Assembly (NCBI GenBank): GCA_000091205.1
Contig: AP006497.2
Length of the DNA stretch: 64,000 bases
Strand: one strand, 5' to 3'
From: Cyanidioschyzon merolae
Lineage: Eukaryota
Part shown: positions 1 through 64,000 of the stretch, piece by piece
How positions within the stretch are numbered: position 1 is the first letter of the stretch
How the letters are laid out: each line of letters begins with the position of its first letter
Made by a program: the position numbers and the translations under genes
Notes under the pieces: generated by a model
Databases searched by the model: none
What the model was told of the DNA's origin: nothing
What the model saw: the letters and a program-made list of their open reading frames with translations, nothing else

Positions 1-1014
1 GCAAGCGCTCACTGAAGAAACGCCACCGGGTAGGGCATCTATGCAGCGAACCATAATCCTCAGAGCGAAGTCTGGAGACTGGTGTGTGGAACACGGTGGA
101 TCTGGTGCGGAATGATATCTGCTTCCGTAAATGCCGATTGGAATCGAGACATTTAGGGATCCCCTATAAGATTCAAGGATCCTGCGCTACTGAAGAACAA
201 CTTGCGGGGACTCACCGAGGATCCATCGTCGTGTCCGAACGATCGCGGCGAAGGATGCAAACGCATGATCTCCCCAGTCACGCATAATGCCACGGACGGA
301 AGGTGCATAAGATATTTCGATTCCAGTTCTATTCGTGCACGCATGAGCTCCCTAGTCACGCATAATGCCACGGAGTAAAAGTACACAACGTATCTAGATT
401 CCGGTTTACTTCTTGCGCTTCTTGTTCATACTGTTGCAAGGCGAAATCGTCGGTGTTCGCAGTTATTCACGGGTATAACGCCGAAATTTGCGATACCCTG
501 ACGCTTACCGGTGGGCGGGAGCCCTCCTGTGGACACACTCGGCGATACTCGGTGCATGGGCTGTAGATCACAGGCGGACGATCGTTAAAGGTCGCTGTGA
601 TTTTAGTGTTGCCCATACCTCTACGCGTGGAAGTCATCCCCAGAGGGCGGCTCTCGAGCGCGCTGCCCTCGGTGACTCGGAGCGGCGCATGGTCTCCGCA
701 CTGGTAGCGATGATGCAGGAGCATCACTCGAGCGCAACCTGTGTACGCCCCTCTCGGGCACCAGTCTGCGTAAATCTACCAGAAAAATATTCGATCGTCT
801 CTGCCGTAGGTGTCTTGCTCGACAGTGCGGTCAGCGCGGTGCATTGGATGCGCGGAGCTGCCCCTGGGATGGTCCGCTTGGTTTCGGGTTGTGCGCGGGT
901 CTTCCAGTGACCCCTCGCGTCCACAGAAGCATCAGGCCGGTGTCACGTAGAGCGCTCCAGTTGCTGCGAGCCTGTGGATCCTGCACTAGCCGAGCACCGA
1001 CTGGGCGCTCAAGG

Positions 1015-2961
1015 TTACAGCGGGGATCGTCCAGTGTCTGTATCACGGTGGTAGTCGAAGGGCTCATTGAAAACGCATCCAACTTGACCCCGTAGATATC
1101 TCTCCATGAGATCCCTGGTTGAAGCGTTGAACTCTTCCGAAATGGGGCGGCCGAAGTAGCGGCTTTCGTTCAGCTGCTTTCGGACACGCTTTGCGAGCAC
1201 CTTTCCGAGTTCGACGCCCCACTGGTCGAATGAATTGATGTCCCAGATGAAACCCTGGACTGCCGTGCGATGCTCATAGAGCGCGAGCAACTGGCCAGTG
1301 GCGTACGGATCCAGCCTCTGCAGCAGCAGCGTCAGACTCGGCCTGTTGCCAGTCGTCACGAGATGCGGAATCAGCCATTCGGGGCGGCCCTCTGCACGAC
1401 ACTCCGCCGCTGTTTTGCCGTACGCCAGAGCATCTGGCTGGGCGAAAAAGTTCGCCATGAGCTCGTCTGCATTGCTGACCGGCTCACCCTCGATGCACAG
1501 CGGGTACTGGGACTCGATGAAGCCAATAAAATCGCAGGGTACCGTCTGCCCCATATGCAGCAGCTGGAAAAACGAGTGCTGGCCGTTGGTGCCGGGCTCT
1601 CCAAAGTCGATCTCACCGACCGCGTAGTCGACGTCGTCGCCGCGCAGCGTCACGTGCTTACCGTTGCTCTCCATGTCAACCTGCTGGATATGAGCGGGGA
1701 ACTTGAGAAGCGCCTCTGCGTAAGGATGCAGCGCCCGGCTCTTGTAGCCGAGAAAAGACAGGTTCCAGACGCCGAGAAGCCCCATGATCACCGGCAAGTT
1801 CCCCGCCAGCGGACTAGCAACGTCGTAAAAGTTCGCATCAACAGAGCGCGCGCCCTCTAGAAATCGCAGGAACGTGGGGAAGCCGTACTGAATCGAGAGC
1901 GGCAGCGCTCCGACCGCAGAGCACACGGAATACCTACCCCCGACCCAGTCCCAAAACTCAAAAGTGTTCCGCGGGTCGATCCCGAACTTCTCCACCATCG
2001 GCACGTTGCTGCTGCAGGCAACCATGTGGAGCCGCACGACCTCATCCGAGCGCCCCATTTCGGACCAGAGCCATTCGCGCATCGCCCGTGCATTCAGAAG
2101 CGTCTCCGCGGTTGTGAACGACTTGCTCACGATCACTATCAGCGTCTCCTCCGCCGACAGATCCTGCGTGCAGCGCTTGATATCCACAGGATCCACGTTG
2201 CTGAGAAAATGAAGGTGCCGCCCCCGCGCCGCCTCAAACGCCTCCGGATCCGTCCGAAACGCCTCGTGCACAAAGTCTGGCCCCAGATACGAGCCGCCAA
2301 TCCCCACAGCGATGACGCTGCGAAGCGGCTTCCCCGTGGCGCCGCGATGCTCCCCGCTGCGCACCCGCTCGCTGAACTCACGCACGTGATCGAGCACCCG
2401 CCACACGTCACGAACAACGTCCGTACCGTCGACAACAAGGCTTGCGTTCCGCTCCGCGCGAAGCGCCGTATGCAGCACGGCGCGCCGCTCGGTCACGTTT
2501 ATGTGCGCGCCGGACTGCATCGCGCGGATCTTATCCACCAAACGCGCACGACGCGCTAGCGCGAAAAGTAGCTCAATCGTATCCTTCGTCACCCGCTGCC
2601 GCGAGTAGTCGAGGTAGATCCCGTCATACTCAGCGCGCAGAGAACGCACGCGATCGACGTCCTGCATCAGCTCCCGCAGGTGCAAACGATCGATCTCAGA
2701 TGCATGCTCCACCAGCCGTCTCCACTCGGCAGTCTCCGAGATGAGGACGTAGTCGGTCGGCACCGGCAGTGGTGGCGGCGTTTCCGAAGGAAGCCGCCTC
2801 CCAACGGTGTAGCTCCCGCGAACGTCCCCCGCTGTGCAACGCGGAAACGCACGTCTCCGCAAAAGCCCAGCAGACCCGTGGTGCGGGTACAGCGCCCTGG
2901 ATCGGCGCGATCCAGCTACCCCACCCCGAAGCGGCCACCCAGGCACGACAAAGGCGCTCAT
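1015..2961 (-). CDS. PGI: Glucose-6-phosphate isomerase (PGI). The maximal ORF runs 1015..3336. The PGI-homologous domain starts at about aa 193 of that ORF, so the true start is probably an internal Met (for example codon 2959-2961), which leaves an Arg-rich presequence of about 68 aa.
   Basis: The translation carries PGI family signatures: [19 protein letters not shown], the SIS domains, and a C-terminal domain with [10 protein letters not shown]. The upstream part of the maximal ORF (3185-3336) is homologous to the 5' portion of the dispersed Fanzor-like repeat, so it is unlikely to be coding. Confidence 0.8.
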
Positions 2962-3159
2962 CAGGCGAACACTCTCCCAGCAAGCAAAGACCAGGTGCAC
3001 ACTATTGCGCACTGCACCGCGCAGCGAGCTTTCAACTGGCGTCCGCTTCTTGGGCGATTCGCCTCCGGCACGCGCGGCAGGCGGGTGCAGCTGCGAGGGC
3101 GCGGCCAACGGATCAGCGACTCGTTGATAGACTTTCACCTGAATTGCGTTCCATACGCA

Positions 3160-3720
3160 GGTGCGTGCCATCAACTGCTCTTTCGCCGCTGATGAGAGAC
3201 GCGTTCCGCGTGCGTGCCTTAGCAGAAATAAAAAATCTAGGGGAAGGTATGGGCATGGAAGTCGGAGATCAAAGGCGGTCGCCATGGCCGGCTTCTTGAG
3301 GGAAAGGACGAAAGAAATCCTGGTCTCGCCGACCATGGAGCGAAGAAGCGCAAGTGACGAAGAAGAAGAGAGGCACAGGGGCGGCAGGCGAGAAGAGGGG
3401 TTCGCCCGATGAGACTGCGACGAGACTGTACTGGGAGAGGGGGCACGAGATCGAGGAACTCTCGCAATATCGAGTTCATGCAGAGGAAATATAGAGATGG
3501 AGTTCGTGACCTGGGACCTCTATGCCGCCATCAATATCAGGGAATGTGCGGTTCTGGAGACGAGGCCCGCAGAGCCGACGCGATCCAGCATTGTGGGGCA
3601 GCCCCTGAGGCTTGAAGTGCACAAGGCGAAGCTGCAGCCGATGGCAGGGGCTGGTCAGGAACTGCTGGGAGGCGTCTGGGACTGGATATATATTTACCTA
3701 CCATGGTTGTGGAACATTTT
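3160..3720 (+). mobile_element. Truncated, internally deleted copy of the TnpB/Fanzor-like repeat family. It retains the 5' leader, the RuvC-III 'AAINI' segment and the 3' tail.
   Basis: Nucleotides 3185-3270 align with 51330-51440 and 63100-63180, including the shared TATGGGCATGGAAGTCGGAGATC leader. ORF 3497..3757 reads [36 protein letters not shown], which matches the NAAINIRRCAVLETRP... tails at 53361, 63441 and 38391. The terminal GGGAGGCGTCTG lies at 3667-3679. This copy has no transposase part. Confidence 0.55.
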
Positions 3721-4500
3721 TTTGTTTCGCTTATCTTACACAGTGCGAATTCCGTGATTAGAATTGGGATTCCTGGGCTGCGCAATAGCGGCCGAGGTTC
3801 TGGGGAGTGCCCACAGTTGCGCTCCGCGTATGGGTATGTTCCGCAAAACGGCTGATGCCATTCTTGCCGTTGAAATTTAGGGTTTGGTTAATTCCAACGG
3901 CGTCTTATTTCTGAGTGCCGAACGCGACGATTGCGCTCCCTGTGGCGCTGGGTACGCCATTTTCGCATCGGAGCTGTGCTCTACGATGCTTTGCGAGCAA
4001 ATGGACCTTGGCGGGACCCATATTCATAAACTTCGAATACTTTATATTCTGCACGCGAGTTCCTGATGGTTTTATCTGTTGGCGCGCGATTTGAGTTACG
4101 CGTTCCCAGGCTACTCGCTTGGCTCTAATTTCCGAAAAGACCTGGAATAGCTTTCGTTCATGAGAGACCCAAGCTTCTAGATTAGATCCTCTTTTCCTTT
4201 GACGAGAGCGTCGCTTGCAGTGTTTGAATCTTAGGGGACATATTCTGGTGCACGATGCTGTAGCTTCTGAACTCCCCGCCCCGAGCGCGGGCAATCGCCA
4301 TGACAGCAGATCACAGAACTTCGGAACCTAACAAGTTTTAATCTCTTTCTACTCATTCTTAACCAACGCGTCAGAGGTTTGAAGGCCTGCAGCAGCGAGA
4401 ATTTCTGGTGACGGGGCGCCCCGTTGTCTGAACACAAATGTCCCGCTACGTCCAAGATTTCACGCTCAATGGCTTTGTATGTGTTTCGTCGTGCATGGTA

Positions 4501-4538
4501 GGTGCCTTCCACGAGGTGCCTTCCACGAGGTGCCTCCG
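4501..4538. repeat. Short tandem duplication, 15-nt unit GGTGCCTTCCACGAG repeated about 2.5 times.
   Basis: Seen directly in the sequence: GGTGCCTTCCACGAG GGTGCCTTCCACGAG GTGCCTCC. Confidence 0.6.
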
Positions 4539-4897
4539 CAAACTCGAACATTATTCCATATTCATGGAGGAGAAGCGTCCAGGCAACCTCTCTTCTTTCC
4601 ATAAGCTCATAAATTCCGCCACCCTTCGGCGGTTGTCTATCCTTCTGATCAAACTGCAGAACTAGCTTGCGGACCACATATCCGTTTTCCTAATGTCTAT
4701 TTGAGGCTCAGACAAATATTCCGAAAACGCTTGAAAAGCATTCTCTGTGATGAGTGTTACGTACACAATTTCGCGCAGAGGGCTCTCTCATGCAGACGCT
4801 GCCGATCGTTGGAATCATTGCGATTACCTCCTCAAGAAGTTTTTTCCTCTGTTGCTCTATTGAATCGGGAGCGTGAGCTTAGAGTTCGAACAGAGAT

Positions 4898-6922
4898 ATG
4901 ATCTGGGTCGTGGGAGCAGGTTTACTTGCAATATTCGCAGGAAGAAGCCTCTCGAGAAGGGGAAGGGAAAAAGATGATATCGCTCTGAGTACCGAGGAGC
5001 TTCACAAAGCGCCTCCGGCAGTTTTCCTCGAGTGGGGGGACGTGCGAGTGAAAGTTAAAGACAAGCGGCATCCTGCTGGACGCCTCATCTTATCCCATGC
5101 AAGAGGGGTTGCTCGACCAGGTCGAATTCTCGCAATAATGGGTGCTTCAGGTAGTGGCAAGTCCACGCTGTTGCGGGTACTGGCGGGCCGGCTCCCCAAC
5201 TCTGGTGCTTATTCCGTTCAAGGTTACTTGCGGATTCGCATTCGACAAGCCTCTCAGGCAAGGGAGCTCGTGGGGAATACTTCGAACACGGGAAATAGCG
5301 GCAGCACTCAAGCTCCTTTTCGGACTGCGTTTATCGAGCAGGAGGAAAGTTTCTTCTCGCAACTGACAGCTCGCGAGACGCTCGAATTTTATGCGGAGCT
5401 CTTGCTGCCCCGACGACTCAGCAAGAGCGCACGCCAAGCTTTTGTGGAGAATCTTATTTCTGAGCTTGGTCTCGGGCGCTGTGCTGAAACACGTATTGGT
5501 GATGCTCGGAATCCTGGTTTGTCTGGAGGCGAGCGGAAGCGCCTCGCCATCGGCTGTGAGCTTTTTGGTAGCCCGAGTCTCATTTTTGCGGATGAACCTA
5601 CAACGGGCTTAGATGCGAGTCAGGCGCTAAAAGTGATGGAGGTGTTTCGAAGACTTGCCGATGAAAGCCGGACTGTGATTGTGACCTTGCACCAGCCGAG
5701 GAGCAGCATTCTCGATCTCATTGATGATCTCATAATCCTCTGCGATGGTGAGATCGTATATGCTGGTGAGTACAGATTGGCTGCAGAGCACTTTGAACAA
5801 GTTCTTGGCCAACAGCGGCCTGCCGAGTCATCCGTGGCTGAGTGGCTTATAGATGAGGTTTCACCAGACCAGCTTCAACCTGAGCACTCACGTCGAAAAG
5901 TGTCGAAACTTATCGCAGCGGTTCCGATACATCTTTCGATCCCGTCTAATGAACTGGAAGGAACGAAAGCAGTTTCCGAGAGAGCTTTAAAGGTAAGGCT
6001 GCGGCCTGTGGTTCCGCTTCGGACACAAGCCCGGTTGCTGTTGCAGCGCGCCTGGCGACAGGTTTCGAGGGACTGGAAAACAAATTTGGCACGCTTGGGG
6101 TCAACAATTTTCTCAGCGCTTCTTTTCGGATCGATCTATTATCGCCTCGGTCTCAGCCAAGCCGCAGCTCAAGACAGGCTTGGTCTCTTGCAGGTTTCTA
6201 CCATCAATACAGCCATGTCTGCGTTGGTTAAGACATTGTATATTTTCACAGAGGAGCGTTCGATTGCATCGAAGGAGCGCGCGAGGGGAATGTATGATCT
6301 CTCTGTATACATAGCGACGAAGCTGTTGGCAGAAGCTCCCATAGCCGCGGCCTTTCCTGTGCTGTTTGGAATTTTGACGCACCGTCTCTGTGGTTTGCGA
6401 GCCACCCAGGGACGTTTAGGTCGATTCCTTGGCATGCTCACGCTCGAGTCATTCGCCAGCGCGGCCTTCGGGCTCTGCGTTGGCGCTATTGCACCCACAA
6501 CTCAGGCTGCAGTTGCAATTGGACCGGCACTGATGGTTATTTTCATCGTTTTCGGTGGCTTTTTTGTAACAAACCCCCCCTCGTGGGCGCGCTCTATTCC
6601 CGAGATCAGTCTTATTCGATGGGCGTTTCAGGGTCTCGCAGTGAATGAGCTTCGTGGACTCCGTCTGCAGAAGTCAAACACTGTTGGAGAGGCAGATACC
6701 GGTGATGCAATCCTGGCTCGAATGCAGATGAATAACGTCTCTCTAAGCAAAGCGTTCCGGCGGGAGAGCCAAATTCTCTTGGGGTTGTACGCGTTGACGC
6801 TCTCCATGCTGATGCTGCGGGAGAAGTTTGCATCAGAGAGCAAGCAGCTGTTACGTATTCAGATATCGAGTCCCGTGGATCAATTTATATCTGAGAGCGG
6901 CCCTTCAGACACTCGGAATTGA
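4898..6922 (+). CDS. ABC transporter, ABCG (White/half-transporter) type, with an N-terminal nucleotide-binding domain and a C-terminal ABC-2 membrane domain.
   Basis: Walker A is GASGSGKSTLLRVLAGR, the ABC signature is LSGGERKRLAIGCEL, and Walker B is LIFADEPTTGLD. An H-loop (LHQPRSS) and six predicted TM segments lie in the last 300 aa. The NBD-then-TMD order is typical of ABCG. Confidence 0.85.
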   Translation: MIWVVGAGLLAIFAGRSLSRRGREKDDIALSTEELHKAPPAVFLEWGDVRVKVKDKRHPAGRLILSHARGVARPGRILAIMGASGSGKSTLLRVLAGRLPNSGAYSVQGYLRIRIRQASQARELVGNTSNTGNSGSTQAPFRTAFIEQEESFFSQLTARETLEFYAELLLPRRLSKSARQAFVENLISELGLGRCAETRIGDARNPGLSGGERKRLAIGCELFGSPSLIFADEPTTGLDASQALKVMEVFRRLADESRTVIVTLHQPRSSILDLIDDLIILCDGEIVYAGEYRLAAEHFEQVLGQQRPAESSVAEWLIDEVSPDQLQPEHSRRKVSKLIAAVPIHLSIPSNELEGTKAVSERALKVRLRPVVPLRTQARLLLQRAWRQVSRDWKTNLARLGSTIFSALLFGSIYYRLGLSQAAAQDRLGLLQVSTINTAMSALVKTLYIFTEERSIASKERARGMYDLSVYIATKLLAEAPIAAAFPVLFGILTHRLCGLRATQGRLGRFLGMLTLESFASAAFGLCVGAIAPTTQAAVAIGPALMVIFIVFGGFFVTNPPSWARSIPEISLIRWAFQGLAVNELRGLRLQKSNTVGEADTGDAILARMQMNNVSLSKAFRRESQILLGLYALTLSMLMLREKFASESKQLLRIQISSPVDQFISESGPSDTRN

Positions 6923-7419
6923 CAAGTCCTCTGGAATACACTTATCCAGATCGCATACAATCGGAATCAGCTGATCACTGGCGGACTGTTTTGGAAACGA
7001 TTGTTTCTATTTCGCTCCAAATGGACGCGCTTGAAGAATCCGACCAAATCGGTTGCATCAATGTAATCACCAAATGCTTGTGGAACGGAGAAGCAACTGA
7101 AAGGGAGCTGAGATTTCTGACTGGTAACCAGCGATATTGGTGCGACAGGCGGAATCCAGGTTATTTCACCCAACCACAAAAACATAAACAGATTCTTGCT
7201 CTGTGTGAGCGACCTTCACCCGATCCCACTGTGCGGCTTTTGCCGAGCTTCAACGAGATTCCTGCATTCTAGATGGTGACTGTTGGACGTGAGCAACGGA
7301 ATAGAGACTTCAAACTCCAGCGACAGTGGTCACGAGCGTGGTGCTCCGGAAGCGAAAGGTCCATGTGATGCTGGAATTTTTCATGGCCTTTGATCCAAAA
7401 CACATGTCAGTAAACGGAA

Positions 7420-8900
7420 AAGTTTCGCTATCAAGGAGTGCGTGCATATGCCGACGCGCAGAAGCCTCCCAGCCTTTTTGCCCGACACTCTGCAAATGGC
7501 TTCAGTTTCACCACAGACACTTCGAGCCTGAGACGCTGTCCCACAAAGTTTGCTGTCGTCTGCTCCTCGAGTCTCGTCTTCAGCATCGCATACCGTCCGA
7601 TGTTGAAGGCGAGGATGAGGTCTCGGTTCATGAACTCCTTGCGTTTATTGCCTCTTGTGGAGCTCAACTTTGTAGGGATTCCTAGAGACGACGCCCTTGG
7701 TGCCACTGCAGTTTTGTTATCGTCCCGTTGGGCAAACACTTTTTTCTCGCCTATCTCCCTTCATCATCTTCTGCTCCTTCGTCACTTGCTCTTCTCCGTT
7801 CGATGGTCGGCGAGAAGAGGAATTTTTCGTTCTTTTTGCCCTACTCGGGGATTATGGCTTCTCAGGATCCTCTACTTACGTTTCCGTCACTTTCCCTAGG
7901 ATTTTTCATTTCGTCAAATGAACGCAGTTGTCTATGCCCTTGGGTTGGTACATTCCCCGAGCGAGAAGGACTTGAGGAGGATGGACGACTTGTGTCCAGG
8001 CGGCACCGTTTGGTAAGAGCGTCACCGATTGGTCTTTGAGCGATCATTATTTGTCACGATAGAAAGCACTGATTTGATGGGGTTGAACCTCGAAGCGGAC
8101 AGAGGGATCAAAAGCTGCTCTAGCCCGATATAATCGACATAAGCTCGTACGCAAGATGGAATGCGAAGTGTCACGTGGTTCAATAGAGAAACGTCTGCAG
8201 ACGTGAGGAAAAGTCTTCAGTGATTCGGCAAAGTGGGTTCTGTTGTATGAGTCCTCTGAACGAGCGAAACTGAGGCCGCCATTTGGATCCACTTCATCTA
8301 GAGAAGAATACGATATCGTTGTTCTCTGCGCATCCGATTGTACATATACCGGGCTGCCTACTCCGCGAATACGCATATATGCTCCGACAGTTTCATCCGG
8401 AGAAATTCTCTTCGACTGAAGAAACAAACCGACGTCCTCATACCTCATTCCGATCGCAAAGTTCCAGAAACGCTGAAGTCGCGATTCGCTGGAAGGTGGC
8501 CGTGCTTGAACCAGAACTGTTATCTTCTTGGCTGTATTCCAGTGTTCTCAGGACAAGAAAAACACGCTGATGAGACAAAATGACGTCCGTGGCGGATACT
8601 ATCGTCGCTTCTGCTTTTCCTAAAGTGATCAACGGGTTGTTCTGTAGCATAGACCGCAACTGCACTTTGAGAGCATGGCGTTTTCGCGCAGAACGAATGC
8701 ATGCTTTTTTCAGTGCTCCTCACCCATCTGAGTACTGCAATATGACTGATCTGACGGAGAAATGCAGCCTTAGTTGCAATATTCAGGAAAAAATATCCTA
8801 CGGGCAATTCGTCTTCGATCTATAGGGTTATATCGCATCGTAATCTCGATCTCCTGCGATACACCACAGCGGGGTCGAACAAAACTGAGTTGAAAGACAA
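7420..8900 (-). mobile_element. Decayed composite copy on the minus strand: a mariner/Tc1-like transposase pseudogene (HTH plus DDE-type fragments) followed by an internally deleted TnpB/Fanzor-like 3' module.
   Basis: ORF 8438..8665(-) reads PLITLGKAEATIVSATDVILSHQRVFLVLRTLEYSQED, which aligns with the HTH region at 37442 (PLDHIFLKAKAMIVARMGVSVSQQLVRLALKTLGYTREKD). ORF 8047..8448(-) reads DETVGAYMRIRGVGSP...SLKTFP, which aligns with the DDE core at 62600-62830. ORF 7431..7739(-) reads LILAFNIGRYAMLKTRLEEQTTANFVGQRLRLEV..KLKPFAECRAKRLGG, a degenerate NAAINI tail. The reverse complement of 7460-7476 gives the terminal GGCTGGGAGGCTTCTGC. Confidence 0.55.
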
Positions 8901-10417
8901 TAATAAAACAGTGATCGTATCAGATCAACATGGAATGCAGAACTCATTGCTCTGTTCCTGCCTTACCATTCTCTTCCGAACATTTGTTTGTATGTTAACC
9001 CTCGACATTCCAAGTGTATCGATCAAGGCTTCCGCATTCGCGAACAGTTTCAGGATCCTAAGTCGCCTCCTCGGAGTGGCTCCAACGCTTTCGCGCTGAT
9101 ACTCGTTACCTCAACTGATTCAAAATGATTCGAGGCGCATTCTAAAACTGGTTCTTCATATAAGCCACACTATTATCCATCTCATAAGAACAAACATGTA
9201 GTCTTCGCTTTTCTGTATGAGAAAGACGCTCAAATCAGGGATTCCTAAAATTTTCGATCGCTCCACTTCAAGGCAACTGTCGGGCTTTGCAATGCGCTTC
9301 GCAAAATTGACGAGGAAAATAATTCGACATCATTCTTTGACGACTTTTTCATAAGCTCATGCCAAAGGCTCACAGAAATATGCACATCAAGTAACCGATT
9401 CCGTCCAACGGCAAATTATCCGCTCTTTGTTACCACCCACGAGAAGGAACTCGACACTGGTACGGCACCTCTCGTGGGATATGCTCTCAGAGGCTACCGT
9501 CTGTTGAGTTTACTTGGAAATGGTTCTTGGACTCTGAAGTGAAGAATCGCAGCGATTTCTTCCAGTGGAGTGGTCGTCATCTTTTTGCTCGAACGGAGCC
9601 TAGACGGATCGAAACATCTCGACTTTTTCTGTAACTTGGATATTCCTTTTGGTACTTGTTTAGACAAGGACAATTTCTAGCTCCACAAATCCTCTTTCGA
9701 GTGGACGGCGTTCACATCAGTATACATGGAACAACGCACTCGCCGAAGGGAGTCGCCCAGAAGAAGCCCGTGATCGTAGTGCACGGCGGCGAAGGCGAAA
9801 ACGGTATGGGACACCAAGTGCAGTCTTCTGTGCCAATTACAAGCATGCACTGTGTAATGAAAGAAGCCCTAGAGCGCCACAAGGCGCCTACTGTCCCCGA
9901 GGCGGAGTGGTGGACAGTTTTGAAAACCCGATAACATTCAAGAGTTATCCCTAACAGGGTCGCATGAACACTGTACGCGAAATGGACGAAAATGGCAAGC
10001 GAAGCGTGAATCGCTTGCTCTAGCTGTTTATGAAATGCGTCGACAACATCTTGGAGCGGTGAGATCGCGATATGAACGTGGTCATCAACATCCATCTACT
10101 CATGGCGAGGGCGCTGGAAGGAAAGGAGATACTGGCGCGTTTCAGACTGGATGTATGAGATAGAAAAAGAAACCAGTGGCTCTAAAGGCCTAAAATGACT
10201 TTTGTTGATTAGGATGGGACGTGGAACAGACTTAAGAGTGTGCGCCTACGTTAGAGAATATGTTTCGTTTCATTCTGGAAAGCGTCTAGTTCGAAATCCA
10301 CTCAAATCGTCAATTCGGTATCCAATTTGACCGCCTCAGTAACGCTGGCTACGCCGCGGCGCTGTGTAGAGATTCAACTTTGTTTCGATACTGTCGCTTG
10401 AAACGCTCACGAGAAAG

Positions 10418-11635
10418 ATGAAGCGCTCAGCGTCAAAACGCTCCACTGCCTGCAGACTCTGCATTTTTTATCTTTTGATATCTATGGTTATTCAGCACGC
10501 GCTGCTTTTACAGCAGCCCGTCTCTGCTACAGAAGGAGCTGGACTATTGGGGAGTCCTCGTGTTGCGGCTGAGTCGCAGCCGGCAGAGAACCCCCACACG
10601 CCGCACTCGGGGCAAACTGCCAGTGGCCAGTCTCAACAAGCTGAAGCAGCTCAGCGTCTCGGTCGTGAAAATGCTAGCGAGGGCTCTTTAGAGGAAAGTG
10701 ATGAAGATGAACTCGATGGAGAGCTATGGCGCCTGCGTGAGAAGACGAAGGAACTAGAGCAGCAACTTGCGCGTCTCCAGAAAATTATTGAGGAGAAAAG
10801 CAGTTCGGAAAACTCTCTTCTGGAACAACTCACGCGGCTGACAGAAGATAGGAAAAATCAAGAACAGAACCGGCTCGATCTTGAGGCACAACTGGAGCAC
10901 GTTAGAGCTGAACTAGCTGAGCTTCAGGCGCGACCCACTCCGGAACCAGATCTGGCTCGTTTAGACCTGATTGCTGTGGTCCGAGCGAAAGCCCATTATC
11001 GTTCAAAGCAAATTATGGGAGCGCTCGAGCGACGCGGAGTTTCCGGACGTGCGCGGAAGTTGCGGCGTCTAGTGGCTCGGACTGGCCGTCACGCTGCGCG
11101 CAGTCTTCGTGCACTGAGGAAAAAGGCCAAGCCCCATTTGAAACGTCTTCGGCGTTTGTTACGTGCGACGGGCCGGGTGACATCCCGCCGAATCCGAATC
11201 GTAGCGTATAAGCTTGAGCCGCATTTGAGGGTCATATTCGCACGTGGCGCCGTCCTGTTTCACAAAACCGCAGCGAAGGTTAGCCGCTCTGTCCCTCCAA
11301 GCCAGCTACAACGCCTCCAGAATATTTACCACACCGTTTTGGCGCGTTTGCTGGACTTTAGACGTTGCTATAGGAAGCAAATGAAACTCGTCCCAGAATA
11401 CACAACAGCTGAGCACGGGAATGGCTACGCATCCACCTTTGAACGCGCGGTCTTCCTCAAAGAGAACGCGCGAATTGCAGCATGGTGCTTCTGGCAAGCA
11501 GACTCGACATCTCGAGTGATTCTTATGGGCGCTTTCTGGATGTCTATGATGTTCGTCTGGATGAGTATGGTCATTCTGGTTGTGATTGGACGCCTGGCAT
11601 CCAAAACTTTGCGCATACTTATCCCCGGGAGATAG
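10418..11635 (+). CDS. Hypothetical secreted or membrane-anchored coiled-coil protein (orphan). It has an N-terminal signal peptide, an acidic/coiled-coil centre, a basic Arg-rich region and a C-terminal transmembrane helix.
   Basis: This is a 405-aa ORF in otherwise ORF-poor DNA. The N-terminus is hydrophobic (CRLCIFYLLISMVIQHALLL), heptad-like EL/QL repeats run through aa 90-170, and the C-terminal hydrophobic stretch is VILMGAFWMSMMFVWMSMVILVVIG. I recognise no conserved domain. Confidence 0.4.
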   Translation: MKRSASKRSTACRLCIFYLLISMVIQHALLLQQPVSATEGAGLLGSPRVAAESQPAENPHTPHSGQTASGQSQQAEAAQRLGRENASEGSLEESDEDELDGELWRLREKTKELEQQLARLQKIIEEKSSSENSLLEQLTRLTEDRKNQEQNRLDLEAQLEHVRAELAELQARPTPEPDLARLDLIAVVRAKAHYRSKQIMGALERRGVSGRARKLRRLVARTGRHAARSLRALRKKAKPHLKRLRRLLRATGRVTSRRIRIVAYKLEPHLRVIFARGAVLFHKTAAKVSRSVPPSQLQRLQNIYHTVLARLLDFRRCYRKQMKLVPEYTTAEHGNGYASTFERAVFLKENARIAAWCFWQADSTSRVILMGAFWMSMMFVWMSMVILVVIGRLASKTLRILIPGR

Positions 11636-13709
11636 AGCGTGCACGTTGCATAGGCTTGAGGATCCAAATTATAGGCGAGCAGCAAGCGCTATGAATGCCC
11701 TGTTCATATAAATGCGTGATGCATGCTGCAGCAAAAGTGAAACCGGGCATGGATGCGGCATGTCGACTCTTGCGTGCTCCTCACACAACTGAGTTTGATC
11801 AGACTCCTGAATAGCCCGGGCGAAAGTTGCGCTCTCTTGAGTAGAGGAACTGGCGAATCGATTAGGGTCCAAGTTCACCCTTGAAATTTAGCTCAGTACT
11901 CACAGCTCAGCTCGCACTCGTTGCAGTCGCCTTTCTTGGGCCATCATGGAGCATTGATGAGTCTCGCCACTCTTCATCTGGCGCGCGTTCCCTGTCAGTG
12001 GCGCGAATACGTACCTGACCTCCTTCGCGGGCAAGAGCGCGATCTAGCAATGAAGCGGTGCGTTTCCGTGGATTGGTCGCCGGATTCATGGACCCTGCGT
12101 GTTCCATCCGCTGACGGAAACGCGTTTCCATTCTTTCAAGAATCTCGATTCGGAGCGTGGGTTTAGCAGCGCAAAATCAGCGCTCGTCGTCGGTCTGAGC
12201 GCCCGCAAACCAGTTTCCGCAGCGTGCCAGCGACGTGGAACAACACGCGTGAGGGATTCGACGGTCAGGTCCAAGTCTTGGGACAGGAAGTCCCGTCGAA
12301 GCTCCCAAAGCATTGTATTTTATCCGTTACAGTGGTAGCCACCGACGCATCTGCATGCAGCTTTGGCCAGGAGGGCGCTTCCGGCGTACGCACCATCTAT
12401 CTGAAAGGTGGCATTCAGGCTTGGCCACCACCATTGCACGACTAAATTGGCGAAAGCATCTTCTGATGTGCCGTATCAAAGCTCTGTTACTTTTCGCCCA
12501 TGCCAGGGGTACCCCGTCGGGCGCACATGCTTCGATGCCCCTGATCCGTGAGCATGTTTGAACTCGATGTTCAGGGAGACAAATACCGAAGCTGAAATAC
12601 TGCTGTTGCGACCATGTCGCTGTTGACGGTTGTATCCGGCACTGGTGACCTTGGCGGCGTCGGAAGCTCGCACTGAACCGGAATTCTTGGATGCACGATT
12701 GCCGTTTGCTGCTATGAGAGCGAGCCAAACAGGCCGGTCAGGCCTTTAGGATCTAAGATGCATGCATAGAACCATTAGACTCAGACGCTAGGTCACGTTT
12801 TGCATCCTGGAAACAGAGCGAAAGAGGTCTGAGTGATAGCTAGGGTCTGAGATTCACGCAGCTAACCAGAATACTCGAATACTCGATTGCTGTTTGCATG
12901 CGGGAAGGGGACCCCGGAGGCTTGTTGAGTATTGAGGCAGTAAGAGTCATGAATCTTACGAGAATCCTCGGATACACAAGTACTGTTTGCGGACAGCGGC
13001 CTAGAATCACCGCTCTTTTCCCGCGGAGCCGCCTCGATATGCAAGGTGCATTCCACGCGCTATAAAGAGTGCGTTGATCGAATGCCGTTAAATGAGGCGT
13101 GCAAATGCCGGATACTGGACCTTTCTTTTGTCAAGATGAGCACGGAAACATCTGGTTAGTAATGTCAAACATGAATATAGCAATCTGTTTCTACATCGAA
13201 AGCCGCGAGTCAGCAACGCAGCATGCTCGTTGCTGCGGACGGGGGTTTATTTTAGTGAGGCGTAGAACACATGCTACGCAGATCATGGACGTCGCTATCA
13301 TTGGCATTACCATCTTGACATCCTGCATAAAAGTAAGTTGCATTCAGTTGGCGGCCTCTCTATTTCCAAGAGCACGATCACGGTCCGGCAGGAAGTTGTA
13401 GGCGCTAAAGTGGTGGTCAATTCTCTCCGATCGCATTCAACTTCGCTGTTTCGCAACACGCCGTCCATGTTGTAGAGTCTTTACTAGCCTTAATCTCTTG
13501 TCTTTAAAAGACGGTTTGCAGGCAAGTTATCAGGTGGCAAAGTCACCTGTCTGTGTTGGAAACGACAATTTGCCGTCGAAGGTGGCGGAGCGTTGCTTCT
13601 AGATATTACGAACGGAAACAAATACCTCCCTTCTTGCCAGAGATCACACTGGAGGTAGAAAAACGCTTTCTCCGTTCCTGCTACGAATCTGCAGCCCCTG
13701 CTGGCTCCG

Positions 13710-16700
13710 ATGCTAACACGAAGCTTGCTTGCGGTCACGGCTAGCGTCAAATATAGAGCACCTTTTGCCAGCAGGTGTCCGTTGGGCAGCAGCCCGTGTC
13801 ACTGCGTTCTCCGTCCAAGAATACTCCGATTTTTTGCTCTAGATCGCAATCAGGATGGTTCGCAACTAAGAAGTTCAACGCCCTTACTGCGGCACTGGGA
13901 GAGGATCAGGCGTAGATATCCCCAACACATTCTTTTATACCAAGTTGGCGACTTCTTTGAGTGTTTTAAGGAAGATGCTGTTACGCTCTCCGAGACGCTC
14001 GGCATAACGCTTACCCGCCGTGGCGTCGGCAAAGACGCGACTCCCATGGCGGGCATTCCTGTTCGCTCTTTGGACGCTCACTTGCATCGCCTTGTACAAG
14101 CGGGACATCGAGTAGCCTTATGCGAGCAAGTTGAGCCAGCCTCGTCAGGGAGTCGCCGCCTCATAGATCGGCGTGTAACACGCCTTGTAACACCGGGAAC
14201 TCTGGTGGAGTCTATCCAGCAAGCCAATGAGAATAATTACCTTGTAGCGGTTTCCTTGCCGGCGAACTCAGCTTTGGACGGGAATGAAGCGAACAACGCC
14301 ACGTGTCGCATAGCTCTGGATCGTACAAGCGCATCAAATCAATTGGACACGACATATCTAAGCGAAGTGCATGATGCATGCGTCTATTATGGCGTTGCCT
14401 GGGTAGATTTGAGCACCGGACAGGAGGTTCAGTGCAGCCTCGAGAGCTTCGAGACGATTGGCGAATGCCTCAGTAGGCTCCAGCCGCGAGAGATTCTCGT
14501 GCGGGGAACTCTTCCTGATGATGCAGAGGCTTGTTTCGCATACACCCTGCTGCGCAGAGTAGTTTCAGATAAGTGCCTCATGACCTGCCATGATGAGCGC
14601 TTCCGATACCAGCTCCCAGACCAGACTGGAAATGGAACCTTGACCCCCCAGGAACGACGCGCTGTCGAAACCTTGTTTTCCTACATCGAGCAAACACGCA
14701 ATCCAATGGAGGACAATGCTGAGGGCGTCGCATCCTCTGCTGAGAGACTGTTATGCCTGCGACCGTTGCCATTAGAACTCTGGCCAATCGTACGGCGCTT
14801 TGACGCCGGAGGTTTCATGCGCATCGATGCTTCTACACGGCGAGCTCTAGAGCTGCACAGATCCCTGCGAGACCCGTACTCGCGCAGAGGCTCACTATTG
14901 GCTGCTATCGACGCTACCGTGACGGCGCCAGGTGCTCGTCTGCTTTCGCTGCGACTTGCGTGCCCTTTGGTGGATTCGGCCGCCATCGAGCGCCGGCTTG
15001 ACGCGGTGGAGTTTTTCGTGAAGCACCGTGCAATAGCGCGCGAAACGCGAAGGAGCCTCCAGCACGTGCTCGATATTGAACGAATCGTTCAGCGAATCTT
15101 TCTCACAACTGGGCAAGCGGTTCGAGAGGGCCGCTTCACGGACTTTGAAAGAGTAGAAAATACGAACGAGCATTTGTTGAGCTCGCCCGCAATTGCCCGT
15201 ATACAAAATTTGATTCGGGACCTTGTTGCCCTAGGTGAAAGCCTGGGGCATGCCCAGCGTCTACGTGATCATATCTGGAAACGCTTTGCTTCAAAGGAGA
15301 GCCATCATGACCCGTGTTTCGAGGCCGTCCAGCGACAAATGGATCGCATTCGCTGTGACAACATTTATAATGTTTTATCAACCGCCCTGGAGGGTGTCTT
15401 GGGTCCAGGCACGACAGTCGTTGGCGTTTCACCTCCAGATTCGGAAGCACGGGTGCGTTCCGGAGACATCACGTGGCCTCCGGACTCGAACGCGGATGGT
15501 CAGGAAGCACGAACATCAGACGGTACCCGAGCTGCGGCTACTGGCCCAGCAAGCACTCAAGCAGGGGCGATACGTCCAGGATACTCTGCGGAGCTTGATG
15601 CAGCAGTGGTAGAGTACGAGCGCAGCTTGCAAGCAGTGGGTGCACTCGAACAGGTGTATCGTGAGGTGCTAGGTCTGAAAACTCTCAAAGTTAGAAGCAA
15701 TAATCTGTTAGGATGGCACCTGGAACTAACCCGAAGAGAGGCCAGCCGCCATCAGCTGTTCCAAAAGGCCCAAACTCACGGCAAGTGGGAGCCACTCGGG
15801 CTCCCCGTATCCGCTGCTAATCCATCGCCCTCTGATATTGATCATCACAACGTGCCTTCCTTGATGATGCGGAACAAACTTACTGATGATGCTGTTAGAC
15901 GAATCAATGAGACCCAACACACTGTTCGATTTCGAAGTAGATTATTGGAACACTATGTGGCCAATCGTCTTCAAGCTGAGGCGCGCTTCCTCCGTATTCA
16001 GCAGAACATCCTACTCGAACTGACTCATCGGTGTGCAGGCGACCCACATGCACGTGAGCAAATACGTGAAACTGTCGCAGCGTTGAGCGAGCTCGATGTC
16101 GCAGCAGCGCTTGCTCAGGTCGCTCATGAACACAACTATTGCAGGCCAGTTCTGCATCGACCTGCTTCGGAGAAACCTCGCTACATGATTCGCATCGAGA
16201 ATGGCCGACACCCAACGGTTGAAAGAGCAGTGCGGAATTTCGTTCCGAATTCTTGCTATTTGGAGATCGCTGAGGATAGCAAGATCGCGTCTCCTTCTCT
16301 GCTCGTGCTGACCGCAGCGAATGCTTCAGGAAAATCCACATTTTTACGACAGATTGCTCTTATAACGATTCTGGCACAGACCGGGAGTTTCGTGCCGGCT
16401 GATCATTGCGAATTACATCCTGCAGATAGAGTTTTCGCCCGCGTCGGTGCCGCATCAGGTGATGATCTTCTCTCTGCGCGTAGCACGTTCTTCCTCGAGA
16501 TGGAGGAGACGGCGGCAGTACTGCAAAAAGCTACGCGACAATCCCTAGTCGTTCTGGACGAAGTCGGTCGAGGAACGTCCGGCGAGGACGGGCTCGCAAT
16601 TTGTGAGGCCGTTGCAACGGCTCTTGCCCCCCGGTGCCGCACCATACTCGCCACCCATTATCTCGAAATACCGCGTAGAATTCTGGAGAGAACGCACCCT

Positions 16701-16919
16701 GCTGCAAAACACACCAGGTGCTTCACCGCGAAAGTCGAGCACGATGCCACGAAACGGGCGCTCAAGTTCTCCTATCGACTCAGCGAAGGAGCAGCAAGCT
16801 CCAGCTTTGGTATCGAGGTTGCACGGCTCGCCGGGGTCCCGGAGCCCGTCTTGCGTCACGCAGAAAGCATCGTCCAGTCGAGGAACGCTCAAAAGCTAGG
16901 AACTCGTTCCGGCAGCTGA
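13710..16919 (+). CDS. MSH1: DNA mismatch repair protein MutS homolog of the bacterial MutS1 type (MSH1-like, probably mitochondrial).
   Basis: The MutS domain I mismatch-recognition region reads YQVGDFFECFKEDA...GIPVRSLDAHLHRLVQAGHRVALCEQ. The connector, lever and clamp domains are present, the C-terminal ABC ATPase has Walker A GANASGKSTFLRQIAL plus DEVGRGTS, and an HTH region (ATHYLE) follows. The Arg/Ser-rich N-terminal 50 aa look like a presequence. There is no GIY-YIG extension. Confidence 0.85.
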   Translation: MLTRSLLAVTASVKYRAPFASRCPLGSSPCHCVLRPRILRFFALDRNQDGSQLRSSTPLLRHWERIRRRYPQHILLYQVGDFFECFKEDAVTLSETLGITLTRRGVGKDATPMAGIPVRSLDAHLHRLVQAGHRVALCEQVEPASSGSRRLIDRRVTRLVTPGTLVESIQQANENNYLVAVSLPANSALDGNEANNATCRIALDRTSASNQLDTTYLSEVHDACVYYGVAWVDLSTGQEVQCSLESFETIGECLSRLQPREILVRGTLPDDAEACFAYTLLRRVVSDKCLMTCHDERFRYQLPDQTGNGTLTPQERRAVETLFSYIEQTRNPMEDNAEGVASSAERLLCLRPLPLELWPIVRRFDAGGFMRIDASTRRALELHRSLRDPYSRRGSLLAAIDATVTAPGARLLSLRLACPLVDSAAIERRLDAVEFFVKHRAIARETRRSLQHVLDIERIVQRIFLTTGQAVREGRFTDFERVENTNEHLLSSPAIARIQNLIRDLVALGESLGHAQRLRDHIWKRFASKESHHDPCFEAVQRQMDRIRCDNIYNVLSTALEGVLGPGTTVVGVSPPDSEARVRSGDITWPPDSNADGQEARTSDGTRAAATGPASTQAGAIRPGYSAELDAAVVEYERSLQAVGALEQVYREVLGLKTLKVRSNNLLGWHLELTRREASRHQLFQKAQTHGKWEPLGLPVSAANPSPSDIDHHNVPSLMMRNKLTDDAVRRINETQHTVRFRSRLLEHYVANRLQAEARFLRIQQNILLELTHRCAGDPHAREQIRETVAALSELDVAAALAQVAHEHNYCRPVLHRPASEKPRYMIRIENGRHPTVERAVRNFVPNSCYLEIAEDSKIASPSLLVLTAANASGKSTFLRQIALITILAQTGSFVPADHCELHPADRVFARVGAASGDDLLSARSTFFLEMEETAAVLQKATRQSLVVLDEVGRGTSGEDGLAICEAVATALAPRCRTILATHYLEIPRRILERTHPAAKHTRCFTAKVEHDATKRALKFSYRLSEGAASSSFGIEVARLAGVPEPVLRHAESIVQSRNAQKLGTRSGS

Positions 16920-19900
16920 GTGCGCGGTAGTGCTCGGCTCCGTCTCTGCACCGTGGTGCTCGGCGCCTTTCAAGAACGGCTTACTGAAACGAGGGTTCAC
17001 CGACCTGCGATAGTCCTCTTCCCCAACTCTGCCGTAATATCCAGCTAAAAATAGAACGACACCGAAACCTATGGCGAAAGGATATGTTTCCGGTTTACGG
17101 ACCTCCGAAATCACTGCTCGAAAGTACTGCCACGACATGATTAAGAAGGGAGCGCCACAGCCAACTACAAGTGCGGATCGTAGGAGCGAATGTTCGAGCG
17201 AATCGCCCCAACCCGTCGTGCATGCTCGGCCTGCCTATGTCCTTTATGTATATTTATGTCCAAAAGCATGGACAAGTAATGGATGCGCTCCAGAATCAGA
17301 GAATTCCACGAGTGACGCTTTTTCATGTGAAACGAGCGAAATGGACCGGACGGTCCCAACATACTGCGAAGCTCGAGCGCATTTCTTGGTGCGCCAGAAA
17401 CGGAACCTTACTGATTTGCCGCACATCGCAGGTAGAAGTTGCATTGCGCTTATCTACTCCTCGTGAGAGGTGCCCGCACGAGCTCATCGGGCCGTTCAGG
17501 TGGACAAGTACCGCGCTGTGAACGGCTCTAATTGGTGAAGCCTGACAAAGAGCGACATAGACCGGTTGGTTACGAGGTCAGCCGCTTTATACGCATGGCA
17601 GGATGTTCTGAAATAGGCCTAACAGCACGTTTCATTGTTTTTGCTCGTTTTCTTGCATGTGTTCAACAAAAGTAATGGATCCTGTACATTGGAGCGAGGT
17701 CGCAGAAAGACTTGATGCTTTCATTTCTCGTTCGCGACAAGTTGCTTTAATCTTCAAGTCAATCAGTCTCCGTTCATGAGCAAGATGAATCTTCCTACTC
17801 GTGGTACCCGTACTGGACTTCGTGCATCCAAATAAAGGACTAATAAGACTCTGTGTAAACGACGGTTTCCCCTGCAACCCTCTCCACTCTATGAATTTGC
17901 TGAAAAGTATTATAAAAAATGTGCAGGATGTCACGTTACCGACTTGTTGATACGAACGGCAATGAAGAGACGCGGATACTCGCTGGAAATGGCGCGCCTG
18001 CCTGGGAGATGGTAGCGCGTTGAACAAAACGCTTTCGGTCTCGTCAGGAGTCTCGAACATATGTCTCAAGGGCGACTGATATTCCTCTGGCTTGATGAAA
18101 CTTTATTCGGGGAGGTGTGGTAGACCTGTATATGGATATTCAAAGAAGGCAAACCGTTGTTCGTAAACAAGAGACAATTGACTGGGAGGACAACATCAGC
18201 TCGTAAGAAGATTCAATCGTATAGTCGCCTACAATTGCCTGAAGGGCTGGATCGTTCACCAACTCTTCCATCCTTGCAGCAAGTCGTGGCTCTTCTTTGC
18301 GTATTTCTTCTGTCCAGGTCTTAGACAACCTCGCTTTCAATCCTTGAAGAACGGCCGAGGAGAGCGCGGCTGAGACTGGCGTCGAGATGCTCGTCGTGTC
18401 ACTTTGTTCTTCCAGGTTCAATCCAGCCGGTGGCATCTTCCCTGATATCGAGCTTCATTTTTATGCTAATGGACCAACAGATGAGTTCTTAACATCCTCG
18501 CCAACGTTCTTCGGCATATCCTCTTCTACCGTTACCAGCCCTGAACTGCTGTACTGCTCCTTTGCTAGGTCGTGGGAAGCATGGTAAAGGTGCGATTCAG
18601 TCAGTGGTCGTGCCAGCGACGGAAAAAGTACCGAGCTCGAATTCTACAATAGTAGATTCATTTCTTGATAGAGAGAGCATCGGGCCCAGTATCCATCCAG
18701 TGCATTTGAGCCCTGAGGAAAAACGCACGAATATAGAGTATAAAGACCAAATCTATGAAACCCCGCCGAGCAAATGAGGAGGCGGACACACTTTCAGACG
18801 AAAAAAAAGAATGATCCCCCTTCTCTCAAACGCGGACGAGGGCGGACGGGAAGTATACATCCTCAGAGCGCAAAGATCCGTCTGAGACAATTTTCACGAT
18901 CCTTTACTATAACACGTCAACGGGAAGAATCCTCCATTAAGTGAGTTGCCGGAAGCCAAGCAGGATCGCCTGGCTCCTTACTCGATGGAGGTTCAGCTTG
19001 CTTCCCTCGCTATGGGACATCTCATCGAGTACCTGGGTGTATCAGTTCCGGGCTCACGACTAACAGCTGTCCTCGTTCGTTTGGTATATTCTGTCTAAAC
19101 TTCCTGCGACATCTGATGCTAGGGCCAGGAGAAACAACGCAGCCGAAACGAAGGATCAGCGGGTTGCAGGGAAGCTTCCTGGAACACTTTGACGGATGAC
19201 CGTGCCGCGTCACCATCACGACCTCAACAGCGCAGGAGCCAGGAATATCAGACCTGCCTCAAAAATCGTATCGGGATCACTCCCGTGCGTTACATGTGAT
19301 ATACCCTGTAGAGGTTGTAACCGTATTTCGCTCACCTTAGAGGCACAGAAAAAGGCGGACTCAGGGAAGGAATCTTAGAGGTTTCGATGGATGTACGTGA
19401 TGATCAGATGGTGCCGGAATAGATCGAAATGATAACGACTTGTAATAAGGCGCCTGATTGAGAGCAAGGGTCGCCTCAGATCGTACAAACCCGTCGTGTT
19501 GTTTCAGGCCTCGGCCCGAAGGACCCCGTTCCCATAGTATGGATGAAACCTGATGTCAGAAGTCCATGCATATTGCGCTACAATTTTTCCTAAATAGAGC
19601 GCTCCAGGGCGAAAGATTCCATTCCAGAATGCGGGCGCCCTCGCCGTTCAAGCTTGTACTCGGTATGGTCCGCATTCGTCATATCTATGCCGACTATATC
19701 GCTGTAGACGTTTGGCTTCCGTACTGTATGGCTTCCTGGCCGCAACAGTTTGTCTCTGCGAGCGCGCTCGAAGCTTTCGAACAACTTCGCGAAGAGCATC
19801 AACAGATATCGTATAAGACTTCTCGTTGACATGGGGAAATGGAAATTAGTTACAGGGACGACAGAGGTCGACTGAACACAAAGCTACATGCATTTTAGGA

Positions 19901-21254
19901 AACTTAGACGTGGGTCGCGCAGCGAGACCTCATTCCAGAATTTCGAGGTAGATGATCGGACAGATTTCATTTTGCACGCGCACTTGGGGTTGAAAAACAT
20001 CATGGCTGTCGCCCGACATCTCAGTCCAAAGGACGAGGTAAAAGACTTGAACTGATGGCTCATGAAGCTGCTCAAATTTTCCAGGGCATCGCAAGATCGA
20101 CATTTGGGCATGATGGACGCCCGGAGACTACCCGCAAGTGGAATGGCGGCTTCAGGCATATCTCAGCATTCTGTGCGCCGGGTCGAGCAGATGAGAGGAC
20201 TTGGTACGCTTCATTCAGAGAGAACATAAGCATCCGAATGGCTCACGCGGACCGTCTCTGACATGGGTGCATGAGATCGCGCTGGTGCTTCTAAAATTTT
20301 CGGACGCAGGGAGCCAAGAATTGATAATTCGAGGACCTTTTCAATCGGTTAGAAAAGGAACTGCGTGATGAGTTGCGTCATTTGATGAGAGCCTGTGGTG
20401 CTCGGCGTGCTGCTGCGCGGAAAGGCCGTACTCGTGGTCCTTCGAGGAGAGCATGGGTGAAGCACGGGAACCGATTCAGCTCGATGTCCACTGATAAATG
20501 CAGAACGATACTCACATCAGAGTTACGTGTGCATGCCGGAACTACTAGAGAAGAAGAAGAAAGTGAAAGAGATACGTATACACGAGATGGTGTCTAGTAG
20601 GCCGACGGAACGTCAACTGGCGATTCAATCGAAAGCGAGACACCTGCTCTGGTTCGATTCCACCAGCGACCTCGCGGGCGAGCATCCTCTGCACCCAGAC
20701 TTGAGTGCCCCTGTCAACGTAGGAAAGTATCTCGTGCTTCGGGAGCGTGCAGTAGCTTTCTTTCAAGCCGACATTCGAATAAATCGTTTGGAACTGGATG
20801 TGGACATTAAGCTGTGTCGCTAAATAGTTCCGATGAAAAAATCAGCGGCTAGGAGAAGGGAATTGGATTCCCACTCAGAGCAAAGCAAACGTGAGTGACG
20901 TTTCCGCAACACAGCATGAGTTGAGCGCCATGTGCCTACACGGGGAGCCGTTTTACTGGGCAATCGGTTAGCGACAACAGGGTTCCATTTTCCGATATTA
21001 CAGAGCATACGGCAGTGTAAAACGCCAAAGCCCAAATTTTTCCGCGTCCTGCTGACGTGCTGTCAGGGATAGACCAGGGCTGTTCGTTGTTGATCTGTGC
21101 TCCAGTGCGATGCATGCCTCTCCTTGACGGAAGCTATTCGAGGTTCGCGCCAGGAACGGACACAAGCCCCGGGGAAAAGACGGTGGAGTAGCGTACCCCG
21201 GTATCGACGCCCCGGCGACGCATGGAACGGCACCCAGTGTGATGGGATCGTCGC

Positions 21255-22337
21255 GTGCGCAACGCGCGCAACGTAGTATGCCACGCTTTTCAAGTCGGGA
21301 GCGGCACACTGAAAGAAAGCGCTGAAGTTTTGGCCCCCAAGGGCACCAAAAGCGCTCCGCTGCTCGTCATGGCGGGAGATGCAGCGCGTGCAGCTCCGCA
21401 AACTGGTAAAGAGCGACCGCCACCGAGGTTCATAGAAGTTTTCCACGACAACCTTGAGCGAGAGCTTGACGTAATTTCGTCACTTGTTGCGCTTGGCAAG
21501 TACAAGTTGGTTGCCATGGATGCAGAGTTCCCTGGCGTCGTCGTGCGACCTCTTGGAAACTTTGACTCACCAGAGGACTTTCAGTACCAGACCATTAGGT
21601 GCAATGTCGACCTTTTGAAGGTTATTCAAATTGGGATCTGCCTGGCCGACACGGAGGGCAGTCTGCCAACGACAGAGGAAGCGCCCGCCGGCAACGTATG
21701 GCAGTTCAACTTCGAGTTCTCTCTCGCACGTGATATCTATGCACAGAGCTCCGTAGAGATGCTTCAGGAAGCTGGAATCAAGTTCGACGTGCTTCAAGAG
21801 CGCGGCATCGATCCGATCTATTTTGGAGAGCTCCTGATCACATCTGGGCTCGTAATGAATCCGGATGTAACCTGGATTACGTTTCATTCAGGATATGACT
21901 TTGGTTATCTGGTGAAGACATGCACAGCAGACTTGATGCCCGCGACAAGGCAAGCGTTCTACGAGCTTCTTAGCATTCTTTTCCCAAACTTTTTGGATAT
22001 CAAGAGTTTCATGCCGTCTCTGCAGCTGCATGGCGGCCTCAATAAACTTGCAGAGACGCTGCGAGTGCGTCGACATGGCCCCGCACATCAAGCGGCAAGT
22101 GATGCGCTGCTCACGCTGGATGTTTTCAACCGTTTGGCGAGAGTGCATGCGAACTTTATTGCGTTCGATCAATTTCTCAACAAACTATACGGGCTAAGCT
22201 TTCCGACCAGCGTAGACGTGACCAACACAAGCATGCAGGCTCAGCCTCAGAACGCGCTGGAGATGAATGCGTTGCTGGAGGATACAGACCGAATACGCTC
22301 GGAAGATGGGTCAGGTTTCGCAAAGCCCGCGGTCTGA
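21255..22337 (+). CDS. CAF1: CCR4-NOT complex deadenylase subunit CAF1/POP2 (DEDD 3'-5' exoribonuclease). An alternative start at the Met at 21369 is possible.
   Basis: The translation carries CAF1 family signatures: VAMDAEFPGVV, then GIKFDVLQERGID, then WITFHSGYDFGYLVK, then LDIKSFMP..GGLNKLAETL. The DEDDh catalytic residues are in the expected order. Confidence 0.8.
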   Translation: MRNARNVVCHAFQVGSGTLKESAEVLAPKGTKSAPLLVMAGDAARAAPQTGKERPPPRFIEVFHDNLERELDVISSLVALGKYKLVAMDAEFPGVVVRPLGNFDSPEDFQYQTIRCNVDLLKVIQIGICLADTEGSLPTTEEAPAGNVWQFNFEFSLARDIYAQSSVEMLQEAGIKFDVLQERGIDPIYFGELLITSGLVMNPDVTWITFHSGYDFGYLVKTCTADLMPATRQAFYELLSILFPNFLDIKSFMPSLQLHGGLNKLAETLRVRRHGPAHQAASDALLTLDVFNRLARVHANFIAFDQFLNKLYGLSFPTSVDVTNTSMQAQPQNALEMNALLEDTDRIRSEDGSGFAKPAV

Positions 22338-24929
22338 GCGTCTCGAGACCTGTTGAGCTTCGTTATGGCGAGATTCATGCCTGCAAATATATGTTAGAAA
22401 TGTTTCTAACGAAATATGCGCAGTTGAAGCCATAAGCTTGAGTTTTGACTGGAGCCAGAAGATAGAAACAAAGGCGCTGGTTACCGCAGCAAGCCTGAAT
22501 ATGCATTTGTGACCTGATTTTTCTGAGCTGTATTCTCTAGGTGCGCTGCGTCCGTATGCGATTTTTCAGCTGCGACATTTCCGGCGATGGGCGCGGAGTG
22601 TGTGTGACCGAGTTAAAAATCAGCGTGGCAACAGATTCCGTTCGAAACTTGTAGAAGGAAGAAACTCATTGTGAAGAATCGGTAGAGGAACAGCAGGGGG
22701 GTGGATGGCGCGTATGAGCTTTGAAACGGTGTGCGATGCAGCTCCCAAACAAGCACAATACTTAATCCAATCGGCTGGATCGCTTGGCTTCACAAGCTTT
22801 CGCAAAAAGCTTGGAATGGACACTGAACAGGATTCACCAAATCGTGGTGGACGAAAGCAGCCTCGTGTTCCAAACACAAATGTTCGCAGTTTTAAGGTAA
22901 CATGTCGTACATGTAAGCAGAATTCTATGCCGAATGATAAACTCGACACCTGTAGGAAAATGGCAGGGCACGTAAGCAGTCTCATATGCGTAAGGAGAGG
23001 GTTGTCACTTTGAAGAAATAGATTGTTTGACGAAAGCAGGTTTGGGTGCTATATGCTAGGCTTGAAATTTTAAGGAACTAGATCGTGGACAGATTCTGTC
23101 TTGTTCACCAAGGGGGAAGCGGAACATTTTGAGGAAAGAGATAAGATCGTCAAGACGAAACAGATGTCTCGCTGTTGGACTCGCACGATGAAAGCATACC
23201 AAGCATTGGTTTCAAAGTGCGAAACAAAACATCAGATGAGTCGCAAGCGTGGAATGCAATACCTTTGAATATGTTGTAATCTGCAAAGGGCTTCCATTCC
23301 CATGGCAGAAAAAATGGACCAGGCCCTTCGACACGAGCGCACACGCTAAAGTCTGGTTCGCTTCTCAACGTTGCCAACATCAGCTGTTGTGGATTTGTTC
23401 TGCGACTGCTTCCCTCATCTCTCTGATCTCTCCAGCTTTCAATACGCCGGTCGCTCCTGTCGCCAAGGTCCATTGTCACACGTCGACAGATGTTAATGGC
23501 AGCACGCAAGTATCGATGCCGCTGCCTACGGCTATTGTGGATGCATTTCACTCGCAGATCGTAGTTGTGATGGTACTTCGCTTGCCATTTTTGTCTTCTT
23601 CGTATACCGTCGCGATGGGTTTTCGTGACGGAGGCATATGACTGTAATCGGCGTGGTCCCGTGTACTCACCAAACCCTCTCCGGGCGCCCGGCTACGGTG
23701 CGTGAAGGCTTGCCTCATCGCTCAGTTCATGATCTTGCTGGATATAGAAGGCTCTCCTTGATGCCCTCCATTACAGCTGCGTCCGGCGCCTTACCCTAAA
23801 CTCGCGAACTTCTTCTGTTCGATCTCCTTTGCGCGTACTCTGTCCGCTGCACGTGGAAGCGCACGCTAGTCCTTTCGACGGGGGATTTGCGGAACGCGGT
23901 ATTGTATACGATTGAACCAGAACTAGAACGAAACTCCGGACTGGGGTGAAAGTCGAAAAATGTCGATCCGAGTAAGCGCCTCGCATGCAAATAGGTGACA
24001 CAGTCTGAATGAGGTGCAATCGCTGAAGTTCGAGTCCGCAACTGTTTGCCATGCAAACGGAAGCGACGAGAGCCCTTGAGAGCATATTCTATGAGCGGTA
24101 TCATGCCGATGTCGAATGCCATGTATTCTATGGCCACAAAATGATGAGGTGTTATGCTCGAATGGGGTCGATCATCAGACGTGAGAAGCTCAGTGCTGCC
24201 CTGGGCATGAGCTTATGGAGACCTGGCACCAGGAAGTCGTCTGTTCTCTATTCGTCGTCAGGCCAGCAGTGCAAATCGCTGCGCCCACGAGTTGGCTTGA
24301 GAAAGAAAGGTCGAAAACTTGAGGAACGCATGATTTGAGCATGCAACAAGTAACGGAAGGAGAAGGTTTGAGTCTTGCGTGAATGTTTTGGATCATAATA
24401 TGGTTTACTATTCGAACCCCTATTCAAAGGCGTAGGAAATCATCATGATTCTATTGACGCACCAAATTCCAGCGGCAAGTTGTGAGTGCTCAACTCCGAA
24501 ATGATCGAGCGTTTCAAAATCATCTATGACTCCATACGCCCGTATTCCTTCACTTCAAATCTTGAGGCTGAGCAACTAAAATAAGTACGGAAAATATCGA
24601 ATAGCTGAACAGAATGAGCAATTTAATATTCCATTTAAAAGCAACAAGCTGTACTTGACAAGGTCTCACGCACGAAGTAATTGAAGGGTTCTTCCAGATC
24701 TGGATAAAATGGCACTCACATCAATCGTTAGGTCGAACACCACGTCTCATTTTGCTCCGCCGATGGGTTCATGGCGAACAACACCAGTACTCTCCGTAGA
24801 AGGTGCTCTGTCGTGTCACAGTAAACACTCACATTAGGCAAGGGGATGCTACGCTATTCGAGCGACGATGTGATCTACCAGCGGAAGTCGATGTGCCCAG
24901 TGCCACCGTTGAAGTTAGACAGATGGGAG

Positions 24930-25210
24930 GCTAAACTTCTATTCGAAGCCTCGATTCGAGCGTATAACTTGCCAAAGTGTCGTTCTGGTCTTCCATCTCT
25001 ATTTTTTTCCTGGGTACTGCGGAAAGACTGACCTGGGAGAGGAATGCAGTCCCCCTAGTACTGTCCAGGAAAGAATATATCCTGCAGGCAATTCTTCAAA
25101 GATCTATGGGCTACATCGCACACTGTTTTCGATCTCCTGCTCGATACCGTATCGGAGATGGAACAAGAGTAAGTTGGAAGACCATAAGACCGCTTTCTTT
25201 CGAGTGCTTC
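24930..25210 (+). repeat. Dispersed non-coding repeat, copy A of two in this window (the other is at about 31000-31290).
   Basis: Nucleotide similarity to 31000-31290 is extended but gapped. The core GAGGAATGCAGTCCCCCTAGTACTGTCCAGGAAAGAATATAT (25039-25080) matches GAGGAATGTAGTCCCCCTTGCACTGTTCCGTAAAGAATATAT (31113-31154), and both flanks are conserved (for example CTATGGGCTACATCGCACACTG versus CTAAAGGGTACATTGCATCGTG). Neither copy has a consistent ORF. Confidence 0.5.
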
Positions 25211-25471
25211 CTAGCAACGACATGTCGAAGCGTGATCTGGCGCGCACCAGCGCTGTGATCCTGCCAGCGAATGAGCGCGCATCGGCGCGGGTGTGCTGTC
25301 GCGGAGCGCGTCGTCCGTCGACTGCTTCCGCAGATCATTTTCCGGGGGTACACCTGGGCACGAGCTTCGAGACTCCGGTGCCATACGTGCAACACGGAAT
25401 CCTAGAAGAAAAGCGTCTGATATCCTAGGATAGGGCTGCGTATCGCTGTAAACGATTCTGTCAATCTTTCC

Positions 25472-26692
25472 ATGGCGCCTCTGTGTTTTACAGTTGCGCC
25501 TGCGAGGAAAAACGGGTCAGAACGCTTGCGCCGGTTGGGGGCCGAGCGAGCGGACGGCGCGTTCCTGGCGGCTTTATGCAAGTCTAGATGGGCGCGCTTC
25601 GGGCGCAGAACACAAGTCTCAGGTCTCCACTGGAAACTTACCTGCATTAGCACGCATGAGAATGTGTCTGAGGCACCGAACTCACTATTACGTGAGGAAG
25701 ACCTTCAGAGTGGCCCGCTGACGACCGAGCACCAGAGACATATTCAAGGTGTGCCTCCGGTACACCCCAGAATGCGGGCGAATTTTGAGAACATGATAAG
25801 AGCTGCTCAGAACTCCATCTGTCTTGCGTTAGAGAACGTCGATGGTTCCGGAAAGAAGTTTCGTGAGGACGCATGGGTACGCGGCGCTGATGGCGGTGGC
25901 GGCATTTCCCGCGTTCTCCAAGACGGTCATGTTTTTGAAAAGGCCGGTGTTAACGTGTCCATTGTTTACGGCACCATGCCTCCCGAAGCCTTGCAGGCAG
26001 CCTCTGCCGGCGCTGTCGCTCGTAATGCGGGATACGCCCGGGACGAACGAGTCCCGTTCTTTGCGGCCGGAATCTCATCCGTCATTCATCCATGGAATCC
26101 GCATGTTCCGACGATGCATTTCAACTATCGGTACTTTGAAACCGACAAGGGCATGTGGTGGATGGGCGGGGGCACCGATCTCACGCCGTCCTACCTTTAC
26201 GTCGAGGATGCGCAGCATTTCCATGGCGTTCTGAAATCAGTCTGTGATCGCCACGATGCCGCGTTCTATCAAAGATTCAAAAAATGGTGCGATGACTATT
26301 TCCTCATTCGTCATCGGGGCGAGCGTCGCGGCATTGGAGGCGTGTTTTTCGATGATTTGAATGATCGCCCGGCAGAGGAACTGTTCAAATTTAGTTCAGA
26401 TATGGTGGGCCATGTGGTTGAGGCGTACGTCCCCATCGTTGAACGCCGCAAGCACATGCCATACACTGAAGAGCAAAAACGTTGGCAGCAGTTGCGTCGA
26501 GGTCGATATGTGGAGTTCAACCTCGTCTATGATCGCGGCACCGTCTTTGGTCTCAAGACCGGCGGTCGTATCGAAAGCATTCTTATGTCGCTGCCGTTGA
26601 CGGCACGATGGGAGTACGATCATCAACCAGCAGAAGGGACTCCAGAATGGGATCTTCTAGATGCGTGCAGACATCCTCGTGAATGGGTGTAG
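25472..26692 (+). CDS. CPOX: Oxygen-dependent coproporphyrinogen III oxidase (HemF/CPOX). The conserved domain starts near the Met at 25772, and the first 100 aa are probably a presequence.
   Basis: The translation carries HemF family motifs: [31 protein letters not shown], then [30 protein letters not shown], then GGTDLTPSY, then [15 protein letters not shown], then [29 protein letters not shown]. Confidence 0.85.
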
Positions 26693-27363
26693 TGCGATGC
26701 CTTTCAGGTCGCAGGCGGTGTACGTGCCGAATTCTAGACAGGAAATGAAAGTTCCACTTACAAAACAAGGCGGAAACTCTCCAGCGTACATAGCAACCAC
26801 ATGTCATCTAGCGCATCTCGGATCCACTGCATGGTTTGGCTTCCGCAGGATGGCGCACTTGCATGGAATTCACTCCGGGGATTCCACTGCTTGCTGCATC
26901 GCTCCAGGATAACAATGGTTGAGCAAGCCATGGCGATGCTGTTCGGTGACCGACGCGCTGCGTTACGAGTGGCGACTCGCACATGCCGTTCAAGGCGCCA
27001 CCAGTTTCGTTCCGGCTCGTAGCATAAGTGTCAGCCCGCATCTCGTATACGCGTATGGCAGGATGTTCTATGTAGCGCGTTGGCCTCCATGCAGCGTCGT
27101 GTTCCGGGGAGAACATCCGATTCGACAACAGGTGGGGATTCCGAGGCATCGGATGGGTCGCACCTCCGATACGCATGTAGTGGCGAACCGGACGCCTAGC
27201 GCTGATATCCCAAGGAATGAGACCTGCATCGATCTGTGCAGGTTGAACTTCGCGACGGAATAATGCACCAATCTGTATATACATACTGCAGTGGGGTGCA
27301 GGGAGAAACGGGGTTTGGCGGTTTGTCGTCAAGATGCTGCCGTGGTAAAGCACGAGATTTGCA

Positions 27364-29871
27364 CTATGAGGGACCGAGGCTCGCTGCCCAGCTTCCCAGC
27401 GATGCGTCGGTGAGGAATCGACTCTCGATGGCATCGAAGTCGAAGTCGTCCAGTGCACGTTCGACAAATGTTTTTTCGCCACCCTGTTGATCGTTCTCAG
27501 ACAAGGTTTCAGTCGCTGACGGCTGCCACAGTGGTTCGACAGCAGGCGCCGCAGCTTCAGAATCCGGCTGAGGATGCTCTCCGGGTCGTGCTGGCTGAAG
27601 AACGGGCTCTTTCTGCACCGTTTCGTTTCTTGATGGTTGCCAACTCGTTTCAGGGTTCAGGTCGAGCCCTGAATGGATTGGCAAGCCTTCTTCCATATGA
27701 ACTTTGGATTCGATGCCGAGCTTCTGGAGAACGAGCTTGGCATAATCAAGGTAAGCGTTGTCGGGATCCGATGAGAAATCCGATTGACGCGGATCCCCGC
27801 CTCCCGTCAAGAAGTGTTCCACAAAATCCGGATCTACGACAACTATGGCGAAGATGGCATCCTGGACGACAGCGCGCTTGCGATACATCAAGCGAGCGTG
27901 GGCCTGCGTTAGTCGAACGAGCGATTCCAGGAGGCGCACCGTTGTGCGAGCAGCGCTTCGCTCCGAGTTCGTCCTTCGCAACGCATAGTACGCGCCAAGC
28001 ACGCACTCGGATGCGGGAGACAGCGTCGGGCGAAAAGTGCCTCGCACATGGTGCAGGTACTGACGCAGTTGTTCGAGGCTCCAGTCCAGCGATGGAATGG
28101 GATTGTCGAACACGTCATCTGGAGGTCTTCGGAATGGACTTTTTTTCTCAGCGTAATCATTGAGCACGAAGTCAGCGACTCGTTCATCCCATTCATCATC
28201 CTGTTTGTCTGTCAGGATGAGAATAACGTCGAAGCGACTGAGTAGCGGTGACGCAACTCCCAACGCAATGGACAAACTGTTGCCTGTCTCGCCTGATTTC
28301 CTTAAATGCTGCAGTGAGGCCTTTGTTGCTTTTGGATTAGTTGCCGCGAACACGGTTGCTCTCGTGTTCAAACGACAAACAAGACCGGCTTTTGCGACGC
28401 TCACAGTCTGCTGTTCCATCGCTTCGTGGATCGCCGCTCGATCATGTTCGCGTATTGAGTCAAATTCATCAATGCAGCAGAGCCCGCCATCAGCGAGCAC
28501 CAGGGCACCGGCTTCGAGAGCCCATTCGCCGGTCGCTGGTTCGCGTACAGCGGTGACTGTGAGGCCTGCGCCGCTCGTTCCAATGCCGGTTGTTAATACG
28601 GCGCGCGGGCTCAGAAGTGCTGCGTAACGCAAAAGGCGGCTCTTTGCCGTACCAGGGTCGCCGACCAGGAGCAAATGAGATTCACCGCGAACGCGTGCGC
28701 CGCTAGAGTCTTCCTGGGGAACGCCACCGATAAGCGAGAGCAGCACAGCCAATTTCACGATGAACATACCATACGTTTGCGGACAGACCGCTCGGATAAT
28801 GCGATCTCTAGCTCGGAGGATAACTCCATCACGCTTAGCTAGGCGCCAAAAATGCCCAAATGCATCTAAGAGATCTGGGCTGATATCGACGATCGCTTTG
28901 CGTTCATTGTTGATCTGGACGTAGTTTGCCTCCAAAATTACATCCATATCGCAACGTGTACCGGGTACGAGAGGGCGAAGCCACCGGCGCTGCAAAATGC
29001 CGGTCACGGTTATCTCATCTCCGGCTTTGCAAGACCCCGCCAATTCATCTGTAAGCACGACAAGGATCGATCGTGGTATGGAGCCCATTCCGAGATGCTG
29101 TACGGATTCCTGAAGGCGAATTTCCTGGTAATCTCCACAGGCGCAGGTGCCAGCGTCGCCGTTGCTTCGAGTCACAGGGGCGAAGCGTGTACCCGAACAC
29201 GGAGCATTACATCTCTTGAATCTTTTCCAGGGTCTTCCTCGAGTCGTTGAGGTCGCCTCAGACGTTTCTGAGTCTTGCAACTCGTTTCCAGATGGACAAC
29301 GGAGTGGCAACTCAAATACAACAGATTTGCTGACCGGCGTCGCTTGGGCTCGAAACTGATACCCACACTTCAAACATTCGTACTCGCGTTCCTTTTCGCG
29401 TACCATAACGCTCCCGGTTCGCGTAACGGTTCCCGATAGTACGATAAGGCGTCCCATGTCTGCCGATCTTAGGCCCGAAATCGTCGGCTTCGTTACTTCC
29501 GCACATTGCGGCAAGTTTGATATCCTCACATGTACAAGTGGTTTGAACGACAAACGCTGTTCTTGCGTTTCCGAAGCATGCGAAGATTCTCTCTCCGTTA
29601 AAAGTCTTGTTTGAGCATCACGAAGGGCCTCGTCCAGAATAGGGAGAAACGTCGTGGGCCTCGCCAAGATAAGAGCCGCGAGATCGCTATGAAAACAGGC
29701 CAAATCCAGAAAGTTCACCCGCACGGCAGCGTATTTGGATACGTCCGGCTGTGCTAGGATTCGTTCGATTTCCTGAAAATGCTGGGATAGAAGAAAACTC
29801 GAGAAAGTGAAGATATACTCGCTAAGACAGGGTTCGGTGCCCGCGGGGCCCGCAACTGGAGGCAGCTCCAT
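27364..29871 (-). CDS. MCM-family replicative AAA+ helicase paralog. It looks MCM8/MCM9-like rather than MCM2-7.
   Basis: The MCM N-terminal OB fold carries a C4 zinc finger (CLKCGYQF...RCPSG). The AAA+ core has Walker A LLVGDPGTAKSRLLRYAA, Walker B CCIDEFD, and the arginine-finger region SRFDVILIL. The Walker A variant GDPGTAKS and the overall length resemble MCM9/8. Confidence 0.8.
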   Translation of the reverse strand: MELPPVAGPAGTEPCLSEYIFTFSSFLLSQHFQEIERILAQPDVSKYAAVRVNFLDLACFHSDLAALILARPTTFLPILDEALRDAQTRLLTERESSHASETQEQRLSFKPLVHVRISNLPQCAEVTKPTISGLRSADMGRLIVLSGTVTRTGSVMVREKEREYECLKCGYQFRAQATPVSKSVVFELPLRCPSGNELQDSETSEATSTTRGRPWKRFKRCNAPCSGTRFAPVTRSNGDAGTCACGDYQEIRLQESVQHLGMGSIPRSILVVLTDELAGSCKAGDEITVTGILQRRWLRPLVPGTRCDMDVILEANYVQINNERKAIVDISPDLLDAFGHFWRLAKRDGVILRARDRIIRAVCPQTYGMFIVKLAVLLSLIGGVPQEDSSGARVRGESHLLLVGDPGTAKSRLLRYAALLSPRAVLTTGIGTSGAGLTVTAVREPATGEWALEAGALVLADGGLCCIDEFDSIREHDRAAIHEAMEQQTVSVAKAGLVCRLNTRATVFAATNPKATKASLQHLRKSGETGNSLSIALGVASPLLSRFDVILILTDKQDDEWDERVADFVLNDYAEKKSPFRRPPDDVFDNPIPSLDWSLEQLRQYLHHVRGTFRPTLSPASECVLGAYYALRRTNSERSAARTTVRLLESLVRLTQAHARLMYRKRAVVQDAIFAIVVVDPDFVEHFLTGGGDPRQSDFSSDPDNAYLDYAKLVLQKLGIESKVHMEEGLPIHSGLDLNPETSWQPSRNETVQKEPVLQPARPGEHPQPDSEAAAPAVEPLWQPSATETLSENDQQGGEKTFVERALDDFDFDAIESRFLTDASLGSWAASLGPS

Positions 29872-30999
29872 CGCTTACCCGTAAACCTTTGGGTCAGACG
29901 TTCAAGCGCCCGCACTCACGATGCCTGCACGACGCGGGGGGCGCAAACCAGGTTCCTGCCGTCTACCTCCTGATGCCCTGTCTTCAACAAAGTTTCCTAC
30001 CTTGGCACAACGTAGGTGCTCTCTCCGATCCTTAAGTCGGTGCAGTGGACGTATCAGCACCGGTTGGTCGCGGATGGAGCTGGACCCCAAACCGTGCGGA
30101 AACACGCCGGAGCACGTCGAGTCTGAGGGATATTCGGGCGTGACTTGACCAACCGCAAATTGATCCAAAAAGCGCAAACTCTCACACACCGCGGAATTCC
30201 AAGAATTTTGCATGAAAGCACTTAATCGCACGCCTAGCGAAACTGGTGCGGGCGACACCAAAGCGCGCTTTTTCGCGCCCAGTCGCGTGCCGCAAAGACA
30301 CGCAGTGAGGGGCAACACGCATGCGCATGTCCGCTGACTACGTGTCCGCATTGTGGCGCGCGCTTTTTCCCGCTGCTTCCCGAGCGTGTCGATTCATTCG
30401 CTTCACGAACTTGGAAAAATTGGCAGAAAAGAACCATTACCTGGCAACCCGATAACAATTTGCTTCCCCCTATACTATAAGCGTTCATAAGAGAAAGTTT
30501 CCGTATTTTAGAAAGATCATGGTCCAGACGGACAGTTCCGCGAGCCGAACGAGTCTGCCGGGTAAGTGCTCCGTGTCGCCAATGGCGAAGGCTGTAACGA
30601 GACACGGGCAGCCCGTCCGCAAGCTGGTTTATTCTGGGACTAGGGTAGTTAGGCTGCGTCTGGGAATCGCGTTTAGCGCGGTGGCCTCCTAGCATATCGT
30701 TTCGCGCTGCCGCAGGTGATACGGGTGTCTATGCAGCTTGCACGCTACCAGAATGCTGATAAACCTGACCCCATGTCTGGTGAACTACCTGTCGAGCTGA
30801 CGCTCTCAGTGGTATGACAAAGCCATACTGTCTCTGTGCCGCATCCGCGCCTACGGTAAAAGTGCTATGGTGGGGTACTCACGATAGGCACTTGGCGCTC
30901 GATAGAGCGTATGAAACGTTCAGTACATCTGAAAGGAAGCATAAGTAATGCAGCTTGGAAATGGGAGGAACGGCGAATGTGTTGCCGTGTGCTGATATC

Positions 31000-31290
31000 A
31001 AGCCCACAGTCGCGCATCTCTGCCGTGTGTAAACTTTTTGTCAAATTATAATCGTCTTTGTTTCATCCTTCTCCAAATATCTGAGTACTGTGGGATCACT
31101 CAAAATTGAAGGAGGAATGTAGTCCCCCTTGCACTGTTCCGTAAAGAATATATTCGTACACGCATTTCATTTACCATCTAAAGGGTACATTGCATCGTGA
31201 TTTCGGTCTTCCGCTATACATTGCGAAAAAGCACTTTATTGCACTCCGTGGGGTGAGTTAATGTTGATTTCAAAGACCATAGGCGTTACA
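31000..31290 (+). repeat. Dispersed non-coding repeat, copy B (homologous to 24930-25210).
   Basis: See copy A. The same orientation and a shared core of about 300 nt with indels support a nonautonomous TE, SINE or MITE-like element rather than a chance match. Confidence 0.5.
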
Positions 31291-34200
31291 GGCTGCGTTG
31301 CTGCATCCGGGAATAGAATAGGACCATATTTGCCAACAGGCTGTAGCAGCGATTTTCGCAACCAGCTACTCGATGAACTTTACTGAAGCCGCGTATTCAT
31401 GCGGCATCAGAGTGGAGCTCACGCACCTCGTATATCGCAAGGCGATGCGACTCGGATACAAAAATGACAGAGAAAAATGAAACTTCTTCCTTTTGATAAA
31501 TGGGATGTACGCATTATAGTTTGCGCCTTTTCTAATTGTCCTCAACATCAGCCTTTTGCAAGCTTATTCTTCGACCGTTCTTTTCTTCTATATCCGGCTT
31601 TGAACACTTCTTTCTCTCCTTTCCCTCCGGTTTCGTCGTCAGCAGTCCATGGGTGAAGGACGCAGGGGTAAAGTACCGAATTCGCAGCTTCCGGCTGTTA
31701 TTATTCATGCATTTCATGCACAGGTGGCAGTTGCTCTTGATCGATCGCTTGCAGTCGGCAAATACTTCGGAGACAGCCTCTGTGCGCCGGCTGCAGCTGT
31801 GCCAATGGATTGCGGTTGAGCGTTCCCACTCGTCCACCATATGTCGTCCACGGAGTGCCACCCGGTGGCACCTCAATGATTGCTTTATCCTCGGTATATG
31901 TCCATGAAGGGTAAAGACGGCTCCTCAGGAAACCGTACACAGTTTCCCGGTCCCGCAACGTGCCCCACGCTCACCTGCTTCCTCAGGGCGATCCTTCGGA
32001 AAGTTCCTTGTCCGCTGCACGCGTAAAGCTTACACAGTCCCATTTGATACAGAATTTTTGGAACGCAATGTTGTCCATGATGAGAGGGGCATCAAATGGA
32101 AAGTCTGGGCTCATAGTCGAGTCGTGAAAATTCGATTCGTCTACGCTCTTATCGCGCAAAGCTGAGACGCACTGTCGACTGGAACAAATGGCTGCAATGA
32201 CACAGACCCGGGCCCAGGACGCTTTTCCACGCAATAAGAAGAGAAAAGTGCATCTGATAGCATACTCTGTAAGGGTGGTATGCTGCTGTCGTGTCCTGTT
32301 TTTGTCAATGTGCGTGAAGAGCGGAGGGTTCGTCTTTCGCTTAGAATCATGTATTTGAGGAAAAATTTTAGTGAACTTGTGGCATGAGTTTATGACGAAA
32401 TCTCCAAGAAACGGCGTCAGGCTTTTTCGTTTTCAATGCACTGGTGGTGATCGCTGCGCCAACGACGCTGCTGCAAACGGAAAGGGCGAAAACCTGAAGA
32501 ATGCTTGATTTTTTTAGTGCATACTACGCGTAAGTAGACGAGAAGAGAGGTGTCTCGTTCGTACGCATCGGACAATATCATCTGTCATTTTACGAACGCT
32601 TGCCCGCAGGTGTCACAAATCACCTTGGTGCAGGTGACGTTCGGAATTCCAGCTCCAAGGAGTCAAATGTGTCACTATGAAAAACTGACCGAAGATACTG
32701 GGAGCATACGTAAATCGGTACGCCTTCACTGCTGCACTTCGATTTTTGAGGTTGCGCAAATGAAATAGCTCTGAAAACTATCAAAAGGCAGTAAAAGAAC
32801 GAGTATATCCATGTTCCATTACAATCTGATACGCGAAAACGCGGACACATCGCTGTCAACAACTGCAGACGAGCCGAAGCACCCGGCGGGTGCATCGCTG
32901 CGCGCCAAATTCCTCTGCATGCGCGTGCGGGATTTGTTCTCCCGAGCGAGTGCCTGATATCTGCCGCTGCAACGCGGTGGGACTTTCCCAGAGGGAGCTC
33001 GCTTCCTCTGGAACTGAGGCTCTCGAACCTTGAGGATCATCAGAGATCCTTGCATAGAGACCTTCTTGAATTTGAGCAGCAGATTCGTGGCGATCTGGCT
33101 GCGTTGGAGGGCGCAATGCTTGGTAAATTTCGCGCCTTGCTTGCCTTTCTGAAGAAGAGCTCCGTTGTCGGTGCTTCTAGCCAAACGGAAGCTGTCGGGG
33201 CGTCGAGAGTCCTGGCCACAATTCGACCTGCTTGAGAGATGCGGTTGGGAACGTCCGTTACTGCACGCGAAGCGCTGAAGCGCAAGCGGAAACAGCGCCA
33301 CCGAGCGGTGTGTCGACACCGTGTTTCACGTGTTCAGGCCAACTAGATCGTGATCGATATTCCCGTTGGATTTGAGAGTTTCGCCTCGCACTGGCTCGAG
33401 TGGAGCGAGCTCGTGAGGAGCTCGCGAAAAGACTGGACATGGTCGAAACCACGACCGCAAACCTAGTGCACATGGTCGAGTCAAGAGCCCGTCGTTTCGG
33501 CCCAGGTGGCCGCTTCGCGGCAAGCGGCGACGCCTGGAATGAAATATTCCAAAAGGACGGAACGAGCTCGCGCGTTCAGCTGTACCTATTGCGTATGATT
33601 GACGGTGTCGAAGAAAAAATAGCAGGTATGGTCCGCGACCAGGCAACATGCTTTCGACGACCATGAGGTGTCGACTGCAACAACCAAGATGCGATAACGA
33701 GTCACACGAAATCAGGCGCCTTCGAACGACGAAATCCTGAGACATTACAGTTTTTTACGGCAAAAATCTATTACTGCAGCGTTGTGTACGTGGTTATATC
33801 GAATAATGGAACATTACGGTCGATTAGCAATTACCGAGGAAAATTTTTCACGGCGTACGTGCAAGGCGCTTCAGACGTTCTGGATAACTGACCATACAAT
33901 TGAAATGCGTTGCTCCGTGAGAGAATCCGATGCTCGCTCCGCAGGCCAAGAATCCTTTTCACCGCACTTCTTCCGCATTGGAGCAGAATTTCCATATGGA
34001 ATACTGAACGACTCCCTCGCAAGTATGCATGACAGAAAGCCGCTGAACGATCCGGAAGCACATGACTCTTCCTGATTTTGATCGAGGCGTTTAAGCCGCG
34101 GTGTGAAAAGTGCCTGCGCACGTTTTAGCTGGTGGAATCAGACCAGAATAATCAGGTAGTTTTTGGTTTCCTTGCAATCTGACACTCATTCAGCCTACCG

Positions 34201-37199
34201 TACACTATATCGTAAATCCGTATCTGTTTCAAGCTCTTTTTCTGTATCTGTTTCTGTGTGCACTCGTGCCCGTGATGTGTGAATCTCACTCCAAGCTCAT
34301 CGACAAGAATCAAACAGAATCGATCCCCGCACTAGTTGTAAGCTTTCGTGTGCGGAGCCGGCATGCAACATTTGCGCGCTAAAGCACGTCCAGCGCCGCA
34401 AGATACCACCACCGAACGACGTGACATATATATATCTATCCATTTCTAACTTGCAGTGCATTTTGGTCGATGCACGCTTCTTGCATGCGCACAACTGACT
34501 CTGCTTGCGAACCAAGCACGCTCCCTTGTACTCGTGCAAAAAATCGTCCGTTTGAGTCAGTTGGACTCTACGGAGTATAAGTTTAACGCAGACCGATCTG
34601 CTCGATTCGATGCCCAGAGCGTCGAGATGGGTTCCGACCCGGCCACTCGACACGCTGGTATATCTCCTGACGTCCTGCGTACCCAGCTCTCGCTGGTACG
34701 GAGGTCTGGGAAAACTGAATGCCTGCACCAGCTTTCCTTTCAGGTCTTTGGGTTCGGCCCCTTGGTTTGGAGATGCGGCGCTGGTTTTGACGCCTTCCAA
34801 CCTGGGATCCACGCCAAACACAAACGCTTGCTTTTCGCTTACCTTGAAGGGTTGAAAATGAGTGTCGTTACTCGACTCAGGCTTTGTCCTCAAGACTTTG
34901 ACAAAGTACACGTAGACTGATATTCCGTCGGCCTCCACCGTCGCTGTGGATTGCTTTTTATATTCTCCCTGTAAAGGAGAAAGCTCCGATTCGCTCCATC
35001 AATGCTGCTCGACGTTGTTCGAATGCTTCATATTTGCTCTTAGAAACCGGCCGTGGCTCACCGACAACGCCATACACTGGACGAGTGTCTACGATGAGCA
35101 TACGGGCTCTGATGAAAGATATCCCAATAACGTCGCATAGACACTTCAGGAAGCCATGGAGCTGGGATTCACAGAGCAGTTGTGCCATGCTCTTGCGGGC
35201 TCTGTTCAGGAACACTTCGAAACGCAAAATCCGAGGAATGTAGGCATCCCGTTTCACCGATCGTTTGGATATCACGTCCGCCAGTTCTGGGGAAAGGCTA
35301 TCACAATGAGTTGGAACTGTACGAAGCTACCCATATTCTCGTTGAGACATCTCTTCTGAGCTCGCTACCATTTCGAACGTTCCAGGTATCAGCTCTGGAC
35401 ATGATTTAATCGACGCACCCGCGATCGTTTTCTTCAGTATTCACCTTTCTGAACCAGTAACGTGAGGCTACGATACCCACAGTGTGATCCTAATGAAGCG
35501 CTCTAGACTAAACCGCATCTCACTCCGGTTTTTGAGGTCTGCTTGATACTTTTTCAATCTGGTTCTATAGACTTTTATTCCGATCGATGCGGCACCGCGA
35601 AGACTCGGGCATGCTGGAAAGCGTTCCAGCGAATCTCGGATCCTAGTAACAGGCAGTGATGCATCTTTAGCCCCGGGAGTCAGCAGTGCTCCAACATGAA
35701 GGCTAGATCGAAAATTTCGAGGGGAATATAGACAGCTCGTCGTCCTACGTCCCGTACTCGTGCGAAAATCTGTTTGACGTGGTGCGTCCAGGCAAGGGAA
35801 ACTGGGCTAGGCTTCCTCAAGAAAGCTGCTACGCAATCCCTACTGGCGCCATCTGTAATATGTTTTGGAATATTCTCTCCAGTGATGAGATTGAATACGG
35901 AGCCATTGAAAGCGCTCTCAGACTGATTTTGCGGCGCCGACATTATTCCCTTCCAGTGAATCCTCATCGTCGTGGCTGGAGGGTCTTTCTCTTCTTTGCC
36001 GGGTGGTTTCCTCTTCTTCTCCTTCACACGGTGGAATGCCATGGATGTGATTGCGTTACTCCATATCGATTTGGTTCCCTTGAGATTCAGACACATGGGG
36101 AGAACGACCGGTACAAAGCTCGCCTTCCCTACGAATCTATCCACAGCTATCAAATTTCCTTTTGTCACTATCTCTGTTGCGAGCATGTCCACGATCTGTA
36201 GTGCTTTTTAGCGTCCCATCACGCATAAGAGCGGAGGAGTGGCACGCTGGTTCGTGGATGATACAGGGTAAAAACGACTTGAGAGAGAACCGTGGCATGG
36301 ACGCGAACGACTCCTGAATTCATCCACAAGCGCACATGCGACGTTAAACAACATCGATGACGCCCTCAACTGCAATAAACTGGAGAGAATAGGTTGAAAC
36401 GAAATATAGCTCAACGCCTGTCTCAGCTGCATGTCGTCCTTTGTGTTTTGTAAAGGAAAGCGGCCATTTCGAAAAGTGAGAAAGACTAGTGAGGCGAAAA
36501 GCCCCGAAGTGCGTCGGCGACGAGTCCAATATGTGATGATGGTATCCTTTTTAGATTTTGTACACTATCACATGATTCGAATGCCGGTTGGACTTCTATT
36601 CCAGGAGTGCTGGCTTGTTTTGTGGTGATGGACATCGGGTTGACTTCTTCCACCGTCGAGTGACAAGCAGAATATTTCTCCCGCATGAATTCTCATCGAG
36701 TGAGTCAAACACCATTCTTTGCTGTCATCAGCGTTCACATTTGAGTACGAGATCCATTCTCTGTGCTTCAACACTTGACGGTCTCCTGTGGAAGCACAAT
36801 TTTCTCTTTTATCTATCCGTATCTGTTCATTAGCGGTCGATTCTGCGGTAGAGATCCTCCATATCCTGTGCCTTCTTAGATAATAATTCCAAGAAAACGC
36901 AGTGAATAGAATGAACCAACAAGGTTAACAACATGAAGGTAGAGTTTGATTAGTTCTGTTTTGGTGTAGAGCGTTTTGGATAAGGACTACGAGATAGGTG
37001 GCTCATCTACCAGGTGCCTGAAGAATTACTGAGTTGTTCATTTCGAACCTTTCGCGCCAAAGCTGTCAATGAAAGAATAAACTGCTGCCGCGACCGTTCT
37101 CCGTATTAGATGATATATTCCTTATGTTGAGAGCATTCGATAAAAACAAAAACAAAAAGTTCATGCACGTACGGGTGTTCAAGGGACACGCTAATTTCA

Positions 37200-38550
37200 T
37201 AGTCCTTCAACTCAGGATTTTTCACGCCCGCAGCAGTGCATAGCAGGAGATCGAAATCACGATACAATGTATTCTATAGACCATTGATCACTTGCCTGTA
37301 AGATATATACTCCTTACAGAACAGTGCCTGGAGGACTCCATTCCTCATTCATCTCAGGCATATCACAGTACTCAGATGAACGAGAAACACTCAAAGAAAC
37401 AAGAACAAGGGCTTCGCGTCGAAAACCGGTATTCTTAACAGGTGCTTGCGGTCAATGGTAGAAAACGACCCCTTGATCATATATTCCTGAAGGCAAAAGC
37501 GATGATAGTTGCCAGGATGGGCGTCTCTGTTTCTCAACAGCTTGTTCGTTTGGCCCTGAAAACACTTGGATACACTCGCGAAAAAGATCCCTATTTCACG
37601 CACAGCCATCGTCCACCAAAGTCGCGACGACAGCGTTCCCGGAACTTCGTTATCCATATGAAGCAGCGGGACGTCAATTCATCCTCGTCGCCGAGACTTG
37701 CTTCAGACGATACGGGTGGAGCGTATATGGGTATTCGAGGAGCAGGGCGGCCGTTGATAATACGGCCGAACTCGTGGAGACCGAGGACGTTATCAACTGT
37801 TCTGGCTGCAGTGGATTTACATGGCGGCCCCAGTTTCGCTCGTTGAGAAGCCTCATGCAATAGCACCAGCTTCGCCTTATCATTGACGACTTTTCCATGA
37901 CGTGTAGCGACGTCATTCTACTGGACGACATAGCATTTGGCCATTCCCATCGCGTTCGATTTTTTGGAGATCCTGTCCGGGTAGAGCTGCTCTTCAGTAG
38001 TCCGTTCTCTATGTGGTTCAAACGCATCGAAGAATGGTTTATTCTACTGAAACGTAATGGTCGCTCAACTCGTCGATTCGCTGAAGCGCTCAGTTCGGAG
38101 ACATCGGGACACATTTTTGTCTTTTTCCCGCAAGTGCTTTTCCCTCCGGGAAGGTCCTTACCTAAGGGCATCAAGAATTATGTTCATTTCAAAATGCTAT
38201 GGGATGAGTTGGGGTGTACACTTCAGAAGTTCGATATCGAGAAAAGCCAGCGGAACGCTTCGGCTATTGAAAAGTATGGAGAGCTGACCGAGCCGCAAAT
38301 GGCACCGAGGACACGAGTTCGAGGACTCTTTGCATTGGCAAGTTTAAGCGGCGTCATGAAAAGAATTAAATTCGTACGTCGAGACCAGAACGCCGCCATC
38401 AATATCGGGAGATGTCCTGTGCTGAACACGAGACCCGAGGAGCTGAGGCGAGACAACCTTGTGGGGTAGCCTCTCGGGCTCGAGTTGTACAAGGAAAAGC
38501 TGAAACTGATAGAAAGAGGCTCGTCAAAAAGGGATGGGAGGCATCTGCAC
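37200..38550 (+). mobile_element. Composite element copy: a mariner/Tc1-like transposase pseudogene (HTH plus DDD core) read through into an internally deleted TnpB/Fanzor-like C-terminal module.
   Basis: The left-end nucleotides 37215-37440 align with 62130-62365. ORF 37442..37846 has an HTH (MIVARMGVSVSQQLVRLALKTLGY) and the first acidic motif (LASDDTGGAYMGIRGAGRP). ORF 37897..38469 begins ILLDDIAFGHSHRVRFFGDPVRVELLFSSPFSMWFKRIEEWFILLKRN, the second D and D/E motifs of Tc1/mariner. It continues in frame to EKYGELTEPQ...VRRDQNAAINIGRCPVLNTRPEELRRDNLVG, with the NAAINI at 38391-38406. The terminal GGGAGGCATCTG lies at 38535-38546. Confidence 0.6.
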
Positions 38551-39245
38551 AGGAGTTTTCATTTACTCTTCTTGGGCGTTGGACATAGTTTTGATTCACT
38601 GGCGATGATATGTCTAGTATAACTCTTTCGCTACACGCATGTTCCGAGAATTTCCGCGAATCCGGTTTTGTCCGTGATCAATTTTATGGGATCAAAATAC
38701 ATTGGTCAGATAAGAGAGCTTTTAGTTGGCTGCTAATGCTGAAGGTTCATTTGATCTCTTGAATGCAGCAGATTAGATGCTTATTTCATAAAACCTCTGC
38801 TGTAGATCTTAATTTCGGTGGGTTCTTGCGATGGAAATAGTGGAGTATGTTGTATCGAAACGGTATCCGCGGAGTGCCCAGTTGAAAGCTCGACGCTTGA
38901 TGGTAAGTTTTCGACGCTTTGAATTCGGCAGCTAGGGTCGTGAAAGAGTTTGTGCTGGAGAGAAAGCGCGCATATTCAGCGGAATGCAACGAGGCACAAA
39001 ACGCCCAGAGCCGACCATTGCAGAGATCGGAGGCAACTGAGCGTGAACGTGTTTATTCCACAAGCGCCTCTGTACTACAGCCTCAGGTGAGCGCTCGCTG
39101 AATTGCTCACTGGCGGCAGCATCTCATCGTATTTAGATGCCGTTGGATCGCAAGCGGGTCGCAGCGCCAGAATTGACTCCCAGAACGACGCCCAACTTGA
39201 GAACCTCATTTTGATTCAAGTTCAACACGGAAACTTTATGTACGG

Positions 39246-40865
39246 CTATGGAATGAGTTTCTTCTCTTTGCCTACTTTTGCGAAAGCGGCAACGCACTGC
39301 TCGATATCATCAGTGGAGTGGGCCGCTGAGATCTGGACCCGAATACGCGCCTTGTCCCGCGGCACCACGGGGTATGAAAATCCAACGACGTAAATACCCT
39401 CCTCAAGAAGAGCCTTGGCCATGTCGGCTGCTATTTGGGCATCTCCGATCATGACAGGTACTATAGGATGCCACTCGCCGCCCAGACGAAAACCTGCGGC
39501 GCCCATTTTCGTACGAAAGAGTCGAGTATTTCTGGCGAGTCGAGCACGTAATTCAGAGGCTTCCAAGGCCTCAGCGCCACCTGTTTCCGTCGTACTGGCT
39601 CCGGTTCCATCACTGCGAGCAGTGTCCGCACCAGAAGCCGGCGATCGCTTGCGCATTAGCATATCAAAGACGGTCAAACTGCCGGCTACAATAGATGGCG
39701 GCAATGCATTGCTGAAGAGGTACGGCCGGCTGCGTTGTCGCAGAATCTCAATGATCTCCTTCCGGCCAGTGGTGTAACCGCCCGCGCCGCCACCGAGCGC
39801 CTTTCCTAATGTGGATGTAACGATATCAACTCGATCCATGACGCCGCATAGCTCTGGAGTCCCGCGTCCTTTTGCACCGACAAAGCCAGTCGCATGGCAG
39901 TCGTCGACCATGACGATCGCGTCGTATTGGTCCGCGAGGAAGCAAATCTGCTCCAGAGGCGCGACATCGCCGTCCATACTGAAAACACCGTCGGTTGCTA
40001 TGAGCTTATGGCGCGCACCTTCCTGATTCGCTTTCTCCAGTTGACGCTCGAGGTCCTCCATGTCGAGGTGGCGATAACGATAACGCCGAGCTTTGCACAG
40101 GCGAACGCCATCAATGATGCTCGCGTGATTCAGCTCATCACTTAAAATCGCATCCTCCGGGCCCAGCAATACTTCGAAAAGCCCCTCGTTCGCGCCGAAA
40201 CAAGAATGATAGAGTATCGTGTCCTCAGTATCGTGGAACGTTGAGATTTTCCGCTCAAGTTCTTTGTGTACATCTTGTGTTCCGCAGATGAAACGCACCG
40301 AGGCAACACCAAAACCGTGGCTATCCAGTGCATCACGAGCAGACTGTTTGATTTCGGGATGATTCGCCAAACCGAGGTAGTTGTTGGCGCAAAAGTTCAA
40401 CACTTTGCGCGGCTTGTTGTTGGTCTCCGGACTCTCCACAACCACGTCTGCGGCTTGAGGGGAGAGAATGCGTCTCTCCGACTTGTAAAGCCCAGCGGAG
40501 CGAATGCCGTCCAGCTCTTGGTGAATCCACTGATATAGGCCGGTGTCGCGCCACTTTCTCCGCCGTGCTTCCGTGCTCTGCTCAGGCGTCGCCGCCAGGT
40601 GTCGCCGAGTTTGCCAGCCCCATAAACACGACGTGCGCTCGCTGTTTCTTGTGAACACCCCAGGAGAAGGCGCTCCGCTGTACCGTCTTACAAATGATCT
40701 TCCATACGAAAAACAATGGAGAAAGTTTCTTCCCATATCGTGTGCAACTAGTTCCAAAGCCGAGGAGGATGCGAATGCAGGTCGATGCAGACCCCCATTT
40801 GCCCTCAGCGAATGCATCGCTGAGCACACGACGATGCGCCCCGCTGCGCAACGGATGGGCCGCAT
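39246..40865 (-). CDS. KBL: 2-amino-3-ketobutyrate CoA ligase (glycine C-acetyltransferase), a PLP-dependent alpha-oxoamine synthase. It has an N-terminal extension of about 100 aa, probably a presequence.
   Basis: The translation carries KBL signatures: [45 protein letters not shown], the PLP-lysine region [16 protein letters not shown], and a C-terminus close to bacterial Kbl ([39 protein letters not shown]). One low-complexity insertion of about 32 aa lies near aa 400. Confidence 0.85.
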
Positions 40866-42325
40866 TCATCGCCGTTCCGTCTCTGCCAGATGCAATTGGA
40901 AGAGTGAATAGCTCGAGCTGTTCCTGCTTTTTCATTCTTCCGAACTTTTTTACACATGCAGCATTGACGTTCAGATTGCATGAACGAGCGGTACATGATT
41001 CTTACGTACTTGTAGGATTCTCGGTCTTTTTTTAGATTTTGTTCTTACGAGACGTTGCGGCGGGAATTCGTTCTGCCACTGAAACCATGGTGATTCGCAA
41101 CGTCATCAACGAACAGATCGTAAAACAATCTATATCATTCTATAATGCGTACGCGGGAATCGCCAGACTTTCAAGTTCTTTACATGCAGCATGTTCAGAT
41201 CACGCATGCATCACCGTTTCGATCTTACTATTTCATGGCAACCCGTGAGCGCTGCAATTTGGGCGGATAGATTGACGAGGAAAACAACACCTCGTCGTCC
41301 CCCTGATGACTCGTTCACAAGTTCATGCCTAGAGTTCAATGAACTTGTCGCGTCTAATAGTCGATCCGTTTGCAGAGACAAAGACTCTTCTCTCTTGGGC
41401 AGTCGAGAAAACCAGAATCCGCAGCAGCATAATACCTCTCACGAGATATGCTTCCAGAGGCTTCCATCTCTTCTCTTTGCATAAAAAAGGTATTGGAGTC
41501 GGACTTGAGTTATCGCAGCGATCACTTCCAGTGCGGAATGCTTTGCCGCTCTGCGCGAAGGTAGCATACAGACACCGAAATTTCTCGACTTGTTCTCACG
41601 CCAGAATTTACCTTCCAGTACATGTTTCATCATGGGCAACCTCGCGTTCTGCATGTCCTCTATCGAGTGCAACAGCGTACACTTGCGCGTCCAGCATACA
41701 GAGTGCTAGACGATAGGATCGGCCAAGGCAAGCCCCCCATATAGGAGCGCTTCAAAGAAGGCGGATACGGAGTGACGCGCGGACAGGAGCCTTCTGTACC
41801 TGCCATTGGCATGCAACGAGCGTTGAAGCAAGCGTTCACGCGTTGTAGGACGGCGCTCGGAGTGCGATACCGTGTGCTGGATACCTTTTTGCTCCTGACA
41901 ACACTCAAATGTCAGCGGTACGAACTGCACACCGAGGCTGTCTGCAAACAAGATGAAAATGGCTAGCGAAGCATAGATGACAACTTCCATCGATGCATGA
42001 AATACATCAACAATAGCCAGAATCAGAGAAATCGGGATTTGCATGATTTCTTGACCATTCTTCGATAGCTGACAGCGGAGCTGGAGGGCAAGGAGAGATC
42101 AGCGTACTCAAAGCCGGAGACAAGATGGCGGAAATGGAAGACGTCAAAGATAGAGCCTGCAAAAGCTTGTGTTGATGGCAGTGTGAACTGACCCAAATCG
42201 TAATGTGCGCGTTCGCGTTCATCTAGTAGACCTATTCCATTTTTTATTCTGACATGGGTGGACGCTCGCGAACAGGCGGATCACTGCACAACAGCTGATC
42301 TCAACAAAACGGAGAATTGCAGAAG

Positions 42326-42490
42326 AATCCACATACACTCTTGTCTTGGGACGTATAGTCTCTGATCTCTGCCCTATCAAGTGGCACCAGAGGTTGTAGC
42401 GCATGCAAATCCACATACACTCTTGTCTCGGGATGTATAGTCTCTGGTCTCTGACCTATCAAGTGGCACCAGAGGTCGTAGCGCATGCAA
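42326..42490. repeat. Tandem direct repeat, two units of about 82-83 nt.
   Basis: Unit 1 (42326-42408) and unit 2 (42409-42490) are about 90% identical (AATCCACATACACTCTTGTCTTGGGACGTATAGTCTCTGATCTCTGCCCTATCAAGTGGCACCAGAGGTTGTAGCGCATGCAA). The repeat lies about 370 nt 3' of the EF-G gene. Confidence 0.7.
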
Positions 42491-42857
42491 GGCGCACTCA
42501 CAATCCGGCCGCTCCCGCTGTCGGCAATCATGAGTACCACGTCGCTTTGATACAAAACCAGGTGGCGCTGCGTCACAGCATCTTCGTACGCGGGCACCTC
42601 ACATCTGAGGCTCAAACAAAATAATCAATAATCGGGATTCTGCGCCAGCGTCTCAGAGCCTTGTCTTTGTGCACCTAAGGGCGCGCGCAGCGGCAGACTG
42701 TCATGGATGGGATACCAGCATCCGTACGGAAAACACGTCTCCGGCGACTGCGTGATTGGAACGCTACTCCGTGAGCCGGCTCACGCCCGAACTGGTGCTG
42801 CTGCCGACAAGCAGCTCAGCCATCGAAACAACGAATCTGTTTTCCATCTGGACAACA

Positions 42858-45392
42858 TCAGTTCCTTTCGAGTAAACGATGCGCGAACATCTCATCAACC
42901 CGTTCATATTTGCAGAAAGACGCTTCGAAGGAGGCACGTCCACCAGTCAAGCTGCGGAGCGCGTTCGCATAGCCGATCAGACCCTCGAGCGGTACGAGCG
43001 CCTCGACCACAGAGCCGCTTGCATCTGTGCCGAGCACCTGCCCGCGGCGTTGCGGGGACGTCAGGTCCCGAATCACGACGCCATACAAATGCTGCTTATC
43101 GACGCTCGTGTCGGAACGCGTAGGCTCGTCGGGCTCGCTTGCAAGCTCTCCAACTGCATCCAGTCGTACCTCAACTCTCATGACAGGCTCGACGAGTGCG
43201 ACTGTTGATCGACCGAGTGCATCGTGGACAGCATCCACAGCACAAGCTCGGAGCGCGGTTTCCACTGGATTTTCCGCAGAAATCTGATGAATGACTGCCC
43301 TGACCCCAACGACAGGGAGACCTGCTCGAGGGCCGCGCTGGAGCGCCGCTCGCGCACCGTCCGTGATAGCGTCCCGAATTGACGCTGGGATTTCGCGACT
43401 TGAAGGCGCGAGACCCTCTTGTGGCGACGCGCCCCTGAACACGAGGTTGGGGCACAGACACACCTCGCGTTCAAGTCGAATTCCATCATTGCTCTCGTTT
43501 CGAGGCAGTGGGTGCAACGTCACACGCATCGATGCTCGTAAACGAGTCGCGCCCACAGTACGGTCCATTGTGGAAAGCGGCATCTGATCGTGGCTCTTCA
43601 GCGTGCACTGGACGCTGTTCACAGCGGATACGCACCCAGCACCAGGCTCAGCGACCGTTTCAAAGAGCGCCACTCGCGGCGCACTCGCATGGAGGTCCTT
43701 TATTCCGAACTCCCTCTCGAGCCTTTTGCAGGCAATATCAAGGTGAAGCTCACCCATGCCGCTTAAAAGCAACTCTCCCGTGCGTTCATCTTCGTGAAAG
43801 CGAAGACTTGGGTCATCAAGTACCAGAACCTGCAGCGCGGCAATCAGTGCCTCCTGCGCTGAGCGCTGGTATCCCGTGTCACGCGCTAGCGCGACGCTAA
43901 ACATAGGCTCTGGTACCGGCACTGGCGGGAGACGCACCACACTGATGGGATCGGCATCTGACGAGACCAATGTGTCACCGGTGCGGACCCTTTTCAGACC
44001 GCTCAACGCATAGATACCTCCTGTTTGCACGTGCTGGATAGGCATGAAGTGGTCTGCGTGCACGCGGAAGACGCCTGTCACGCGTTCCTGTACGGCATCA
44101 TGCCATTTGACTCTGTCTGTCGAGAGAATTTTCAGGACAGACCCCGTCTGCAGGCACGCTGTGGCTCCCGCGGAAAACACGCGGACAAATGTAAGTGGTC
44201 CGCGGTGCAGATCCTGCTGAACCTTGAATGCGTACGCTACTAAAGCGTCTTTCGAATTCATGGCGATCTTCCGAGTCGACCCCCCATCGAGCGCCTCCCC
44301 CAGTCTCGCCGGACGCTCCTCCGGCGAGGGAAGCAGCTCCTCGACCGCATCCAACAAGGGTTGAATGCCCATACCACGTAACGCTGACCCGCAAAATACC
44401 GGCACAACGTGGCGTTCCAGCGTGGCACTACGAAGCGCACGGCTCAAGTCGTCGTCGTGGACGGGCTTACCGTCCAGATACTGTGTACACAAGCGATCAT
44501 CATATTCTGCTAAAGTCTCGACAAGTGCCTCTCGTAGATCTGTTGCGAGCTTCGACCAGGTCAGCGGGGTGTTTCGATTCACTGTCAGAAGCGGCTGGAC
44601 GGATGCTTCCGCATCCATCGCAATGCGCTCAACTGCTTCGCCGTGCGATCCGGTGAAAAGCAGCATATGGTTGGTGGCCCTCAAATCCACGATCCCTACA
44701 TGTCCGTTCCATGCTACCGGCGCTGTCAACAATACTGGTCGTCCGCCCAGGGAAGTGCGAATTTGCTGCAGACACCGAGACACATCCGCCTCTTTTCGAT
44801 CGCACTTGTTCAAGAAAATAAGCCTTGGCAGCCCGTATCGATTCGTCTGTCTCCAAACTGTGGCAGTTTGCGCCTGAATCCCCGCGATTGCGTCGACGAG
44901 CACCACAGCGCCATCCATGACGCTTAGAGAGCGCTCCACCTCGAAGGTGAAGTCCACGTGACCAGGCGTGTCGACGATGTTGATGAGTACAGCGGACTTG
45001 CGATCCTTGGGTTGCGGGAACGGCGGCCACGTTACACTGGTAGCTGCAGCTTGGATCGTAATCCCCCGCTGGCGCTCTTCCCACAGGTAGTCCATGACAG
45101 TGTCGCCGTGATCAACGTTTCCGACCCGCCGCGAAACTCCCGCATAGTACAAGATCTTCTCCGTCAAGGTCGTTTTCCCTGCATCAACATGCGCGACTAT
45201 CCCTATATTTCGTATAGAGTTCGGGCGTACCTCAGTCTCTGAAACGGAGGATGCAGCCTCACTCCAGAAGCGCCACTGGCTGTGGCGTTGTCGAAACGGT
45301 GCACACTTTTTCGTTATTCGAACTGGATTCAAGGGCAACCAGCTTCTAAAACTCGCCCAGAACGTGAAAGTTCCCTGTCTCAGCAAGCCCAT
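42858..45392 (-). CDS. Elongation factor G, mitochondrial type (EF-G1mt or EF-G2mt/RRF2mt), with an N-terminal presequence.
   Basis: The GTPase G1-G4 motifs read NIGIVAHVDAGKTTLTEKIL, DTPGHVDF and NKCD. EF-G domains II-V are present, including FSAGATACLQTGSVL, and the 844-aa length fits. The hydroxylated, basic N-terminal 60 aa look like a presequence. Confidence 0.9.
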   Translation of the reverse strand: MGLLRQGTFTFWASFRSWLPLNPVRITKKCAPFRQRHSQWRFWSEAASSVSETEVRPNSIRNIGIVAHVDAGKTTLTEKILYYAGVSRRVGNVDHGDTVMDYLWEERQRGITIQAAATSVTWPPFPQPKDRKSAVLINIVDTPGHVDFTFEVERSLSVMDGAVVLVDAIAGIQAQTATVWRQTNRYGLPRLIFLNKCDRKEADVSRCLQQIRTSLGGRPVLLTAPVAWNGHVGIVDLRATNHMLLFTGSHGEAVERIAMDAEASVQPLLTVNRNTPLTWSKLATDLREALVETLAEYDDRLCTQYLDGKPVHDDDLSRALRSATLERHVVPVFCGSALRGMGIQPLLDAVEELLPSPEERPARLGEALDGGSTRKIAMNSKDALVAYAFKVQQDLHRGPLTFVRVFSAGATACLQTGSVLKILSTDRVKWHDAVQERVTGVFRVHADHFMPIQHVQTGGIYALSGLKRVRTGDTLVSSDADPISVVRLPPVPVPEPMFSVALARDTGYQRSAQEALIAALQVLVLDDPSLRFHEDERTGELLLSGMGELHLDIACKRLEREFGIKDLHASAPRVALFETVAEPGAGCVSAVNSVQCTLKSHDQMPLSTMDRTVGATRLRASMRVTLHPLPRNESNDGIRLEREVCLCPNLVFRGASPQEGLAPSSREIPASIRDAITDGARAALQRGPRAGLPVVGVRAVIHQISAENPVETALRACAVDAVHDALGRSTVALVEPVMRVEVRLDAVGELASEPDEPTRSDTSVDKQHLYGVVIRDLTSPQRRGQVLGTDASGSVVEALVPLEGLIGYANALRSLTGGRASFEASFCKYERVDEMFAHRLLERN

Positions 45393-45556
45393 ATGGAGCG
45401 TTTATGGGCAGCGAGCCTCATGCGGTTCCCAGACTTGCGCTTCGACAACGTCGACTACCCGTAAAAAGAAACGTAGCTGCTGTCTGCAGCACGCCCGCAT
45501 TTCGCCTTGTAGTCTCTCGACTGGGCTCTTTTGGTTGCCGGCTCTGTGGGTTATGG

Positions 45557-46198
45557 ATGAGGGCTGCAGCAGGTGTCTGCTTGAAATCACTGAGATCTTG
45601 GGTTTTTCTTGGTTCCACTAGAGGTCACCAGTGTACGCTGTCTGGCTTGGTTGCCCGTACTAGTCAGCAGAGAGGACAAGAGGTGTTTTGGCGTCTAGAG
45701 CGGACCTCGGAAAGCGTGCTCGTACCAACACGACGTTGGTCGTCTAGTTGGCGACGATACGTTGCACATCAGTCGACAGGCGCTGCAGTTGAATCAAAGA
45801 GCACAGTGGGAAAGGCTGAAGAGAACCCTGCCGAAGCAGCAGAGACTATTTCTGTAACCTTTGTGGACCGAGAGGGCGTGCGGCACGCTGTTCGAGCACC
45901 GATCGGCTCCTCGATGCTGGAGGTTGCACACGAAAACCACATTGACCTGGAGGGTGCCTGTGAAGGCTCTCTTGCTTGCTCCACTTGTCACGTCTACGTC
46001 AGTGAGGAACACTTCCGACGCCTACCCGAGCCCACTGACGACGAGAACGATATGCTCGATCTTGCCTTTGGGCTGCAAGAGAACTCGCGTCTGGGCTGCC
46101 AAGTCATAGCGACGAAAGAGCTAGACGGCATGGAACTGACCCTCCCGAAAGCTACTCGGAATATGGCAGTTGATGGGTATGTTCCGAAACCACACTAG
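45557..46198 (+). CDS. Mitochondrial [2Fe-2S] ferredoxin of the adrenodoxin type. The maximal ORF starts at 45404, but that is only 12 nt from the divergent EF-G start codon, so the internal Met at 45557 is more likely.
   Basis: Adrenodoxin-like signatures are ISVTFVDREG..., then CEGSLACSTCHVYV, then DMLDLAFGLQENSRLGCQV. Confidence 0.7.
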   Translation: MRAAAGVCLKSLRSWVFLGSTRGHQCTLSGLVARTSQQRGQEVFWRLERTSESVLVPTRRWSSSWRRYVAHQSTGAAVESKSTVGKAEENPAEAAETISVTFVDREGVRHAVRAPIGSSMLEVAHENHIDLEGACEGSLACSTCHVYVSEEHFRRLPEPTDDENDMLDLAFGLQENSRLGCQVIATKELDGMELTLPKATRNMAVDGYVPKPH

Positions 46199-46829
46199 TC
46201 TTTTCGAGTCAATCGCTTGAACGATAAGAACCGCACGTGAAAGCGTGTCCTGTTGGAAGTAATGACGCTCGCGTGCGAGACCACTGGACATGCAGCCGCC
46301 AGATGTCGGGGAACCAGGCGTTGGGCGAGGAGGCCTAGCGTATGGTGGAGACGCCACCAATGAGGGCCTTGATCAGATATAGCGACCGGGAGACGGACAC
46401 ACAGACAGCATGACTGACGGACTGACAAACCAACCGATCAACTGGCTGACTGAATGGCTAGCAGACTTACTGACTGACAAACTCGAGCAGAGCATGGGAT
46501 CACAGGTCTCATTGCCAACGACAACGACGCAGCAACATGCTCTATGCCTCGCTTTTCATTTCACCGGTTTTGTTGGATGGGTGGCACATTCCTGGAATCC
46601 CACACAAAGAGTGCGGCCAGCATGACCTGACTCTGGCACACGCTCTGCATCCATCGAGCGCTTGAGACCCCAGCCCACGCCAAAGATAAGTCATGCATGA
46701 AGACGTCACTTGTGCTCCAAAAGCAAATCGTGTTTTCCAGGACGCTGAAATTCGGTTTCCTGGTGTGCTTAAAGGCGCTGCAGCCTCGGGAGCTCGACGT
46801 GCTGAACCATACTCTACAGCTCGCTGTCA

Positions 46830-47075
46830 GAAATCCAGGATGTACGGTACTGCAGGGTGGACAAGCTTTCAAATTCGGGGCACGTTGCTGTTTTTCAAAG
46901 GATCAAACGCTGGATATCCAGTTGTCTAGGTCCAAAACCGGTCCAAATTCGGTGTACATCGCTGTTGTTCAAAGGATCAAAAGCTGAATATCCGGTTGTT
47001 TAGGTCCGAAACCATCCAAATTCGGTGTACATCGCTATTTTTCAAACGATCAAAAGCCGTGTATACAGTGATGCA
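46830..47075. repeat. Minisatellite, about 3.3 tandem units of about 74 nt.
   Basis: Unit 1 is TTCAAAGGATCAAACGCTGGATATCCAGTTGTCTAGGTCCAAAACCGGTCCAAATTCGGTGTACATCGCTGTTG at 46894-46967. Unit 2 at 46968-47041 is about 88% identical. Partial degenerate units lie at 46830-46893 and 47042-47075. The overlapping ORFs 46693..46929 and 46697..46987 are artefacts. Confidence 0.75.
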
Positions 47076-47573
47076 GGTAAAGCATGCCTCGAATCTGGTT
47101 CGCTTTGCTGTTCTGCAAACAGTCATTGATTGTGAGCAAGTGCAACAGCGTCGCCTCGGATAGACGCTTACGAAAGTGTCGTCCTTGATCTGAAACTGGG
47201 TTGGCATACGTATCGTAGACTTGCCCGGATGCGCCAGCGGGGCGCTCCCATCGACGGCATCAAGCTGCATTTAGTGAGCGTACGCTTTCGTCTGCATGAT
47301 TCAGGACTGGTGGATACGTTTGGGTATTCCCTTCCAAACGTCCTCAGCGACTTTTTCCATGAATACGTCCTAGCACATGTGCTCAAGAGGGCAGCCCCGA
47401 AGGGTCTGGCTAGAACTGCTGCACCTCATGCGTGCATGTGCCGCCGCCGAGCTCCCTTTCGCATACCCGGGAGAGAAGCCACAAACACACACACCGTTAT
47501 CGTCGTGCTTTTCGTTGCTCTCGTCAGCATCTTTGTAGCTTTATACAGTGCTGTCACCATGCAGACGAGCAAT

Positions 47574-49163
47574 CTAGTCGCGGTACTTCATTTCCGAAAT
47601 GGACCAACCAACGGGGTCAAACTGTCGAGCGAAGCGGTGCACTTTGTCCCGAAGCTCCAACAAGGAAGGAAAGCGCGTGCCCTCAGCGCCGTCCGCCATT
47701 AAAGCTCGAAAATCCTTGAGCTTGGGTCCAGCAATCTTCTTGAGCTCTCCCGTAACCTTCAGTCCCTCGTCAACGAGCTCGGCAATGCGTGCAAAGTCTT
47801 TTTCTGTGCAGCCCCGAGTCGTCATGGCGTGCGCACCCATCCGAATGCCGGAAGGATTCATCGCACTTAGATCACCTGGTACCGTGTTCTTGTTGAGCGA
47901 AATATCTGCGAGCTCAAGAACTCGCTCAGCACGAGCTCCATCCAAACCACGGGAGCGCAGGTCGCACAACAGCAGATGATTGTCTGTGCCGCCACTCACA
48001 ATGCTAACGCCGCGTTCCGTCAAACCGCGAGCGAGCGCCTGAGCGTTCGCAAGAACCTGGCGCTGGTACTCTTTGAACTCTGGTGATTTGGCCATCTTCA
48101 GGGCTACTGCTAAGGCACAGATTGTATGGTTGTGAGGTCCGCCCTGGAGTCCGGGGAACACGGCGTTCTTAATTGGATTTTCCAGGTCGTACTCCTCTAT
48201 GATTCCTGTTTTGGGGTCCTTGCTCTTCACGCCTTTGCGGTAAAAGATGAGCGCACCGCGCGGGCCCCGAAGCGCCTTGTGTGTCGTCGTCGTGACGACG
48301 TCTGCATATTCGAACGGCGACGGTATCACACCAGCCGCAACCAGACCACTAATATGCGCGATATCGGCAAGGAGGTATGCCCCTTGCGAGTCGGCGATTT
48401 TGCGCATCCGCTCGTAGTCATAGAGCCGCGAGTAAGCCGAAGCGCCCGCAATCAACAAACGGGGTCTGAAGAGGTTCGCCAATTCCTCTAGCTTGTCGTA
48501 ATCGATGCGCCCGGTAGCCTCGTTTAGGCGATAGGGCATGCTCTCGAAAAAGATGCTCGTAGCGGACACACGCTTCTTGGCTGTCATGAACCCGTGACTC
48601 AAATGGCCGCCGTGCGGTAGGTCAAGCGCCATGATGCGATCATGGGGCCGTAGCAGGGCAGTATAGACGGCCATATTCGCTGGTGACCCGGAGAGCGCCT
48701 GCACGTCAACCCCCCAGCGCTCTGGATCCAGGGAAAACGCTTCCAGTGCCCTTTGCGTACATAGCATTTCCGAGCGGTCAATCCACTCATTCCCTCCATA
48801 ATACCTGGCCCCTGGTCGGCCTTCCGAATACTTGTTGGTTAGAGGCGACCCAATGGCCTCGAGAACGGCTCTCGGTGCAAAGTTCTCCGACGGAATGAGC
48901 GTCACACAAGACCACTGACGCTGCTTCTCTCGTTCTATTATTTCCACAATATCTGGGTCCACTTCCGCTAAGGAAGCGTTCAACACCGGTTCCGCTGTTC
49001 CACGACGCTCCGGCGAGGGTACCGGTTGAGCCGCCGCGAAGAAGCGCTGTCCTCTCGTTGAATTCACCGCCAAGAGGCCCCGTAGTGCGTCTAAGGTTTT
49101 ATTCGCCCCCCAGGTGCCCTTCGAACGACTAATGAATGAGCGTAGAGTAGCAGATGAGAGCAT
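47574..49163 (-). CDS. SHMT: Serine hydroxymethyltransferase (SHMT), probably mitochondrial (N-terminal presequence).
   Basis: SHMT signatures include [27 protein letters not shown], and the PLP-lysine motif [19 protein letters not shown]. Homology is colinear over the whole length. An N-terminal extension of about 60 aa is present. Confidence 0.9.
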
Positions 49164-50040
49164 AGAGGCAGTTTATTGAGAGTTATAGCGCACAAGGCGT
49201 GTGAAAACTGGCGGAGCGCACCGCAGGCGTCAGCGATGCGAAACAGCCGGTAAAGGACGCAGATGAATTCGTGGCCGCAGGGACGCGCAGCGCCATGGCG
49301 GCACGCTCGGACGCTGTTGCTACCAAAAGCAGGGGAAGCTCCATGCCGCAGGCCCTGGAGGGTTCCCCCAATGCAGCCCAGATGATGCACACCGTGCAGC
49401 TAGATGCACTCTTCTCCCATGCAGCATAGTCTTATCTTCCAGAGGTACATCGCACCGAAGCTGGTGTGGCGTCCTCGGTTGCACCAGCTGCGGGGCGACG
49501 TCTGCGAGAAACTCTTCAGTGCGTACGATTGTGGAATACTGAACGCACCTGGTTTCCATTTGCCAAAATGTCAAGACTGTCCAGGTATAATTCATGTGAA
49601 GAACAGGATATCCGTTTGGTTCATTCGAGGCTTGTCTCCGGAACGGCTTCGAAATGAGACCAATCATCGTGATCGGGGCAGATCTGTGGTCTCCATGTGA
49701 ATGGCGATACCTGCGGGCGGGGCTGTTGCAGCAGCTTGCAAAGAATGAGACGGTTCCGTTTTTGTAAATGCGTGTACAAGACGGGTCTCTCGCAGAGCTC
49801 GAGAACAATATCGCGTACGCTATCGTAGCGTGGTTGATCATGCAGGCATCGTGCGGATGCACTTCGCCCATCGAAAGACTTCGCTGCGCATATCCGTGCC
49901 GGGCAGGGGAGCAGAATGCTATCGATACTGGCTCGGTGTCCTCATTTGCTGCTTCGGCTTACGGAGGCAGTAGCGAATTGTGCACGGGATCGATGTTGTC
50001 GAAAAGAGCGCCTCTGCGATGAGGCGACCTGAGACATTGA

Positions 50041-50200
50041 ATTGATATCGGGCAAATCCATTCCCAGCGGGCAACTGGAAGTTCGACGCTCGGCAGCGGG
50101 ATCTCGTGGAAGGCAGTACCCGTAGCAGCGATTTGATATCGGGTAAATCCATCCCCAGCGGGCAACTGGAAGTTCGACGCTCGGCAGCGGGATCCCGTGT
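50041..50200. repeat. Tandem direct repeat, two units of about 68 nt separated by a 23-nt spacer.
   Basis: Unit 1 at 50041-50108 and unit 2 at 50132-50200 both read TTGATATCGGG[C/T]AAATCCAT[T/C]CCCAGCGGGCAACTGGAAGTTCGACGCTCGGCAGCGGGATC[T/C]CGTG, about 94% identical. Confidence 0.7.
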
Positions 50201-51299
50201 ACGAGAAGGCCAAAGCACATGAGCACCCCAACGGGACAAGTCGCGAGCCACTCGCACGATTTGCCGCTGCAGCAAGGTCAGCGAATCGAAACAGAAGACC
50301 ATGGATGGGCGGAAGCTGCCCAACACAGCCAGGAATGTCTGCGTTTTTCTCCAGAAAACTCTAAAAGTTGCAAATCTCAGAACGGTTTGCGTATTTGTTG
50401 AACGCTTGGACGCCAACACGGATACGGGACGATTTTCGAGAGTTTCGCCTCAACGCATGTACTGGAGCCTCTGGACGGACAGCATATCCGCGCGAAGAGA
50501 TTCCATATGTTTCCAGAGACAAAAAGTTTACGTTGATCGGGGATCCCATATTGCGGAATGGGTATTGGCTGTCGGGAAAGTGTCCATCATCCTGCGCTAT
50601 ACTCCCAGATTCCATCACCTGTTCTCGGGTGTACTGGTCGTTTTCTACGTTCGATTTTGCACCGAGCCTGCGGTGAGAACCCGCCTCAGCGCTTATACCG
50701 CTAGAGCAGAAGCATCACGGAGACCGGACTGCTTTGTCATACCAGTGAGGGCGGCGACTCGAGGCAGGGTGCACCCCGCACGGAATCCGAGGACAGTATC
50801 ATTCTGGAGCCGACAATCTGCGCAGGCAGACGTACTGCCTGCGGCACCGCAAAGAGATGTGCTGGGAGACCACGTCGACTAGGGCGATGGCTGGGTGCAT
50901 CCGAACCACTCCTGTTCCCAGAATAAACCTGCATTGCGGACGAGCTGCTCAGGTCTCTTCACAGCACTAGGCACTGGGAAGAGCACGACGCACTTACATA
51001 GCAGACTCGGTCGGCACGCCGGACATTCCGCCTCGAAGGTAAACTTTCCACAATACGGAAACCTTTTCCCCCTTTTAACGCCTACTGTGAAGGTCGAACG
51101 AAAGTATCATCGAATTGCCAGTTAGTGTTTAGCTTCTGTTGTTTTTTCTATAGTGCGGTCGATACGCGCACCTCGATTCCTGGCAGGCATGACACACGAG
51201 ATGCATCTCGCAGTTGATGAGAAACGCGATCCTTTTTTCGCGTGTTGCTCTAGCGTACAAGATGTATTTGCCTGAGCGTAATACCAAAGTAAGTTTCCC

Positions 51300-53600
51300 A
51301 ACTGAATTGTGTTCCATTCCCAAATTAGTGTATTCAAGTGATTTTTCTCGGTTTATAGGAGACGCGTTCGAAGCGCGTTCATCGTCAGAAATGGAAAATA
51401 CCAGAGCAAGTTATGGACATGGAAGTCGAGGATCCTGGAGGGCCGGTGTCGCCGGCTGCCGGAAAAATTAGGGAAAACAGTGGCGAGCAAAGAGGAACAG
51501 AAGAAGAAGAAGCCAAGCCAGGAGGACCGACATCAATGACTGCTAGAAAGACAACAATGCGACGAGTTGGTTGTGACAGCCTGTCTTCTTGGACATATCA
51601 CAGATCCGTGCAAGCCAAAGTTGCAAGCGGCCATCAGAAATCGTGTCATTTCGTACTCCCTGAGTATTCGAAATGCTTCTTCAGGACTAATGAATTTGGT
51701 GAGCAAGATATATCGCAGCGTGACAATTACGAAAACAGTCGAGATTCCGGAGGAATTTATCTACAAGAGCTTCATTTGTCACCTGATGGTTGGCACAAGG
51801 GAATCATCGAGGAGAAATGGGGGAGTGCACACCCTCCACGAAACCGACGGGGCAACAAAGTACCACAAGAGCCTGAAGAATCATATGACCATGAACCTCG
51901 AACGTTTCATGATACGCGCAGTGTTTGCGCCATACCCGGGAATCTCTCGCAAAGGAATATGGGCGACTATCAATGGCATCACGAACGATGGTCATCATGA
52001 AGATGAGATAGAATTCATCGACAAGAAGACGTCACACAGGAGCAAGAATGAAGCTTCTGTAATCCGTGCGCGTATTCAAGAGCGTCGTGGGTTACTGGGC
52101 GGGCGGATCCAACAGAAAAGATATCAGAGTTGAAAAAAAATATGCAAAGATACTATCGCCTCATCCTACGGTATTTCATGTTCCTGGATCGAGAACTCGA
52201 ACGCAAGGCAGAGGTGACGTTAAGTGGGGGAAAATGAAGAGTGGGAGAGACGGAAGGCTCTCCTAATAGGAGAGCGCTTCAAAGTCGTTCCGTTGTGGAA
52301 CATGAAGTCACATTTTGTGACTACCGACTCCAGAGTCCTTTACGGTATCATGGAGGTGATCAGTTCGGAGTTCGATGTAAGGAAGACAGAGTTCTCTGGT
52401 GAAACCCGGGAACGAACTGGAAGAATATCTTCGATTTCAAACGTCTGAAAGTAAGCAAACAAAAGGTATTCACTGGTATGATCGAAACAGATGGGGTAAC
52501 CATGTGTGTACACTATCGGTGCTTGAAGGTGGATCGCCCAGTTCCGCTCGTGACGAAGCATGAAGATGAGAAGGAGGCGGATCCTTCGACGCAGAAAGTG
52601 CAGGATAACGACTTTGTTGTTGGCGCGGACCCCGGGGAATATGAATATCATAACCAACGCAGCACCCAAGCGTGCGGAAGGTGGCATTGACGGTACCTTA
52701 CGTCAGAAAGACATGCGACTTTTCAGGTTTTCGAGAGCGAAATGCTATCTAGAAACGGGTAGAATGAATGCGAGGAAAAAAATCGAGAAATGGAATGCAG
52801 GAATGAGAGAGCACCTGGAAGCTGTGAGCGATGTGACGAGCCACGGAGCGGACGTTCAGGCTTTTCTGAAATTCATGGAAGTTCGCATATGGCGCACCGG
52901 GATGCGCTGTGGGAGGAGTATGCCAAGCCCCGGTGGGCTCGTTTGCGAATGAATCTATACGGTGGTAAGCAGCGGGCATTTGCGAATTTTTTCAATGAGT
53001 TGAGCTCCCTGAAGGAGGACGAGAGTCAGAGGCTGGTTGTAGCATACGGAGCAGGTCGCTGGATGATCCCGAACGAGACTACGCCAGCTCCAAGGACAAG
53101 AACGTACAAAGAGTGCGCATAGCGTTCCGGCACGATACCTGTAGATGAGTTCCGAACATCGTATACACACCATGAACTGGGGTGTATACTCCAGAGGGTG
53201 TAGATGGAAAAGTGTCAGCGGAGTCCTGAGGATATAGCAAAGTACGGAGCGCTGACGGAGGAGCAAATGGAAAGGGGGCGAAAGTTCGAGGACTTCTCGC
53301 ATTGGTACGTACAATCAATGGCAAGAAACGTATGGAGTTTGTGAACCGAGGCTTGAACGCCGCCATCAATATCAGGAGATGTGCGGTGCTGGAGACGAGA
53401 CCTCCAAAGCTGACGAGAGAGAATTTTGTGGGGGAACCTCTTATGGTCATATTATACGGCAAGAAGCTGGAACCACTCGTAGGTTGCCGGTCCAAAAAAA
53501 CCGGGAGGCGTCTGCACGTCAGTTGGACGCTTTTCGTCTGGGGCGCCGGTCGCCGCCACTTTTGTACACCGCCGGCGGCTGCGTTTTTCTTTAGAACGGC
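51300..53600 (+). mobile_element. Longest copy of the TnpB/Fanzor-like element. It holds a coding scaffold of about 2.2 kb for an OMEGA-type RuvC nuclease, fragmented across eight overlapping frames, and has no adjacent mariner transposase.
   Basis: ORFs 51413..52000, 51567..52133, 52066..52266, 52224..52448, 52478..52690, 52560..52952, 52790..53122 and 53302..53661 are all on the plus strand in shifting frames. A candidate RuvC-I motif is [10 protein letters not shown] at about 52610. RuvC-III reads FVNRGLNAAINIRRCAVLETRPPKLTREN at 53361-53375. The 5' leader TATGGACATGGAAGTCGAGGATCCTGGAGG at 51411 and the terminal GGGAGGCGTCTG at 53504 are shared with the other copies. Confidence 0.6.
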
Positions 53601-53661
53601 CTTCGGTGTTAGCGTTGGCACTAGCAGTTTATCATGTTCAGCTACGCTGGAAACGCTTTGA
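51413..53661 (+). pseudogene. TnpB/Fanzor-like RNA-guided endonuclease gene. The reading frame is disrupted by seven or more frameshifts. It is either pseudogenised or interrupted by short introns.
   Basis: See the mobile_element entry at 51300-53600. The C-terminal D-x-NAAINI plus a conserved tail match the IS605 OrfB/TnpB/Fanzor RuvC-III motif. No single ORF longer than 195 aa survives. Confidence 0.5.
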
Positions 53662-55037
53662 CCCGTCTTACATTTAGCAATGGAATAGAACGTGAACATC
53701 GGAGCGAGTTGACGGGTAGCAGTCGCTCCAGACGGTCGCACCGCCAGGTAACGCTGCCGCTGCGGACGTACGCAGCACGTACGCGCGCTTATAGCTCCGC
53801 CGATGCTACCAAATTTTTGGATGCGAGGAAGTTACCGTTTTTGAGAGCAACGAAAGTGATCAATTGCTGCTCGAGCTTGTCGATGCGGGACTCGGGCAGC
53901 AGTGGTGCAACCGGCACCGCCCCTGTTGGCACCAACAGAAACACAGCAGCGCAGCGGGTCGGACGCGCTGCAGTTGACTGGCAGTCTCTCGGTTTCGGGT
54001 TCACGCCGACCAACTGCTACGTCAAAGCGGTCTGGAGAGAGCAAACTGGGACCTGGTCTCCTGTAGAGGTCGTCCCATACGGACCCAACGGTGAAGCTAC
54101 GTTCCCTCTGCACGTCGCGTCGACGGCCCTGCACTATGGACAGTCCATATTCGAGGGCCTCAAAGCGTTTGCATGTGCCGACGGGCACGTTCGATTGTTT
54201 CGTCCACAGGAGAATGCCCGCCGTCTCGAGCGCTCGGCCTTGCGTCTGAATATGCCAGTGGTACCAGCTGCGCTTTTCCTCGAGGCGGTGACCCGATGTG
54301 TATACGAAAATCTGGAATTCGTGCCCCCGTATGTCGAACAAGGCGGTGGCGGATCACTCTATGTACGCCCTGTTCTGTTCGGATCTGGAGGTCGCATTGG
54401 CCTCGGCCCAGCTGATGAGTATACCTTTATGGTGCTGGTGGTGCCGGTCGGCAACTACTACAAGGGCGGCTTATCGCCAGTCACAGCATACATATCCACG
54501 AATTATGATCGAGCTGCGCCCCGCGGTGTGGGTCACGTCAAAGTGGCAGGCAACTACGCCGCCGACTTGAAACCGAGCATGGAAGCGAAACAACGAGGCT
54601 ACCCGATCAATCTCTATTTGGATGCGCGTGAGCAAAAGTTTATCGAGGAATTCGGAACCAGCAATTTTTCTGCGGTACGCTATCTAGATGAAAACGGAAA
54701 CCGATATGTATACGTTACACCAGACAGTCCCTCGGTTCTGGAAGGTGTCACCAACAAAACGCTCATGGAGCTTTCACTAGATGCAGGGATGAAGGTGGAG
54801 CGACGACGCATTCCTGTCGAGGAGTTGGCAACGTTCGATGAGGTGTTCGCCTCGGGAACCGCTGTTGTGATCACAGCTGTGGACCAGATTGTATATGGTG
54901 ATCAGGTCATCGGCATCGGTAAGCATCCCGGCTCTGGTCAGGTAGGACCTGTGGCGCGCCGACTCTACGACACCGTGCGCGGGCTTCAGACGGGGCGATT
55001 GCCAGACCGGCACGGATGGACGTATTTGGTCGCCTGA
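53634..55037 (+). CDS. BCAT: Branched-chain amino acid aminotransferase (BCAT, PLP fold type IV), probably mitochondrial. The conserved domain starts at about aa 107. Alternative start Mets (for example 53883) would avoid overlap with the upstream repeat's right end.
   Basis: BCAT signatures include GFGFTPTNCYVKAVW, LHYGQSIFEGLKAF..DGHVRLFRPQENARRL, YVRPVLFGSG, the PLP-lysine region, and GTSNFSAV..EVFASGTAVVITAV. Confidence 0.85.
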   Translation: MFSYAGNALTRLTFSNGIEREHRSELTGSSRSRRSHRQVTLPLRTYAARTRAYSSADATKFLDARKLPFLRATKVINCCSSLSMRDSGSSGATGTAPVGTNRNTAAQRVGRAAVDWQSLGFGFTPTNCYVKAVWREQTGTWSPVEVVPYGPNGEATFPLHVASTALHYGQSIFEGLKAFACADGHVRLFRPQENARRLERSALRLNMPVVPAALFLEAVTRCVYENLEFVPPYVEQGGGGSLYVRPVLFGSGGRIGLGPADEYTFMVLVVPVGNYYKGGLSPVTAYISTNYDRAAPRGVGHVKVAGNYAADLKPSMEAKQRGYPINLYLDAREQKFIEEFGTSNFSAVRYLDENGNRYVYVTPDSPSVLEGVTNKTLMELSLDAGMKVERRRIPVEELATFDEVFASGTAVVITAVDQIVYGDQVIGIGKHPGSGQVGPVARRLYDTVRGLQTGRLPDRHGWTYLVA

Positions 55038-55314
55038 GCGCTGTTCACGGTGCGTTTCCACAGCAACAGGCAGCCGCGTTTGCATACCTCTCACAGAAAG
55101 CAGTGACGAATGAAGAACTGTCTGCGAGCATGTCGGCGCATACGATTTTATGATACGAATGCTGTGCGGCTAGCGACTCAGGAACGAAAGCGCACGCGTC
55201 TCAGTACTTGGCCAAGCTCGATCGAATTCCGATGGACTGGGGAGCGTTTGCGTCAGCCAGTGTTCCATTGCTCGCGCTTTCCAGTGTGAATCGCGAGGCT
55301 AGATCGCCCTAGTA

Positions 55315-56427
55315 TCATCCATGCTGGGTTTGGTCGTAGCCGGCTCCCTGGACAAGTTTCTCGACCGCGGCGGCCGCCTTGGGGTCCATGCCGGACTCCG
55401 AGTCGTCAATCATGCTTGCAGCCAAGCGGAAAATTCCGACCAGAGCTGCCAGCTGAATGCGCTCTGAGGTTGCGCTTACGAGACGCCATTCCATGTTGGC
55501 TAGCTGCTCAAACAAAAACGCCTTCACCTTTGGGCTGAGCTCCATGAGCATAACGGCCTCATGGAGGCCGTGGATCATGTCGAGCAGGGCAAAGCCCTTA
55601 CCTTTCTTGATTTCGCTTATTTTGCAAAAGGCTTGTGCGAAAGGATCGTAGAGCAGTATCTGGGCGATCGCATGCAGATCAGCGGGGCTGGGCATGCCAG
55701 CATTCGCATAGACTCCATCTTCTGTGACTCGAGCGGAGGCAGATGCGAGGAATGTGCTTTGCATGAGGTAAATGGCCCGTCGCATGTCGCCTTGTGCGAT
55801 GCGGGCTAGCGCATCGAAAGCGGCCCGATCTACTGGGACGCCTTCGCGATCGGCAATGTACTCAAGACGCTGGATCATCTGCGCAACTGGTACCGGTTGG
55901 AAGCGGAATCGGGTACATCGCGACTGGATGGCGGGAATAATCTTGTTGGCGTAGTTGCAAATCAGGCAGAACCGAATGTTGCTCGTGTACTTTTCCATGA
56001 TCCGGCGTAGCGCTGCTTGGGCCGCGGAGGTCATCGCATCCGCTTCATCAAGGATAACCAGCTTTATCCCGGCCTTCAACGCGTAAATGTGTCGAGTCGA
56101 GGCAAAGGTTTTGATTTGCTCGCGGACGACGTCGATTCCCCGGTCGTCTGAAGCGTTGAGTTCGAGTACCATTGTCTTGAACTGAGCCCCGAACATTTCT
56201 CGTGCACAAGCGAGGATTGCTGTCGTTTTGCCTGTTCCCGGTGGCCCGTAAAAGAGCAAGTGGGGCAAGGTGCGTTCCGCTATCAACCTGCGGAGCGTTC
56301 CGCGGATTTCATCGTGGGCAACGATCTCGTCAAGCTCGCGAGGCCTGTACTTTTCGACCCAGATTGTCTCCGACTGCTCGCTCTGTGTCGCTGTCAGTCG
56401 ACCGTTTGAAGACATTCCGATTCGCAA
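55315..56427 (-). CDS. RFC: Replication factor C small subunit (RFC2-5 family clamp-loader AAA+ ATPase).
   Basis: The translation reads WVEKYRPRELDEIV, then Walker A LLFYGPPGTGKTT, then the DEAD-like LILDEADAMT, sensor TRFCLICNYANKI, and the SRC motif region QSRCTRFRF. The 370-aa length is typical. Confidence 0.9.
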   Translation of the reverse strand: MRIGMSSNGRLTATQSEQSETIWVEKYRPRELDEIVAHDEIRGTLRRLIAERTLPHLLFYGPPGTGKTTAILACAREMFGAQFKTMVLELNASDDRGIDVVREQIKTFASTRHIYALKAGIKLVILDEADAMTSAAQAALRRIMEKYTSNIRFCLICNYANKIIPAIQSRCTRFRFQPVPVAQMIQRLEYIADREGVPVDRAAFDALARIAQGDMRRAIYLMQSTFLASASARVTEDGVYANAGMPSPADLHAIAQILLYDPFAQAFCKISEIKKGKGFALLDMIHGLHEAVMLMELSPKVKAFLFEQLANMEWRLVSATSERIQLAALVGIFRLAASMIDDSESGMDPKAAAAVEKLVQGAGYDQTQHG

Positions 56428-57403
56428 AGCGCGGGTCGTGTTCCGGACGCCCAGGAATGCCGTCCCGAGTTCACTTTGACAGCAGCGACGCTCGACAAAG
56501 CTGCTTTTCCTGGTTTACGGAGCAGCCTACAGCGGAATCGTACCCAGCGTAGCGACAGCGCAGCGTCAAGCGACACTGTTTCGCGGGTAGCGTTATCGCC
56601 GCGCGCTCTGCAGCGGGTGTACGCACAGGCCTCGACTCGACGACCGCAGACAGCGGCACACTACGAGGCCGCTATCTCTGCGTCCGAGGACAGCAGTGGT
56701 CATCCAGCGCCATGACTCCGTGTTTGTCCTGGGACTGGGGTGGACTCGAAAGTCGCAGAATCCCTTGATCCGTCGAGCGTCTATGCCCCCGACCACAAGG
56801 TCGGTCTGGAGCTGCTGGAGCGCACATATGTCTGCGCAGGCAGGCGCTAACACCTGTTTCCTGGACTGTGTAGTCTCTTGGTACTCGGGTGCCTCGCTGA
56901 ATCAATGTAGAGCCATTTAGTTTACACCATGAAAGAAAAGTGACGCTGAGTGCTCCAATGTCTGAAAAGGAAACGTATAAACTTGTGTGGAAATGTCGTT
57001 GGCGTGCATCCAGCGAGGCTTACGCGCTCAATGGGAAACAGAACTGTTGGCGTGCTTGCCATCGAAGGATGCCGTACGCCTGCATGCAAACTGACCTCTG
57101 TGGAGATGCTCGCCAGTTAGCACTCGGGGGATGCATCGTACACACCTAGCTTGTCGTCCGTTCGAGCTGCGTCTGTGGTCGACGAAATCACGACATGCTA
57201 GAGAGCGCCAGCACACACGGGTCACGACTTGAACACCGCAGCGCTGGGGGCGCGTACGCCCGTCGTGCGCAAGCGCCGTCAGTATCGACTGCTGCAGGTT
57301 GCGGTTAGCTGCTCGCCACAACAGTACGGGAGTTAGATAGCGTTTGACTCTTGAACGGTGTCGGTGGTAATGATGGAGTGCCCTGCGCGGGATCTGTGTT
57401 GCG

Positions 57404-58531
57404 TTGACCATGCTTAGTGACTGCAGCGCTTTTGTGGTCGTTCCAAGGTTCTGCTACCGGTTGCACGTGGGCGCGTCGCCGCCCGGAGCGTTGCAGTCGT
57501 CACGACGGCGAGTGGCTAGGTTACGGGAGCGCTCTGCTGGCACGCTTCCCTGGGCACGTGCAACATTCTGCAAGGCTGGGTGTCGTATTGGCAGCAGCAG
57601 TTGCAGCGTGTTGCTTCGCTGGAAGTCGTGCTTTCTTGCCGGTGAGGAGCGTTCGCACCTCCGCCAGCTCGGAAGCTTGGTACAACAACCGGGCGCTCTC
57701 CGTCAGCACGTAAGTATGAGCTTGTTCTCAACGCCTGCTCAAGTCAGTTCTTATGAAATAATTGAGTCATATCCACACGACCCGAGTGCGTTCACGCAAG
57801 GCCTCGTCTACGCTGAGGCGCCGATTCATTCCCCAGACGAGGCCGAGTGGACGATGTTGCAAACCTCGACTGAGGTCTTTTACGAGTCCACCGGTCTTGT
57901 GGGGGAATCTTCACTGCGCTGCGTTCACAAGTTATCAGGGAAAGTCCTAAAATGTGTGCAGGTCCCGGCACCGCATTTCGCTGAGGGCCTCGCGCTCGTT
58001 CCACGACCCACTCGGATGCTGTTCCAGCTCACGTGGCTGACCCGCACAGCCTTCCTCTACGACGGTGTATCGCTGAAACAGGTGCGGGAAATACCGTACG
58101 ATCTCGAAGGCTGGGGAGCAACCTATGATTCCAATCGCCATTGCATCTACACGAGTAATGGAACCGACCGAATCCATATCGTGGACGCAGACACCTTCGA
58201 GATCCTGGACCAAGTTCGGGTCCGTTCGAGTCCGTACAAGTTCTCGCGCTCTTGCCCGACATTGTGGTACCTGAACGATCTCGAAATGATTCCCGATACT
58301 GACGAGCTCTGGTGCAACGTTTTCTTCAGTGACTATGTTGCGGTTGTGGATCCAGCGTCATGGGAACTGAAACGATGGATTGACCTGCGCGGTTTACTCT
58401 TACCCGAGCATTGCCTGCCTTGCCATGAAGTGGATGTCTTGAATGGACTGGCCTGGGACAGAAATCGGCAACTGATGTACGTGACCGGGAAACGCTGGCC
58501 GCGAATGTATGCCATTCGAGAACGCCCATAG
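57404..58531 (+). CDS. Glutaminyl-peptide cyclotransferase of the plant/bacterial beta-propeller type. The conserved domain begins near aa 110. The internal Met at 57716 is a possible true start.
   Basis: Plant-type QC motifs are YEIIESYPHDPSAFTQGLVY, then LNGLAWDRNRQLMYVTGKRWPRMYAI at the C-terminus. Predicted beta-propeller repeats are dispersed through the sequence. Confidence 0.7.
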   Translation: MTMLSDCSAFVVVPRFCYRLHVGASPPGALQSSRRRVARLRERSAGTLPWARATFCKAGCRIGSSSCSVLLRWKSCFLAGEERSHLRQLGSLVQQPGALRQHVSMSLFSTPAQVSSYEIIESYPHDPSAFTQGLVYAEAPIHSPDEAEWTMLQTSTEVFYESTGLVGESSLRCVHKLSGKVLKCVQVPAPHFAEGLALVPRPTRMLFQLTWLTRTAFLYDGVSLKQVREIPYDLEGWGATYDSNRHCIYTSNGTDRIHIVDADTFEILDQVRVRSSPYKFSRSCPTLWYLNDLEMIPDTDELWCNVFFSDYVAVVDPASWELKRWIDLRGLLLPEHCLPCHEVDVLNGLAWDRNRQLMYVTGKRWPRMYAIRERP

Positions 58532-59954
58532 CCAGCAGCGTGATATAGGCTCTAGCGCCCACCAGGTCGGAACCGGCAGTAACTAGAATCCCCAGTACCT
58601 CTCTGGTGCTGAAGAGCGATAATCCGATTCCGGTACCGGGGGCGATCAGAGCGCAGCATTTGCTGCTGCCCGAGTCGAGGATCTCCTGCAGCAGCGCATG
58701 CGGCACCAAACCTGTTCACAGCGAAATGCATGCAGTATTTATGGGAAGGTAACCCCGCGCTCCGATTCCATCGGATATCACGAATTACTGCAAGCTATGG
58801 TGAAAACAGCTTGCGGTAAGGGAACGTCACGTACGGCGTTTGAATATCGGCATGATGTACAGGCTGAGTCATCGCATGGTGCACCAGGCGTGCTTTTTTC
58901 CGCACTGGTCGTGACGTCATTCATTGGCGCCGTGTGCATGGCAATGCATGCGTACACACAGGCGCGCATTTTCTATATACATAGACTCGAATGCGACACA
59001 TGCGTTCACTACTGATCGCTGTATACAGCGAGCACCAGCAGCAGCACTGGACTTGAGAGCGCCTAAAAAGAATAGAGACTAATCGCTAACTAGCTGCAAC
59101 TGTGCCGGAAGTACAAATACTAACAATTAAGTAGCTACTCGATAACAATTCCGTGCCACCTTCACGGTAAGCTTTGAAAAGGGAGCATTATCCCGTAATT
59201 TCGAAAGTTTACCTCATAGGCGGAGAGTCCCACCAGCCGGACGAATATGTCGGACCTGCGCTCCCTGCTGCTCCCAGACCCGAGTGCTGTGGCAAGACCT
59301 GTACAGATCGTCCATCACGCATTTCATTCACGGACTAGGAATGGGTAGGTTGCATCCAAGTGTCGCCCTGGTCGCTGTCGGCTTGTGGTATAGCGCTTCG
59401 CGTTGCCGCTGGCAGTAGGTCTGTCTGAGTAGCTTGCATGCACCCAGCATGATTATGGATCCCGATCCCGCACCATGCAAACTACACCTCCAGCCGATGC
59501 CCTCATCGATACCGTAAAGCGGTTCTGTCGCCCTAACGCATCTTCCCCAGCGGTATACGCGCTATTGCAGGTGCAGCAAGGCAGGCACTCGGCGCACGCT
59601 AGAACCTACGGAACGACAAGCGTATCCGAAAGGAACTCGCCGAAATGGAACGTGAATGCATGATGCATCATGATGGACGAGTTTCCGATTACCAATATCC
59701 ATCCCACAAACTGACATCCATGTACAAGTAAACGTTCTGACGAATGAGAAACATAGTCTTGAAAATGCTCCTCGACGGCGCCTGTGTCCAGATGATTCCC
59801 GCCAGGAGTGCGCAGCGCCGCAGGCGATCGTGATCCATCCTGCCTTGGACCATGGTATTCACTTTCCGCAGGCGGGGTAGTGTGTGCACAGTTTCAGGAG
59901 AGGCTGACGCACGTAGACGTTGTTTAGGGGAACTTTTGGCCGCGTTTAGGCCCT

Positions 59955-61781
59955 ATGTTAAGGTATGACGTCCATAGATTTGATAGGATAGTGATTGCGA
60001 GGACGTCGGTGGCGCCCGCCGGCTTCGTGGAGGCAGTGACGACGCTGCTTCCGTCGCTGACGAGCAGAATCAGCTGCGTTGGAGCGCACGCCACTCTCGC
60101 GGGTAGGGACGCAGTCGGTTCACGCACGTTGGTGAAGCTATGCAGGCGACCGCTTTACGTATCTGCAAAAAGAGTGGATTGCGCGCGGAGCTTGACGCTG
60201 CACCTCCAGGAGTTTTCCGATGCTGAAGCGGAGGAAGTGCGCGGACCTGTTTCAAGAACGAACAAACGCAGTGCAACTGTGGCGAAAACACCTCAGCATG
60301 CAAATGAACGGGCCCTAATCAATCCGGTGGAGACCAGTTCCGCACCCGTAGAGGCCGGAACTGGGAAACGTGCGCTCAAGTCGCTGCAGGCGTTGTCGCT
60401 GTGGGAGTATCTGTGGCCGCGTGGACTTTTAGTGCTCGTTGCGGCCATCTGGGGCACGAATTTTGCAACTGTAAAATTCATCGGGGACGCGGACTCTTTG
60501 GATGTGTCCGCTGGCGCCTTTGTTCGGTTTGGTATTGCGGCAATCGCGATGGCACCGTTCACCTGGAGGGCCGTTCAGCGCCTCCTTGACGACAAAACTC
60601 CGACCTCGGAGCACGGATCGGATGCAAACGCCGCTCCGCAACCTGAGGTAGCGGGAACGGAAGACCCGTCAGCAACTGTAGAGCAGCGTTTACGCAAACG
60701 TACCTCTGAATTTCTGTTCGGTGTACTCGGTCTTGGGACTGTCGTGTTCACCGGCTATTTTACGCAAGCAATTGGTTTACTCGGCACAGATGCCAACAAG
60801 TCAGCATTTCTGTGCTCACTGACCGTCGTCTTGGTTCCGTTCATGGAAAGAACTTTCCTGGGCAAACGCATCGAGCCGCGGGCGTGGATGTCCGCGTTCT
60901 TGGCCACGATTGGTGTAGGGCTCCTTGAGCTCGATGGCTCTGCGTCTGTGTCGCTCAGCGATTTGTGGTCGTTTTTGCAGGCGGTATGCTTCGGTGCAGG
61001 CTTCATGATTGTCGAAAAGCTCACCCGGAGGTTCCCAGGACACCCATTGGAGATTGCCGCCCTGAACCTGACAATCGTAGCGGTTTACAGTGGCCTATGG
61101 TGTCTGAGCGCAGCTTTCGTGTCCGGGACCACCATGCAAGACCTCTTACAAAGTCTGGCACAGATCCTGATAGATCACGGCTCTGGAGTGGCGGGAGCGC
61201 TCCTCTATACTGGTCTGGTTACAACCGCGCTTGCGGTCATGATGCAGACAGTTGCGATTAGCAAAGTCAGCGCCGAGGAAGCGGCGGTCATTTTTTGTTT
61301 GGAGCCCCTCTTTGCGGTAGCGTTCTCAGCAGCACTACTTGGAGAGAGTATGTCCATGAAAGGCGCGTCCGGCGGTGCGCTCATATTGCTTGCGGTACTC
61401 TGCAACCAGGCGCTGAACCCAGAGATGCGCTCGCGGTTAGGTTTGCAGCGATCGCGTACCAGAAATATTCGCGCGATAGAGGGACACACGAGGACCCTTG
61501 CCCCATCGGATCGTACTCCATCGGTAATCGCGCCGATGAAACCGCGAATGGTTTCCCCAGCTACACCAGAGCAGTTCGTGAACGGTACCGCGCCTGAGTC
61601 CGCTTCGTCCAGTAGTACACATCTGGAGAAGCCGCAGCAGCCTCGAACTCGCCCACGCCCGTCAATCTTGCCGAATGAGATCACCTTCATCGCGTCGAAA
61701 GACAAAAATAGTGCGTCTACCGCATCGCAAGCAGAGGACACGCGATCCGACGAGTCGGAAATGGCGAGTGTCCACAGCTAA
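59955..61781 (+). CDS. EamA/DMT (drug/metabolite transporter) family membrane protein with long hydrophilic N- and C-terminal extensions.
   Basis: Two EamA-like repeats of about 140 aa carry roughly 10 predicted TM helices (LVLVAAIWGTNFATVKFIG...; AFLCSLTVVLVPFMER...; ALLYTGLVTTALAVMMQTVAISK...). The first 150 aa and last 150 aa are low-complexity and hydrophilic. Confidence 0.7.
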   Translation: MLRYDVHRFDRIVIARTSVAPAGFVEAVTTLLPSLTSRISCVGAHATLAGRDAVGSRTLVKLCRRPLYVSAKRVDCARSLTLHLQEFSDAEAEEVRGPVSRTNKRSATVAKTPQHANERALINPVETSSAPVEAGTGKRALKSLQALSLWEYLWPRGLLVLVAAIWGTNFATVKFIGDADSLDVSAGAFVRFGIAAIAMAPFTWRAVQRLLDDKTPTSEHGSDANAAPQPEVAGTEDPSATVEQRLRKRTSEFLFGVLGLGTVVFTGYFTQAIGLLGTDANKSAFLCSLTVVLVPFMERTFLGKRIEPRAWMSAFLATIGVGLLELDGSASVSLSDLWSFLQAVCFGAGFMIVEKLTRRFPGHPLEIAALNLTIVAVYSGLWCLSAAFVSGTTMQDLLQSLAQILIDHGSGVAGALLYTGLVTTALAVMMQTVAISKVSAEEAAVIFCLEPLFAVAFSAALLGESMSMKGASGGALILLAVLCNQALNPEMRSRLGLQRSRTRNIRAIEGHTRTLAPSDRTPSVIAPMKPRMVSPATPEQFVNGTAPESASSSSTHLEKPQQPRTRPRPSILPNEITFIASKDKNSASTASQAEDTRSDESEMASVHS

Positions 61782-62129
61782 ACACGGCAGCATGAAATTT
61801 TCGGATTCAACTAAAATGTTCTTTTGTATTCAAGGGGGCAATGCGCTACGCTGTGTCCGATATGTAACCACGGAATGACGGATGATGCTGAATTGCTGCA
61901 TCTGATTGGATGTCACCGGAAAGGCAATTGCTGCTGACGACCACGGAGGATGCGTCGTTTCCTGCAAATACGACGATATTGATGGATGGTATCACAATGG
62001 GATAGCGTTTGGCGAAGCTGGGGACGCAGCGAGTCCTTTCTGATCCCAAGTCGCCGTGAATCCGGCGGTGCGTTCCTCGTAACCCGGTGATATGCTGCTT
62101 GTCGAAGTCTTGCGATTCAATTGGTAATA

Positions 62130-63640
62130 CCTCTGTTGCGTCTGGTAGAATGCTTTTCGGCAGTGCCGAACATGAGATCGAAATCCCCATGAAATATACC
62201 GTATAGATCGCAGACGAATTGCCTGTAGGATGTACGTTCCTTACTGAACAGTGCACAGAGTACTGCATTCCGTATTCAGGTCCGTCGTACCACAGAACTC
62301 AGATGGTTGAGGAACACGGAAAAAAAGAAGGATACGCGTTCCGCGTCAGCAACCGATATTCTAAAAGACTGCTTGCGGTCAATGGTGGTGGACGACCCAT
62401 TGATCACCGTACGAAAAGCAGAAAGCGACGATAGTTGCTATCGCGGGCGTATCTGAATCTCGCCAGCTTGTCGCTGTGCTCCTGAAAACACTGAGATGCG
62501 GTCGTAAAAAAGAATCCTAGTTCATGCACGATCAACTTCTGCTGAAATCGCAACTACGACACAGTCCCTGCAAGGTTACGATCGATATGAAGCACAGGGA
62601 CGTCGGTTCCTTTTTGCAGTCGACGAGACCTGCATCGAACGAAACCGTCGGCGCGTATATGGGTATTCGCAGCTAGGGAGCCCGTTGCGTATACGGATGA
62701 AGTCGAAGAGAACGAGGATATCATCTGTTCGATCTGCAGTGGATATATTTGGCGGCCTCAGACGCTTTCACGGAGAAGGCTCACGCAACGGCACCAACCA
62801 TTATGTCGAATCCTTGAGGACTTTTCCCTTGACGCCCAGCAACGCCCCTCTACTGGACAACGTGGCATTTCACCATTCTCTTTGGCTTCGAGCTTTTGCC
62901 GATTCCCGCGGGGCAGATCAGCTTTTCATTCCTCCGTACGCTCCGTGGCTCAACCGCATCGACGGAGTGTTTTCTATCGTGAAACGTAATGATCACTTTA
63001 CAGAGCGCATTGATGAATCCTTCAGGACACGGTGACACACCAGGGCACAGTACCTCGTTCGTCCACGTGTGCTTCTGCCTCCGGGACGCCCCACTCCCTG
63101 GGTCATATTGAAGTGCTTTCATCAAAGGAAATAGAACATCTATGGGACAGGTATGGACATGGAATTCGGGAATCCTGGAGGCTCGGTCTAGCCGGGTGTC
63201 GGAAGAGAAACGGAAACATCCTCTTCTCGCCAACCAGCAAGCGAAGAAGAGCAAGTCGTGAAGAAGAAGAAGAAGACGAGGAAAAGCGGAGATAGGCGAG
63301 GAAAGTTGGTTGTCCGATGTGACGATGACGGGACTGTAGTGGCGCAGAAGGCGCAAGTTCTAGGAATCCTTGCATTGGTACGTTCCACCAACGGTATTGC
63401 AAGCATGGCGTTCGTAAACAAAGCCTTTAACGCTGCTATCAATATCAGACGATGTGCGGTGCTGAAGACGAGACCCGCGGAGCTTACGCGATCTAAATTT
63501 GTATGGCAGCCGCTAAGGCTCGAAGTGTGCAGGGATAAACCGAAACCGATAGCAGGTGGCAGGTCAAAATACGCTGGGAGGCGTCTACACGTCGGTGTAG
63601 ATACAGACACGCTATCGTCGTGAAGCTTTTCAGGTTTCAT
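62130..63640 (+). mobile_element. Composite element copy: a mariner/Tc1-like transposase pseudogene followed by an internally deleted TnpB/Fanzor-like module. Its architecture matches the 37.2-38.55 kb copy.
   Basis: The left-end nucleotides align with 37215-37440. The HTH fragment is LLAVNGGGRPIDH at 62365. The DDD core in ORF 62685..63035 and upstream reads FAVDETCIERNRRRVYGYS ... PLLDNVAFHHS ... LFIPPYAPWLNRIDGVFSIVKRN, with D-to-D spacing of about 35 aa. The 5' leader TATGGACATGGAATTCGGGAATCCTGGAGG at 63152 is followed by a GAAGAAGAAGAAG tract. ORF 63258..63623 reads MAFVNKAFNAAINIRRCAVLKTRPAELTRSKFVWQPLRLEV...GRRLHV. The terminal GGGAGGCGTCTA lies at 63576-63587. Confidence 0.6.
62380..63035 (+). 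pseudogene. Mariner/Tc1-superfamily DDE(D) transposase pseudogene, frameshifted and short.
   Basis: The catalytic triad context is VDETC (first D), LLDNVAFHHS (second D), and PPYAPWLNRIDGVFSIVKR (third acidic residue, D). The 35-aa spacing is closest to mariner DD34D. An HTH-like segment lies upstream. The reading frame breaks between the HTH and catalytic parts. Confidence 0.55.
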
Positions 63641-64000
63641 CGATAAGGCATGGACATGCTCGTTGGTGGCAGGGAAAACCTCGCGAGACTTGCCGTGCGC
63701 ATGCTGGTGCGATCCGCTACTGCATGCGCCAGCAAGCACTTTATGAGCGCACTCACGGTCATGAGATCACGGAAGACCAGGATCCGCTACGACACGCGCC
63801 AGCAAGCACTTTAGAAGCGCACTCGCGCCCATGACAGGCCGTCATAGATCCGATTTCGACACCACTGGCGAGATTTCACGGGAATCGCCCAACTGGCTCA
63901 GGACTCGATGATCATCGTATCCGTGGATGCGGCACCAGTATCCACCGTGGATGCCGTCGTTGGTGCCGTCTGTGCTCGGAAGCCCATGTACTCTGCGTAC

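Follow-up and report, generated by a model that had tools for sequence, protein, structure and literature searches.

The closest described relative of the locus studied here is CMe-1A, an element of Cyanidioschyzon merolae with approximately 150 copies in the genome, each of them about 80% identical to a consensus of 3,169 bp (Bao & Jurka 2013, PMC3627910). CMe-1A lacks TIRs, its 5' 635 bp correspond to another element, TE-N2_CMe, and its classification was given as unknown (Bao & Jurka 2013, PMC3627910). Fanzor1 is also carried by Mariner/Tc1 elements, such as PUl-1 and PGv-1, and a Fanzor-only element with Mariner TIRs, PUl-4, has been described as well (PMC3627910, PMC10530073). Characterised Fanzors derive their guide RNA from the 3' region next to the right end, and conservation extends from there into the ORF (PMC10530073). 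Furthermore, 20 extra solo fRNA copies have been reported in Chlamydomonas reinhardtii (Jiang et al. 2023, PMC10530073).

In the present study we have analysed a stretch of 64,000 nucleotides of C. merolae (contig AP006497.2), referred to below as the window, and we propose that its positions 3132-3746 very probably represent one decayed copy of a short element, a non-autonomous derivative of a DNA transposon with Fanzor1 as a passenger. Non-autonomous derivatives of this kind, formed by internal deletion of a DNA transposon, include Ds from Ac, KP from the P element, and MITEs. The CMe-1A/CMe-1 family (described in 2013), the presence of Fanzor1 in Mariner/Tc1 elements and the existence of internal-deletion derivatives are thus all known already; what is new is this short sub-family and its linkage to a DDE_3 gene in a sister lineage of a family that had been left unclassified. 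The finding is the ordinary decay of a known transposon and has small weight for biology at large.

Copies in the window and their relation to CMe-1A

The window is gene-dense and intron-poor, and its eukaryotic housekeeping genes include those for MCM, MutS, an EF-G-like protein, SHMT, PGI and coproporphyrinogen oxidase. The MCM9 protein has its best named match in Cyanidium caldarium, at 53% identity, and reaches 71% with an NCBI/JGI protein and 99% only in sequencing-run assemblies, which points to a red alga of the Cyanidiophyceae type. In the neighbouring phosphoglucose isomerase gene, the longest ORF begins inside one of the relics described below, and short-read assemblies break at the relics.

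Self-comparison of the window yielded, beyond the three copies recognised at the outset (D3, E51 and A63), two further copies, B7 and C38, together with an isolated ORF fragment (Table 1), and a profile built from 43 full-length relatives matches all the copies in the window. When aligned with the CMe-1A consensus, taken from Additional file 2 of Bao & Jurka 2013 (PMC3627910), the long copy E51 is covered from nt 5 to nt 3168 with 80-86% identity. The short copies align with nt 2840-3092 of the same consensus at 70-75%, and A63 also with nt 898-968 at 78%. The first ~630 nt of E51 are TE-N2_CMe-like, and the 5' 635 bp of CMe-1A match in addition a pair of solo elements on the minus strand (59109-59739 and 30424-30959). 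The ends of the long form could also be read from 80 related metagenome loci, in which the left end is sharp (...CGAT followed by GACAAAACGTTTAC...), as in the alignment with CMe-1A, and the right end lies just past the terminal hairpin. The alignment with CMe-1A and the ends obtained independently from these 80 loci identify the long copy as a CMe-1A-type pseudogene.

Translated in three frames, 51300-53620 contains a frameshifted ORF of TnpB/Fanzor-like type that carries the motifs GADPG, VDEFRTS and NRGLNAAINI, in the last of which the RuvC-III Asp has been replaced; several frameshifts and stops interrupt the rest. A complete RuvC triad, formed by D (GADPG), E (VDEFRTS) and D (NRDFNAAINI), is present in intact relatives and in none of the window copies, and the short copies, including the segment 3160-3720, have kept the region of the third RuvC motif alone. 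The copies in the window are family members by descent and are not functional nucleases.

A conceptual protein stitched from E51 retrieved 47 homologues, mostly from JGI metagenomes and 50-78% identical, whose intact members carry NRDFNAAINI and whose precomputed database annotation is PF26935/DUF8286. This single protein gave no match against local Pfam and PDB, and it was a profile search only that led to SpuFz1: a profile of 12 relatives run against PDB sequences matched SpuFz1 (8GKH and six more entries), the solved Fanzor1 of Spizellomyces punctatus, with E = 2.1e-6 over profile positions 213-578. The family is a large one, with 419 relatives in the scanned metagenome contigs, some of them with long or intact ORFs; a scan of a viral contig collection found no relatives.

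Table 1. Positions in the window of copy D3, its parts, and the other members of the family
Feature	Position	Strand	Details
Left terminal region, copy D3	3132-3184	+	Common to full-length elements and the DDE_3-bearing L068
Leader, copy D3	3248-3270	+	ATG at 3249; first codons MGMEVGD...
Purine-rich tract, copy D3	3340-3373	+	Glu/Lys-rich in family frame; short-family consensus SSEEEQVTKKKKKRGDRR
Deletion junction, copy D3	3425-3445 (~3434/3435)	+	CMe-1A nt ~1068 joined to nt ~2836, in frame
Retained Fanzor 3' part (last ~85 codons), copy D3	3441-3678	+	Long-copy profile positions 2183-2424, E = 4e-27
RuvC-III remnant, copy D3	3515-3538	+	DLYAAINI; family NRDFNAAINI
Right terminal region of short family, copy D3	3679-3746	+	Short-family profile aligns through 3746; 10-copy alignment
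Decayed terminal hairpin, copy D3	3709-3731	+	Consensus GTGAAACgTTTTTcGTTTCAC then TGA
Copy B7	7376-8901	-	DDE_3 relic and shortened Fanzor with the D3/A63 junction; start codon ACG
Isolated Fanzor ORF fragment	34068-34413	-	Profile positions 1938-2289, E = 5e-13
Copy C38	37199-38614	+	DDE_3 relic and a different Fanzor deletion
E51, full-length CMe-1A-type Fanzor1 pseudogene	50518-53601	+	CMe-1A alignment, three-frame translation, 80 related loci
Copy A63	62160-63657	+	DDE_3 relic 62160-63032, then shortened Fanzor
Leader, junction and NAAINI, copy A63	63152-63174; ~63342/63343; 63429-63446	+

The leader and the N-terminal region

The initial annotation had described a leader shared at the nucleotide level by D3, E51 and A63, and this leader was recovered in all three. 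The TATGGRCATGGAAKTCGRGRATC pattern, allowing up to 3 mismatches, occurs at exactly 3 sites in the window (3248-3270, 51412-51434 and 63152-63174), all on the plus strand, with a chance expectation of 0 and matches in 0 of 100 dinucleotide shuffles. A fourth, degenerate leader is found on the minus strand at ~7887-7865, in copy B7, where the ATG has become ACG. Three roles had been offered for the leader, those of a start codon, a promoter or a cis element needed for mobilisation, and it is the first that proved right: the leader is the start codon and N-terminal coding sequence of the Fanzor1 ORF, because the ATG is conserved in 36 of the 43 full-length relatives and the sequence matches the N-terminus of the CMe-1 protein (MEKEVEDPGGPVSPAAG, also given as MEKEVEDPGGPVSPAAGKKRKTVPSPEEQEKTKKQK and MEKEVEDPGGPVSPAAGKKRKTVPSPEEQEKTKKQKREARRQRLQERRQYDEMVVK). 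The full-length relatives with an intact frame begin with MKKQVxDPGGPxSPAARKKQKTVPSPEEKEEKK.RKGEALRRRRQERRLYDEMVVK, and the family consensus at the leader is MxxEVxDPGGP, also written M-x-x-x-V-x-D-P-G-G-P. The element itself does not begin at the leader; its left end is located ~115-135 nt upstream of the ATG.

Downstream of each leader lies a purine tract (in D3 as listed in Table 1, at ~51495-51517 in E51 and at 63242-63286 in A63). The tract announced for the three copies is therefore present in each of them; its earlier reading as poly-Glu has to be corrected, since in the family frame it is Glu/Lys-rich. Read in the family consensus frame, the tract of E51 gives SKEEQKKKK (with EEQKKKK as the E/K-rich part) and that of A63 gives EEEQVVKKKKK. 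The EEEE reading is confined to the ATG frame of E51 and is due to a +1 frameshift that this copy, compared with the family consensus, has in the A-run ahead of the tract. This A-run is a frameshift hotspot in many copies. Lys/Arg-rich stretches occur in the N-terminal part of the family (AARKKQKT... and EEKKDRKGEALRRRRQERR, with KKKKK in the short family), and characterised Fanzors have disordered N-termini with nuclear localisation signals (PMC10530073). By analogy with these, the Glu/Lys-rich tract is probably an N-terminal nuclear localisation region.

The internal deletion and the descent of the short copies

According to the initial annotation, the NAAINI segment follows the leader after only about 280 nt in D3 and A63, with about 1.9 kb of nuclease body lying in between in E51. 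Measured from the ATG, these distances are ~270 nt in D3 (3249 to 3515-3538), 276 nt in A63 (63153 to 63429-63446) and 1,943 nt in E51 (51413 to 53356), in good agreement with that description. Collinearity had been named beforehand as the test on which the idea of a deletion could fail, and the short copies do prove collinear with the long form to the left and right of a single gap. With the profile of the 43 full-length relatives, A63, B7 and D3 are each split into two blocks that keep their order, of which the 5' one ends at profile position 192-199 and the 3' one starts at 2181-2186. The 73-91 nt between the blocks are homologous, by the profile of short copies, to the 5' side of some full-length copies, as exemplified by L004, whose positions 5400-5423 (ACACGAGACTATGACGGGACGGTAGTGGTA) align there. 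When the short-family profile was compared with full-length copies, their 5' halves reached position 275-278 and their 3' halves began at 272-282. A first alignment with MAFFT had scattered ~165 nt between the leader and the tail over the long copy, a problem that was resolved with the profile alignments.

The deletion removed ~1.77 kb, corresponding to ~590 codons, in frame, so that codon ~54 is fused to codon ~645 and the nuclease body, including RuvC-I and RuvC-II, is lost. The parental sites read ...DEMVV(54) and (~645)ERRAKVRGLLALV... (ERRAKVRG... in CMe-1A), and their fusion gives ...DETVV joined to AQRARVLGILAMV..., which in the short copies is read as ...DDDETVV joined to AQRARV.... 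Over 20-25 nt the two parental sites resemble each other imperfectly (GACGAGA..TGG), and because of this likeness the junction is resolved to ~+/-10 nt. The similarity of the sites suggests that the junction may have been formed by slippage or by microhomology-mediated joining. The majority consensus of 8 short copies contains an uninterrupted ORF of 159 codons, which runs from the leader ATG to the family stop region.

The direction of the change has to be considered at this point, as the short form could instead be ancestral and the long form the product of an insertion of ~1.8 kb into a small gene. The in-frame structure, and nothing more, speaks for such an origin, which we regard as extremely improbable given that the homology of the long protein to Fanzor1/TnpB runs along its length, before and after the junction alike, with the SpuFz1 alignment including IETDG, DPG, DEFRTS, vRGLL and nRD, that the short ORF holds RuvC-III alone of a three-part active site, and that the more distant relatives, including a protein of Gonium pectorale, are long. 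A processed copy, in which the segment would have been spliced out and the transcript reverse-transcribed and inserted, is just as improbable: the genome is eukaryotic and the CMe-1A consensus has a GT near the 5' breakpoint and an AG near the 3' breakpoint, but the observed junction, GTAGTGG joined to CACAGAGGGC, differs from that expected of GT/AG joining, and the short copies still have the non-coding left terminus, several of them with a complete DDE_3 gene upstream, while a poly(A) tail is absent. A deletion in the long form thus remains our reading of the junction.

That one deletion was inherited by several copies, as initially proposed, is borne out by the junction, which is common to A63, B7, D3, the metagenome copies and ten metagenome ORFs. 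Five other places in metagenome contigs have the same junction (L030/L031, L040, L042/L043 and L061/L076, all four of which match the whole short profile, and L081); the short copy of L081 spans the junction but is truncated, and those at the other four places are full-length. In an alignment of 10 short copies, made up of those of the window and of L030, L040, L042, L061 and L081, collinearity extends in all of them across the junction and up to a right end that they share. The flanks of the dispersed short copies are unrelated to each other, an indirect sign that the short form may have transposed. A search with the consensus mini-ORF retrieved at least 10 further short metagenome ORFs with the fusion ...DDDETVVAQRARV...; one of these, P0172, is the exact ORF of A63 and occurs on 17 JGI contigs.

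In a neighbour-joining tree of the 3' block (~250 columns, no bootstrap), the short copies form one clade together with C38 and the full-length L005, and the CMe-1A-type copies, including E51, are placed outside it. The tree did not recover the short copies as strictly monophyletic, as L005 nests among them, which counts against the account of a single origin; the single origin rests on the shared junction and not on the tree. The right ends are divided in a similar way. Past the shared ...GGGAGGCGTCTGCAC, the short lineage and L005 have their own ~70 nt, which end in the hairpin GTGAAACgTTTTTcGTTTCAC followed by TGA, whereas in CMe-1A a different stretch of 77 nt takes their place, and the terminal hairpin occurs in two non-isosteric versions. 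Since the short copies group with the L005 lineage and have a different right end, E51 is not their direct parent.

Independent deletions do take place in this family. In C38 the sequence passes from the start-codon region (~38204-38210) straight to CMe-1A nt ~2737, and with these breakpoints C38 has kept ~100 nt (HELGCTLQ...EEQM) that are absent from the other short copies; judged from its breakpoints, C38 represents a second, independent deletion. Together with the imperfect similarity of the parental sites, which could favour repeated slippage, this case gives some room to the possibility that the short copies are independent fragments or deletions which merely look alike, for instance through recurrent breakage at a fragile site. 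We nevertheless consider this very unlikely, because the junction, the diverged ~75-90 nt that precede it and a version of the right end unlike that of CMe-1A are all common to the short copies, which moreover fall with C38 and L005 into one clade that leaves out the CMe-1A-type copies, and because the breakpoints of C38 itself differ from theirs on both sides.

Decay, transposase linkage and comparison with known systems

Every short copy whose DNA was examined has early stops or frameshifts. The divergence from the short-family consensus is 0.20, 0.22 and 0.23 at codon positions 1, 2 and 3, respectively, and the copies all differ from one another by ~30%. Along the short element the pairwise identity stays level (0.64-0.73), with no segment better conserved than the rest. 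The corresponding control on the long copies gave 0.103, 0.098 and 0.131, for the first 452 codons only because the consensus loses its frame in an internal tandem repeat, and these figures are a weak hint of past selection. Nearly full-length open mini-ORFs are present in several metagenome copies, namely P0168 (160 aa), P0170 (152 aa) and P0171 (143 aa).

The 3' region was also analysed for RNA structure. A scan of the E51 region 50400-53800 with Rfam found no family; RNAalifold on the tails of 25 full-length relatives gave a weak consensus (-13.9 kcal/mol, with a covariation term of -0.6), and a second attempt on 34 tails almost no compensatory pairs; and when single sequences were folded, the MFE z value was -2.7 for the tail of CMe-1A and -1.8 for that of the short family. 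As none of these approaches provided covariation support, we make no claim of an omegaRNA.

These results bear on an alternative in which the short element was kept or amplified, through selection on its master copies, for what it retains. This could be the complete 3' guide-RNA gene and the right end, used in trans by full-length Fanzor proteins, or an in-frame regulatory mini-protein, composed of the nuclear localisation region and the C-terminal ~90 aa with the RuvC-III part, which would modulate Fanzor activity. The truncated transposase products of deleted P elements act as regulators. Taken together, the two versions of this alternative are unlikely. The deletion is in frame, the consensus 159-aa ORF is intact and a few metagenome copies have nearly full-length ORFs; furthermore the known Fanzor guide RNAs are 3'-derived, solo guide-RNA copies exist in Chlamydomonas (PMC10530073), and the 3' part of the CMe-1A consensus folds better than its shuffles. 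Against this stand the lack of codon-position bias in the short copies, all of which are broken where their DNA was examined, the absence of any sub-segment conserved above the rest, the Rfam scan without a family, and an RNAalifold consensus that is weak with few compensatory pairs, the short tail folding with a less marked z than that of CMe-1A.

The linkage to a transposase gene is seen in A63, where the conceptual translation of the upstream region (62351-63032) matches DDE_3 in Pfam with E = 7e-13. The relics upstream of the leader in A63, B7 and C38 have the motifs FAVDET..., LDNVAFHHS and PPYAPWLNRID, and tblastn located DDE_3 relics upstream of A63, B7, C38, L068 (a full-length Fanzor) and L081 (a short Fanzor). 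D3 and E51 are without DDE_3. The DDE_3-less short copies (D3, L040, L042 and L061) start ~115-135 nt upstream of the ATG and are ~620 bp long, and upstream of ~3115-3130 the flanks differ among them. The left terminus of D3 is 77% identical over 53 nt to positions 2894-2945 of L068, with a score of 34 that exceeds those of all 200 shuffles, and it also aligns with 51299-51350 of E51; from the identity between D3 and L068 we conclude that the DDE_3-bearing and DDE_3-less forms have a common end. As the same junction occurs in DDE_3-linked copies (A63, B7 and L081) and in DDE_3-less ones, a second deletion or recombination between family members is needed in addition.

In the comparisons of left and right ends between DDE_3-type and DDE_3-less copies, homology was significant only for L068 with D3, L068 with E51, and B7 with CMe-1A. 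No long TIRs were found around E51, comparisons of left with right ends were mostly not above shuffles, the right-end hairpin pattern, used as an anchor, was missed in 4 of 5 copies, and the flanks are too decayed for target duplications to be called. Since TIRs and target-site duplications were not established, we have not adopted a TIR/TA model and treat the DDE_3 gene as a candidate mobiliser. Both ends share the decamer TTTCA(A/C)CTGA in direct orientation.

Thus, we propose that the deletion arose once, in an active copy, and that it may have formed between the two imperfectly similar stretches of 20-25 nt. The shortened element would then have been copied many times by a transposase acting in trans or in cis; the obvious candidate for it is the Tc1/mariner-type DDE_3 gene that immediately precedes the Fanzor part in several copies. 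All the copies would have drifted neutrally since, leaving a segment without present function. For a Fanzor1 family whose classification has been open since 2013, this upstream gene offers a candidate transposase, and the linkage, if it holds, would class the CMe-1 family as a Tc1/mariner passenger. In practical terms, relics of the CMe-1 type should be masked as repeats, and the large family to which they belong could supply thermo-acidophile Fanzor1 nucleases for testing.

With respect to CMe-1A, the left end of E51 (CGATGACAAAACGTTTAC...) and its right end (...TTTTGAAAGGCG) are as in the consensus, the N-terminal M..EVEDPGGPVSPAAG and, towards the C-terminus, NRDFNAAINI agree as well, long TIRs are absent in both, and the 5' ~635 bp are TE-N2_CMe-like, with solo copies of that part in the window. 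The short copies differ from it in that they belong to a sister lineage that has a right end of its own, and in that some members carry a DDE_3 transposase gene, a feature that has not been reported for CMe-1A (PMC3627910). The Mariner/Tc1 elements with Fanzor1 have the same arrangement as A63, B7, C38, L068 and L081, in which a DDE gene is followed by Fanzor1 in the same orientation within one repeated unit, and transposase-less derivatives occur in both; the published cases, however, have clear TIRs of 24-33 nt and TA duplications (Additional file 1 of PMC3627910), neither of which was established here. Like the solo fRNA or omegaRNA copies, the short element has kept the region from the 3' end of the ORF through the right end and has lost the nuclease, but the Chlamydomonas copies are highly conserved and their RNA was detected, whereas here decay is uniform and no conserved structure was found. 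The closest parallel in mode of origin is with Ds, KP and MITEs, since in all of them one internal deletion has left both ends in place and the deleted form was amplified with its junction inherited; the difference is that the gene deleted here is not that of the transposase but that of a passenger nuclease, Fanzor.

Variation within the Fanzor ORF

Analysis of the full-length pseudogene of CMe-1A type, the Fanzor1 element of C. merolae, demonstrates that the leader, that is the start codon and the N-terminal codons, is closely followed by an A-run (window 51455-51475: GGAAAAAAAC), with an equivalent site in the related loci L003-L085 on metagenome contigs. This A-run is a frameshift hotspot, at which many full-length copies switch to an alternative frame (...SAESRRKGREEE...), and the apparent poly-Glu reading of the copy at 51 kb is due to this frame switch. 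Further along the ORF, a coding unit of 75-79 nt (KHE.EK.A.PATQ.VQDND.VV, window 52549-52627) directly precedes the GADPG motif. It is present once in the window element versus two to five times in relatives (P0001, P0006, P0011), and represents copy-number variation within the Fanzor ORF.

Element ends and adjacent host genes

Comparison of the right ends of loci L011-L085 with window 53570-53601 and window 3709-3731 revealed a terminal hairpin in two non-isosteric versions, AACGTTTTTC-TTTT-GAAAGGCGTT versus CGTTCGA-CTT-TCGAACG. The short, internally deleted derivative carries the decamer TTTCA(A/C)CTGA near both ends in direct orientation. Head-to-tail pairs of CMe-1A-type elements were also seen at L052 2466-2570 and L063 3596-3700, in which only about 40 nt separate consecutive elements, right end to left end.

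For phosphoglucose isomerase (PGI), the longest ORF of the gene starts at 3336, within the transposon relic. This ORF reaches the PGI domain only at residue 243 and has additional Met codons at positions 18, 56 and 126, so that the N-terminus assigned by gene callers may extend too far into repeat DNA. Just 16-33 nt separate the full-length element's right end from the first ATG of the downstream branched-chain aminotransferase ORF (53601-53634), and a short-read assembly contig covering this locus begins within the repeat, at window ~53488.

Other features of the window
Feature	Position (nt)	Strand	Remarks
PGI gene, longest ORF	1015-3336	-	
Branched-chain aminotransferase ORF	53634-55037		
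DDE_3 relic, then Fanzor with second, independent deletion	37199-38614	+	
Isolated Fanzor ORF fragment, strongly decayed	34068-34413	-	profile positions 1938-2289, E = 5e-13
Solo element	59109-59739	-	75-76% identity to first 635 bp of CMe-1A consensus
Solo element	30424-30959	-	75-76% identity to first 635 bp of CMe-1A consensus
Short tandem duplications	261-406, 42326-42490, 46870-47057, 50039-50199, 63711-63834		

Other deletions, fragments and solo elements

The second deletion fuses CMe-1A nt ~2737 to the start-codon region, in a copy preceded by DDE_3, a Tc1/mariner-type transposase relic. Fragments of ~100-150 nt at 25010-25141 and 31079-31224 resemble, in inverted orientation, the 5' region of this DDE_3 element (37233-37377). 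The isolated ORF fragment has neither a left nor a right element end. In the short tandem duplications the unit length is 54-115 nt and the identity 81-94%; these repeats bear no relation to the Fanzor copies.

According to Bao & Jurka (PMC3627910), the 5' part of CMe-1A is itself a TE-N2_CMe-type element, and both solo elements are copies of this type.

Follow-up and report, generated by a model that had tools for sequence, protein, structure and literature searches.

Transposons of the mariner superfamily that carry a Fanzor1 gene are known from Pythium ultimum (PUl-1 and PUl-2) and from Phaeocystis globosa virus (PGv-1) (Bao & Jurka 2013, PMC3627910). The same study describes CMe-1A, a Fanzor1 family of Cyanidioschyzon merolae with a 3169-bp consensus and ~150 copies, some of which still encode an intact Fanzor1. 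The family is given there as unclassified and without terminal inverted repeats (TIRs), and the study does not report a transposase + Fanzor architecture in C. merolae. Earlier, this reference "simplest eukaryote" genome was credited with only eight class II elements and with a 253-copy "3.2-kb WSV486-like repeat" making up ~5% of it (Nozaki et al. 2007, PMC1955436). CMe-1A and that repeat are probably the same.

Here, we analyze a 64-kb stretch of C. merolae 10D nuclear DNA (the window). Exact matches of its host proteins establish the organism; an exact look-up of the 539-aa KBL ORF gives no record. A first-pass annotation had proposed that it holds a Tc1/mariner-type element that captured a Fanzor1 gene, lost the inside of that gene, and spread as the deletion derivative. 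Fixed deletion junctions and intact two-gene relatives bear this out. With a probability of roughly 0.85, three copies in the window, A, B, and C, are dead copies of a Tc1/mariner/IS630 transposon whose ancestral Fanzor1 was lost by deletion. Sequence comparison thus confirms the composite as the Fanzor1-carrying mariner type already known elsewhere. What appears new is the junction of copy A, the origin by decay of its read-through open reading frame (ORF), and a mariner left end inside CMe-1A.

Composite copies in the window

Self-BLAST and MAFFT reveal three collinear composite copies with 66-70% pairwise identity, initially spanning 37199-38550 (A), 62160-63596 (B), and, on the minus strand, 7451-8903 (C). 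This collinearity verifies the earlier observation that three copies pair a Tc1/mariner-type transposase with a TnpB-like stub. Final bounds come from mapping onto subfamily consensuses. By A-type consensus mapping, copy A is a complete A-type composite at 37200-38608 (plus strand), with left end, transposase pseudogene, Fanzor stub, and right end, and is collinear with the A-type loci L007, L008, and nine others. Its location was correctly annotated, but the end given, 38550, falls ~60 nt short of the true 3' end.

Specifically, copy A opens with a left TIR region at 37200-37233 (consensus TA followed by TAGTCTTTCAACTCAATTTTGTTCCAC), which is placed by the onset of conservation among ~31 copies and agrees with the reverse-complemented right end at 19/34 positions. 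There follow, on the same strand, a frameshifted IS630/Tc1-type transposase pseudogene (37267-38101), a Fanzor1 3' stub (38205-38557), and a 3' terminal palindrome with the right TIR (38572-38608). The pseudogene, of DD34E type, is recognized as DDE_3 by Pfam searches of ORF fragments and consensus, and is colinear with an intact homologue, P0070. The palindrome, located by 3'-end alignment, has the consensus TATGGTCGTGAAACG-TTTTT-CGTTTCACTGACCA followed by TA and forms a consensus hairpin of -20 kcal/mol.

Self-BLAST, alignments, and consensus mapping identify copies B (62104-63646, plus strand) and C (7405-8900, minus strand) as complete B-type composites. In copy B, the transposase (62194-63035) is followed by a Fanzor leader (63118-63275) that has its ATG at 63153; the deletion junction falls at ~63337, ahead of the stub (63347-63596) and the right end (63614-63646). 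Copy C has its transposase at 8833-8004, leader ATG at 7887, junction at ~7708, and stub at 7708-7453. Copy D (3128-3736, plus strand), defined by CMe-1A alignment and consensus mapping, is a ~0.6-kb doubly deleted derivative without transposase, in which a mariner left end, Fanzor leader (CMe-1A 787-1010), B-type junction (~3429), stub (3439-3678), and mariner-type right end follow one another. A second D-type copy is present in L008/L031.

The window also contains a full-length, frameshifted CMe-1A copy (50518-53600, plus strand) that aligns with nt 5-3168 of the published consensus at 80-86% identity and whose ORF fragments match the CMe-1 protein. Two solo fragments of the composite left end lie on the minus strand. 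One, found by BLAST at 31057-31233, covers consensus nt ~28-209; the other, at 25010-25187, covers nt ~52-185, with consensus BLAST reaching 25010-25141 and self-BLAST similarity extending to 25187. A TE-N2_CMe-like copy at 30424-30959 adjoins the first of these fragments.

The transposase

Among raw ORF fragments, the single solid Pfam match is that of the copy B ORF to DDE_3 (1.7e-9); for an 8-copy consensus, the DDE_3 match is 6.3e-22 (78.5 bits, cut-off 28.6). The consensus catalytic triad is D (SVDETCF), D (LLLDNVAF), and, after 34 residues, E (NPIEG). The triad first read as D...D...D with ~35-aa spacing is therefore present, but as DD34E in the consensus, the third-residue D occurring in copy B only. 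The PPYAPWLNRID motif also noted is located in ORF 62685-63035. Helix-turn-helix scores of the consensus lie under the Pfam cut-offs (HTH_Tnp_Tc3_2, 19.2 bits; HTH_33, 18.8 bits), and intact P0070 gives comparable sub-threshold matches to HTH_23, HTH_28, and Tc3_2.

From the subfamily consensuses, a transposase of ~280 aa can be restored, and it aligns colinearly with environmental relatives that are intact. That of the B-type has zero in-frame stops and two homopolymer frameshifts, and is 49% identical to P0070 from Met1. Given the two frameshifts, the masters could already have been defective. A search with the 8-copy consensus returns 185 homologues, many intact at ~295 aa, and the consensus is 32% identical, over the catalytic core, to the Fanzor-linked transposase of PUl-1.

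The ORF list gives one continuous 190-aa frame (37897-38469, plus strand) that joins the transposase C-terminus to the Fanzor stub, exactly as annotated, but it is confined to copy A. In the consensus, a TGA stop follows ...AFSTR, and the Fanzor stub lies in a different frame. Thus, the read-through ORF is an accident of decay.

Fanzor remnants and deletion junctions

Downstream of the transposase, BLAST and alignment identify the NAAINI module as homologous to the Fanzor1 consensus published as CMe-1A. In copy A, 38204-38557 corresponds to CMe-1A nt 2737-3093, the C-terminal ~120 codons, at 71% identity, with the RuvC-III RD..NAAINI motif at ~38380. In copy B, 63118-63275 corresponds to CMe-1A 879-1007 and 63347-63596 to 2840-3092, a layout shared by copies C and D (3127-3678). 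Matches of the composites to CMe-1A are confined to nt ~862-1060, nt 2737-3092, or both (identity 70-81%), and the ends differ. Comparing consensuses gives 78-81% identity between the stub and CMe-1A 2737/2840-3092, and the leader aligns with 869-1007. The Fanzor-derived part of the composite is a lineage separate from CMe-1A, ~20% diverged at this consensus level.

The CMe-1A family was assigned to Fanzor1 by Bao & Jurka (2013, PMC3627910). A CMe-1-like family profile matches solved Fanzor1 structures from Parasitella (9cf0, 6.3e-12), Spizellomyces (8gkh, 1.7e-10), and Guillardia (9cer, 0.044). The profile is needed, as single-sequence PDB and Pfam searches with CMe-1 and related Fanzor ORFs yield zero matches.

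Two deletions are seen. The A-type lacks CMe-1A nt ~905-2733, with the consensus junction CCAAGGGATG joined to AGCTGGGG, and copy A retains just ~40 nt of Fanzor 5' UTR. The B-type lacks nt ~1060-2825, in frame, so that 148 codons stay open, including a mini-ORF of ~140 aa that starts at an ATG. The two junctions resemble simple deletions at microhomologies. The first-pass annotation had described a loss of ~1.7 kb that spared the 5' leader and 3' end and had one junction common to the copies. The size holds (~1.7-1.8 kb), and B, C, D, and unrelated loci do share a junction, but that of copy A differs, and its leader is the 5' UTR piece. The deletions are thus two independent events, not one, with the focal copy A carrying the other.

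Of the split RuvC, motif III alone survives in the composites (VNRDFNAAINI in the consensus, VRRDQNAAINI in copy A), and it is degraded in copies B and C. The deleted CMe-1A segment (~905/1060 to 2733/2825) takes in VVGADPG (motif I). Because the complete split RuvC (motif I D, motif II E, Zn-finger region, motif III RD) is missing, the stubs are remnants, not Fanzor genes.

Two fixed architectures across loci

Metagenome data supply 71 loci that reduce to ~30 distinct copies, from source strains 99.4-99.6% identical to the window. These ~30 independent loci show two fixed architectures only, 12 A-type and 18 B-type, with identical junctions within each type. The copies are old and dead, each being ~80% identical to its subfamily consensus.

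A repeat-rich window with CMe-1A, TE-N2_CMe, and solo fragments could bring independent mariner and Fanzor fragments together, nested or adjacent, by chance. Boundaries that differ from copy to copy had been named as the sign of such nesting. Instead, transposase and stub have the same bounds in all ~30 loci, amid unrelated flanks, and the shared junctions refute chance nesting, to which we attach practically no weight. The recurrence of the junctions at these loci likewise upholds the claim that the deletion derivative itself proliferated. None of the ~30 C. merolae-type loci has a full Fanzor. A full-length mariner + Fanzor form, proposed as a check, occurs in environmental relatives; no full-length progenitor was recovered from C. 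merolae-type sequence.

Intact environmental relatives

In these relatives, a full-length Fanzor1 (42% identity to CMe-1 over 705 aa) directly follows a transposase that is 47-49% identical to the C. merolae consensus and colinear with it from Met1. Specifically, L013 has a 300-aa transposase and a 702-aa ORF, the latter aligning with CMe-1 over its entire length at 42% identity. L014, L016/L017, and L090 show this gene pair as well. The context of L016 is giant-virus-like.

L013 and L089 (ENA ERZ27257101 k141_342296; JGI Ga0102930_1005964) are 99.8% identical over 3441 bp, have different flanks, and keep both genes intact. Thus, this element was active recently. In L089, the element is 3.44 kb long, with both genes within 30-bp TIRs (24/30 matches) and TA on both sides; in L014, a TIR of 26 nt, 88% complementary, encloses both genes. 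The left end of L013 is rearranged, and its TIR is revealed by comparing L013, L089, and L090. L013 and L089 resemble the C. merolae composite in gene order and in the TIR core TGAATAATGAAAC, and their length of ~3.44 kb is that predicted for the C. merolae progenitor. Unlike the composite, they have intact genes and a longer, 30-bp TIR; they have ~47% GC and come from a host unlike C. merolae.

Termini and TA sites

The consensus ends of the composite match at 19/34 positions in terminal register (shuffle p = 3e-5), a weak signal in that two internal consensus windows, of ~3000 scanned, also reach 19/34. In the ~30-copy consensus, each conserved end is immediately flanked by TA, and the same holds for L089. 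The aligned copies thus provide an imperfect TIR and TA on both sides, as the first-pass annotation expected, and from these we infer a TA target-site duplication. A search of the related strains (99.4-99.6% identical to the window) found no empty site, copy B being present there, and a search among the loci found no usable nested insertion (the L008/L031 elements are 16 nt apart; L076 and L029 are not nested). Thus, the TA, itself a palindrome, could belong to the end of the TIR and not to a duplicated target.

Could the transposase instead be the passenger, captured by a CMe-1-type Fanzor element that moves by another mechanism, so that the composite ends are not mariner ends? Although the weak TIR signal of the C. 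merolae copies and the description of CMe-1A as TIR-less and unclassified (Bao & Jurka 2013, PMC3627910) would suit such an origin, we regard it as very improbable. The composite ends are unlike those of CMe-1A, clear 30-bp TIRs surround both genes in the intact relatives, and the right end in C. merolae shares homology with them (TGATCAGTGAAAC versus TGAATAATGAAAC). Moreover, the composite left end lies inside CMe-1A, which is the opposite capture polarity: the first 75 nt of the composite match CMe-1A 786-862 at 75% identity (E = 4e-9).

CMe-1A nt 786-862 are therefore the mariner left end, and CMe-1A is the reciprocal, transposase-deleted derivative of the Fanzor1-carrying mariner transposon. 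It differs from the composite in lacking a transposase, in its last ~77 nt, and in having TE-N2_CMe and another ~150 nt ahead of the mariner left end. Its 3' tail and the mariner right end give merely a gapped, unconvincing alignment.

Guide RNAs of characterized TnpB and Fanzor systems overlap the gene's 3' end and the element's right end. The consensus 3' end of the composite folds into a 15-bp hairpin abutting the terminus, and both derivatives, in two independent deletions, kept the last 270-360 nt of the gene plus the 3' region. The Fanzor 3' segment and hairpin might be a selected module: an omega-RNA gene used in trans by the Fanzor1 that some CMe-1A copies still encode intact (Bao & Jurka 2013, PMC3627910), or a cis element required either in transposition or in forming the 3' end of the transposase mRNA. 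The hairpin, however, is merely the right TIR preceded by its own inverted copy. Pairing in individual copies (0.646 versus a null of 0.631) reveals no covariation, and an Rfam scan of copy A gives chance-level matches only. The A and B consensuses diverge more in the 3' module (90.9% identity) than in the transposase part (96.7%), and, with only two deletion events known, retention could be due to chance. We thus consider a selected module unlikely, and the earlier idea of functional or RNA-coding ends, which drew on their retention, finds no further support. Less likely again is the specific notion that stub and hairpin form an orphan omega-RNA gene, with transposase-only elements borrowing the CMe-1A Fanzor1 in trans for homing or retention. 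If true, labor would be split: one derivative keeps transposase and guide RNA, and the other keeps the nuclease.

A proposed history of the family

Under the main reading, the ancestor would have been a two-gene element of ~3.4 kb, consisting of left TIR, ~280-300-aa DD34E transposase, ~125-nt spacer, ~730-aa Fanzor1, ~140-nt 3' region, and right TIR. Its DDE transposase would have moved the element into TA sites by cut-and-paste, and Fanzor1, a TnpB-like RNA-guided nuclease, would have travelled as a passenger. The bulk of the Fanzor gene was probably removed twice in the lineage of C. merolae by microhomology-type internal deletions, and the A- and B-type transposase was presumably intact or nearly so during amplification. 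As transposase was still encoded, the A- and B-types would have spread autonomously without a Fanzor. The reciprocal derivative, with transposase gone and Fanzor kept, would have led to CMe-1A and, with the B-type deletion added, to the 0.6-kb D-type. Of the two deletions in the D-type, one is also found in CMe-1A and one in the B-type, which requires inter-element recombination or recurrent deletion. For the Fanzor 3' end that was kept, the simplest account is that it is presumably neutral sequence between the breakpoint and the indispensable right end, not a selected module.

Transposase-bearing copies with Fanzor remains thus occupy at least 30 loci, compared with the eight class II elements described. 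Together with the mariner left end inside CMe-1A, these copies indicate that the main DNA repeats of the alga go back to a single mariner-type transposon with Fanzor1, from which the reciprocal deletion derivatives arose. The composite does not reveal a new mechanism. It does offer a natural experiment for Fanzor, in which nuclease-less and transposase-less derivatives were each amplified, and this separate amplification fits the view that TnpB/Fanzor is dispensable for the transposition step itself.

Comparison with known systems

Like PUl-1, PUl-2, and PGv-1, the composite has a transposase upstream and Fanzor1 downstream, on one strand, within TIRs, and with TA at the ends. Unlike in them, what remains of its Fanzor is a 5' leader, a 3' stub of 270-360 nt, or both, and it exists as dozens of copies, all decayed. 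With the IS630/Tc1 DD34E transposases (Pfam DDE_3, PF13358), it shares the DDE_3 domain, the DD34E triad, a PPYSPxxNPIE motif, and a candidate N-terminal helix-turn-helix region, the last through matches under Pfam thresholds; its transposase differs in being short, at ~280 aa. Amplification of deletion derivatives is likewise seen in Ds from Ac and in PUl-4, which is Fanzor-only with mariner TIRs. The D-type and the CMe-1A core, as transposase-deleted forms, are analogous to PUl-4. The A- and B-types, by contrast, kept the transposase and lost the passenger gene, whereas non-autonomous derivatives usually show the opposite.

Composite elements in the window

In decayed form, the composite elements represent in C. 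merolae the Fanzor1-in-Mariner class, previously reported from Pythium and algal viruses. The window contains three collinear copies by sensitive self-BLAST, 66-70% identical to one another: copy A (37199-38550, +), copy B (62160-63596, +), and copy C (7451-8903, -). Copy D (3136-3678) has the "leader" and 3' module only, and in copy E about 1.7 kb lies between the leader (51299-51464) and the 3' module (53172-53523). Self-BLAST, ORFs, and Pfam show that the composites reported by the first-pass annotation are real, far above chance. Likewise, copy A contains the continuous ORF described there (37897-38469), because this copy lost the transposase stop region. The PPYAPWLNRID motif is present in the copy B ORF 62685-63035, the sole raw ORF to pass the Pfam DDE_3 threshold, with an E-value of 1.7e-9.

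Protein look-up shows that four long window ORFs exactly match annotated proteins of C. merolae strain 10D, all on a 902,900-bp chromosome: GPI BAM81500, ABCG BAM81501, BCAT BAM81511, and permease BAM81514. Thus, the window is nuclear DNA of an intron-poor red alga, which accounts for its long host ORFs and the ORF-poor, repeat-rich spacers between them. BAM81500 (773 aa) is 100% identical over 648 aa to a second GPI record, BAM81495 (648 aa), their sole difference being a 125-aa N-terminal extension of BAM81500; the two may represent either two gene models or a gene duplication. In the extension (2962-3336, -), the first ~70 codons run antisense to the D-type remnant at 3128-3736, and the extension is probably an annotation artefact. 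The window also holds short tandem duplications that are not of the transposon family, at 42326-42489 (82 nt x2, 94%), 46870-47057 (~74 nt x2, 87%), 50039-50199 (~91 nt spacing, 94%), and 63711-63834 (70 nt spacing, 85%), and two diverged dispersed repeat pairs (9467-9715 with 41434-41682, and 23429-23600 with 42120-41947; 67-68% identity).

The Fanzor part

CMe-1A was described in C. merolae as a family of ~150 copies, with no TIRs, undetermined TSDs, and "classification unknown". Each copy has ~80% identity to the 3169-bp consensus, which codes for a 734-aa Fanzor1, and the 5' 635 bp are a separate repeat, TE-N2_CMe (Bao & Jurka 2013, PMC3627910). Nozaki et al. 2007 reported a 253-copy "novel interspersed repeat" with WSV486 similarity in C. 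merolae, which, from its size, abundance, and WSV486 similarity, we infer to be the CMe-1A family.

Alignment of the window to the CMe-1A consensus (Additional file 2 of Bao & Jurka 2013) assigns the Fanzor part of the composites to this known family. Specifically, copy E (50518-53600) is a full-length CMe-1A (80-86% identity), and the copy A stub, the retained Fanzor 3' piece (38204-38557), corresponds to CMe-1A nt 2737-3093. The other stubs align in two parts: 63118-63275 and 63347-63596 in copy B (nt 879-1007 and 2840-3092), 7929-7825 and 7708-7453 in copy C (nt 869-967 and 2830-3089), and 3127-3371 and 3439-3678 in copy D (nt 787-1010 and 2840-3083). TE-N2_CMe-like copies lie at 59109-59739 (-) and 30424-30959 (-), the latter corresponding to CMe-1A nt 90-630. 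A solo composite left-end fragment (31057-31233, -) sits ~100 nt upstream of the latter on the same strand, and another occupies 25010-25187.

Single-sequence Pfam or PDB search does not recognize the CMe-1 protein. A profile of eight CMe-1-like proteins matches solved Fanzor1 structures from Parasitella (6.3e-12), Spizellomyces (1.7e-10), and Guillardia (0.044), and the match takes in the C-terminal nRD.NaA.N motif.

The transposase

A first consensus, built from the three window copies, gave a DDE_3 match of 6.5e-14, but its reading frame was wrong across the first catalytic Asp, and it found no more than seven decayed fragments, whose contigs yielded further copies for an eight-copy consensus. 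The latter restores a ~281-aa transposase (Pfam DDE_3 6.3e-22, 78.5 bits; Tc3-type and winged HTH matches both below threshold), 32% identical to the PUl-1 Fanzor-linked "Mariner" transposase. Its catalytic residues are D (SVDETCF), D (LLLDNVAF), and, 34 residues on, E (NPIEG), a DD34E triad of the IS630/Tc1 type and not that of a mariner in the strict sense. The D...D...D triad proposed earlier holds for copy B only; in the consensus the third residue is E. Searching with the eight-copy consensus found 185 homologues, many of them intact (~295 aa, 40-53% identity over 94% of the length).

Two deletions in one family

The transposase consensus hit 71 loci in a metagenome scan, and after de-duplication ~30 distinct loci with a transposase remained: 12 of the A-type and 18 of the B-type. 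Where comparison is possible, their source strains and the window are 99.4-99.6% identical, so the loci sample the C. merolae genome. None of the ~30 carries a full Fanzor gene. The same boundaries recur at all of them; thus, by the first-pass annotation's own test, the transposase and the NAAINI module form one element, not independent nested ones. Identity of copies to their subfamily consensus is 77-83%. Between the A and B consensuses it is 96.7% across left end, transposase, and spacer and 90.9% in the stub; stubs are 78-81% identical to CMe-1A.

The B-type junction, which the D-type shares, reads ...RRDDDETVV joined to AQRARVLGILALVS..., linking CMe-1 codon ~55 to codon ~643 at a microhomology patch. 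In the B-type consensus it leaves an uninterrupted 148-codon frame with an ATG-initiated part of ~140 aa (MDMEVEDPGGP...NRDFNAAINIRRC...GRRL*). The A-type junction, CCAAGGGATG joined to AGCTGGGG, links the spacer, right at the Fanzor ATG, to CMe-1A nt 2733, out of frame. As their junctions indicate, the two types arose from a longer shared ancestor by independent deletions of ~1.77 and 1.83 kb. The ~1.7-kb internal loss noted earlier is about right in size but represents two events: the junction noted there as shared by the 3.2-kb and 63-kb copies is B-type and also occurs in the 7.4-kb copy, and the focal 38-kb copy is A-type.

The B-type consensus transposase has no in-frame stops and only two frameshifts, both in homopolymer runs, and the intact transposase of the environmental locus L013 aligns with it over Met1 to residue 277 (49% identity). 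The masters thus probably carried a gene for a working transposase but lacked Fanzor.

At one locus seen in different samples (L069 and L061, ~nt 4073-4373), one B-type version has ~280 extra bases, placed between consensus positions ~1152 and ~1079, so that the samples differ by a local duplication or insertion. At L008 (= L031), a D-type (2172-2704, -) and an A-type element (2788-4115, +) stand head to head with ~16 nt between left ends, which could reflect a local hotspot or rearrangement.

Element ends

Conservation begins at TAGTCTTTCAACTCAATTTTGTTCCAC, preceded by TTA (~31 left ends), and stops at ...GTGAAACGTTTTTCGTTTCACTGACCA, followed by TA (~29 right ends). In terminal register the ends match at 19/34 positions (shuffle p = 3e-5), a moderate TIR signal, since 2 of ~3000 internal windows match as well. 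At the right end, the core TGATCAGTGAAAC is similar to TGAATAATGAAAC, the core of the TIRs in intact relatives. Copy alignment, proposed earlier as a way to define TIRs and target sites, thus yields a moderate TIR and a TA flanking both ends, consistent with a TA duplication; no empty site was found in related strains.

The final 37 nt are palindromic, with an inverted copy of the right TIR in front of the TIR itself (-20 kcal/mol). Hairpin pairing in individual copies is at the level expected from shuffling (0.646 against 0.631), and an Rfam scan of copy A gives chance-level hits only; the suggestion that the retained ends are functional or RNA-coding thus gains no support for the stub. A 22-25-nt indel ~35 nt from the left terminus (consensus CTGCGTGTCATCGAATGCTTTTT; e.g., 62140-62165 in copy B) occurs in about half of copies, both A- and B-type, and in CMe-1A. 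Its distribution across both subfamilies suggests that masters recombined.

Link to CMe-1A and the D-type

The first 75 nt of the composite, from the terminal TATAGTC exactly, match CMe-1A nt 786-862 at 58/77 positions (E = 4e-9), and the next stretch of CMe-1A is the final ~45 nt of the transposase-Fanzor spacer. This internal mariner/IS630-type left end is preceded by TA (copy E equivalent, ~51290-51370). The presence of left end and spacer argues that CMe-1A holds a transposase-deleted mariner-type Fanzor unit downstream of TE-N2_CMe. CMe-1A thus looks like TE-N2_CMe plus ~150 nt fused to that unit. Its 3' tail gives no more than a gapped, unconvincing alignment with the mariner right end. 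D-type elements (window 3128-3736; L008/L031) begin at the same left end as the composite. Their transposase deletion is that of CMe-1A, and their Fanzor deletion and right end are those of the B-type, a mix that implies recombination between family members or recurrent deletion.

Intact relatives and known systems

Every environmental relative examined has a transposase and, downstream on that strand, a 624-702-aa ORF. The L013 ORF has 42% identity with CMe-1 across 705 residues, the L014 and L016 ORFs align with the CMe-1-like family, and in L014 a 26-nt TIR encloses both genes. L013 (nt 396-3836) and L089 (nt 16-3456) share 3441 bp at 99.8% identity and have unrelated flanks, indicating a recently mobile 3.44-kb unit. 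Comparison of L013, L089, and L090 reveals a 30-nt TIR, TATACTCTGTGCATTGAATAATGAAACACC and the reverse complement of ...GGTGTTTCATTATTCATTTTCCCGGGTATA (24/30 positions match); in L089, TA adjoins it on both sides. These relatives display the putative ancestral architecture, transposase plus full Fanzor1.

L016:1-12882 (ENA ERZ27292626 k141_158428) places an intact transposase and a 669-aa Fanzor1-like ORF amid giant-virus-like genes, a setting that echoes the virus-borne Fanzor elements of Bao & Jurka (PMC3627910). Its neighbours include NAD-dependent DNA ligase, eIF4E, GIY-YIG, a CoiA-like nuclease, and collar-domain proteins.

We found no literature linking C. merolae transposase remnants to CMe-1A (Repbase lay outside this search). 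The main value of these results is that they resolve where the dominant repeats of a model genome come from. Compared with known Fanzor1-in-Mariner elements, the spreading C. merolae forms follow a less common course: the passenger gene, not the transposase, is deleted.

What the first reader, a model, noticed from the sequence alone, without database searches (positions are those of the whole stretch)
51300..53600. Near-full-length TnpB/Fanzor-like (OMEGA-type) nuclease element in a eukaryotic genome, fragmented across eight reading frames
Eight consecutive plus-strand ORFs tile a coding region of about 2.2 kb.
- The region ends in the RuvC-III signature of IS605-OrfB/TnpB/Fanzor nucleases: ...FVNRGLNAAINIRRCAVLETRP... 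at 53361.
- A candidate RuvC-I GxDxG segment, [10 protein letters not shown], lies at about 52610.
- Between the two, TnpB-like basic/helical segments resembling lever/REC regions are present.
- This is the only copy in the window that keeps the nuclease body.

Fanzor proteins are eukaryotic RNA-guided DNA endonucleases. A lineage-specific, possibly recently active family here would be a candidate programmable nuclease system.

The frame breaks mean one of two things. This locus may be a decaying pseudogene. Or the gene may carry short spliceosomal introns, as Fanzor genes often do.
Basis: partly seen in the sequence, partly recalled or inferred. Interest (0 to 1): 0.85.

Follow-up and report, generated by a model that had tools for sequence, protein, structure and literature searches.

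The report
Dead copy of known Fanzor1 transposon
This is a complete but mutationally dead copy of CMe-1A, a Fanzor1 (eukaryotic TnpB-like nuclease) repeat of the red alga Cyanidioschyzon merolae that was published in 2013, so it is real but ordinary.

Summary
Window 51413-53538 (+) is a collinear remnant of a 734-aa Fanzor1 gene.

The window is from Cyanidioschyzon merolae 10D, shown by exact protein matches. The locus is an end-to-end copy (50514/50518-53600, about 3.09 kb) of CMe-1A. CMe-1A is the only Fanzor1 family listed for this alga by Bao & Jurka in 2013. Their published 3,169-bp consensus aligns over positions 5-3168 at 80-86% identity.

The family is truly Fanzor1:
- A 60-sequence family profile hits the solved Fanzor1 proteins PpFz, SpuFz and GtFz (E 9e-26 to 4e-15).
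- An AlphaFold model of a family member (pLDDT 92.8) matches SpuFz over its full length (TM 0.71-0.75).

This copy is dead. Against the published CMe-1 protein it carries:
- 7 frameshifts and 3 in-frame stops
- 29 consensus residues with no codon, mostly a 51-bp deletion
- a Gly in place of the RuvC-III catalytic Asp
- a lost stop codon

The frame breaks are 1-2-nt indels with no inserted sequence, so they are not introns. Three independent strain assemblies share the insertion. In them it varies 3-4 times faster than the flanking genes, which fits neutral decay.

Verdict: right family, pseudogene, already known. It is not a candidate active nuclease. Interest is low.

The parts
50514..53600 (+). 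Complete copy of the CMe-1A repeat element (about 3.09 kb).
   Evidence: The published 3,169-bp CMe-1A consensus aligns from consensus position 5 to 3168 with window 50518-53600. Identity is 79.7% over consensus 5-1344 and 85.7% over 1396-3168. Nineteen copies in metagenome loci begin their homology within a few bases of 50518. Conservation among 52 copies collapses just after about 53603. There are no terminal inverted repeats.
50514..51148 (+). 5' non-coding module equivalent to the separate repeat TE-N2_CMe.
   Evidence: Bao & Jurka report that the 5' 635 bp of CMe-1A equals TE-N2_CMe. Solo copies in this window align to consensus 7-635 (59739-59109, minus strand) and 90-630 (30959-30424, minus strand). 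Many metagenome copies of the Fanzor module lack this module or carry a different one.
51149..51412 (+). Start of the Fanzor module and leader upstream of the start codon.
   Evidence: The homology shared by all copies, whatever their upstream module, begins here. In other copies the consensus reads AT(C)GCGCTCGGTGAGCGCACC, a small palindrome; in the window it is degraded to GTGCGGTCGATACGCGCACC.
51413..53538 (+). Fanzor1 pseudogene, matching CMe-1 residues 1-734.
   Evidence: From a frameshift-aware alignment to the published CMe-1 protein:
- Identity is 77.7% over 705 codons.
- Frameshifts lie at 51473, 52101, 52229, 52413, 52637, 52890 and 53276.
- In-frame stops lie at 51537, 53120 and 53201.
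- 29 consensus residues have no codon, mostly through a 51-bp deletion near 51844.
52628..52630 (+). RuvC-I catalytic Asp codon (GAC, in GADPG), retained.
   Evidence: The column is invariant in the 60-sequence family alignment (D388 in P0069 numbering).
53147..53149 (+). Relocated RuvC-II catalytic Glu codon (GAG, in VDEFRTS), retained.
   Evidence: The column is invariant (E556). The canonical RuvC-II position reads VVAYGAG, which is the 'rearranged catalytic site' described for Fanzors (PMC10530073).
53350..53352 (+). RuvC-III catalytic Asp replaced by Gly (GGC; family GAC).
   Evidence: In the 56 intact motif instances found in the six-frame translations of all fetched loci plus the window, Asp is present in 45. 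'RGL' occurs only in this window.
53539..53541 (+). Position of the family stop codon, lost here (TGG instead of TAG).
   Evidence: Consensus ORF end and alignment of 3' ends.
53458..53600 (+). 3' end of the ORF plus the 59-nt 3' UTR up to the right end. By analogy with other Fanzors this is where the guide (omega/fRNA) scaffold is expected. The terminal hairpin remnant lies at 53582-53598.
   Evidence: - The family consensus for this 143-nt stretch folds at -56.8 kcal/mol, z = -2.63.
- The window version folds no better than shuffles, z = +0.57.
- The terminal hairpin keeps its position but changes sequence between subfamilies.
- Covariation over the whole structure is weak.
- Conservation is no higher than at third codon positions.
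- There is no Rfam match.

Best explanation
The locus is a full-length but inactivated copy of CMe-1A, the Fanzor1-carrying repeat family of Cyanidioschyzon merolae.

**What the intact element is**
- It has a variable non-coding 5' module. Here that module is TE-N2_CMe-like.
- It has one intron-less gene for a 734-aa Fanzor1.
- It has a short structured 3' end that finishes in a hairpin at the right boundary.
- It has no transposase gene, no terminal inverted repeats and no recognisable target-site duplication.

**How the intact protein most likely works (inferred from homology)**
By homology with SpuFz, PpFz and GtFz, the intact protein would be an RNA-guided DNA endonuclease. A single RuvC active site is built from the Asp of GADPG, the relocated Glu of VDEFRTS and the Asp of NRDFNAAINI. 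It would be loaded with a guide RNA transcribed from the 3' end of its own gene, through the right end, into flanking DNA.

**State of this copy (shown)**
- The reading frame is destroyed by 7 frameshifts and 3 stops. 29 consensus residues have no codon, mostly through a 51-bp deletion.
- One catalytic residue is lost (Asp to Gly).
- The stop codon is lost.
- The predicted 3' RNA fold is lost.
- Between strains the sequence drifts at the intergenic rate.

It is therefore a molecular fossil with no nuclease function.

**What is shown and what is inferred**
Shown here: identity with CMe-1A, homology to Fanzor1, the list of disabling mutations, and the neutral drift. Inferred only from homologs: RNA-guided cleavage by intact family members and the position of the guide RNA.
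For: **Host**
- Five window proteins are exact matches to C. merolae 10D entries BAM81500-81511.

**Identity with CMe-1A**
- The published consensus aligns end to end at 80-86% identity.
- The published description matches: about 150 copies at about 80% identity to the consensus, about 3 kb, no TIRs, 5' 635 bp equal to TE-N2_CMe.
- The window shows a 631-bp 5' module with solo copies elsewhere and no TIRs.

**Fanzor1 homology**
- A family profile hits 9cf0 PpFz (E = 9e-26), 8gkh SpuFz (3e-21) and 9cer GtFz (4e-15).
- 37 of 60 family members hit PF07282.
- An AF2 model with pLDDT 92.8 matches SpuFz at TM 0.71/0.75 and E about 1e-19. PpFz and GtFz follow, then Cas12f.
- The Asp, Glu and Asp columns are invariant in the family alignment.

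**Inactivation**
- Frameshift-aware alignments to the closest metagenomic homolog and to the published CMe-1 protein list the same kinds of lesion.
- The Asp-to-Gly change is documented.

**Not an assembly artefact, and neutral**
- Three independent assemblies, 99.1% identical, carry the same insertion and the same three stops.
- Variable sites are 1.79 per 100 nt in the Fanzor module, against 0.43-0.69 in flanking coding sequences and 1.48 in intergenic DNA. They include indel polymorphisms.

**RNA**
- The consensus 3' end folds with z = -2.63, and the window version with z = +0.57.
Against: - Nothing argues against the identification itself.
- On function, no member of this clade has been tested biochemically, so RNA-guided cleavage by intact copies is inferred.
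- The clade lacks the C4 zinc finger that the 2013 definition lists. None of 49 members has two CxxC pairs between the Glu and the Asp.
- The guide-RNA region is supported only by position, a modest folding z-score and a hairpin that changes sequence between subfamilies. Covariation is weak, and conservation does not exceed that of third codon positions.
- The high-confidence structural model is of a distant member, P0069, only about 27% identical to this copy. The model of the closest homolog failed, with pLDDT 46.7.
Confidence: 0.95

Rival explanations
1. The gene is functional, and the frame breaks are short spliceosomal introns.
For: Fanzor genes in other eukaryotes have acquired introns (PMC10530073). 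A GTAAGT...TTTATAG stretch lies at 51290-51359, upstream of the start codon.
Against: - All seven breaks are 1- or 2-nt offsets in an alignment that is otherwise collinear with two intact references. No sequence is inserted at any break.
- Three in-frame stops sit inside well-aligned protein sequence.
- The published consensus gene is a single exon (the supplementary table lists '734 (1)').
- From general knowledge, not tested here: C. merolae has only about 27 intron-containing genes.
- Several of the indels are polymorphic among strains that are 99% identical.
- The GTAAGT-like stretch is not conserved in the homolog L001.
Confidence: 0.01
2. The gene is intact, and the frameshifts are sequencing or assembly errors in the reference.
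For: None specific. Some breaks lie near short homopolymer runs.
Against: - Three independent metagenome assemblies (L086, L087, L088) carry the same locus at 99.1% identity.
- They share all three stops and most of the frameshifts.
- Only four indel sites differ between assemblies, and no assembly restores a full frame.
Confidence: 0.01
3. The NAAINI-containing segment belongs to an unrelated protein family, and the resemblance to TnpB/Fanzor is superficial.
For: - Pfam gives no significant hit for the frame-corrected protein or the family consensus.
- The narrow 11-sequence profile and single-sequence phmmer find nothing in the PDB.
- Pfam files the family's precomputed hit under DUF8286.
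Against: - The 60-sequence profile hits three solved Fanzor1 proteins at E = 9e-26 to 4e-15 over most of their length.
- The full-length fold matches SpuFz at TM 0.71-0.75.
- 37 of 60 members hit PF07282.
- Bao & Jurka classify this very family as Fanzor1.
Confidence: 0.01
4. Although the protein is dead, the copy has been co-opted by the host. For example, its 3' end might serve as promoter or 5' UTR for the branched-chain aminotransferase gene, whose ATG (53634) lies 33 nt beyond the element's end. Alternatively it might still supply a guide RNA in trans to intact Fanzor copies.
For: - The element ends at about 53600 and the BCAT ORF starts at 53634.
- The insertion is fixed in all four assemblies examined.
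- Free-standing guide-RNA copies are described in Chlamydomonas (PMC10530073).
Against: - The last 143 nt have lost the consensus fold.
- They carry several strain polymorphisms: 53467, 53478, 53494 and 53581-53584.
- No expression data are available.
- Fixation among strains that are 99% identical is expected for any old insertion.
Confidence: 0.05

Closest known systems
CMe-1A / CMe-1 Fanzor1 element of Cyanidioschyzon merolae (Bao & Jurka 2013, Mobile DNA 4:12; consensus in Additional file 2)
   Same: - Same host.
- The DNA aligns from end to end at 80-86% identity.
- The protein is collinear over all 734 residues.
- It has the same TE-N2_CMe-like 5' 630-bp module.
- It has no TIRs.
- Its divergence from the consensus is typical of the family.
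   Different: This copy is an inactivated member. It has 7 frameshifts, 3 stops, a 51-bp deletion, Asp to Gly in RuvC-III and a lost stop codon. My alignment of 52 copies suggests the right end may extend 3-8 nt beyond the published consensus end.
Structurally solved Fanzor1 nucleases: SpuFz (8GKH, 9CEU-9CEZ), PpFz (9CF0-9CF3), GtFz (9CER-9CET)
   Same: - The full-length fold matches (TM 0.71-0.75 to SpuFz).
- The RuvC Asp / relocated Glu / Asp triad is the same.
- The canonical RuvC-II position holds Gly.
- The host is eukaryotic.
- The gene sits at the 3' side of a mobile element.
   Different: - Sequence identity is only 13-16%.
- The clade containing CMe-1 lacks the CxxC...CxxC zinc finger that all three solved proteins keep.
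- Neither nuclease activity nor a guide RNA has been shown for this clade.
Bacterial TnpB of IS200/IS605 (e.g. ISDra2) and Cas12f
   Same: - The RuvC nuclease core is the same, with more distant Foldseek hits to Cas12f at E about 1e-3.
- The element has sub-terminal or terminal hairpins.
- It has no TIRs and no evident TSD.
- The guide RNA is expected at the 3' end.
   Different: - No TnpA (Y1 HUH) or any other transposase is found in the element or recurrently next to 80 copies.
- The RuvC-II Glu is relocated.
- The N-terminal region is much larger.
- The host is eukaryotic.
MCi-2 Fanzor1 family of Mucor circinelloides (Bao & Jurka 2013)
   Same: Copies share a nearly fixed 3' part that encodes Fanzor, but carry different 5' regions. 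Its TE class is also unresolved.
   Different: It is a different host and sequence family. MCi-2 copies are young (99% identical), whereas CMe-1A copies are old (about 80%).

Membership tests
CMe-1A repeat family (C. merolae) | DNA similarity to the published consensus over its whole length | tested here: met
   Consensus positions 5-3168 align with window 50518-53600, at 79.7% and 85.7% identity in two blocks.
CMe-1A repeat family (C. merolae) | Host is Cyanidioschyzon merolae | tested here: met
   Exact matches of five window-encoded proteins to C. merolae 10D entries.
CMe-1A repeat family (C. merolae) | The 5' roughly 635 bp is shared with the independent repeat TE-N2_CMe | tested here: met
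   Solo copies at 59739-59109 and 30959-30424 align to consensus 7-635 and 90-630. Solo modules also occur in metagenome loci.
CMe-1A repeat family (C. merolae) | No terminal inverted repeats | tested here: met
   No inverted pair joins the two ends.
Fanzor1 | Significant sequence-profile similarity to established Fanzor1 proteins | tested here: met
   The family profile A2 hits PpFz at 9.4e-26, SpuFz at 3.4e-21 and GtFz at 3.7e-15. Window pieces match the same profile in order.
Fanzor1 | Fanzor1 fold (WED/REC/RuvC/TNB architecture) over the full length | tested here: met
   An AF2 model of member P0069 (pLDDT 92.8) matches SpuFz at TM 0.71/0.75 over about 640 columns. This was tested on a family member, not on the broken window copy.
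Fanzor1 | RuvC-I Asp | tested here: met
   GADPG, with GAC at 52628-52630. The column is invariant.
Fanzor1 | Rearranged RuvC-II: inert residue at the canonical site and a conserved alternative Glu next to the [TS][TS] motif | tested here: met
   VVAYGAG at the canonical site. VDEFRTS has its Glu codon at 53147-53149. The criterion comes from PMC10530073.
Fanzor1 | RuvC-III 'RD' Asp | tested here: not met
   The window reads NRGLNAAINI (GGC at 53350-53352). The family consensus and 45 of 56 motif instances in the fetched loci plus the window have Asp. The feature is met by the family and lost in this copy.
Fanzor1 | C4 zinc finger between the [TS][TS] motif and RD (2013 definition) | tested here: not met
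   The CMe-1 lineage has only two Cys (plus His-His) in this stretch. None of 49 members of the wider clade has two CxxC pairs. The clade was nonetheless classified as Fanzor1 by the authors of that definition. I treat this as a clade-level variation, not an exclusion.
Fanzor1 | Continuous open reading frame | tested here: not met
   7 frameshifts and 3 stops.
Fanzor1 | Associated guide RNA (omega/fRNA) encoded at the 3' end up to the right end | tested here: inconclusive
   The consensus fold has z = -2.63, and a terminal hairpin is kept with different sequences. However, covariation is weak, there is no excess conservation, there is no Rfam family, and no RNA data are available.
Fanzor1 | RNA-guided DNA cleavage | not testable with these tools
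   This needs biochemistry on an intact family member.
IS200/IS605-type or Helitron-type (HUH) element | HUH transposase (TnpA or Rep) encoded in the element or in an autonomous partner | tested here: not met
   No recurrent non-Fanzor ORF occurs next to 80 copies. The recurrent ORFs are alternate frames of the element itself or host genes. A partner elsewhere in the genome could not be searched for.

The most novel reading that the evidence does not exclude
This concerns the family, not this dead copy. The CMe-1 lineage belongs to a large, uncharacterised Fanzor1 clade that lacks the zinc finger. The clade has more than 3,600 cluster representatives, and Pfam files it under DUF8286.

Its elements have a fixed 3' end that closes with a hairpin, interchangeable 5' modules, and no transposase. 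Two readings remain open:
- The rare intact copies in thermoacidophilic Cyanidiales could be active, heat- and acid-tolerant RNA-guided nucleases.
- The element could spread by a hairpin-dependent or Fanzor-dependent route that has not been described for eukaryotic transposons.
Probability: 0.15. Interest if true: 0.55.

Novelty: already known. Interest (0 to 1): 0.15.

Why it matters
For the scan, the value is negative but clear. It should not be pursued as a new programmable nuclease.

Three points are useful to others:
- **Detection.** Pfam models alone miss this Fanzor1 clade. A family profile or a structure comparison is needed.
- **Clade feature.** The clade lacks the canonical zinc finger.
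- **Boundaries.** The right boundary, and the start of the part shared by all copies, are now defined from many copies. The shared part begins with a small palindrome and the element ends in a terminal hairpin. This may help to classify an element whose TE class was left open.

Tried and rejected
- **Pfam on single sequences.** The hand frame-corrected protein gave no family at E <= 1. The published CMe-1 consensus gave only PF07282, at E = 0.51.
- **Narrow PDB searches.** The 11-sequence profile A1 found nothing, and phmmer with CMe-1 found nothing relevant. Only the 60-sequence profile worked.
- **First AlphaFold job.** The closest homolog P0001 with 11 sequences gave pLDDT 46.7. The model was discarded and not searched.
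- **RNA structure.** RNAalifold with default settings predicted no consensus structure for the 3' end. A ribosum-scored structure had covariation barely above the shuffles. I therefore do not claim a proven RNA.
- **Rfam.** The scan of 50400-53800 gave only a chance CRISPR-DR hit at E = 0.97.
- **Partner transposase.** A search among ORFs flanking 80 related loci found nothing.
- **Empty site.** I looked for an orthologous empty site to define the target sequence or a TSD. All syntenic contigs (L086-L089) carry the insertion, so there was no result.
- **Upstream intron.** A short intron or programmed frameshift between the ATG and the main frame seemed possible, because L001 shows the same +1 offset. 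I rejected this: the published consensus is continuous there, so both copies simply carry an indel in the A-rich run.
- **Short fragments.** I first read the short 3'-end fragments in the window as deletion derivatives of this copy. Their 3' tails show they belong to a different, diverged subfamily.
Full report
**1. What is in the sequence**

Plus-strand reading frames between 51.3 and 53.6 kb are fragmented. Joined by hand, they give a protein of about 650 aa. That protein finds 69 homologs, the best at E = 3e-260 with 96% coverage.

A frameshift-aware dynamic-programming alignment to the closest homolog, P0001, is collinear throughout. Its breaks are single 1- or 2-nt offsets and in-frame stops.
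- GADPG, with the Asp codon at 52628-52630
- VDEFRTS, with the Glu codon at 53147-53149
- NRGLNAAINI, from 53344

**2. Whose genome**

Five large ORFs of the window are exact matches to Cyanidioschyzon merolae 10D proteins BAM81500-BAM81511, on a 902,900-bp chromosome. The window is gene-dense and intron-poor.

**3. It is Fanzor1**

Single-sequence tests fail:
- Pfam gives nothing for the frame-corrected protein.
- Pfam gives only PF07282, at E = 0.51, for the family consensus.
- An 11-sequence profile and phmmer find nothing in the PDB.

The family is large, however. A profile search of 1.84 billion representatives finds 3,636 proteins at E <= 1e-3 and 511 at E <= 1e-30, most of them 600-700 aa.

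A 60-sequence alignment has the RuvC-I Asp, the Glu of DEFRTS and the Asp of RDxNAA as invariant columns. The profile built from it hits three solved Fanzor1 proteins:

| PDB entry | Protein | E-value |
|---|---|---|
| 9cf0 | Parasitella PpFz | 9.4e-26 |
| 8gkh | Spizellomyces SpuFz | 3.4e-21 |
| 9cer | Guillardia GtFz | 3.7e-15 |

In addition, 37 of the 60 members hit PF07282, Cas12f1-like TNB.

With that alignment AlphaFold2 gives a confident model of member P0069, with pLDDT 92.8 and pTM 0.89. Foldseek against the PDB returns SpuFz in several states (E about 1e-19, TM 0.69-0.75, about 640 aligned columns). PpFz and GtFz follow, and only then Cas12f, Cas12o and Cas12k.

The canonical RuvC-II position reads VVAYGAG, and the conserved Glu sits in DEFRTS. 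This is the 'rearranged catalytic site' described for Fanzors (PMC10530073).

One departure stands out. None of 49 members has the two CxxC pairs of the zinc finger, whereas all three solved Fanzor1 proteins keep them.

**4. It is a known family**

Bao & Jurka (Mobile DNA 2013, PMC3627910) list one Fanzor1 family in C. merolae, called CMe-1A. Their description reads:
- about 150 copies
- each about 80% identical to the consensus
- about 3 kb long
- no TIRs
- TSD undetermined
- 5' 635 bp equal to the separate repeat TE-N2_CMe (about 70 copies)
- a few copies still intact

Their supplement holds the 3,169-bp consensus and the 734-aa CMe-1 protein.

The consensus aligns with the window from consensus position 5 to 3168, at window 50518-53600. 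Identity is 79.7% over the first 1,340 bp and 85.7% over the last 1,770 bp, with a 51-bp deletion between them.

Two solo TE-N2-like copies in the window align to consensus 7-635 and 90-630. They lie at 59739-59109 and 30959-30424, both on the minus strand. No terminal inverted repeats are present. The finding's interval therefore covers only the coding part of a complete 3.09-kb element.

**5. This copy is dead**

Against the published CMe-1 protein, the window covers residues 1-734 (51413-53538) at 77.7% identity. It carries:
- seven frameshifts: 51473, 52101, 52229, 52413, 52637, 52890, 53276
- three in-frame stops: 51537, 53120, 53201
- 29 residues with no codon

The RuvC-III Asp codon is GGC (Gly). 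Asp is present in 45 of the 56 intact motif instances found in the fetched loci plus the window. The family stop codon TAG reads TGG here.

No break has inserted sequence, so introns are excluded. The published gene is also a single exon.

The lesions are not assembly errors. Three independent metagenome assemblies, 99.1% identical to the window over 9 kb, carry the same insertion and the same stops.

Across those four sequences, variable sites are distributed as follows:

| Region | Variable sites per 100 nt |
|---|---|
| Fanzor module | 1.79 |
| TE-N2 module | 1.42 |
| Intergenic DNA | 1.48 |
| Three flanking coding sequences | 0.43-0.69 |

Four of the variable sites in the Fanzor module are frame-changing indels. 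The copy is drifting neutrally.

**6. Anatomy of the family from 80 related loci**

*Coding state.* Only about 5 of 82 copies keep a stop-free stretch of 650 aa or more.

*Left side.* The left boundary of the composite is sharp at window 50518. Many copies start only at about 51150-51210, and at least four different upstream modules precede the shared part. The shared part begins with a small palindrome, GCGCTC-GGTG-GAGCGC, in the consensus of other copies.

*Right side.* Conservation among 52 non-redundant copies continues about 60 nt beyond the stop codon and collapses just after a terminal hairpin. That hairpin keeps its position but differs in sequence between subfamilies:
- CGTCGTTCGA / TCGAACGGCG
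- AACGTTTTTC / GAAAGGCGTT
- CCGGCGAGCACGCGC / GCGCGTGCTCGCCGG
- CACTGGCG / CGCCGGTG

*RNA fold.*
- The consensus last 143 nt fold with z = -2.63.
- The window version folds with z = +0.57.
- Default RNAalifold predicts nothing.
- A ribosum-scored structure shows only weak covariation: 0.125 against 0.113 in shuffles, and 17 against 13 double changes.
- The 3' UTR is no better conserved than third codon positions.
- Rfam has no match.

A guide-RNA scaffold here is therefore expected from what is known of other Fanzors, but it is not demonstrated.

*Partner.* No transposase-like ORF recurs next to the copies.

**7. Mechanism**

The intact ancestor most likely encoded an RNA-guided RuvC endonuclease. 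Its guide would be transcribed from the 3' end of the gene across the right boundary, as shown for SpuFz, ApmFz and others. This is inference by homology.

How CMe-1A multiplied remains open. It has no transposase, no TIRs, variable 5' modules and a hairpin-closed 3' end. The present copy can do none of this.

**8. Verdict**

The pseudogene alternative is the correct one. The element is already described and this copy is inert. Novelty: already known. Interest: low.

Noticed in passing
window 18904-20754 (+) and 34014-35752 (-): These are two further, much older Fanzor1 remnants. They are 24-37% identical at protein level to family members and span most of the protein. The 34-kb remnant still reads VDELGVRFTHH ... 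HRGLNASIKI. Like the main copy, it has Gly-Leu where the family has Asp-Phe or Asp-Leu. Among the motif instances found in the fetched loci plus the window, 'RGL' occurs only in these two window copies. This may be coincidence or gene conversion.
   Followed up: partly
window 3136-3649 (+), 7925-7453 (-), 38204-38559 (+), 62775-63596 (+); also L023 ~5569, L044 ~9163: These short repeats keep only three parts: a piece of the leader or start region (similar to 51299-51464), the last 50-120 codons of Fanzor (RuvC-III onward), and a 3' tail that differs from the CMe-1A tail. They form a separate, diverged subfamily of 0.8 to about 1.4 kb (the copies ending at 38559 and 63596 share similarity over about 1.4 kb). 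They could be non-autonomous derivatives that keep the putative guide-RNA region.
   Followed up: partly
window 30424-30959 (-), 59109-59739 (-): These are solo copies of the TE-N2_CMe-like 630-bp repeat that forms the 5' module of CMe-1A. They account for the inverted repeat I1.
   Followed up: yes
metagenome loci L006-L085, regions upstream of the Fanzor module: At least four or five unrelated upstream modules precede the same Fanzor module in different copies. They include a TE-N2 type, a 'GGACACGTGTCC...' type and a 'GTAATGTAAC...' type. The 3' end is fixed and hairpin-closed. This resembles the MCi-2 family of Mucor and is not explained by any standard transposon class.
   Followed up: partly
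window 53600-53634: The element ends only about 33 nt upstream of the ATG of the branched-chain aminotransferase gene (53634-55037). That gene's 5' UTR, and probably its promoter, must therefore lie inside the element's 3' end.
   Followed up: no
L086 vs window 52319-52321 and 52886-52907: In one strain the orthologous copy differs from the others by tight clusters of substitutions, 9 changes plus a 2-nt deletion within 22 nt. This looks like a short gene-conversion tract from another CMe-1A copy.
   Followed up: no
family-wide (proteins P0001-P0217): Pfam's precomputed annotation files these proteins under PF26935 (DUF8286). The results here show that DUF8286 proteins are Fanzor1 nucleases of a clade without the C4 zinc finger. 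The local Pfam copy does not contain that model.
   Followed up: partly
window 50039-50199, 46870-47086, 42326-42489, 261-416, 63711-63834: Several short tandem duplications of 70-82-nt units lie in intergenic regions. They are unrelated to the Fanzor element.
   Followed up: no
L001 6001-8259 (protein P0001): The closest 'intact' homolog is itself slightly damaged. Its ATG is in a different frame from the main ORF, through an indel in an A-rich run. A TAA also truncates the last 36 codons relative to the CMe-1 consensus.
   Followed up: yes

Follow-up and report, generated by a model that had tools for sequence, protein, structure and literature searches.

The interval 53361-53560 of the 64-kb window (by which we mean the whole stretch of Cyanidioschyzon merolae DNA analysed here) most probably represents the 3' portion of a dead element of CMe-1A, a family of Fanzor1 transposons known from this red alga. 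The coding tail of the copy extends to 53,538 and is followed by a right-end module of about 65 nt which, in active copies, probably serves as the scaffold of an ωRNA. An initial annotation had placed a candidate ωRNA scaffold within the interval, in the ~150 nt between the RuvC-III motif and the presumed element end. The broader idea of a Fanzor-type system with a guide RNA candidate at its right end has held up, in that the nuclease is a Fanzor1 and a structured 3' module abuts the flank, but the candidate was mislocated. Of the candidate scaffold, only helix H1 (unsupported) and the small hairpin H2 lie inside the interval, and the structure-supported part (53,542-53,608) falls largely outside it.

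The host is C. merolae 10D, to which four neighbouring proteins match exactly. CMe-1A was described in 2013 by Bao & Jurka (Mob DNA 4:12; PMC3627910), and the elements in the window agree with that description in host, in encoding Fanzor1, in a size of ~3 kb, and in consisting of old copies, which in the published family are numerous and ~80% identical to the consensus. Like CMe-1A (PMC3627910), the window family shows no terminal inverted repeats (TIRs) and no definable TSDs. The 5' part of CMe-1A is common to a separate repeat, TE-N2_CMe (PMC3627910), which fits the 5' module seen here, found both with and without the Fanzor part. It is on host, size, Fanzor1 content, absent TIRs and the shared 5' module that the assignment to CMe-1A is based. 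The 2013 paper (PMC3627910) predates the discovery of ωRNA and describes neither a 3' structure nor a guide; it also left the transposon class and the mobility of CMe-1A unexplained.

At least eight family fragments, and not just five, are present in the window; the genome as a whole has ~150 copies. The copy under study, c4, is a degraded CMe-1A Fanzor1 element on the plus strand which runs from 51169, the 5' boundary of the core that the copies have in common (CACCTC...), to the right end at 53608, with the shared 5' module further upstream at ~50520-51138. It carries frameshifts and stops, and the near-intact Fanzor of a related locus (L019, interrupted by a single TAA) covers 51417-53538 of it in several frames by tblastn. 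Copy c1 (3136..3735, plus strand) is a fragment of an internally deleted, non-autonomous derivative; c2 (7400..8901, minus strand) and c5 (62160..63640, plus strand) are collinear, internally deleted derivatives of 1.45 kb; and c3 (37199..38605, plus strand) is another deletion derivative, comprising the 5' module and the segment from RuvC-II to the end. The 3' limits of c1, c2 and c3 are approximate, and that of c5 is the point at ~63,640 where homology to c2 stops. Further family fragments lie at 20139-20516 (plus strand) and 34047-34412 (minus strand). The copies differ in 5' extent and have internal deletions, and their 3' ends are intact. Those in the window share ~66-73% identity and every one is a pseudogene. 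Between-strain variation at c4 is sparse (~1%), with no reduction at the tail or right end; no empty site for the c4 insertion was found, every strain examined carrying it. No transposase was found inside the element. One relative adjoins a DDE_3 transposase.

Profile comparison identifies the nuclease as a genuine Fanzor1. A profile built from 77 relatives matched PpFz1 (9CF0, E = 3.8e-20), SpuFz1 (8GKH, 3.6e-11) and GtFz1 (9CER, 4.3e-5) in the PDB, and aligned its RuvC motifs and RPxxLxR C-terminus with these solved Fanzor1 structures. The link came only from this broad profile, which was built after an exhaustive search; neither the degraded c4 protein nor a narrow family profile had a match in Pfam or the PDB. 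The family consensus retains the RuvC triad D...E...D in order (GADPGNTN, VDEFRTS and NRDFNAAINI), and c4 is inactive because its third catalytic Asp is Gly and its ORF is frameshifted. For the zinc-ribbon/TNB region between RuvC-II and RuvC-III, the PF07282 matches of distant relatives are sub-threshold (E = 0.002-0.09), and CMe-1A shows HHELGC...C at this position instead of a clear C4 motif. An AlphaFold2 model of the nuclease, made from a shallow alignment, had a pLDDT of 42 and was unusable. The eukaryotic host and the multicopy transposon setting are as expected for the Fanzor1 family.

Alignment of the five copies bears out the common ordered segment that had been reported downstream of NAAINI. 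In c4 the RuvC-III motif reads NRGLNAAINI (53344..53373, plus strand; family consensus NRDxNAAxNI, with Gly in place of the catalytic Asp) and is followed by the canonical Fanzor1 C-terminal segment RRCAVLETRPPKLTR (53374..53418, plus strand), which is conserved at the protein level in the broad family. The alignment consensus of the broad family is RCxxxxxRPxxLxR, in which conservation of the R, P and R reaches 90% or more, and NAAINI...RPxxLxR aligns at the very C-terminal end of PpFz1 and SpuFz1. The remainder (53419..53538, plus strand) is a lineage-specific C-terminal extension of ~40 aa, ENFVGEPL...GRRLHVSWTLFV. The family stop codon occupies 53539-53541; this position is TGG in c4, and the ORF therefore runs on to 53661. 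In intact relatives the tail is translated and ends ...GRRLHVSWRRFV at the stop. Third-position diversity in the tail is 1.2-2.2 times the average of positions 1 and 2, compared with ~1.7 times in the RuvC core, and RNAalifold on the coding tail found no convincing structure (consensus energy only -4.5 kcal/mol). A candidate helix H0 (CTGGAG/CTCCAG within the LE..RPPE codons) was rejected, its pairing being no better than in shuffles and without compensatory change. In its sequence properties, the stretch of ~150 nt between RuvC-III and the motif behaves like protein-coding DNA, and the similarity of the tail among copies is attributed to protein-coding selection on master copies together with common descent. 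The conservation past stops and in wrecked copies, which had been taken as evidence for RNA, is accounted for by uniform decay and is uninformative. A stop does fall right after ...NLVG in c3 with homology beyond it, but identity is uniform, at ~56-80%, along the pseudogenes. Such uniformity had been named in advance as an outcome that would count against a scaffold, and between c2 and c5 identity is flat over 1.45 kb.

The 12-mer GGGAGGCGTCTG (53503..53514, plus strand; codons G-R-R-L), which was reported to close the shared segment, occurs five times in the window with at most one mismatch, against 0.37 expected from shuffles. All five reported sites are real, but only those at 3667 and 53503 are exact; the sites at 38536, 63576 and 7459-7470 (minus strand) have one mismatch each, and some of the earlier coordinates were off by 1. 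When the five copies are aligned, no 12-mer is better conserved than the motif, which shares first place with the NAAINI block (3 of 60 cells mismatched, against a mean of 12.4). The motif can pair with a U-rich box at 53524-53536 to form helix H1, which is 9-15 bp long and rich in G·U pairs, and this pairing is possible in c4, c5 and c2. We rejected H1 as a supported structure: it pairs no better than shuffles, and in a 53-copy covariance-model alignment it had compensatory changes in 0 of 9 pairs and no G·U excess; neither covariation nor strand asymmetry supports it.

The right end of the element lies beyond the point at which unique flank was thought to begin, 20-40 nt after the motif. Over 46 independent insertions of the copy-4 subfamily, conservation continues through the stop and a further ~65 nt, to ~53,604-53,608, or ~95-105 nt beyond the motif start; the mapping of the divergence point that had been called for thus places the boundary here. 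Column conservation is 80-99% until about 60 nt beyond the stop and 20-40% thereafter, and diversity (π) rises from 0.2-0.4 within the post-stop block to ~0.67 in the flank. Homology between c5 and c2 likewise persists for some 55-65 nt past the motif, to ~63,640. The block begins directly after the family stop with H2, a small hairpin GGCG...CGCC (53542..53557), continues with a conserved single-stranded linker (53558..53567; family consensus ACTACTGTAC, ACTTTTGTAC in c4), and finishes with H3, a long terminal hairpin, and TT(T/C/G)G(GTG), which together form the element right end (53568..53608) and are partly degenerate in c4; all three are on the plus strand. Only TT(T/G)G is conserved 3' of the terminal hairpin, with unique flank directly after it, and element ends read ...GGCGTTTG, the hairpin standing 4-9 nt from the end. 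The flank at 53609..53628 (plus strand) is a putative guide if the block is an ωRNA, and the ATG of a host aminotransferase lies 3' of it at 53634. No inverted repeats were found at the element ends. Only one more left end was recovered among related loci, and no TAM or TSD was definable from the left ends recovered. Nothing in the window reached the gathering threshold of any Rfam 15 family, relaxing the cut-off to E ≤ 10 for 53,200-53,700 produced noise alone, and no tRNAs were found.

Individual folds of the post-stop block reproduce one layout of hairpin, linker and hairpin. The hairpin score is 9.3, compared with 6.2 ± 1.8 in shuffles, and folding z-scores average -1.9 over the block and -0.2 over the flank, with values of -3.8 and -2.9 at two individual loci (L044 and L065). 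RNAalifold applied to the whole tail plus end returned almost no structure; a covariance model was needed because MAFFT does not bring the two variants of the hairpin into register. Among the 53 copies aligned with this model, compensatory changes occur at 9 of 10 pairs in H3, and the three helices together contain 29 double-change cells against 9.5 ± 2.5 when shuffled (0 of 500 shuffles as high, slid controls all lower); these statistics are inflated, since the alignment was fitted to the structure being assessed and the copies have a common ancestry. The four outer pairs of H2 are well kept and show a few double changes, a weak signal. Compensatory change is seen mainly in H3, is slight in H2, and is absent from H0 and H1 in the tail. 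Across the family, the pairing of H3 is maintained through two different stem sequences with many double changes. G·U combinations in H3 outnumber A·C by 26 to 8 (p = 0.003), an excess that points to folding of the sense strand and that RNA and top-strand ssDNA would fit equally.

Published Fanzor1 ωRNAs are 75-150 nt long and overlap the ORF by at most ~17 codons (PMC10432273, PMC11423790), and by analogy the position and geometry of the block match theirs. In SpuFz1 and PpFz1 (Saito 2023, PMC10432273; Xu 2024, PMC11423790) the nuclease is a Fanzor1, as here, and stem-loops are followed by a variable flank that acts as the guide; the candidate block is laid out alike. The published scaffolds show no sequence likeness to it by eye, SpuFz1 elements have inverted repeats whereas none were found here, and the predicted terminal hairpin is longer here than those of SpuFz1 and PpFz1, at up to 19 bp. 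The GtFz1 ωRNA is 150 nt long and includes 17 ORF codons. If H1 were real, the CMe-1A RNA would be comparable, starting ~13 codons before the stop and measuring about 105 nt plus guide, but a start of this kind hangs on H1, which is without covariation or strand-asymmetry support. The ωRNA/reRNA of bacterial TnpB (IS200/IS605, for example ISDra2) comes from the terminal part of the nuclease gene on its 3' side plus the right end with its subterminal hairpin, which is a likeness; the TnpB scaffold, the model for the earlier proposal, overlaps ~100+ nt of coding sequence, whereas the coding tail here is without RNA-type constraint. Helitrons and Helitron2 elements are recognised by 5'-TC...CTRR-3' termini or by asymmetric TIRs with hairpins at both ends, and by RepHel if autonomous. 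The Helitron2-borne CRe-1, 2 and 3 of Chlamydomonas (PMC3627910) resemble our family in being truncated at the 5' side and internally deleted while keeping the 3' end intact, and in having a hairpin near that end, but they have an asymmetric terminal inverted repeat, which is not significant here, and Helitron-type termini are absent. Membership of the Helitron/Helitron2 group was rejected: the elements end ...GGCGTTTG, the inverted match is 6.5 against 6.7, and only the 3' hairpin and the 5' truncations are similar.

Four other accounts of the conserved sequence were weighed against an ωRNA scaffold in the post-stop block. That the whole ~150 nt from RuvC-III to the motif are an ωRNA scaffold which shares this sequence with the ORF in the manner of bacterial TnpB, with the element ending 20-40 nt past GGGAGGCGTCTG, could draw on the conservation of the motif block, as strong as that of catalytic NAAINI in five divergent copies, on the pairing possible between motif and U-rich box in c4, c5 and c2, on the segment -195 to -126 nt before the stop, which folds slightly above shuffles (z = -1.6), and on a synonymous-site diversity slightly lower in the tail (0.20-0.25 vs 0.29). 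We consider this quite improbable, as the tail is coding in intact relatives and keeps codon periodicity, its first third is conserved as protein up to the PpFz1 and SpuFz1 C-termini, and RNAalifold gives it little energy; H0 and H1 pair at shuffle level without compensatory changes, H1 also without G·U excess; 46 insertions are conserved well past the motif; degraded copies are uniformly identical along their length; and known Fanzor1 ωRNAs share 17 codons at most with the ORF. An absence of any function, the similarity being residual identity of old pseudogenes, describes the window copies well, all of which are broken, with uniform c2/c5 identity and no reduced between-strain variation at the c4 tail and end. 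For the family it is extremely improbable, given an H3 pairing kept by double changes across two stem sequences and a coding periodicity that implies selection in master copies.

The remaining two accounts concern the post-stop block itself. Its hairpins could be DNA-level transposition signals only, for example a subterminal hairpin for a rolling-circle or HUH-type transposase acting in trans. This agrees with the intact 3' ends, variable 5' extents and internal deletions, as in CRe-1, 2 and 3 (PMC3627910), with the short distance from hairpin to element end, with a G·U excess compatible with top-strand ssDNA, and with an element that has no transposase. We regard it as unlikely, in view of a terminus that reads ...GGCGTTTG and is not of CTRR type, and of an asymmetric inverted repeat between left end and linker that scores 6.5 where shuffles give 6.7 ± 0.9; it is also compatible with the ωRNA reading, as an OMEGA guide RNA necessarily spans the right-end signals. 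The block might instead be the 3' UTR of the Fanzor1 mRNA, with signals for termination, polyadenylation or stability, since it starts directly after the stop and has a stable hairpin followed by a short T-rich tract. Conservation, however, stops precisely where the element does, the layout next to this boundary is the geometry of an ωRNA, and deletion derivatives that have lost the ORF still retain their 3' ends, and we judge a UTR role very improbable.

Under the preferred reading of the block as an ωRNA scaffold, the sequence from RuvC-III to 53,538 encodes the nuclease C-terminus, consisting of the canonical Fanzor1 end and the ~40-aa lineage extension, and the ~65 non-coding nt after the family stop (53,542-53,608) are a cis-acting right-end module, read in the order short hairpin, conserved linker, long terminal hairpin ending TT(T/G)G, and unique flank. 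In active copies the block would be transcribed, most likely as the ωRNA scaffold, and bound by Fanzor1. The RNA may begin with the stop codon or further 5', with the GGGAGGCG box, in which case it would take in the final ~13 codons from the motif onwards. The guide that directs Fanzor1 to the element-free allele would be the adjoining 15-20 nt of flank. If so, the block would be the missing guide component of the C. merolae Fanzor1 family, a red-algal, heat-adapted addition to the few Fanzor1 systems with a defined guide. C. merolae, which grows at ~42 °C, is a model alga amenable to genetics. No concept would be changed, as a 3'-terminal guide RNA is already established for Fanzor1 elements; exact coordinates are now given for a right end that the first description could not determine.

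A more specific version, which we put forward tentatively and consider rather doubtful, is that CMe-1A has a functional, previously undescribed ωRNA of ~105 nt plus guide, running from the ultra-conserved GGGAGGCGTCT box in the last 13 codons to ...GGCGTTTG, and that c1, c2 and c5, the 1.45-kb derivatives, might be guide-only 'ghost' elements with a shorter, distinct right end that parasitize the nuclease in trans. It would amount to an RNA-guided nuclease system in a thermo-acidophilic red alga. Copies of the c5 type are without the post-stop block and go unrecognised by the covariance model (score ~7 bits), and related loci totalling ~320 kb contain only one extra copy of this type. A further right end of the copy-4 type is present in the window, as a previously unlisted, degraded relic at 57263..57370 (plus strand; 16.5 bits, E about 0.002, filters off) that lies 34 nt upstream of the ORF 57404..58531.

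In the window, the interval 53361-53560 was initially annotated as a candidate ~150-nt omegaRNA (ωRNA) scaffold or right end reaching from RuvC-III to a shared motif. It lies in copy 4 (c4) of five copies (c1-c5) of a repeat assigned to CMe-1A, a Fanzor1 element of the C. merolae genome that was described by Bao & Jurka in 2013 with ~150 copies about 80% identical to a ~3 kb consensus, without TIRs, and with TSDs undetermined and class unknown (PMC3627910). Four intact neighbour ORFs are exact matches to C. merolae 10D proteins within BAM81500-BAM81511. The family and its kind of system are already known, and C. merolae is unmentioned in a set of supplements to Fanzor characterization papers; what is new for CMe-1A is a defined right end and, on sequence grounds, a candidate guide scaffold.

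The grouping of five tails with a common motif was largely real but wrongly bounded. At ≤1 mismatch the window holds five matches to the 12-mer GGGAGGCGTCTG (0.37 expected from shuffles), exact at 3667 and 53503 and with one mismatch at 38536, 63576 and 7459-7470 (-). The repeats bearing the tails show a mutual identity of only 66-73% in a window self-comparison, and six-frame translation finds frameshifts and stops in every copy, so that all are pseudogenes. The sole long copy is c4 (~51.2-53.6 kb). Copies c2 (7400-8901 (-)) and c5 (62160-63640), each 1.45 kb, are collinear: in both, a short N-terminal ORF piece is fused directly to the last ~330 nt. The fragment c1 (3136-3735) belongs to this deletion derivative too. 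Because these three have one internal deletion junction in common, which joins the N-terminal ~50 codons to a point ~25 codons before NAAINI, they represent a propagated non-autonomous derivative; c3 is a distinct deletion derivative. Old Fanzor1 coding fragments absent from the initial annotation lie at 20139-20516 (+) and 34047-34412 (-), with 29% and 36% amino acid identity to L019, a near-intact Fanzor outside the window. A degraded solo right end of copy-4 type (CCACAACAGTAC...GCGTTTGACTCTTGAACGGTGTCGGTGG) lies at 57263-57370 (+); Fanzor codons are undetectable upstream of it, and it stops 34 nt short of ORF 57404..58531. The 5' module occurs both with and without the Fanzor part, in agreement with the 635 bp at the CMe-1A 5' end also found in another repeat, TE-N2_CMe (PMC3627910); the copies without it, at 31224-30424 (-), 59739-59120 (-), 25143-25010 (-) and 50520-51138 (+), are probably TE-N2_CMe.

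Neither the degraded c4 translation nor a profile built on 120 closely related metagenomic sequences matched Pfam or PDB sequences. An exhaustive profile search gave 1,262 relatives, and a broad profile of 77 diverse full-length ones matches the solved Fanzor1 structures PpFz1 (Parasitella parasitica, E = 3.8e-20), SpuFz1 (3.6e-11) and GtFz1 (4.3e-5). DPG, DEFRTS and NRDxNAAxNI are present in order in the family consensus. In the 77-relative profile NRDxNAAxNI..RC.....RPxxLxR aligns with the final residues of PpFz1 and SpuFz1, and therefore the first ~25 tail codons are the canonical Fanzor1 C-terminus; the ~40 codons after them (ENFVGQPLKVELYEKKLEAVVGGRSKKTGRRLHVSWRRFV*) form a lineage-specific extension that is translated in better-preserved relatives. 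In c4, Gly replaces the RuvC-III Asp and the family stop codon reads TGG. Different copies carry premature stops at identical codons, one following RPPE (at the Trp codon) and the other following NF(V/I)G (at the Gln codon); these stops occur in protein relatives P0013, P0025, P0034, P0094, P0095 and P0106, in c3 (38450s) and at L019 3657, and suggest repeated transition mutations at particular sites. Tandem acidic repeats of ~22 aa (KHEEKKEAxPATQEVxDNDLVVxA) stand directly upstream of RuvC-I, their copy number varying between elements from 1 to 5 or more (P0002, P0006, P0007, P0010; L019 ~2500-2900).

What was flagged as a 150-nt scaffold is essentially C-terminal coding sequence of a dead Fanzor1 gene. 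In 32 independent insertions whose upstream sequence is long, codon position 3 is more diverse than positions 1 and 2 along the whole tail (ratio 1.2-2.2; ~1.7 in the RuvC core), and its diversity is only slightly reduced there (0.20-0.25 vs 0.29). One feature stands apart: the motif block is conserved on par with the catalytic NAAINI block in the five divergent copies (3 mismatches in 60 cells vs a mean of 12.4). RNAalifold on 44 independent copies gave a consensus of -4.5 kcal/mol, and none of the helices over the coding part was convincing. The candidate coding-tail helices H0 (CTGGAG/CTCCAG) and H1 (motif GAGGCGTCT paired with AGACGTTTT) show no compensatory changes, with 0/9 pairs for H1 in a structure-aware alignment, and H1 has no G·U excess (6 G·U vs 10 A·C); combined with H2, a small hairpin after the stop codon, they give 86.0% paired cells vs 85.9% in shuffles. 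Similarity beyond stop codons and in wrecked copies had been read as an RNA signal; since identity between c2 and c5 is flat (0.56-0.80) along the entire 1.45 kb and is not raised in the tail, it reflects uniform decay from common ancestors, an outcome that the initial annotation had itself named as counting against its proposal. C. merolae-like strains, ~99% identical, all carry the orthologous c4 insertion, and its tail and end have 7 variable sites in 300 nt between strains, against an average of ~1.5% in the rest of the element; these sparse data give no indication of constraint today.

The element extends past the terminus first proposed, which had unique flank beginning 20-40 nt after the motif. 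Across 46 independent insertions, sampled by 79 related loci, conservation is 80-99% through the motif and stop codon and for ~60 nt further, then falls to 20-40%; diversity (π) rises from 0.2-0.4 within this post-stop block to ~0.67 in the flank. Because conservation drops to flank level there, the c4 right end is placed at ~53,604-53,608, ~95-105 nt after the motif start and 26-30 nt before an aminotransferase ATG. Past the final hairpin, conservation is limited to TT(T/G)G, followed in about a third of copies by GGTG, which pairs back to a linker CACC. The c1/c2/c5 derivative is unlike the full-length type in lacking the post-stop block; in c5-type copies the motif is followed by ~27 additional nt and a U-rich box, and the element stops ~55-65 nt past the motif. 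The supposed terminus is the point where these subfamilies diverge. Right ends fall repeatedly just upstream of host start codons (53608/53634 and 57370/57404 in the window), and at loci L013 and L018 the Fanzor frame runs on without a break into an ORF resembling glycerol-3-phosphate dehydrogenase. Such placement may come from preferential insertion into 5' gene-proximal DNA, or from retention at these sites. At locus L060, a c5-type and a copy-4-type element lie tail to tail, 3760-4075 (-) against 3501-3840 (+), with right ends a few nt apart.

Conserved structure is found in the ~65-nt post-stop block, the most stably folded segment (mean z = -1.9 vs -0.2 in the flank; -3.8 and -2.9 in the best-preserved copies). 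Most copies, folded individually, agree on a short hairpin GGCG...CGCC (H2) and a long terminal one (H3), with the linker ACTACTGTAC between them. H3 comes in two sequence variants, CGTCGTTCGA-CTT-TCGAACGGCG and, in a slightly shifted register, AACGTTTTTC-TTTT-GAAAGACGTT, both self-complementary (hairpin score 9.3 vs 6.2 ± 1.8 in shuffles). A covariance model built on 22 majority-variant copies recovers 53 right ends; in this alignment, which is fitted to the model and made of copies sharing ancestry, 9/10 pairs of H3 have both-sided changes, and the three helices have 29 double-change cells vs 9.5 ± 2.5 shuffled, a count reached in 0/500 shuffles and by none of the slid controls. At H3 positions whose consensus pair is Watson-Crick, G·U exceeds A·C (26 vs 8, p = 0.003), which indicates that the sense strand folds, RNA and top-strand ssDNA fitting equally.

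The characterized Fanzor1 ωRNAs of PpFz1, SpuFz1 and GtFz1 measure 75, 90 and 150 nt, with a 7-bp SL1, at least one further stem-loop and a flank-derived guide (PMC10432273, PMC11423790), and the CMe-1A block is like them in position and architecture. It has no likeness by eye to the sequences of published Fanzor1 scaffolds and no match in Rfam. A right-end module with ωRNA-like geometry exists and the original proposal is partly supported, but most of the structure-supported part lies 3' of the flagged interval. Were H1 real, the CMe-1A RNA would begin ~13 codons upstream of the stop. A Helitron2-like element is suggested by 3' ends that stay intact, 5' ends that are truncated and the subterminal hairpin; the absence of the expected termini and a candidate asymmetric inverted repeat at chance level both detract from it. 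The Fanzor1 clade is carried by different transposon types, because a Tc1/mariner-type DDE_3 transposase gene is the immediate upstream neighbour of the distant relative P0122 (brine metagenome; locus L090 435-1343, 1501-3600).

The annotated glucose-6-phosphate isomerase BAM81500 (1015-3336 (-)) has 773 aa vs 648-665 aa in cluster members, and its N-terminal extension overlaps the 5' part of c1 in antisense (3136-3336); this may be a mis-annotated start codon or incorporated TE-derived sequence. Short tandem repeats unrelated to the Fanzor tails, with 2-3 copies of 70-91-nt units, lie at 46870-47086, 42326-42489, 261-416 and 50039-50199.
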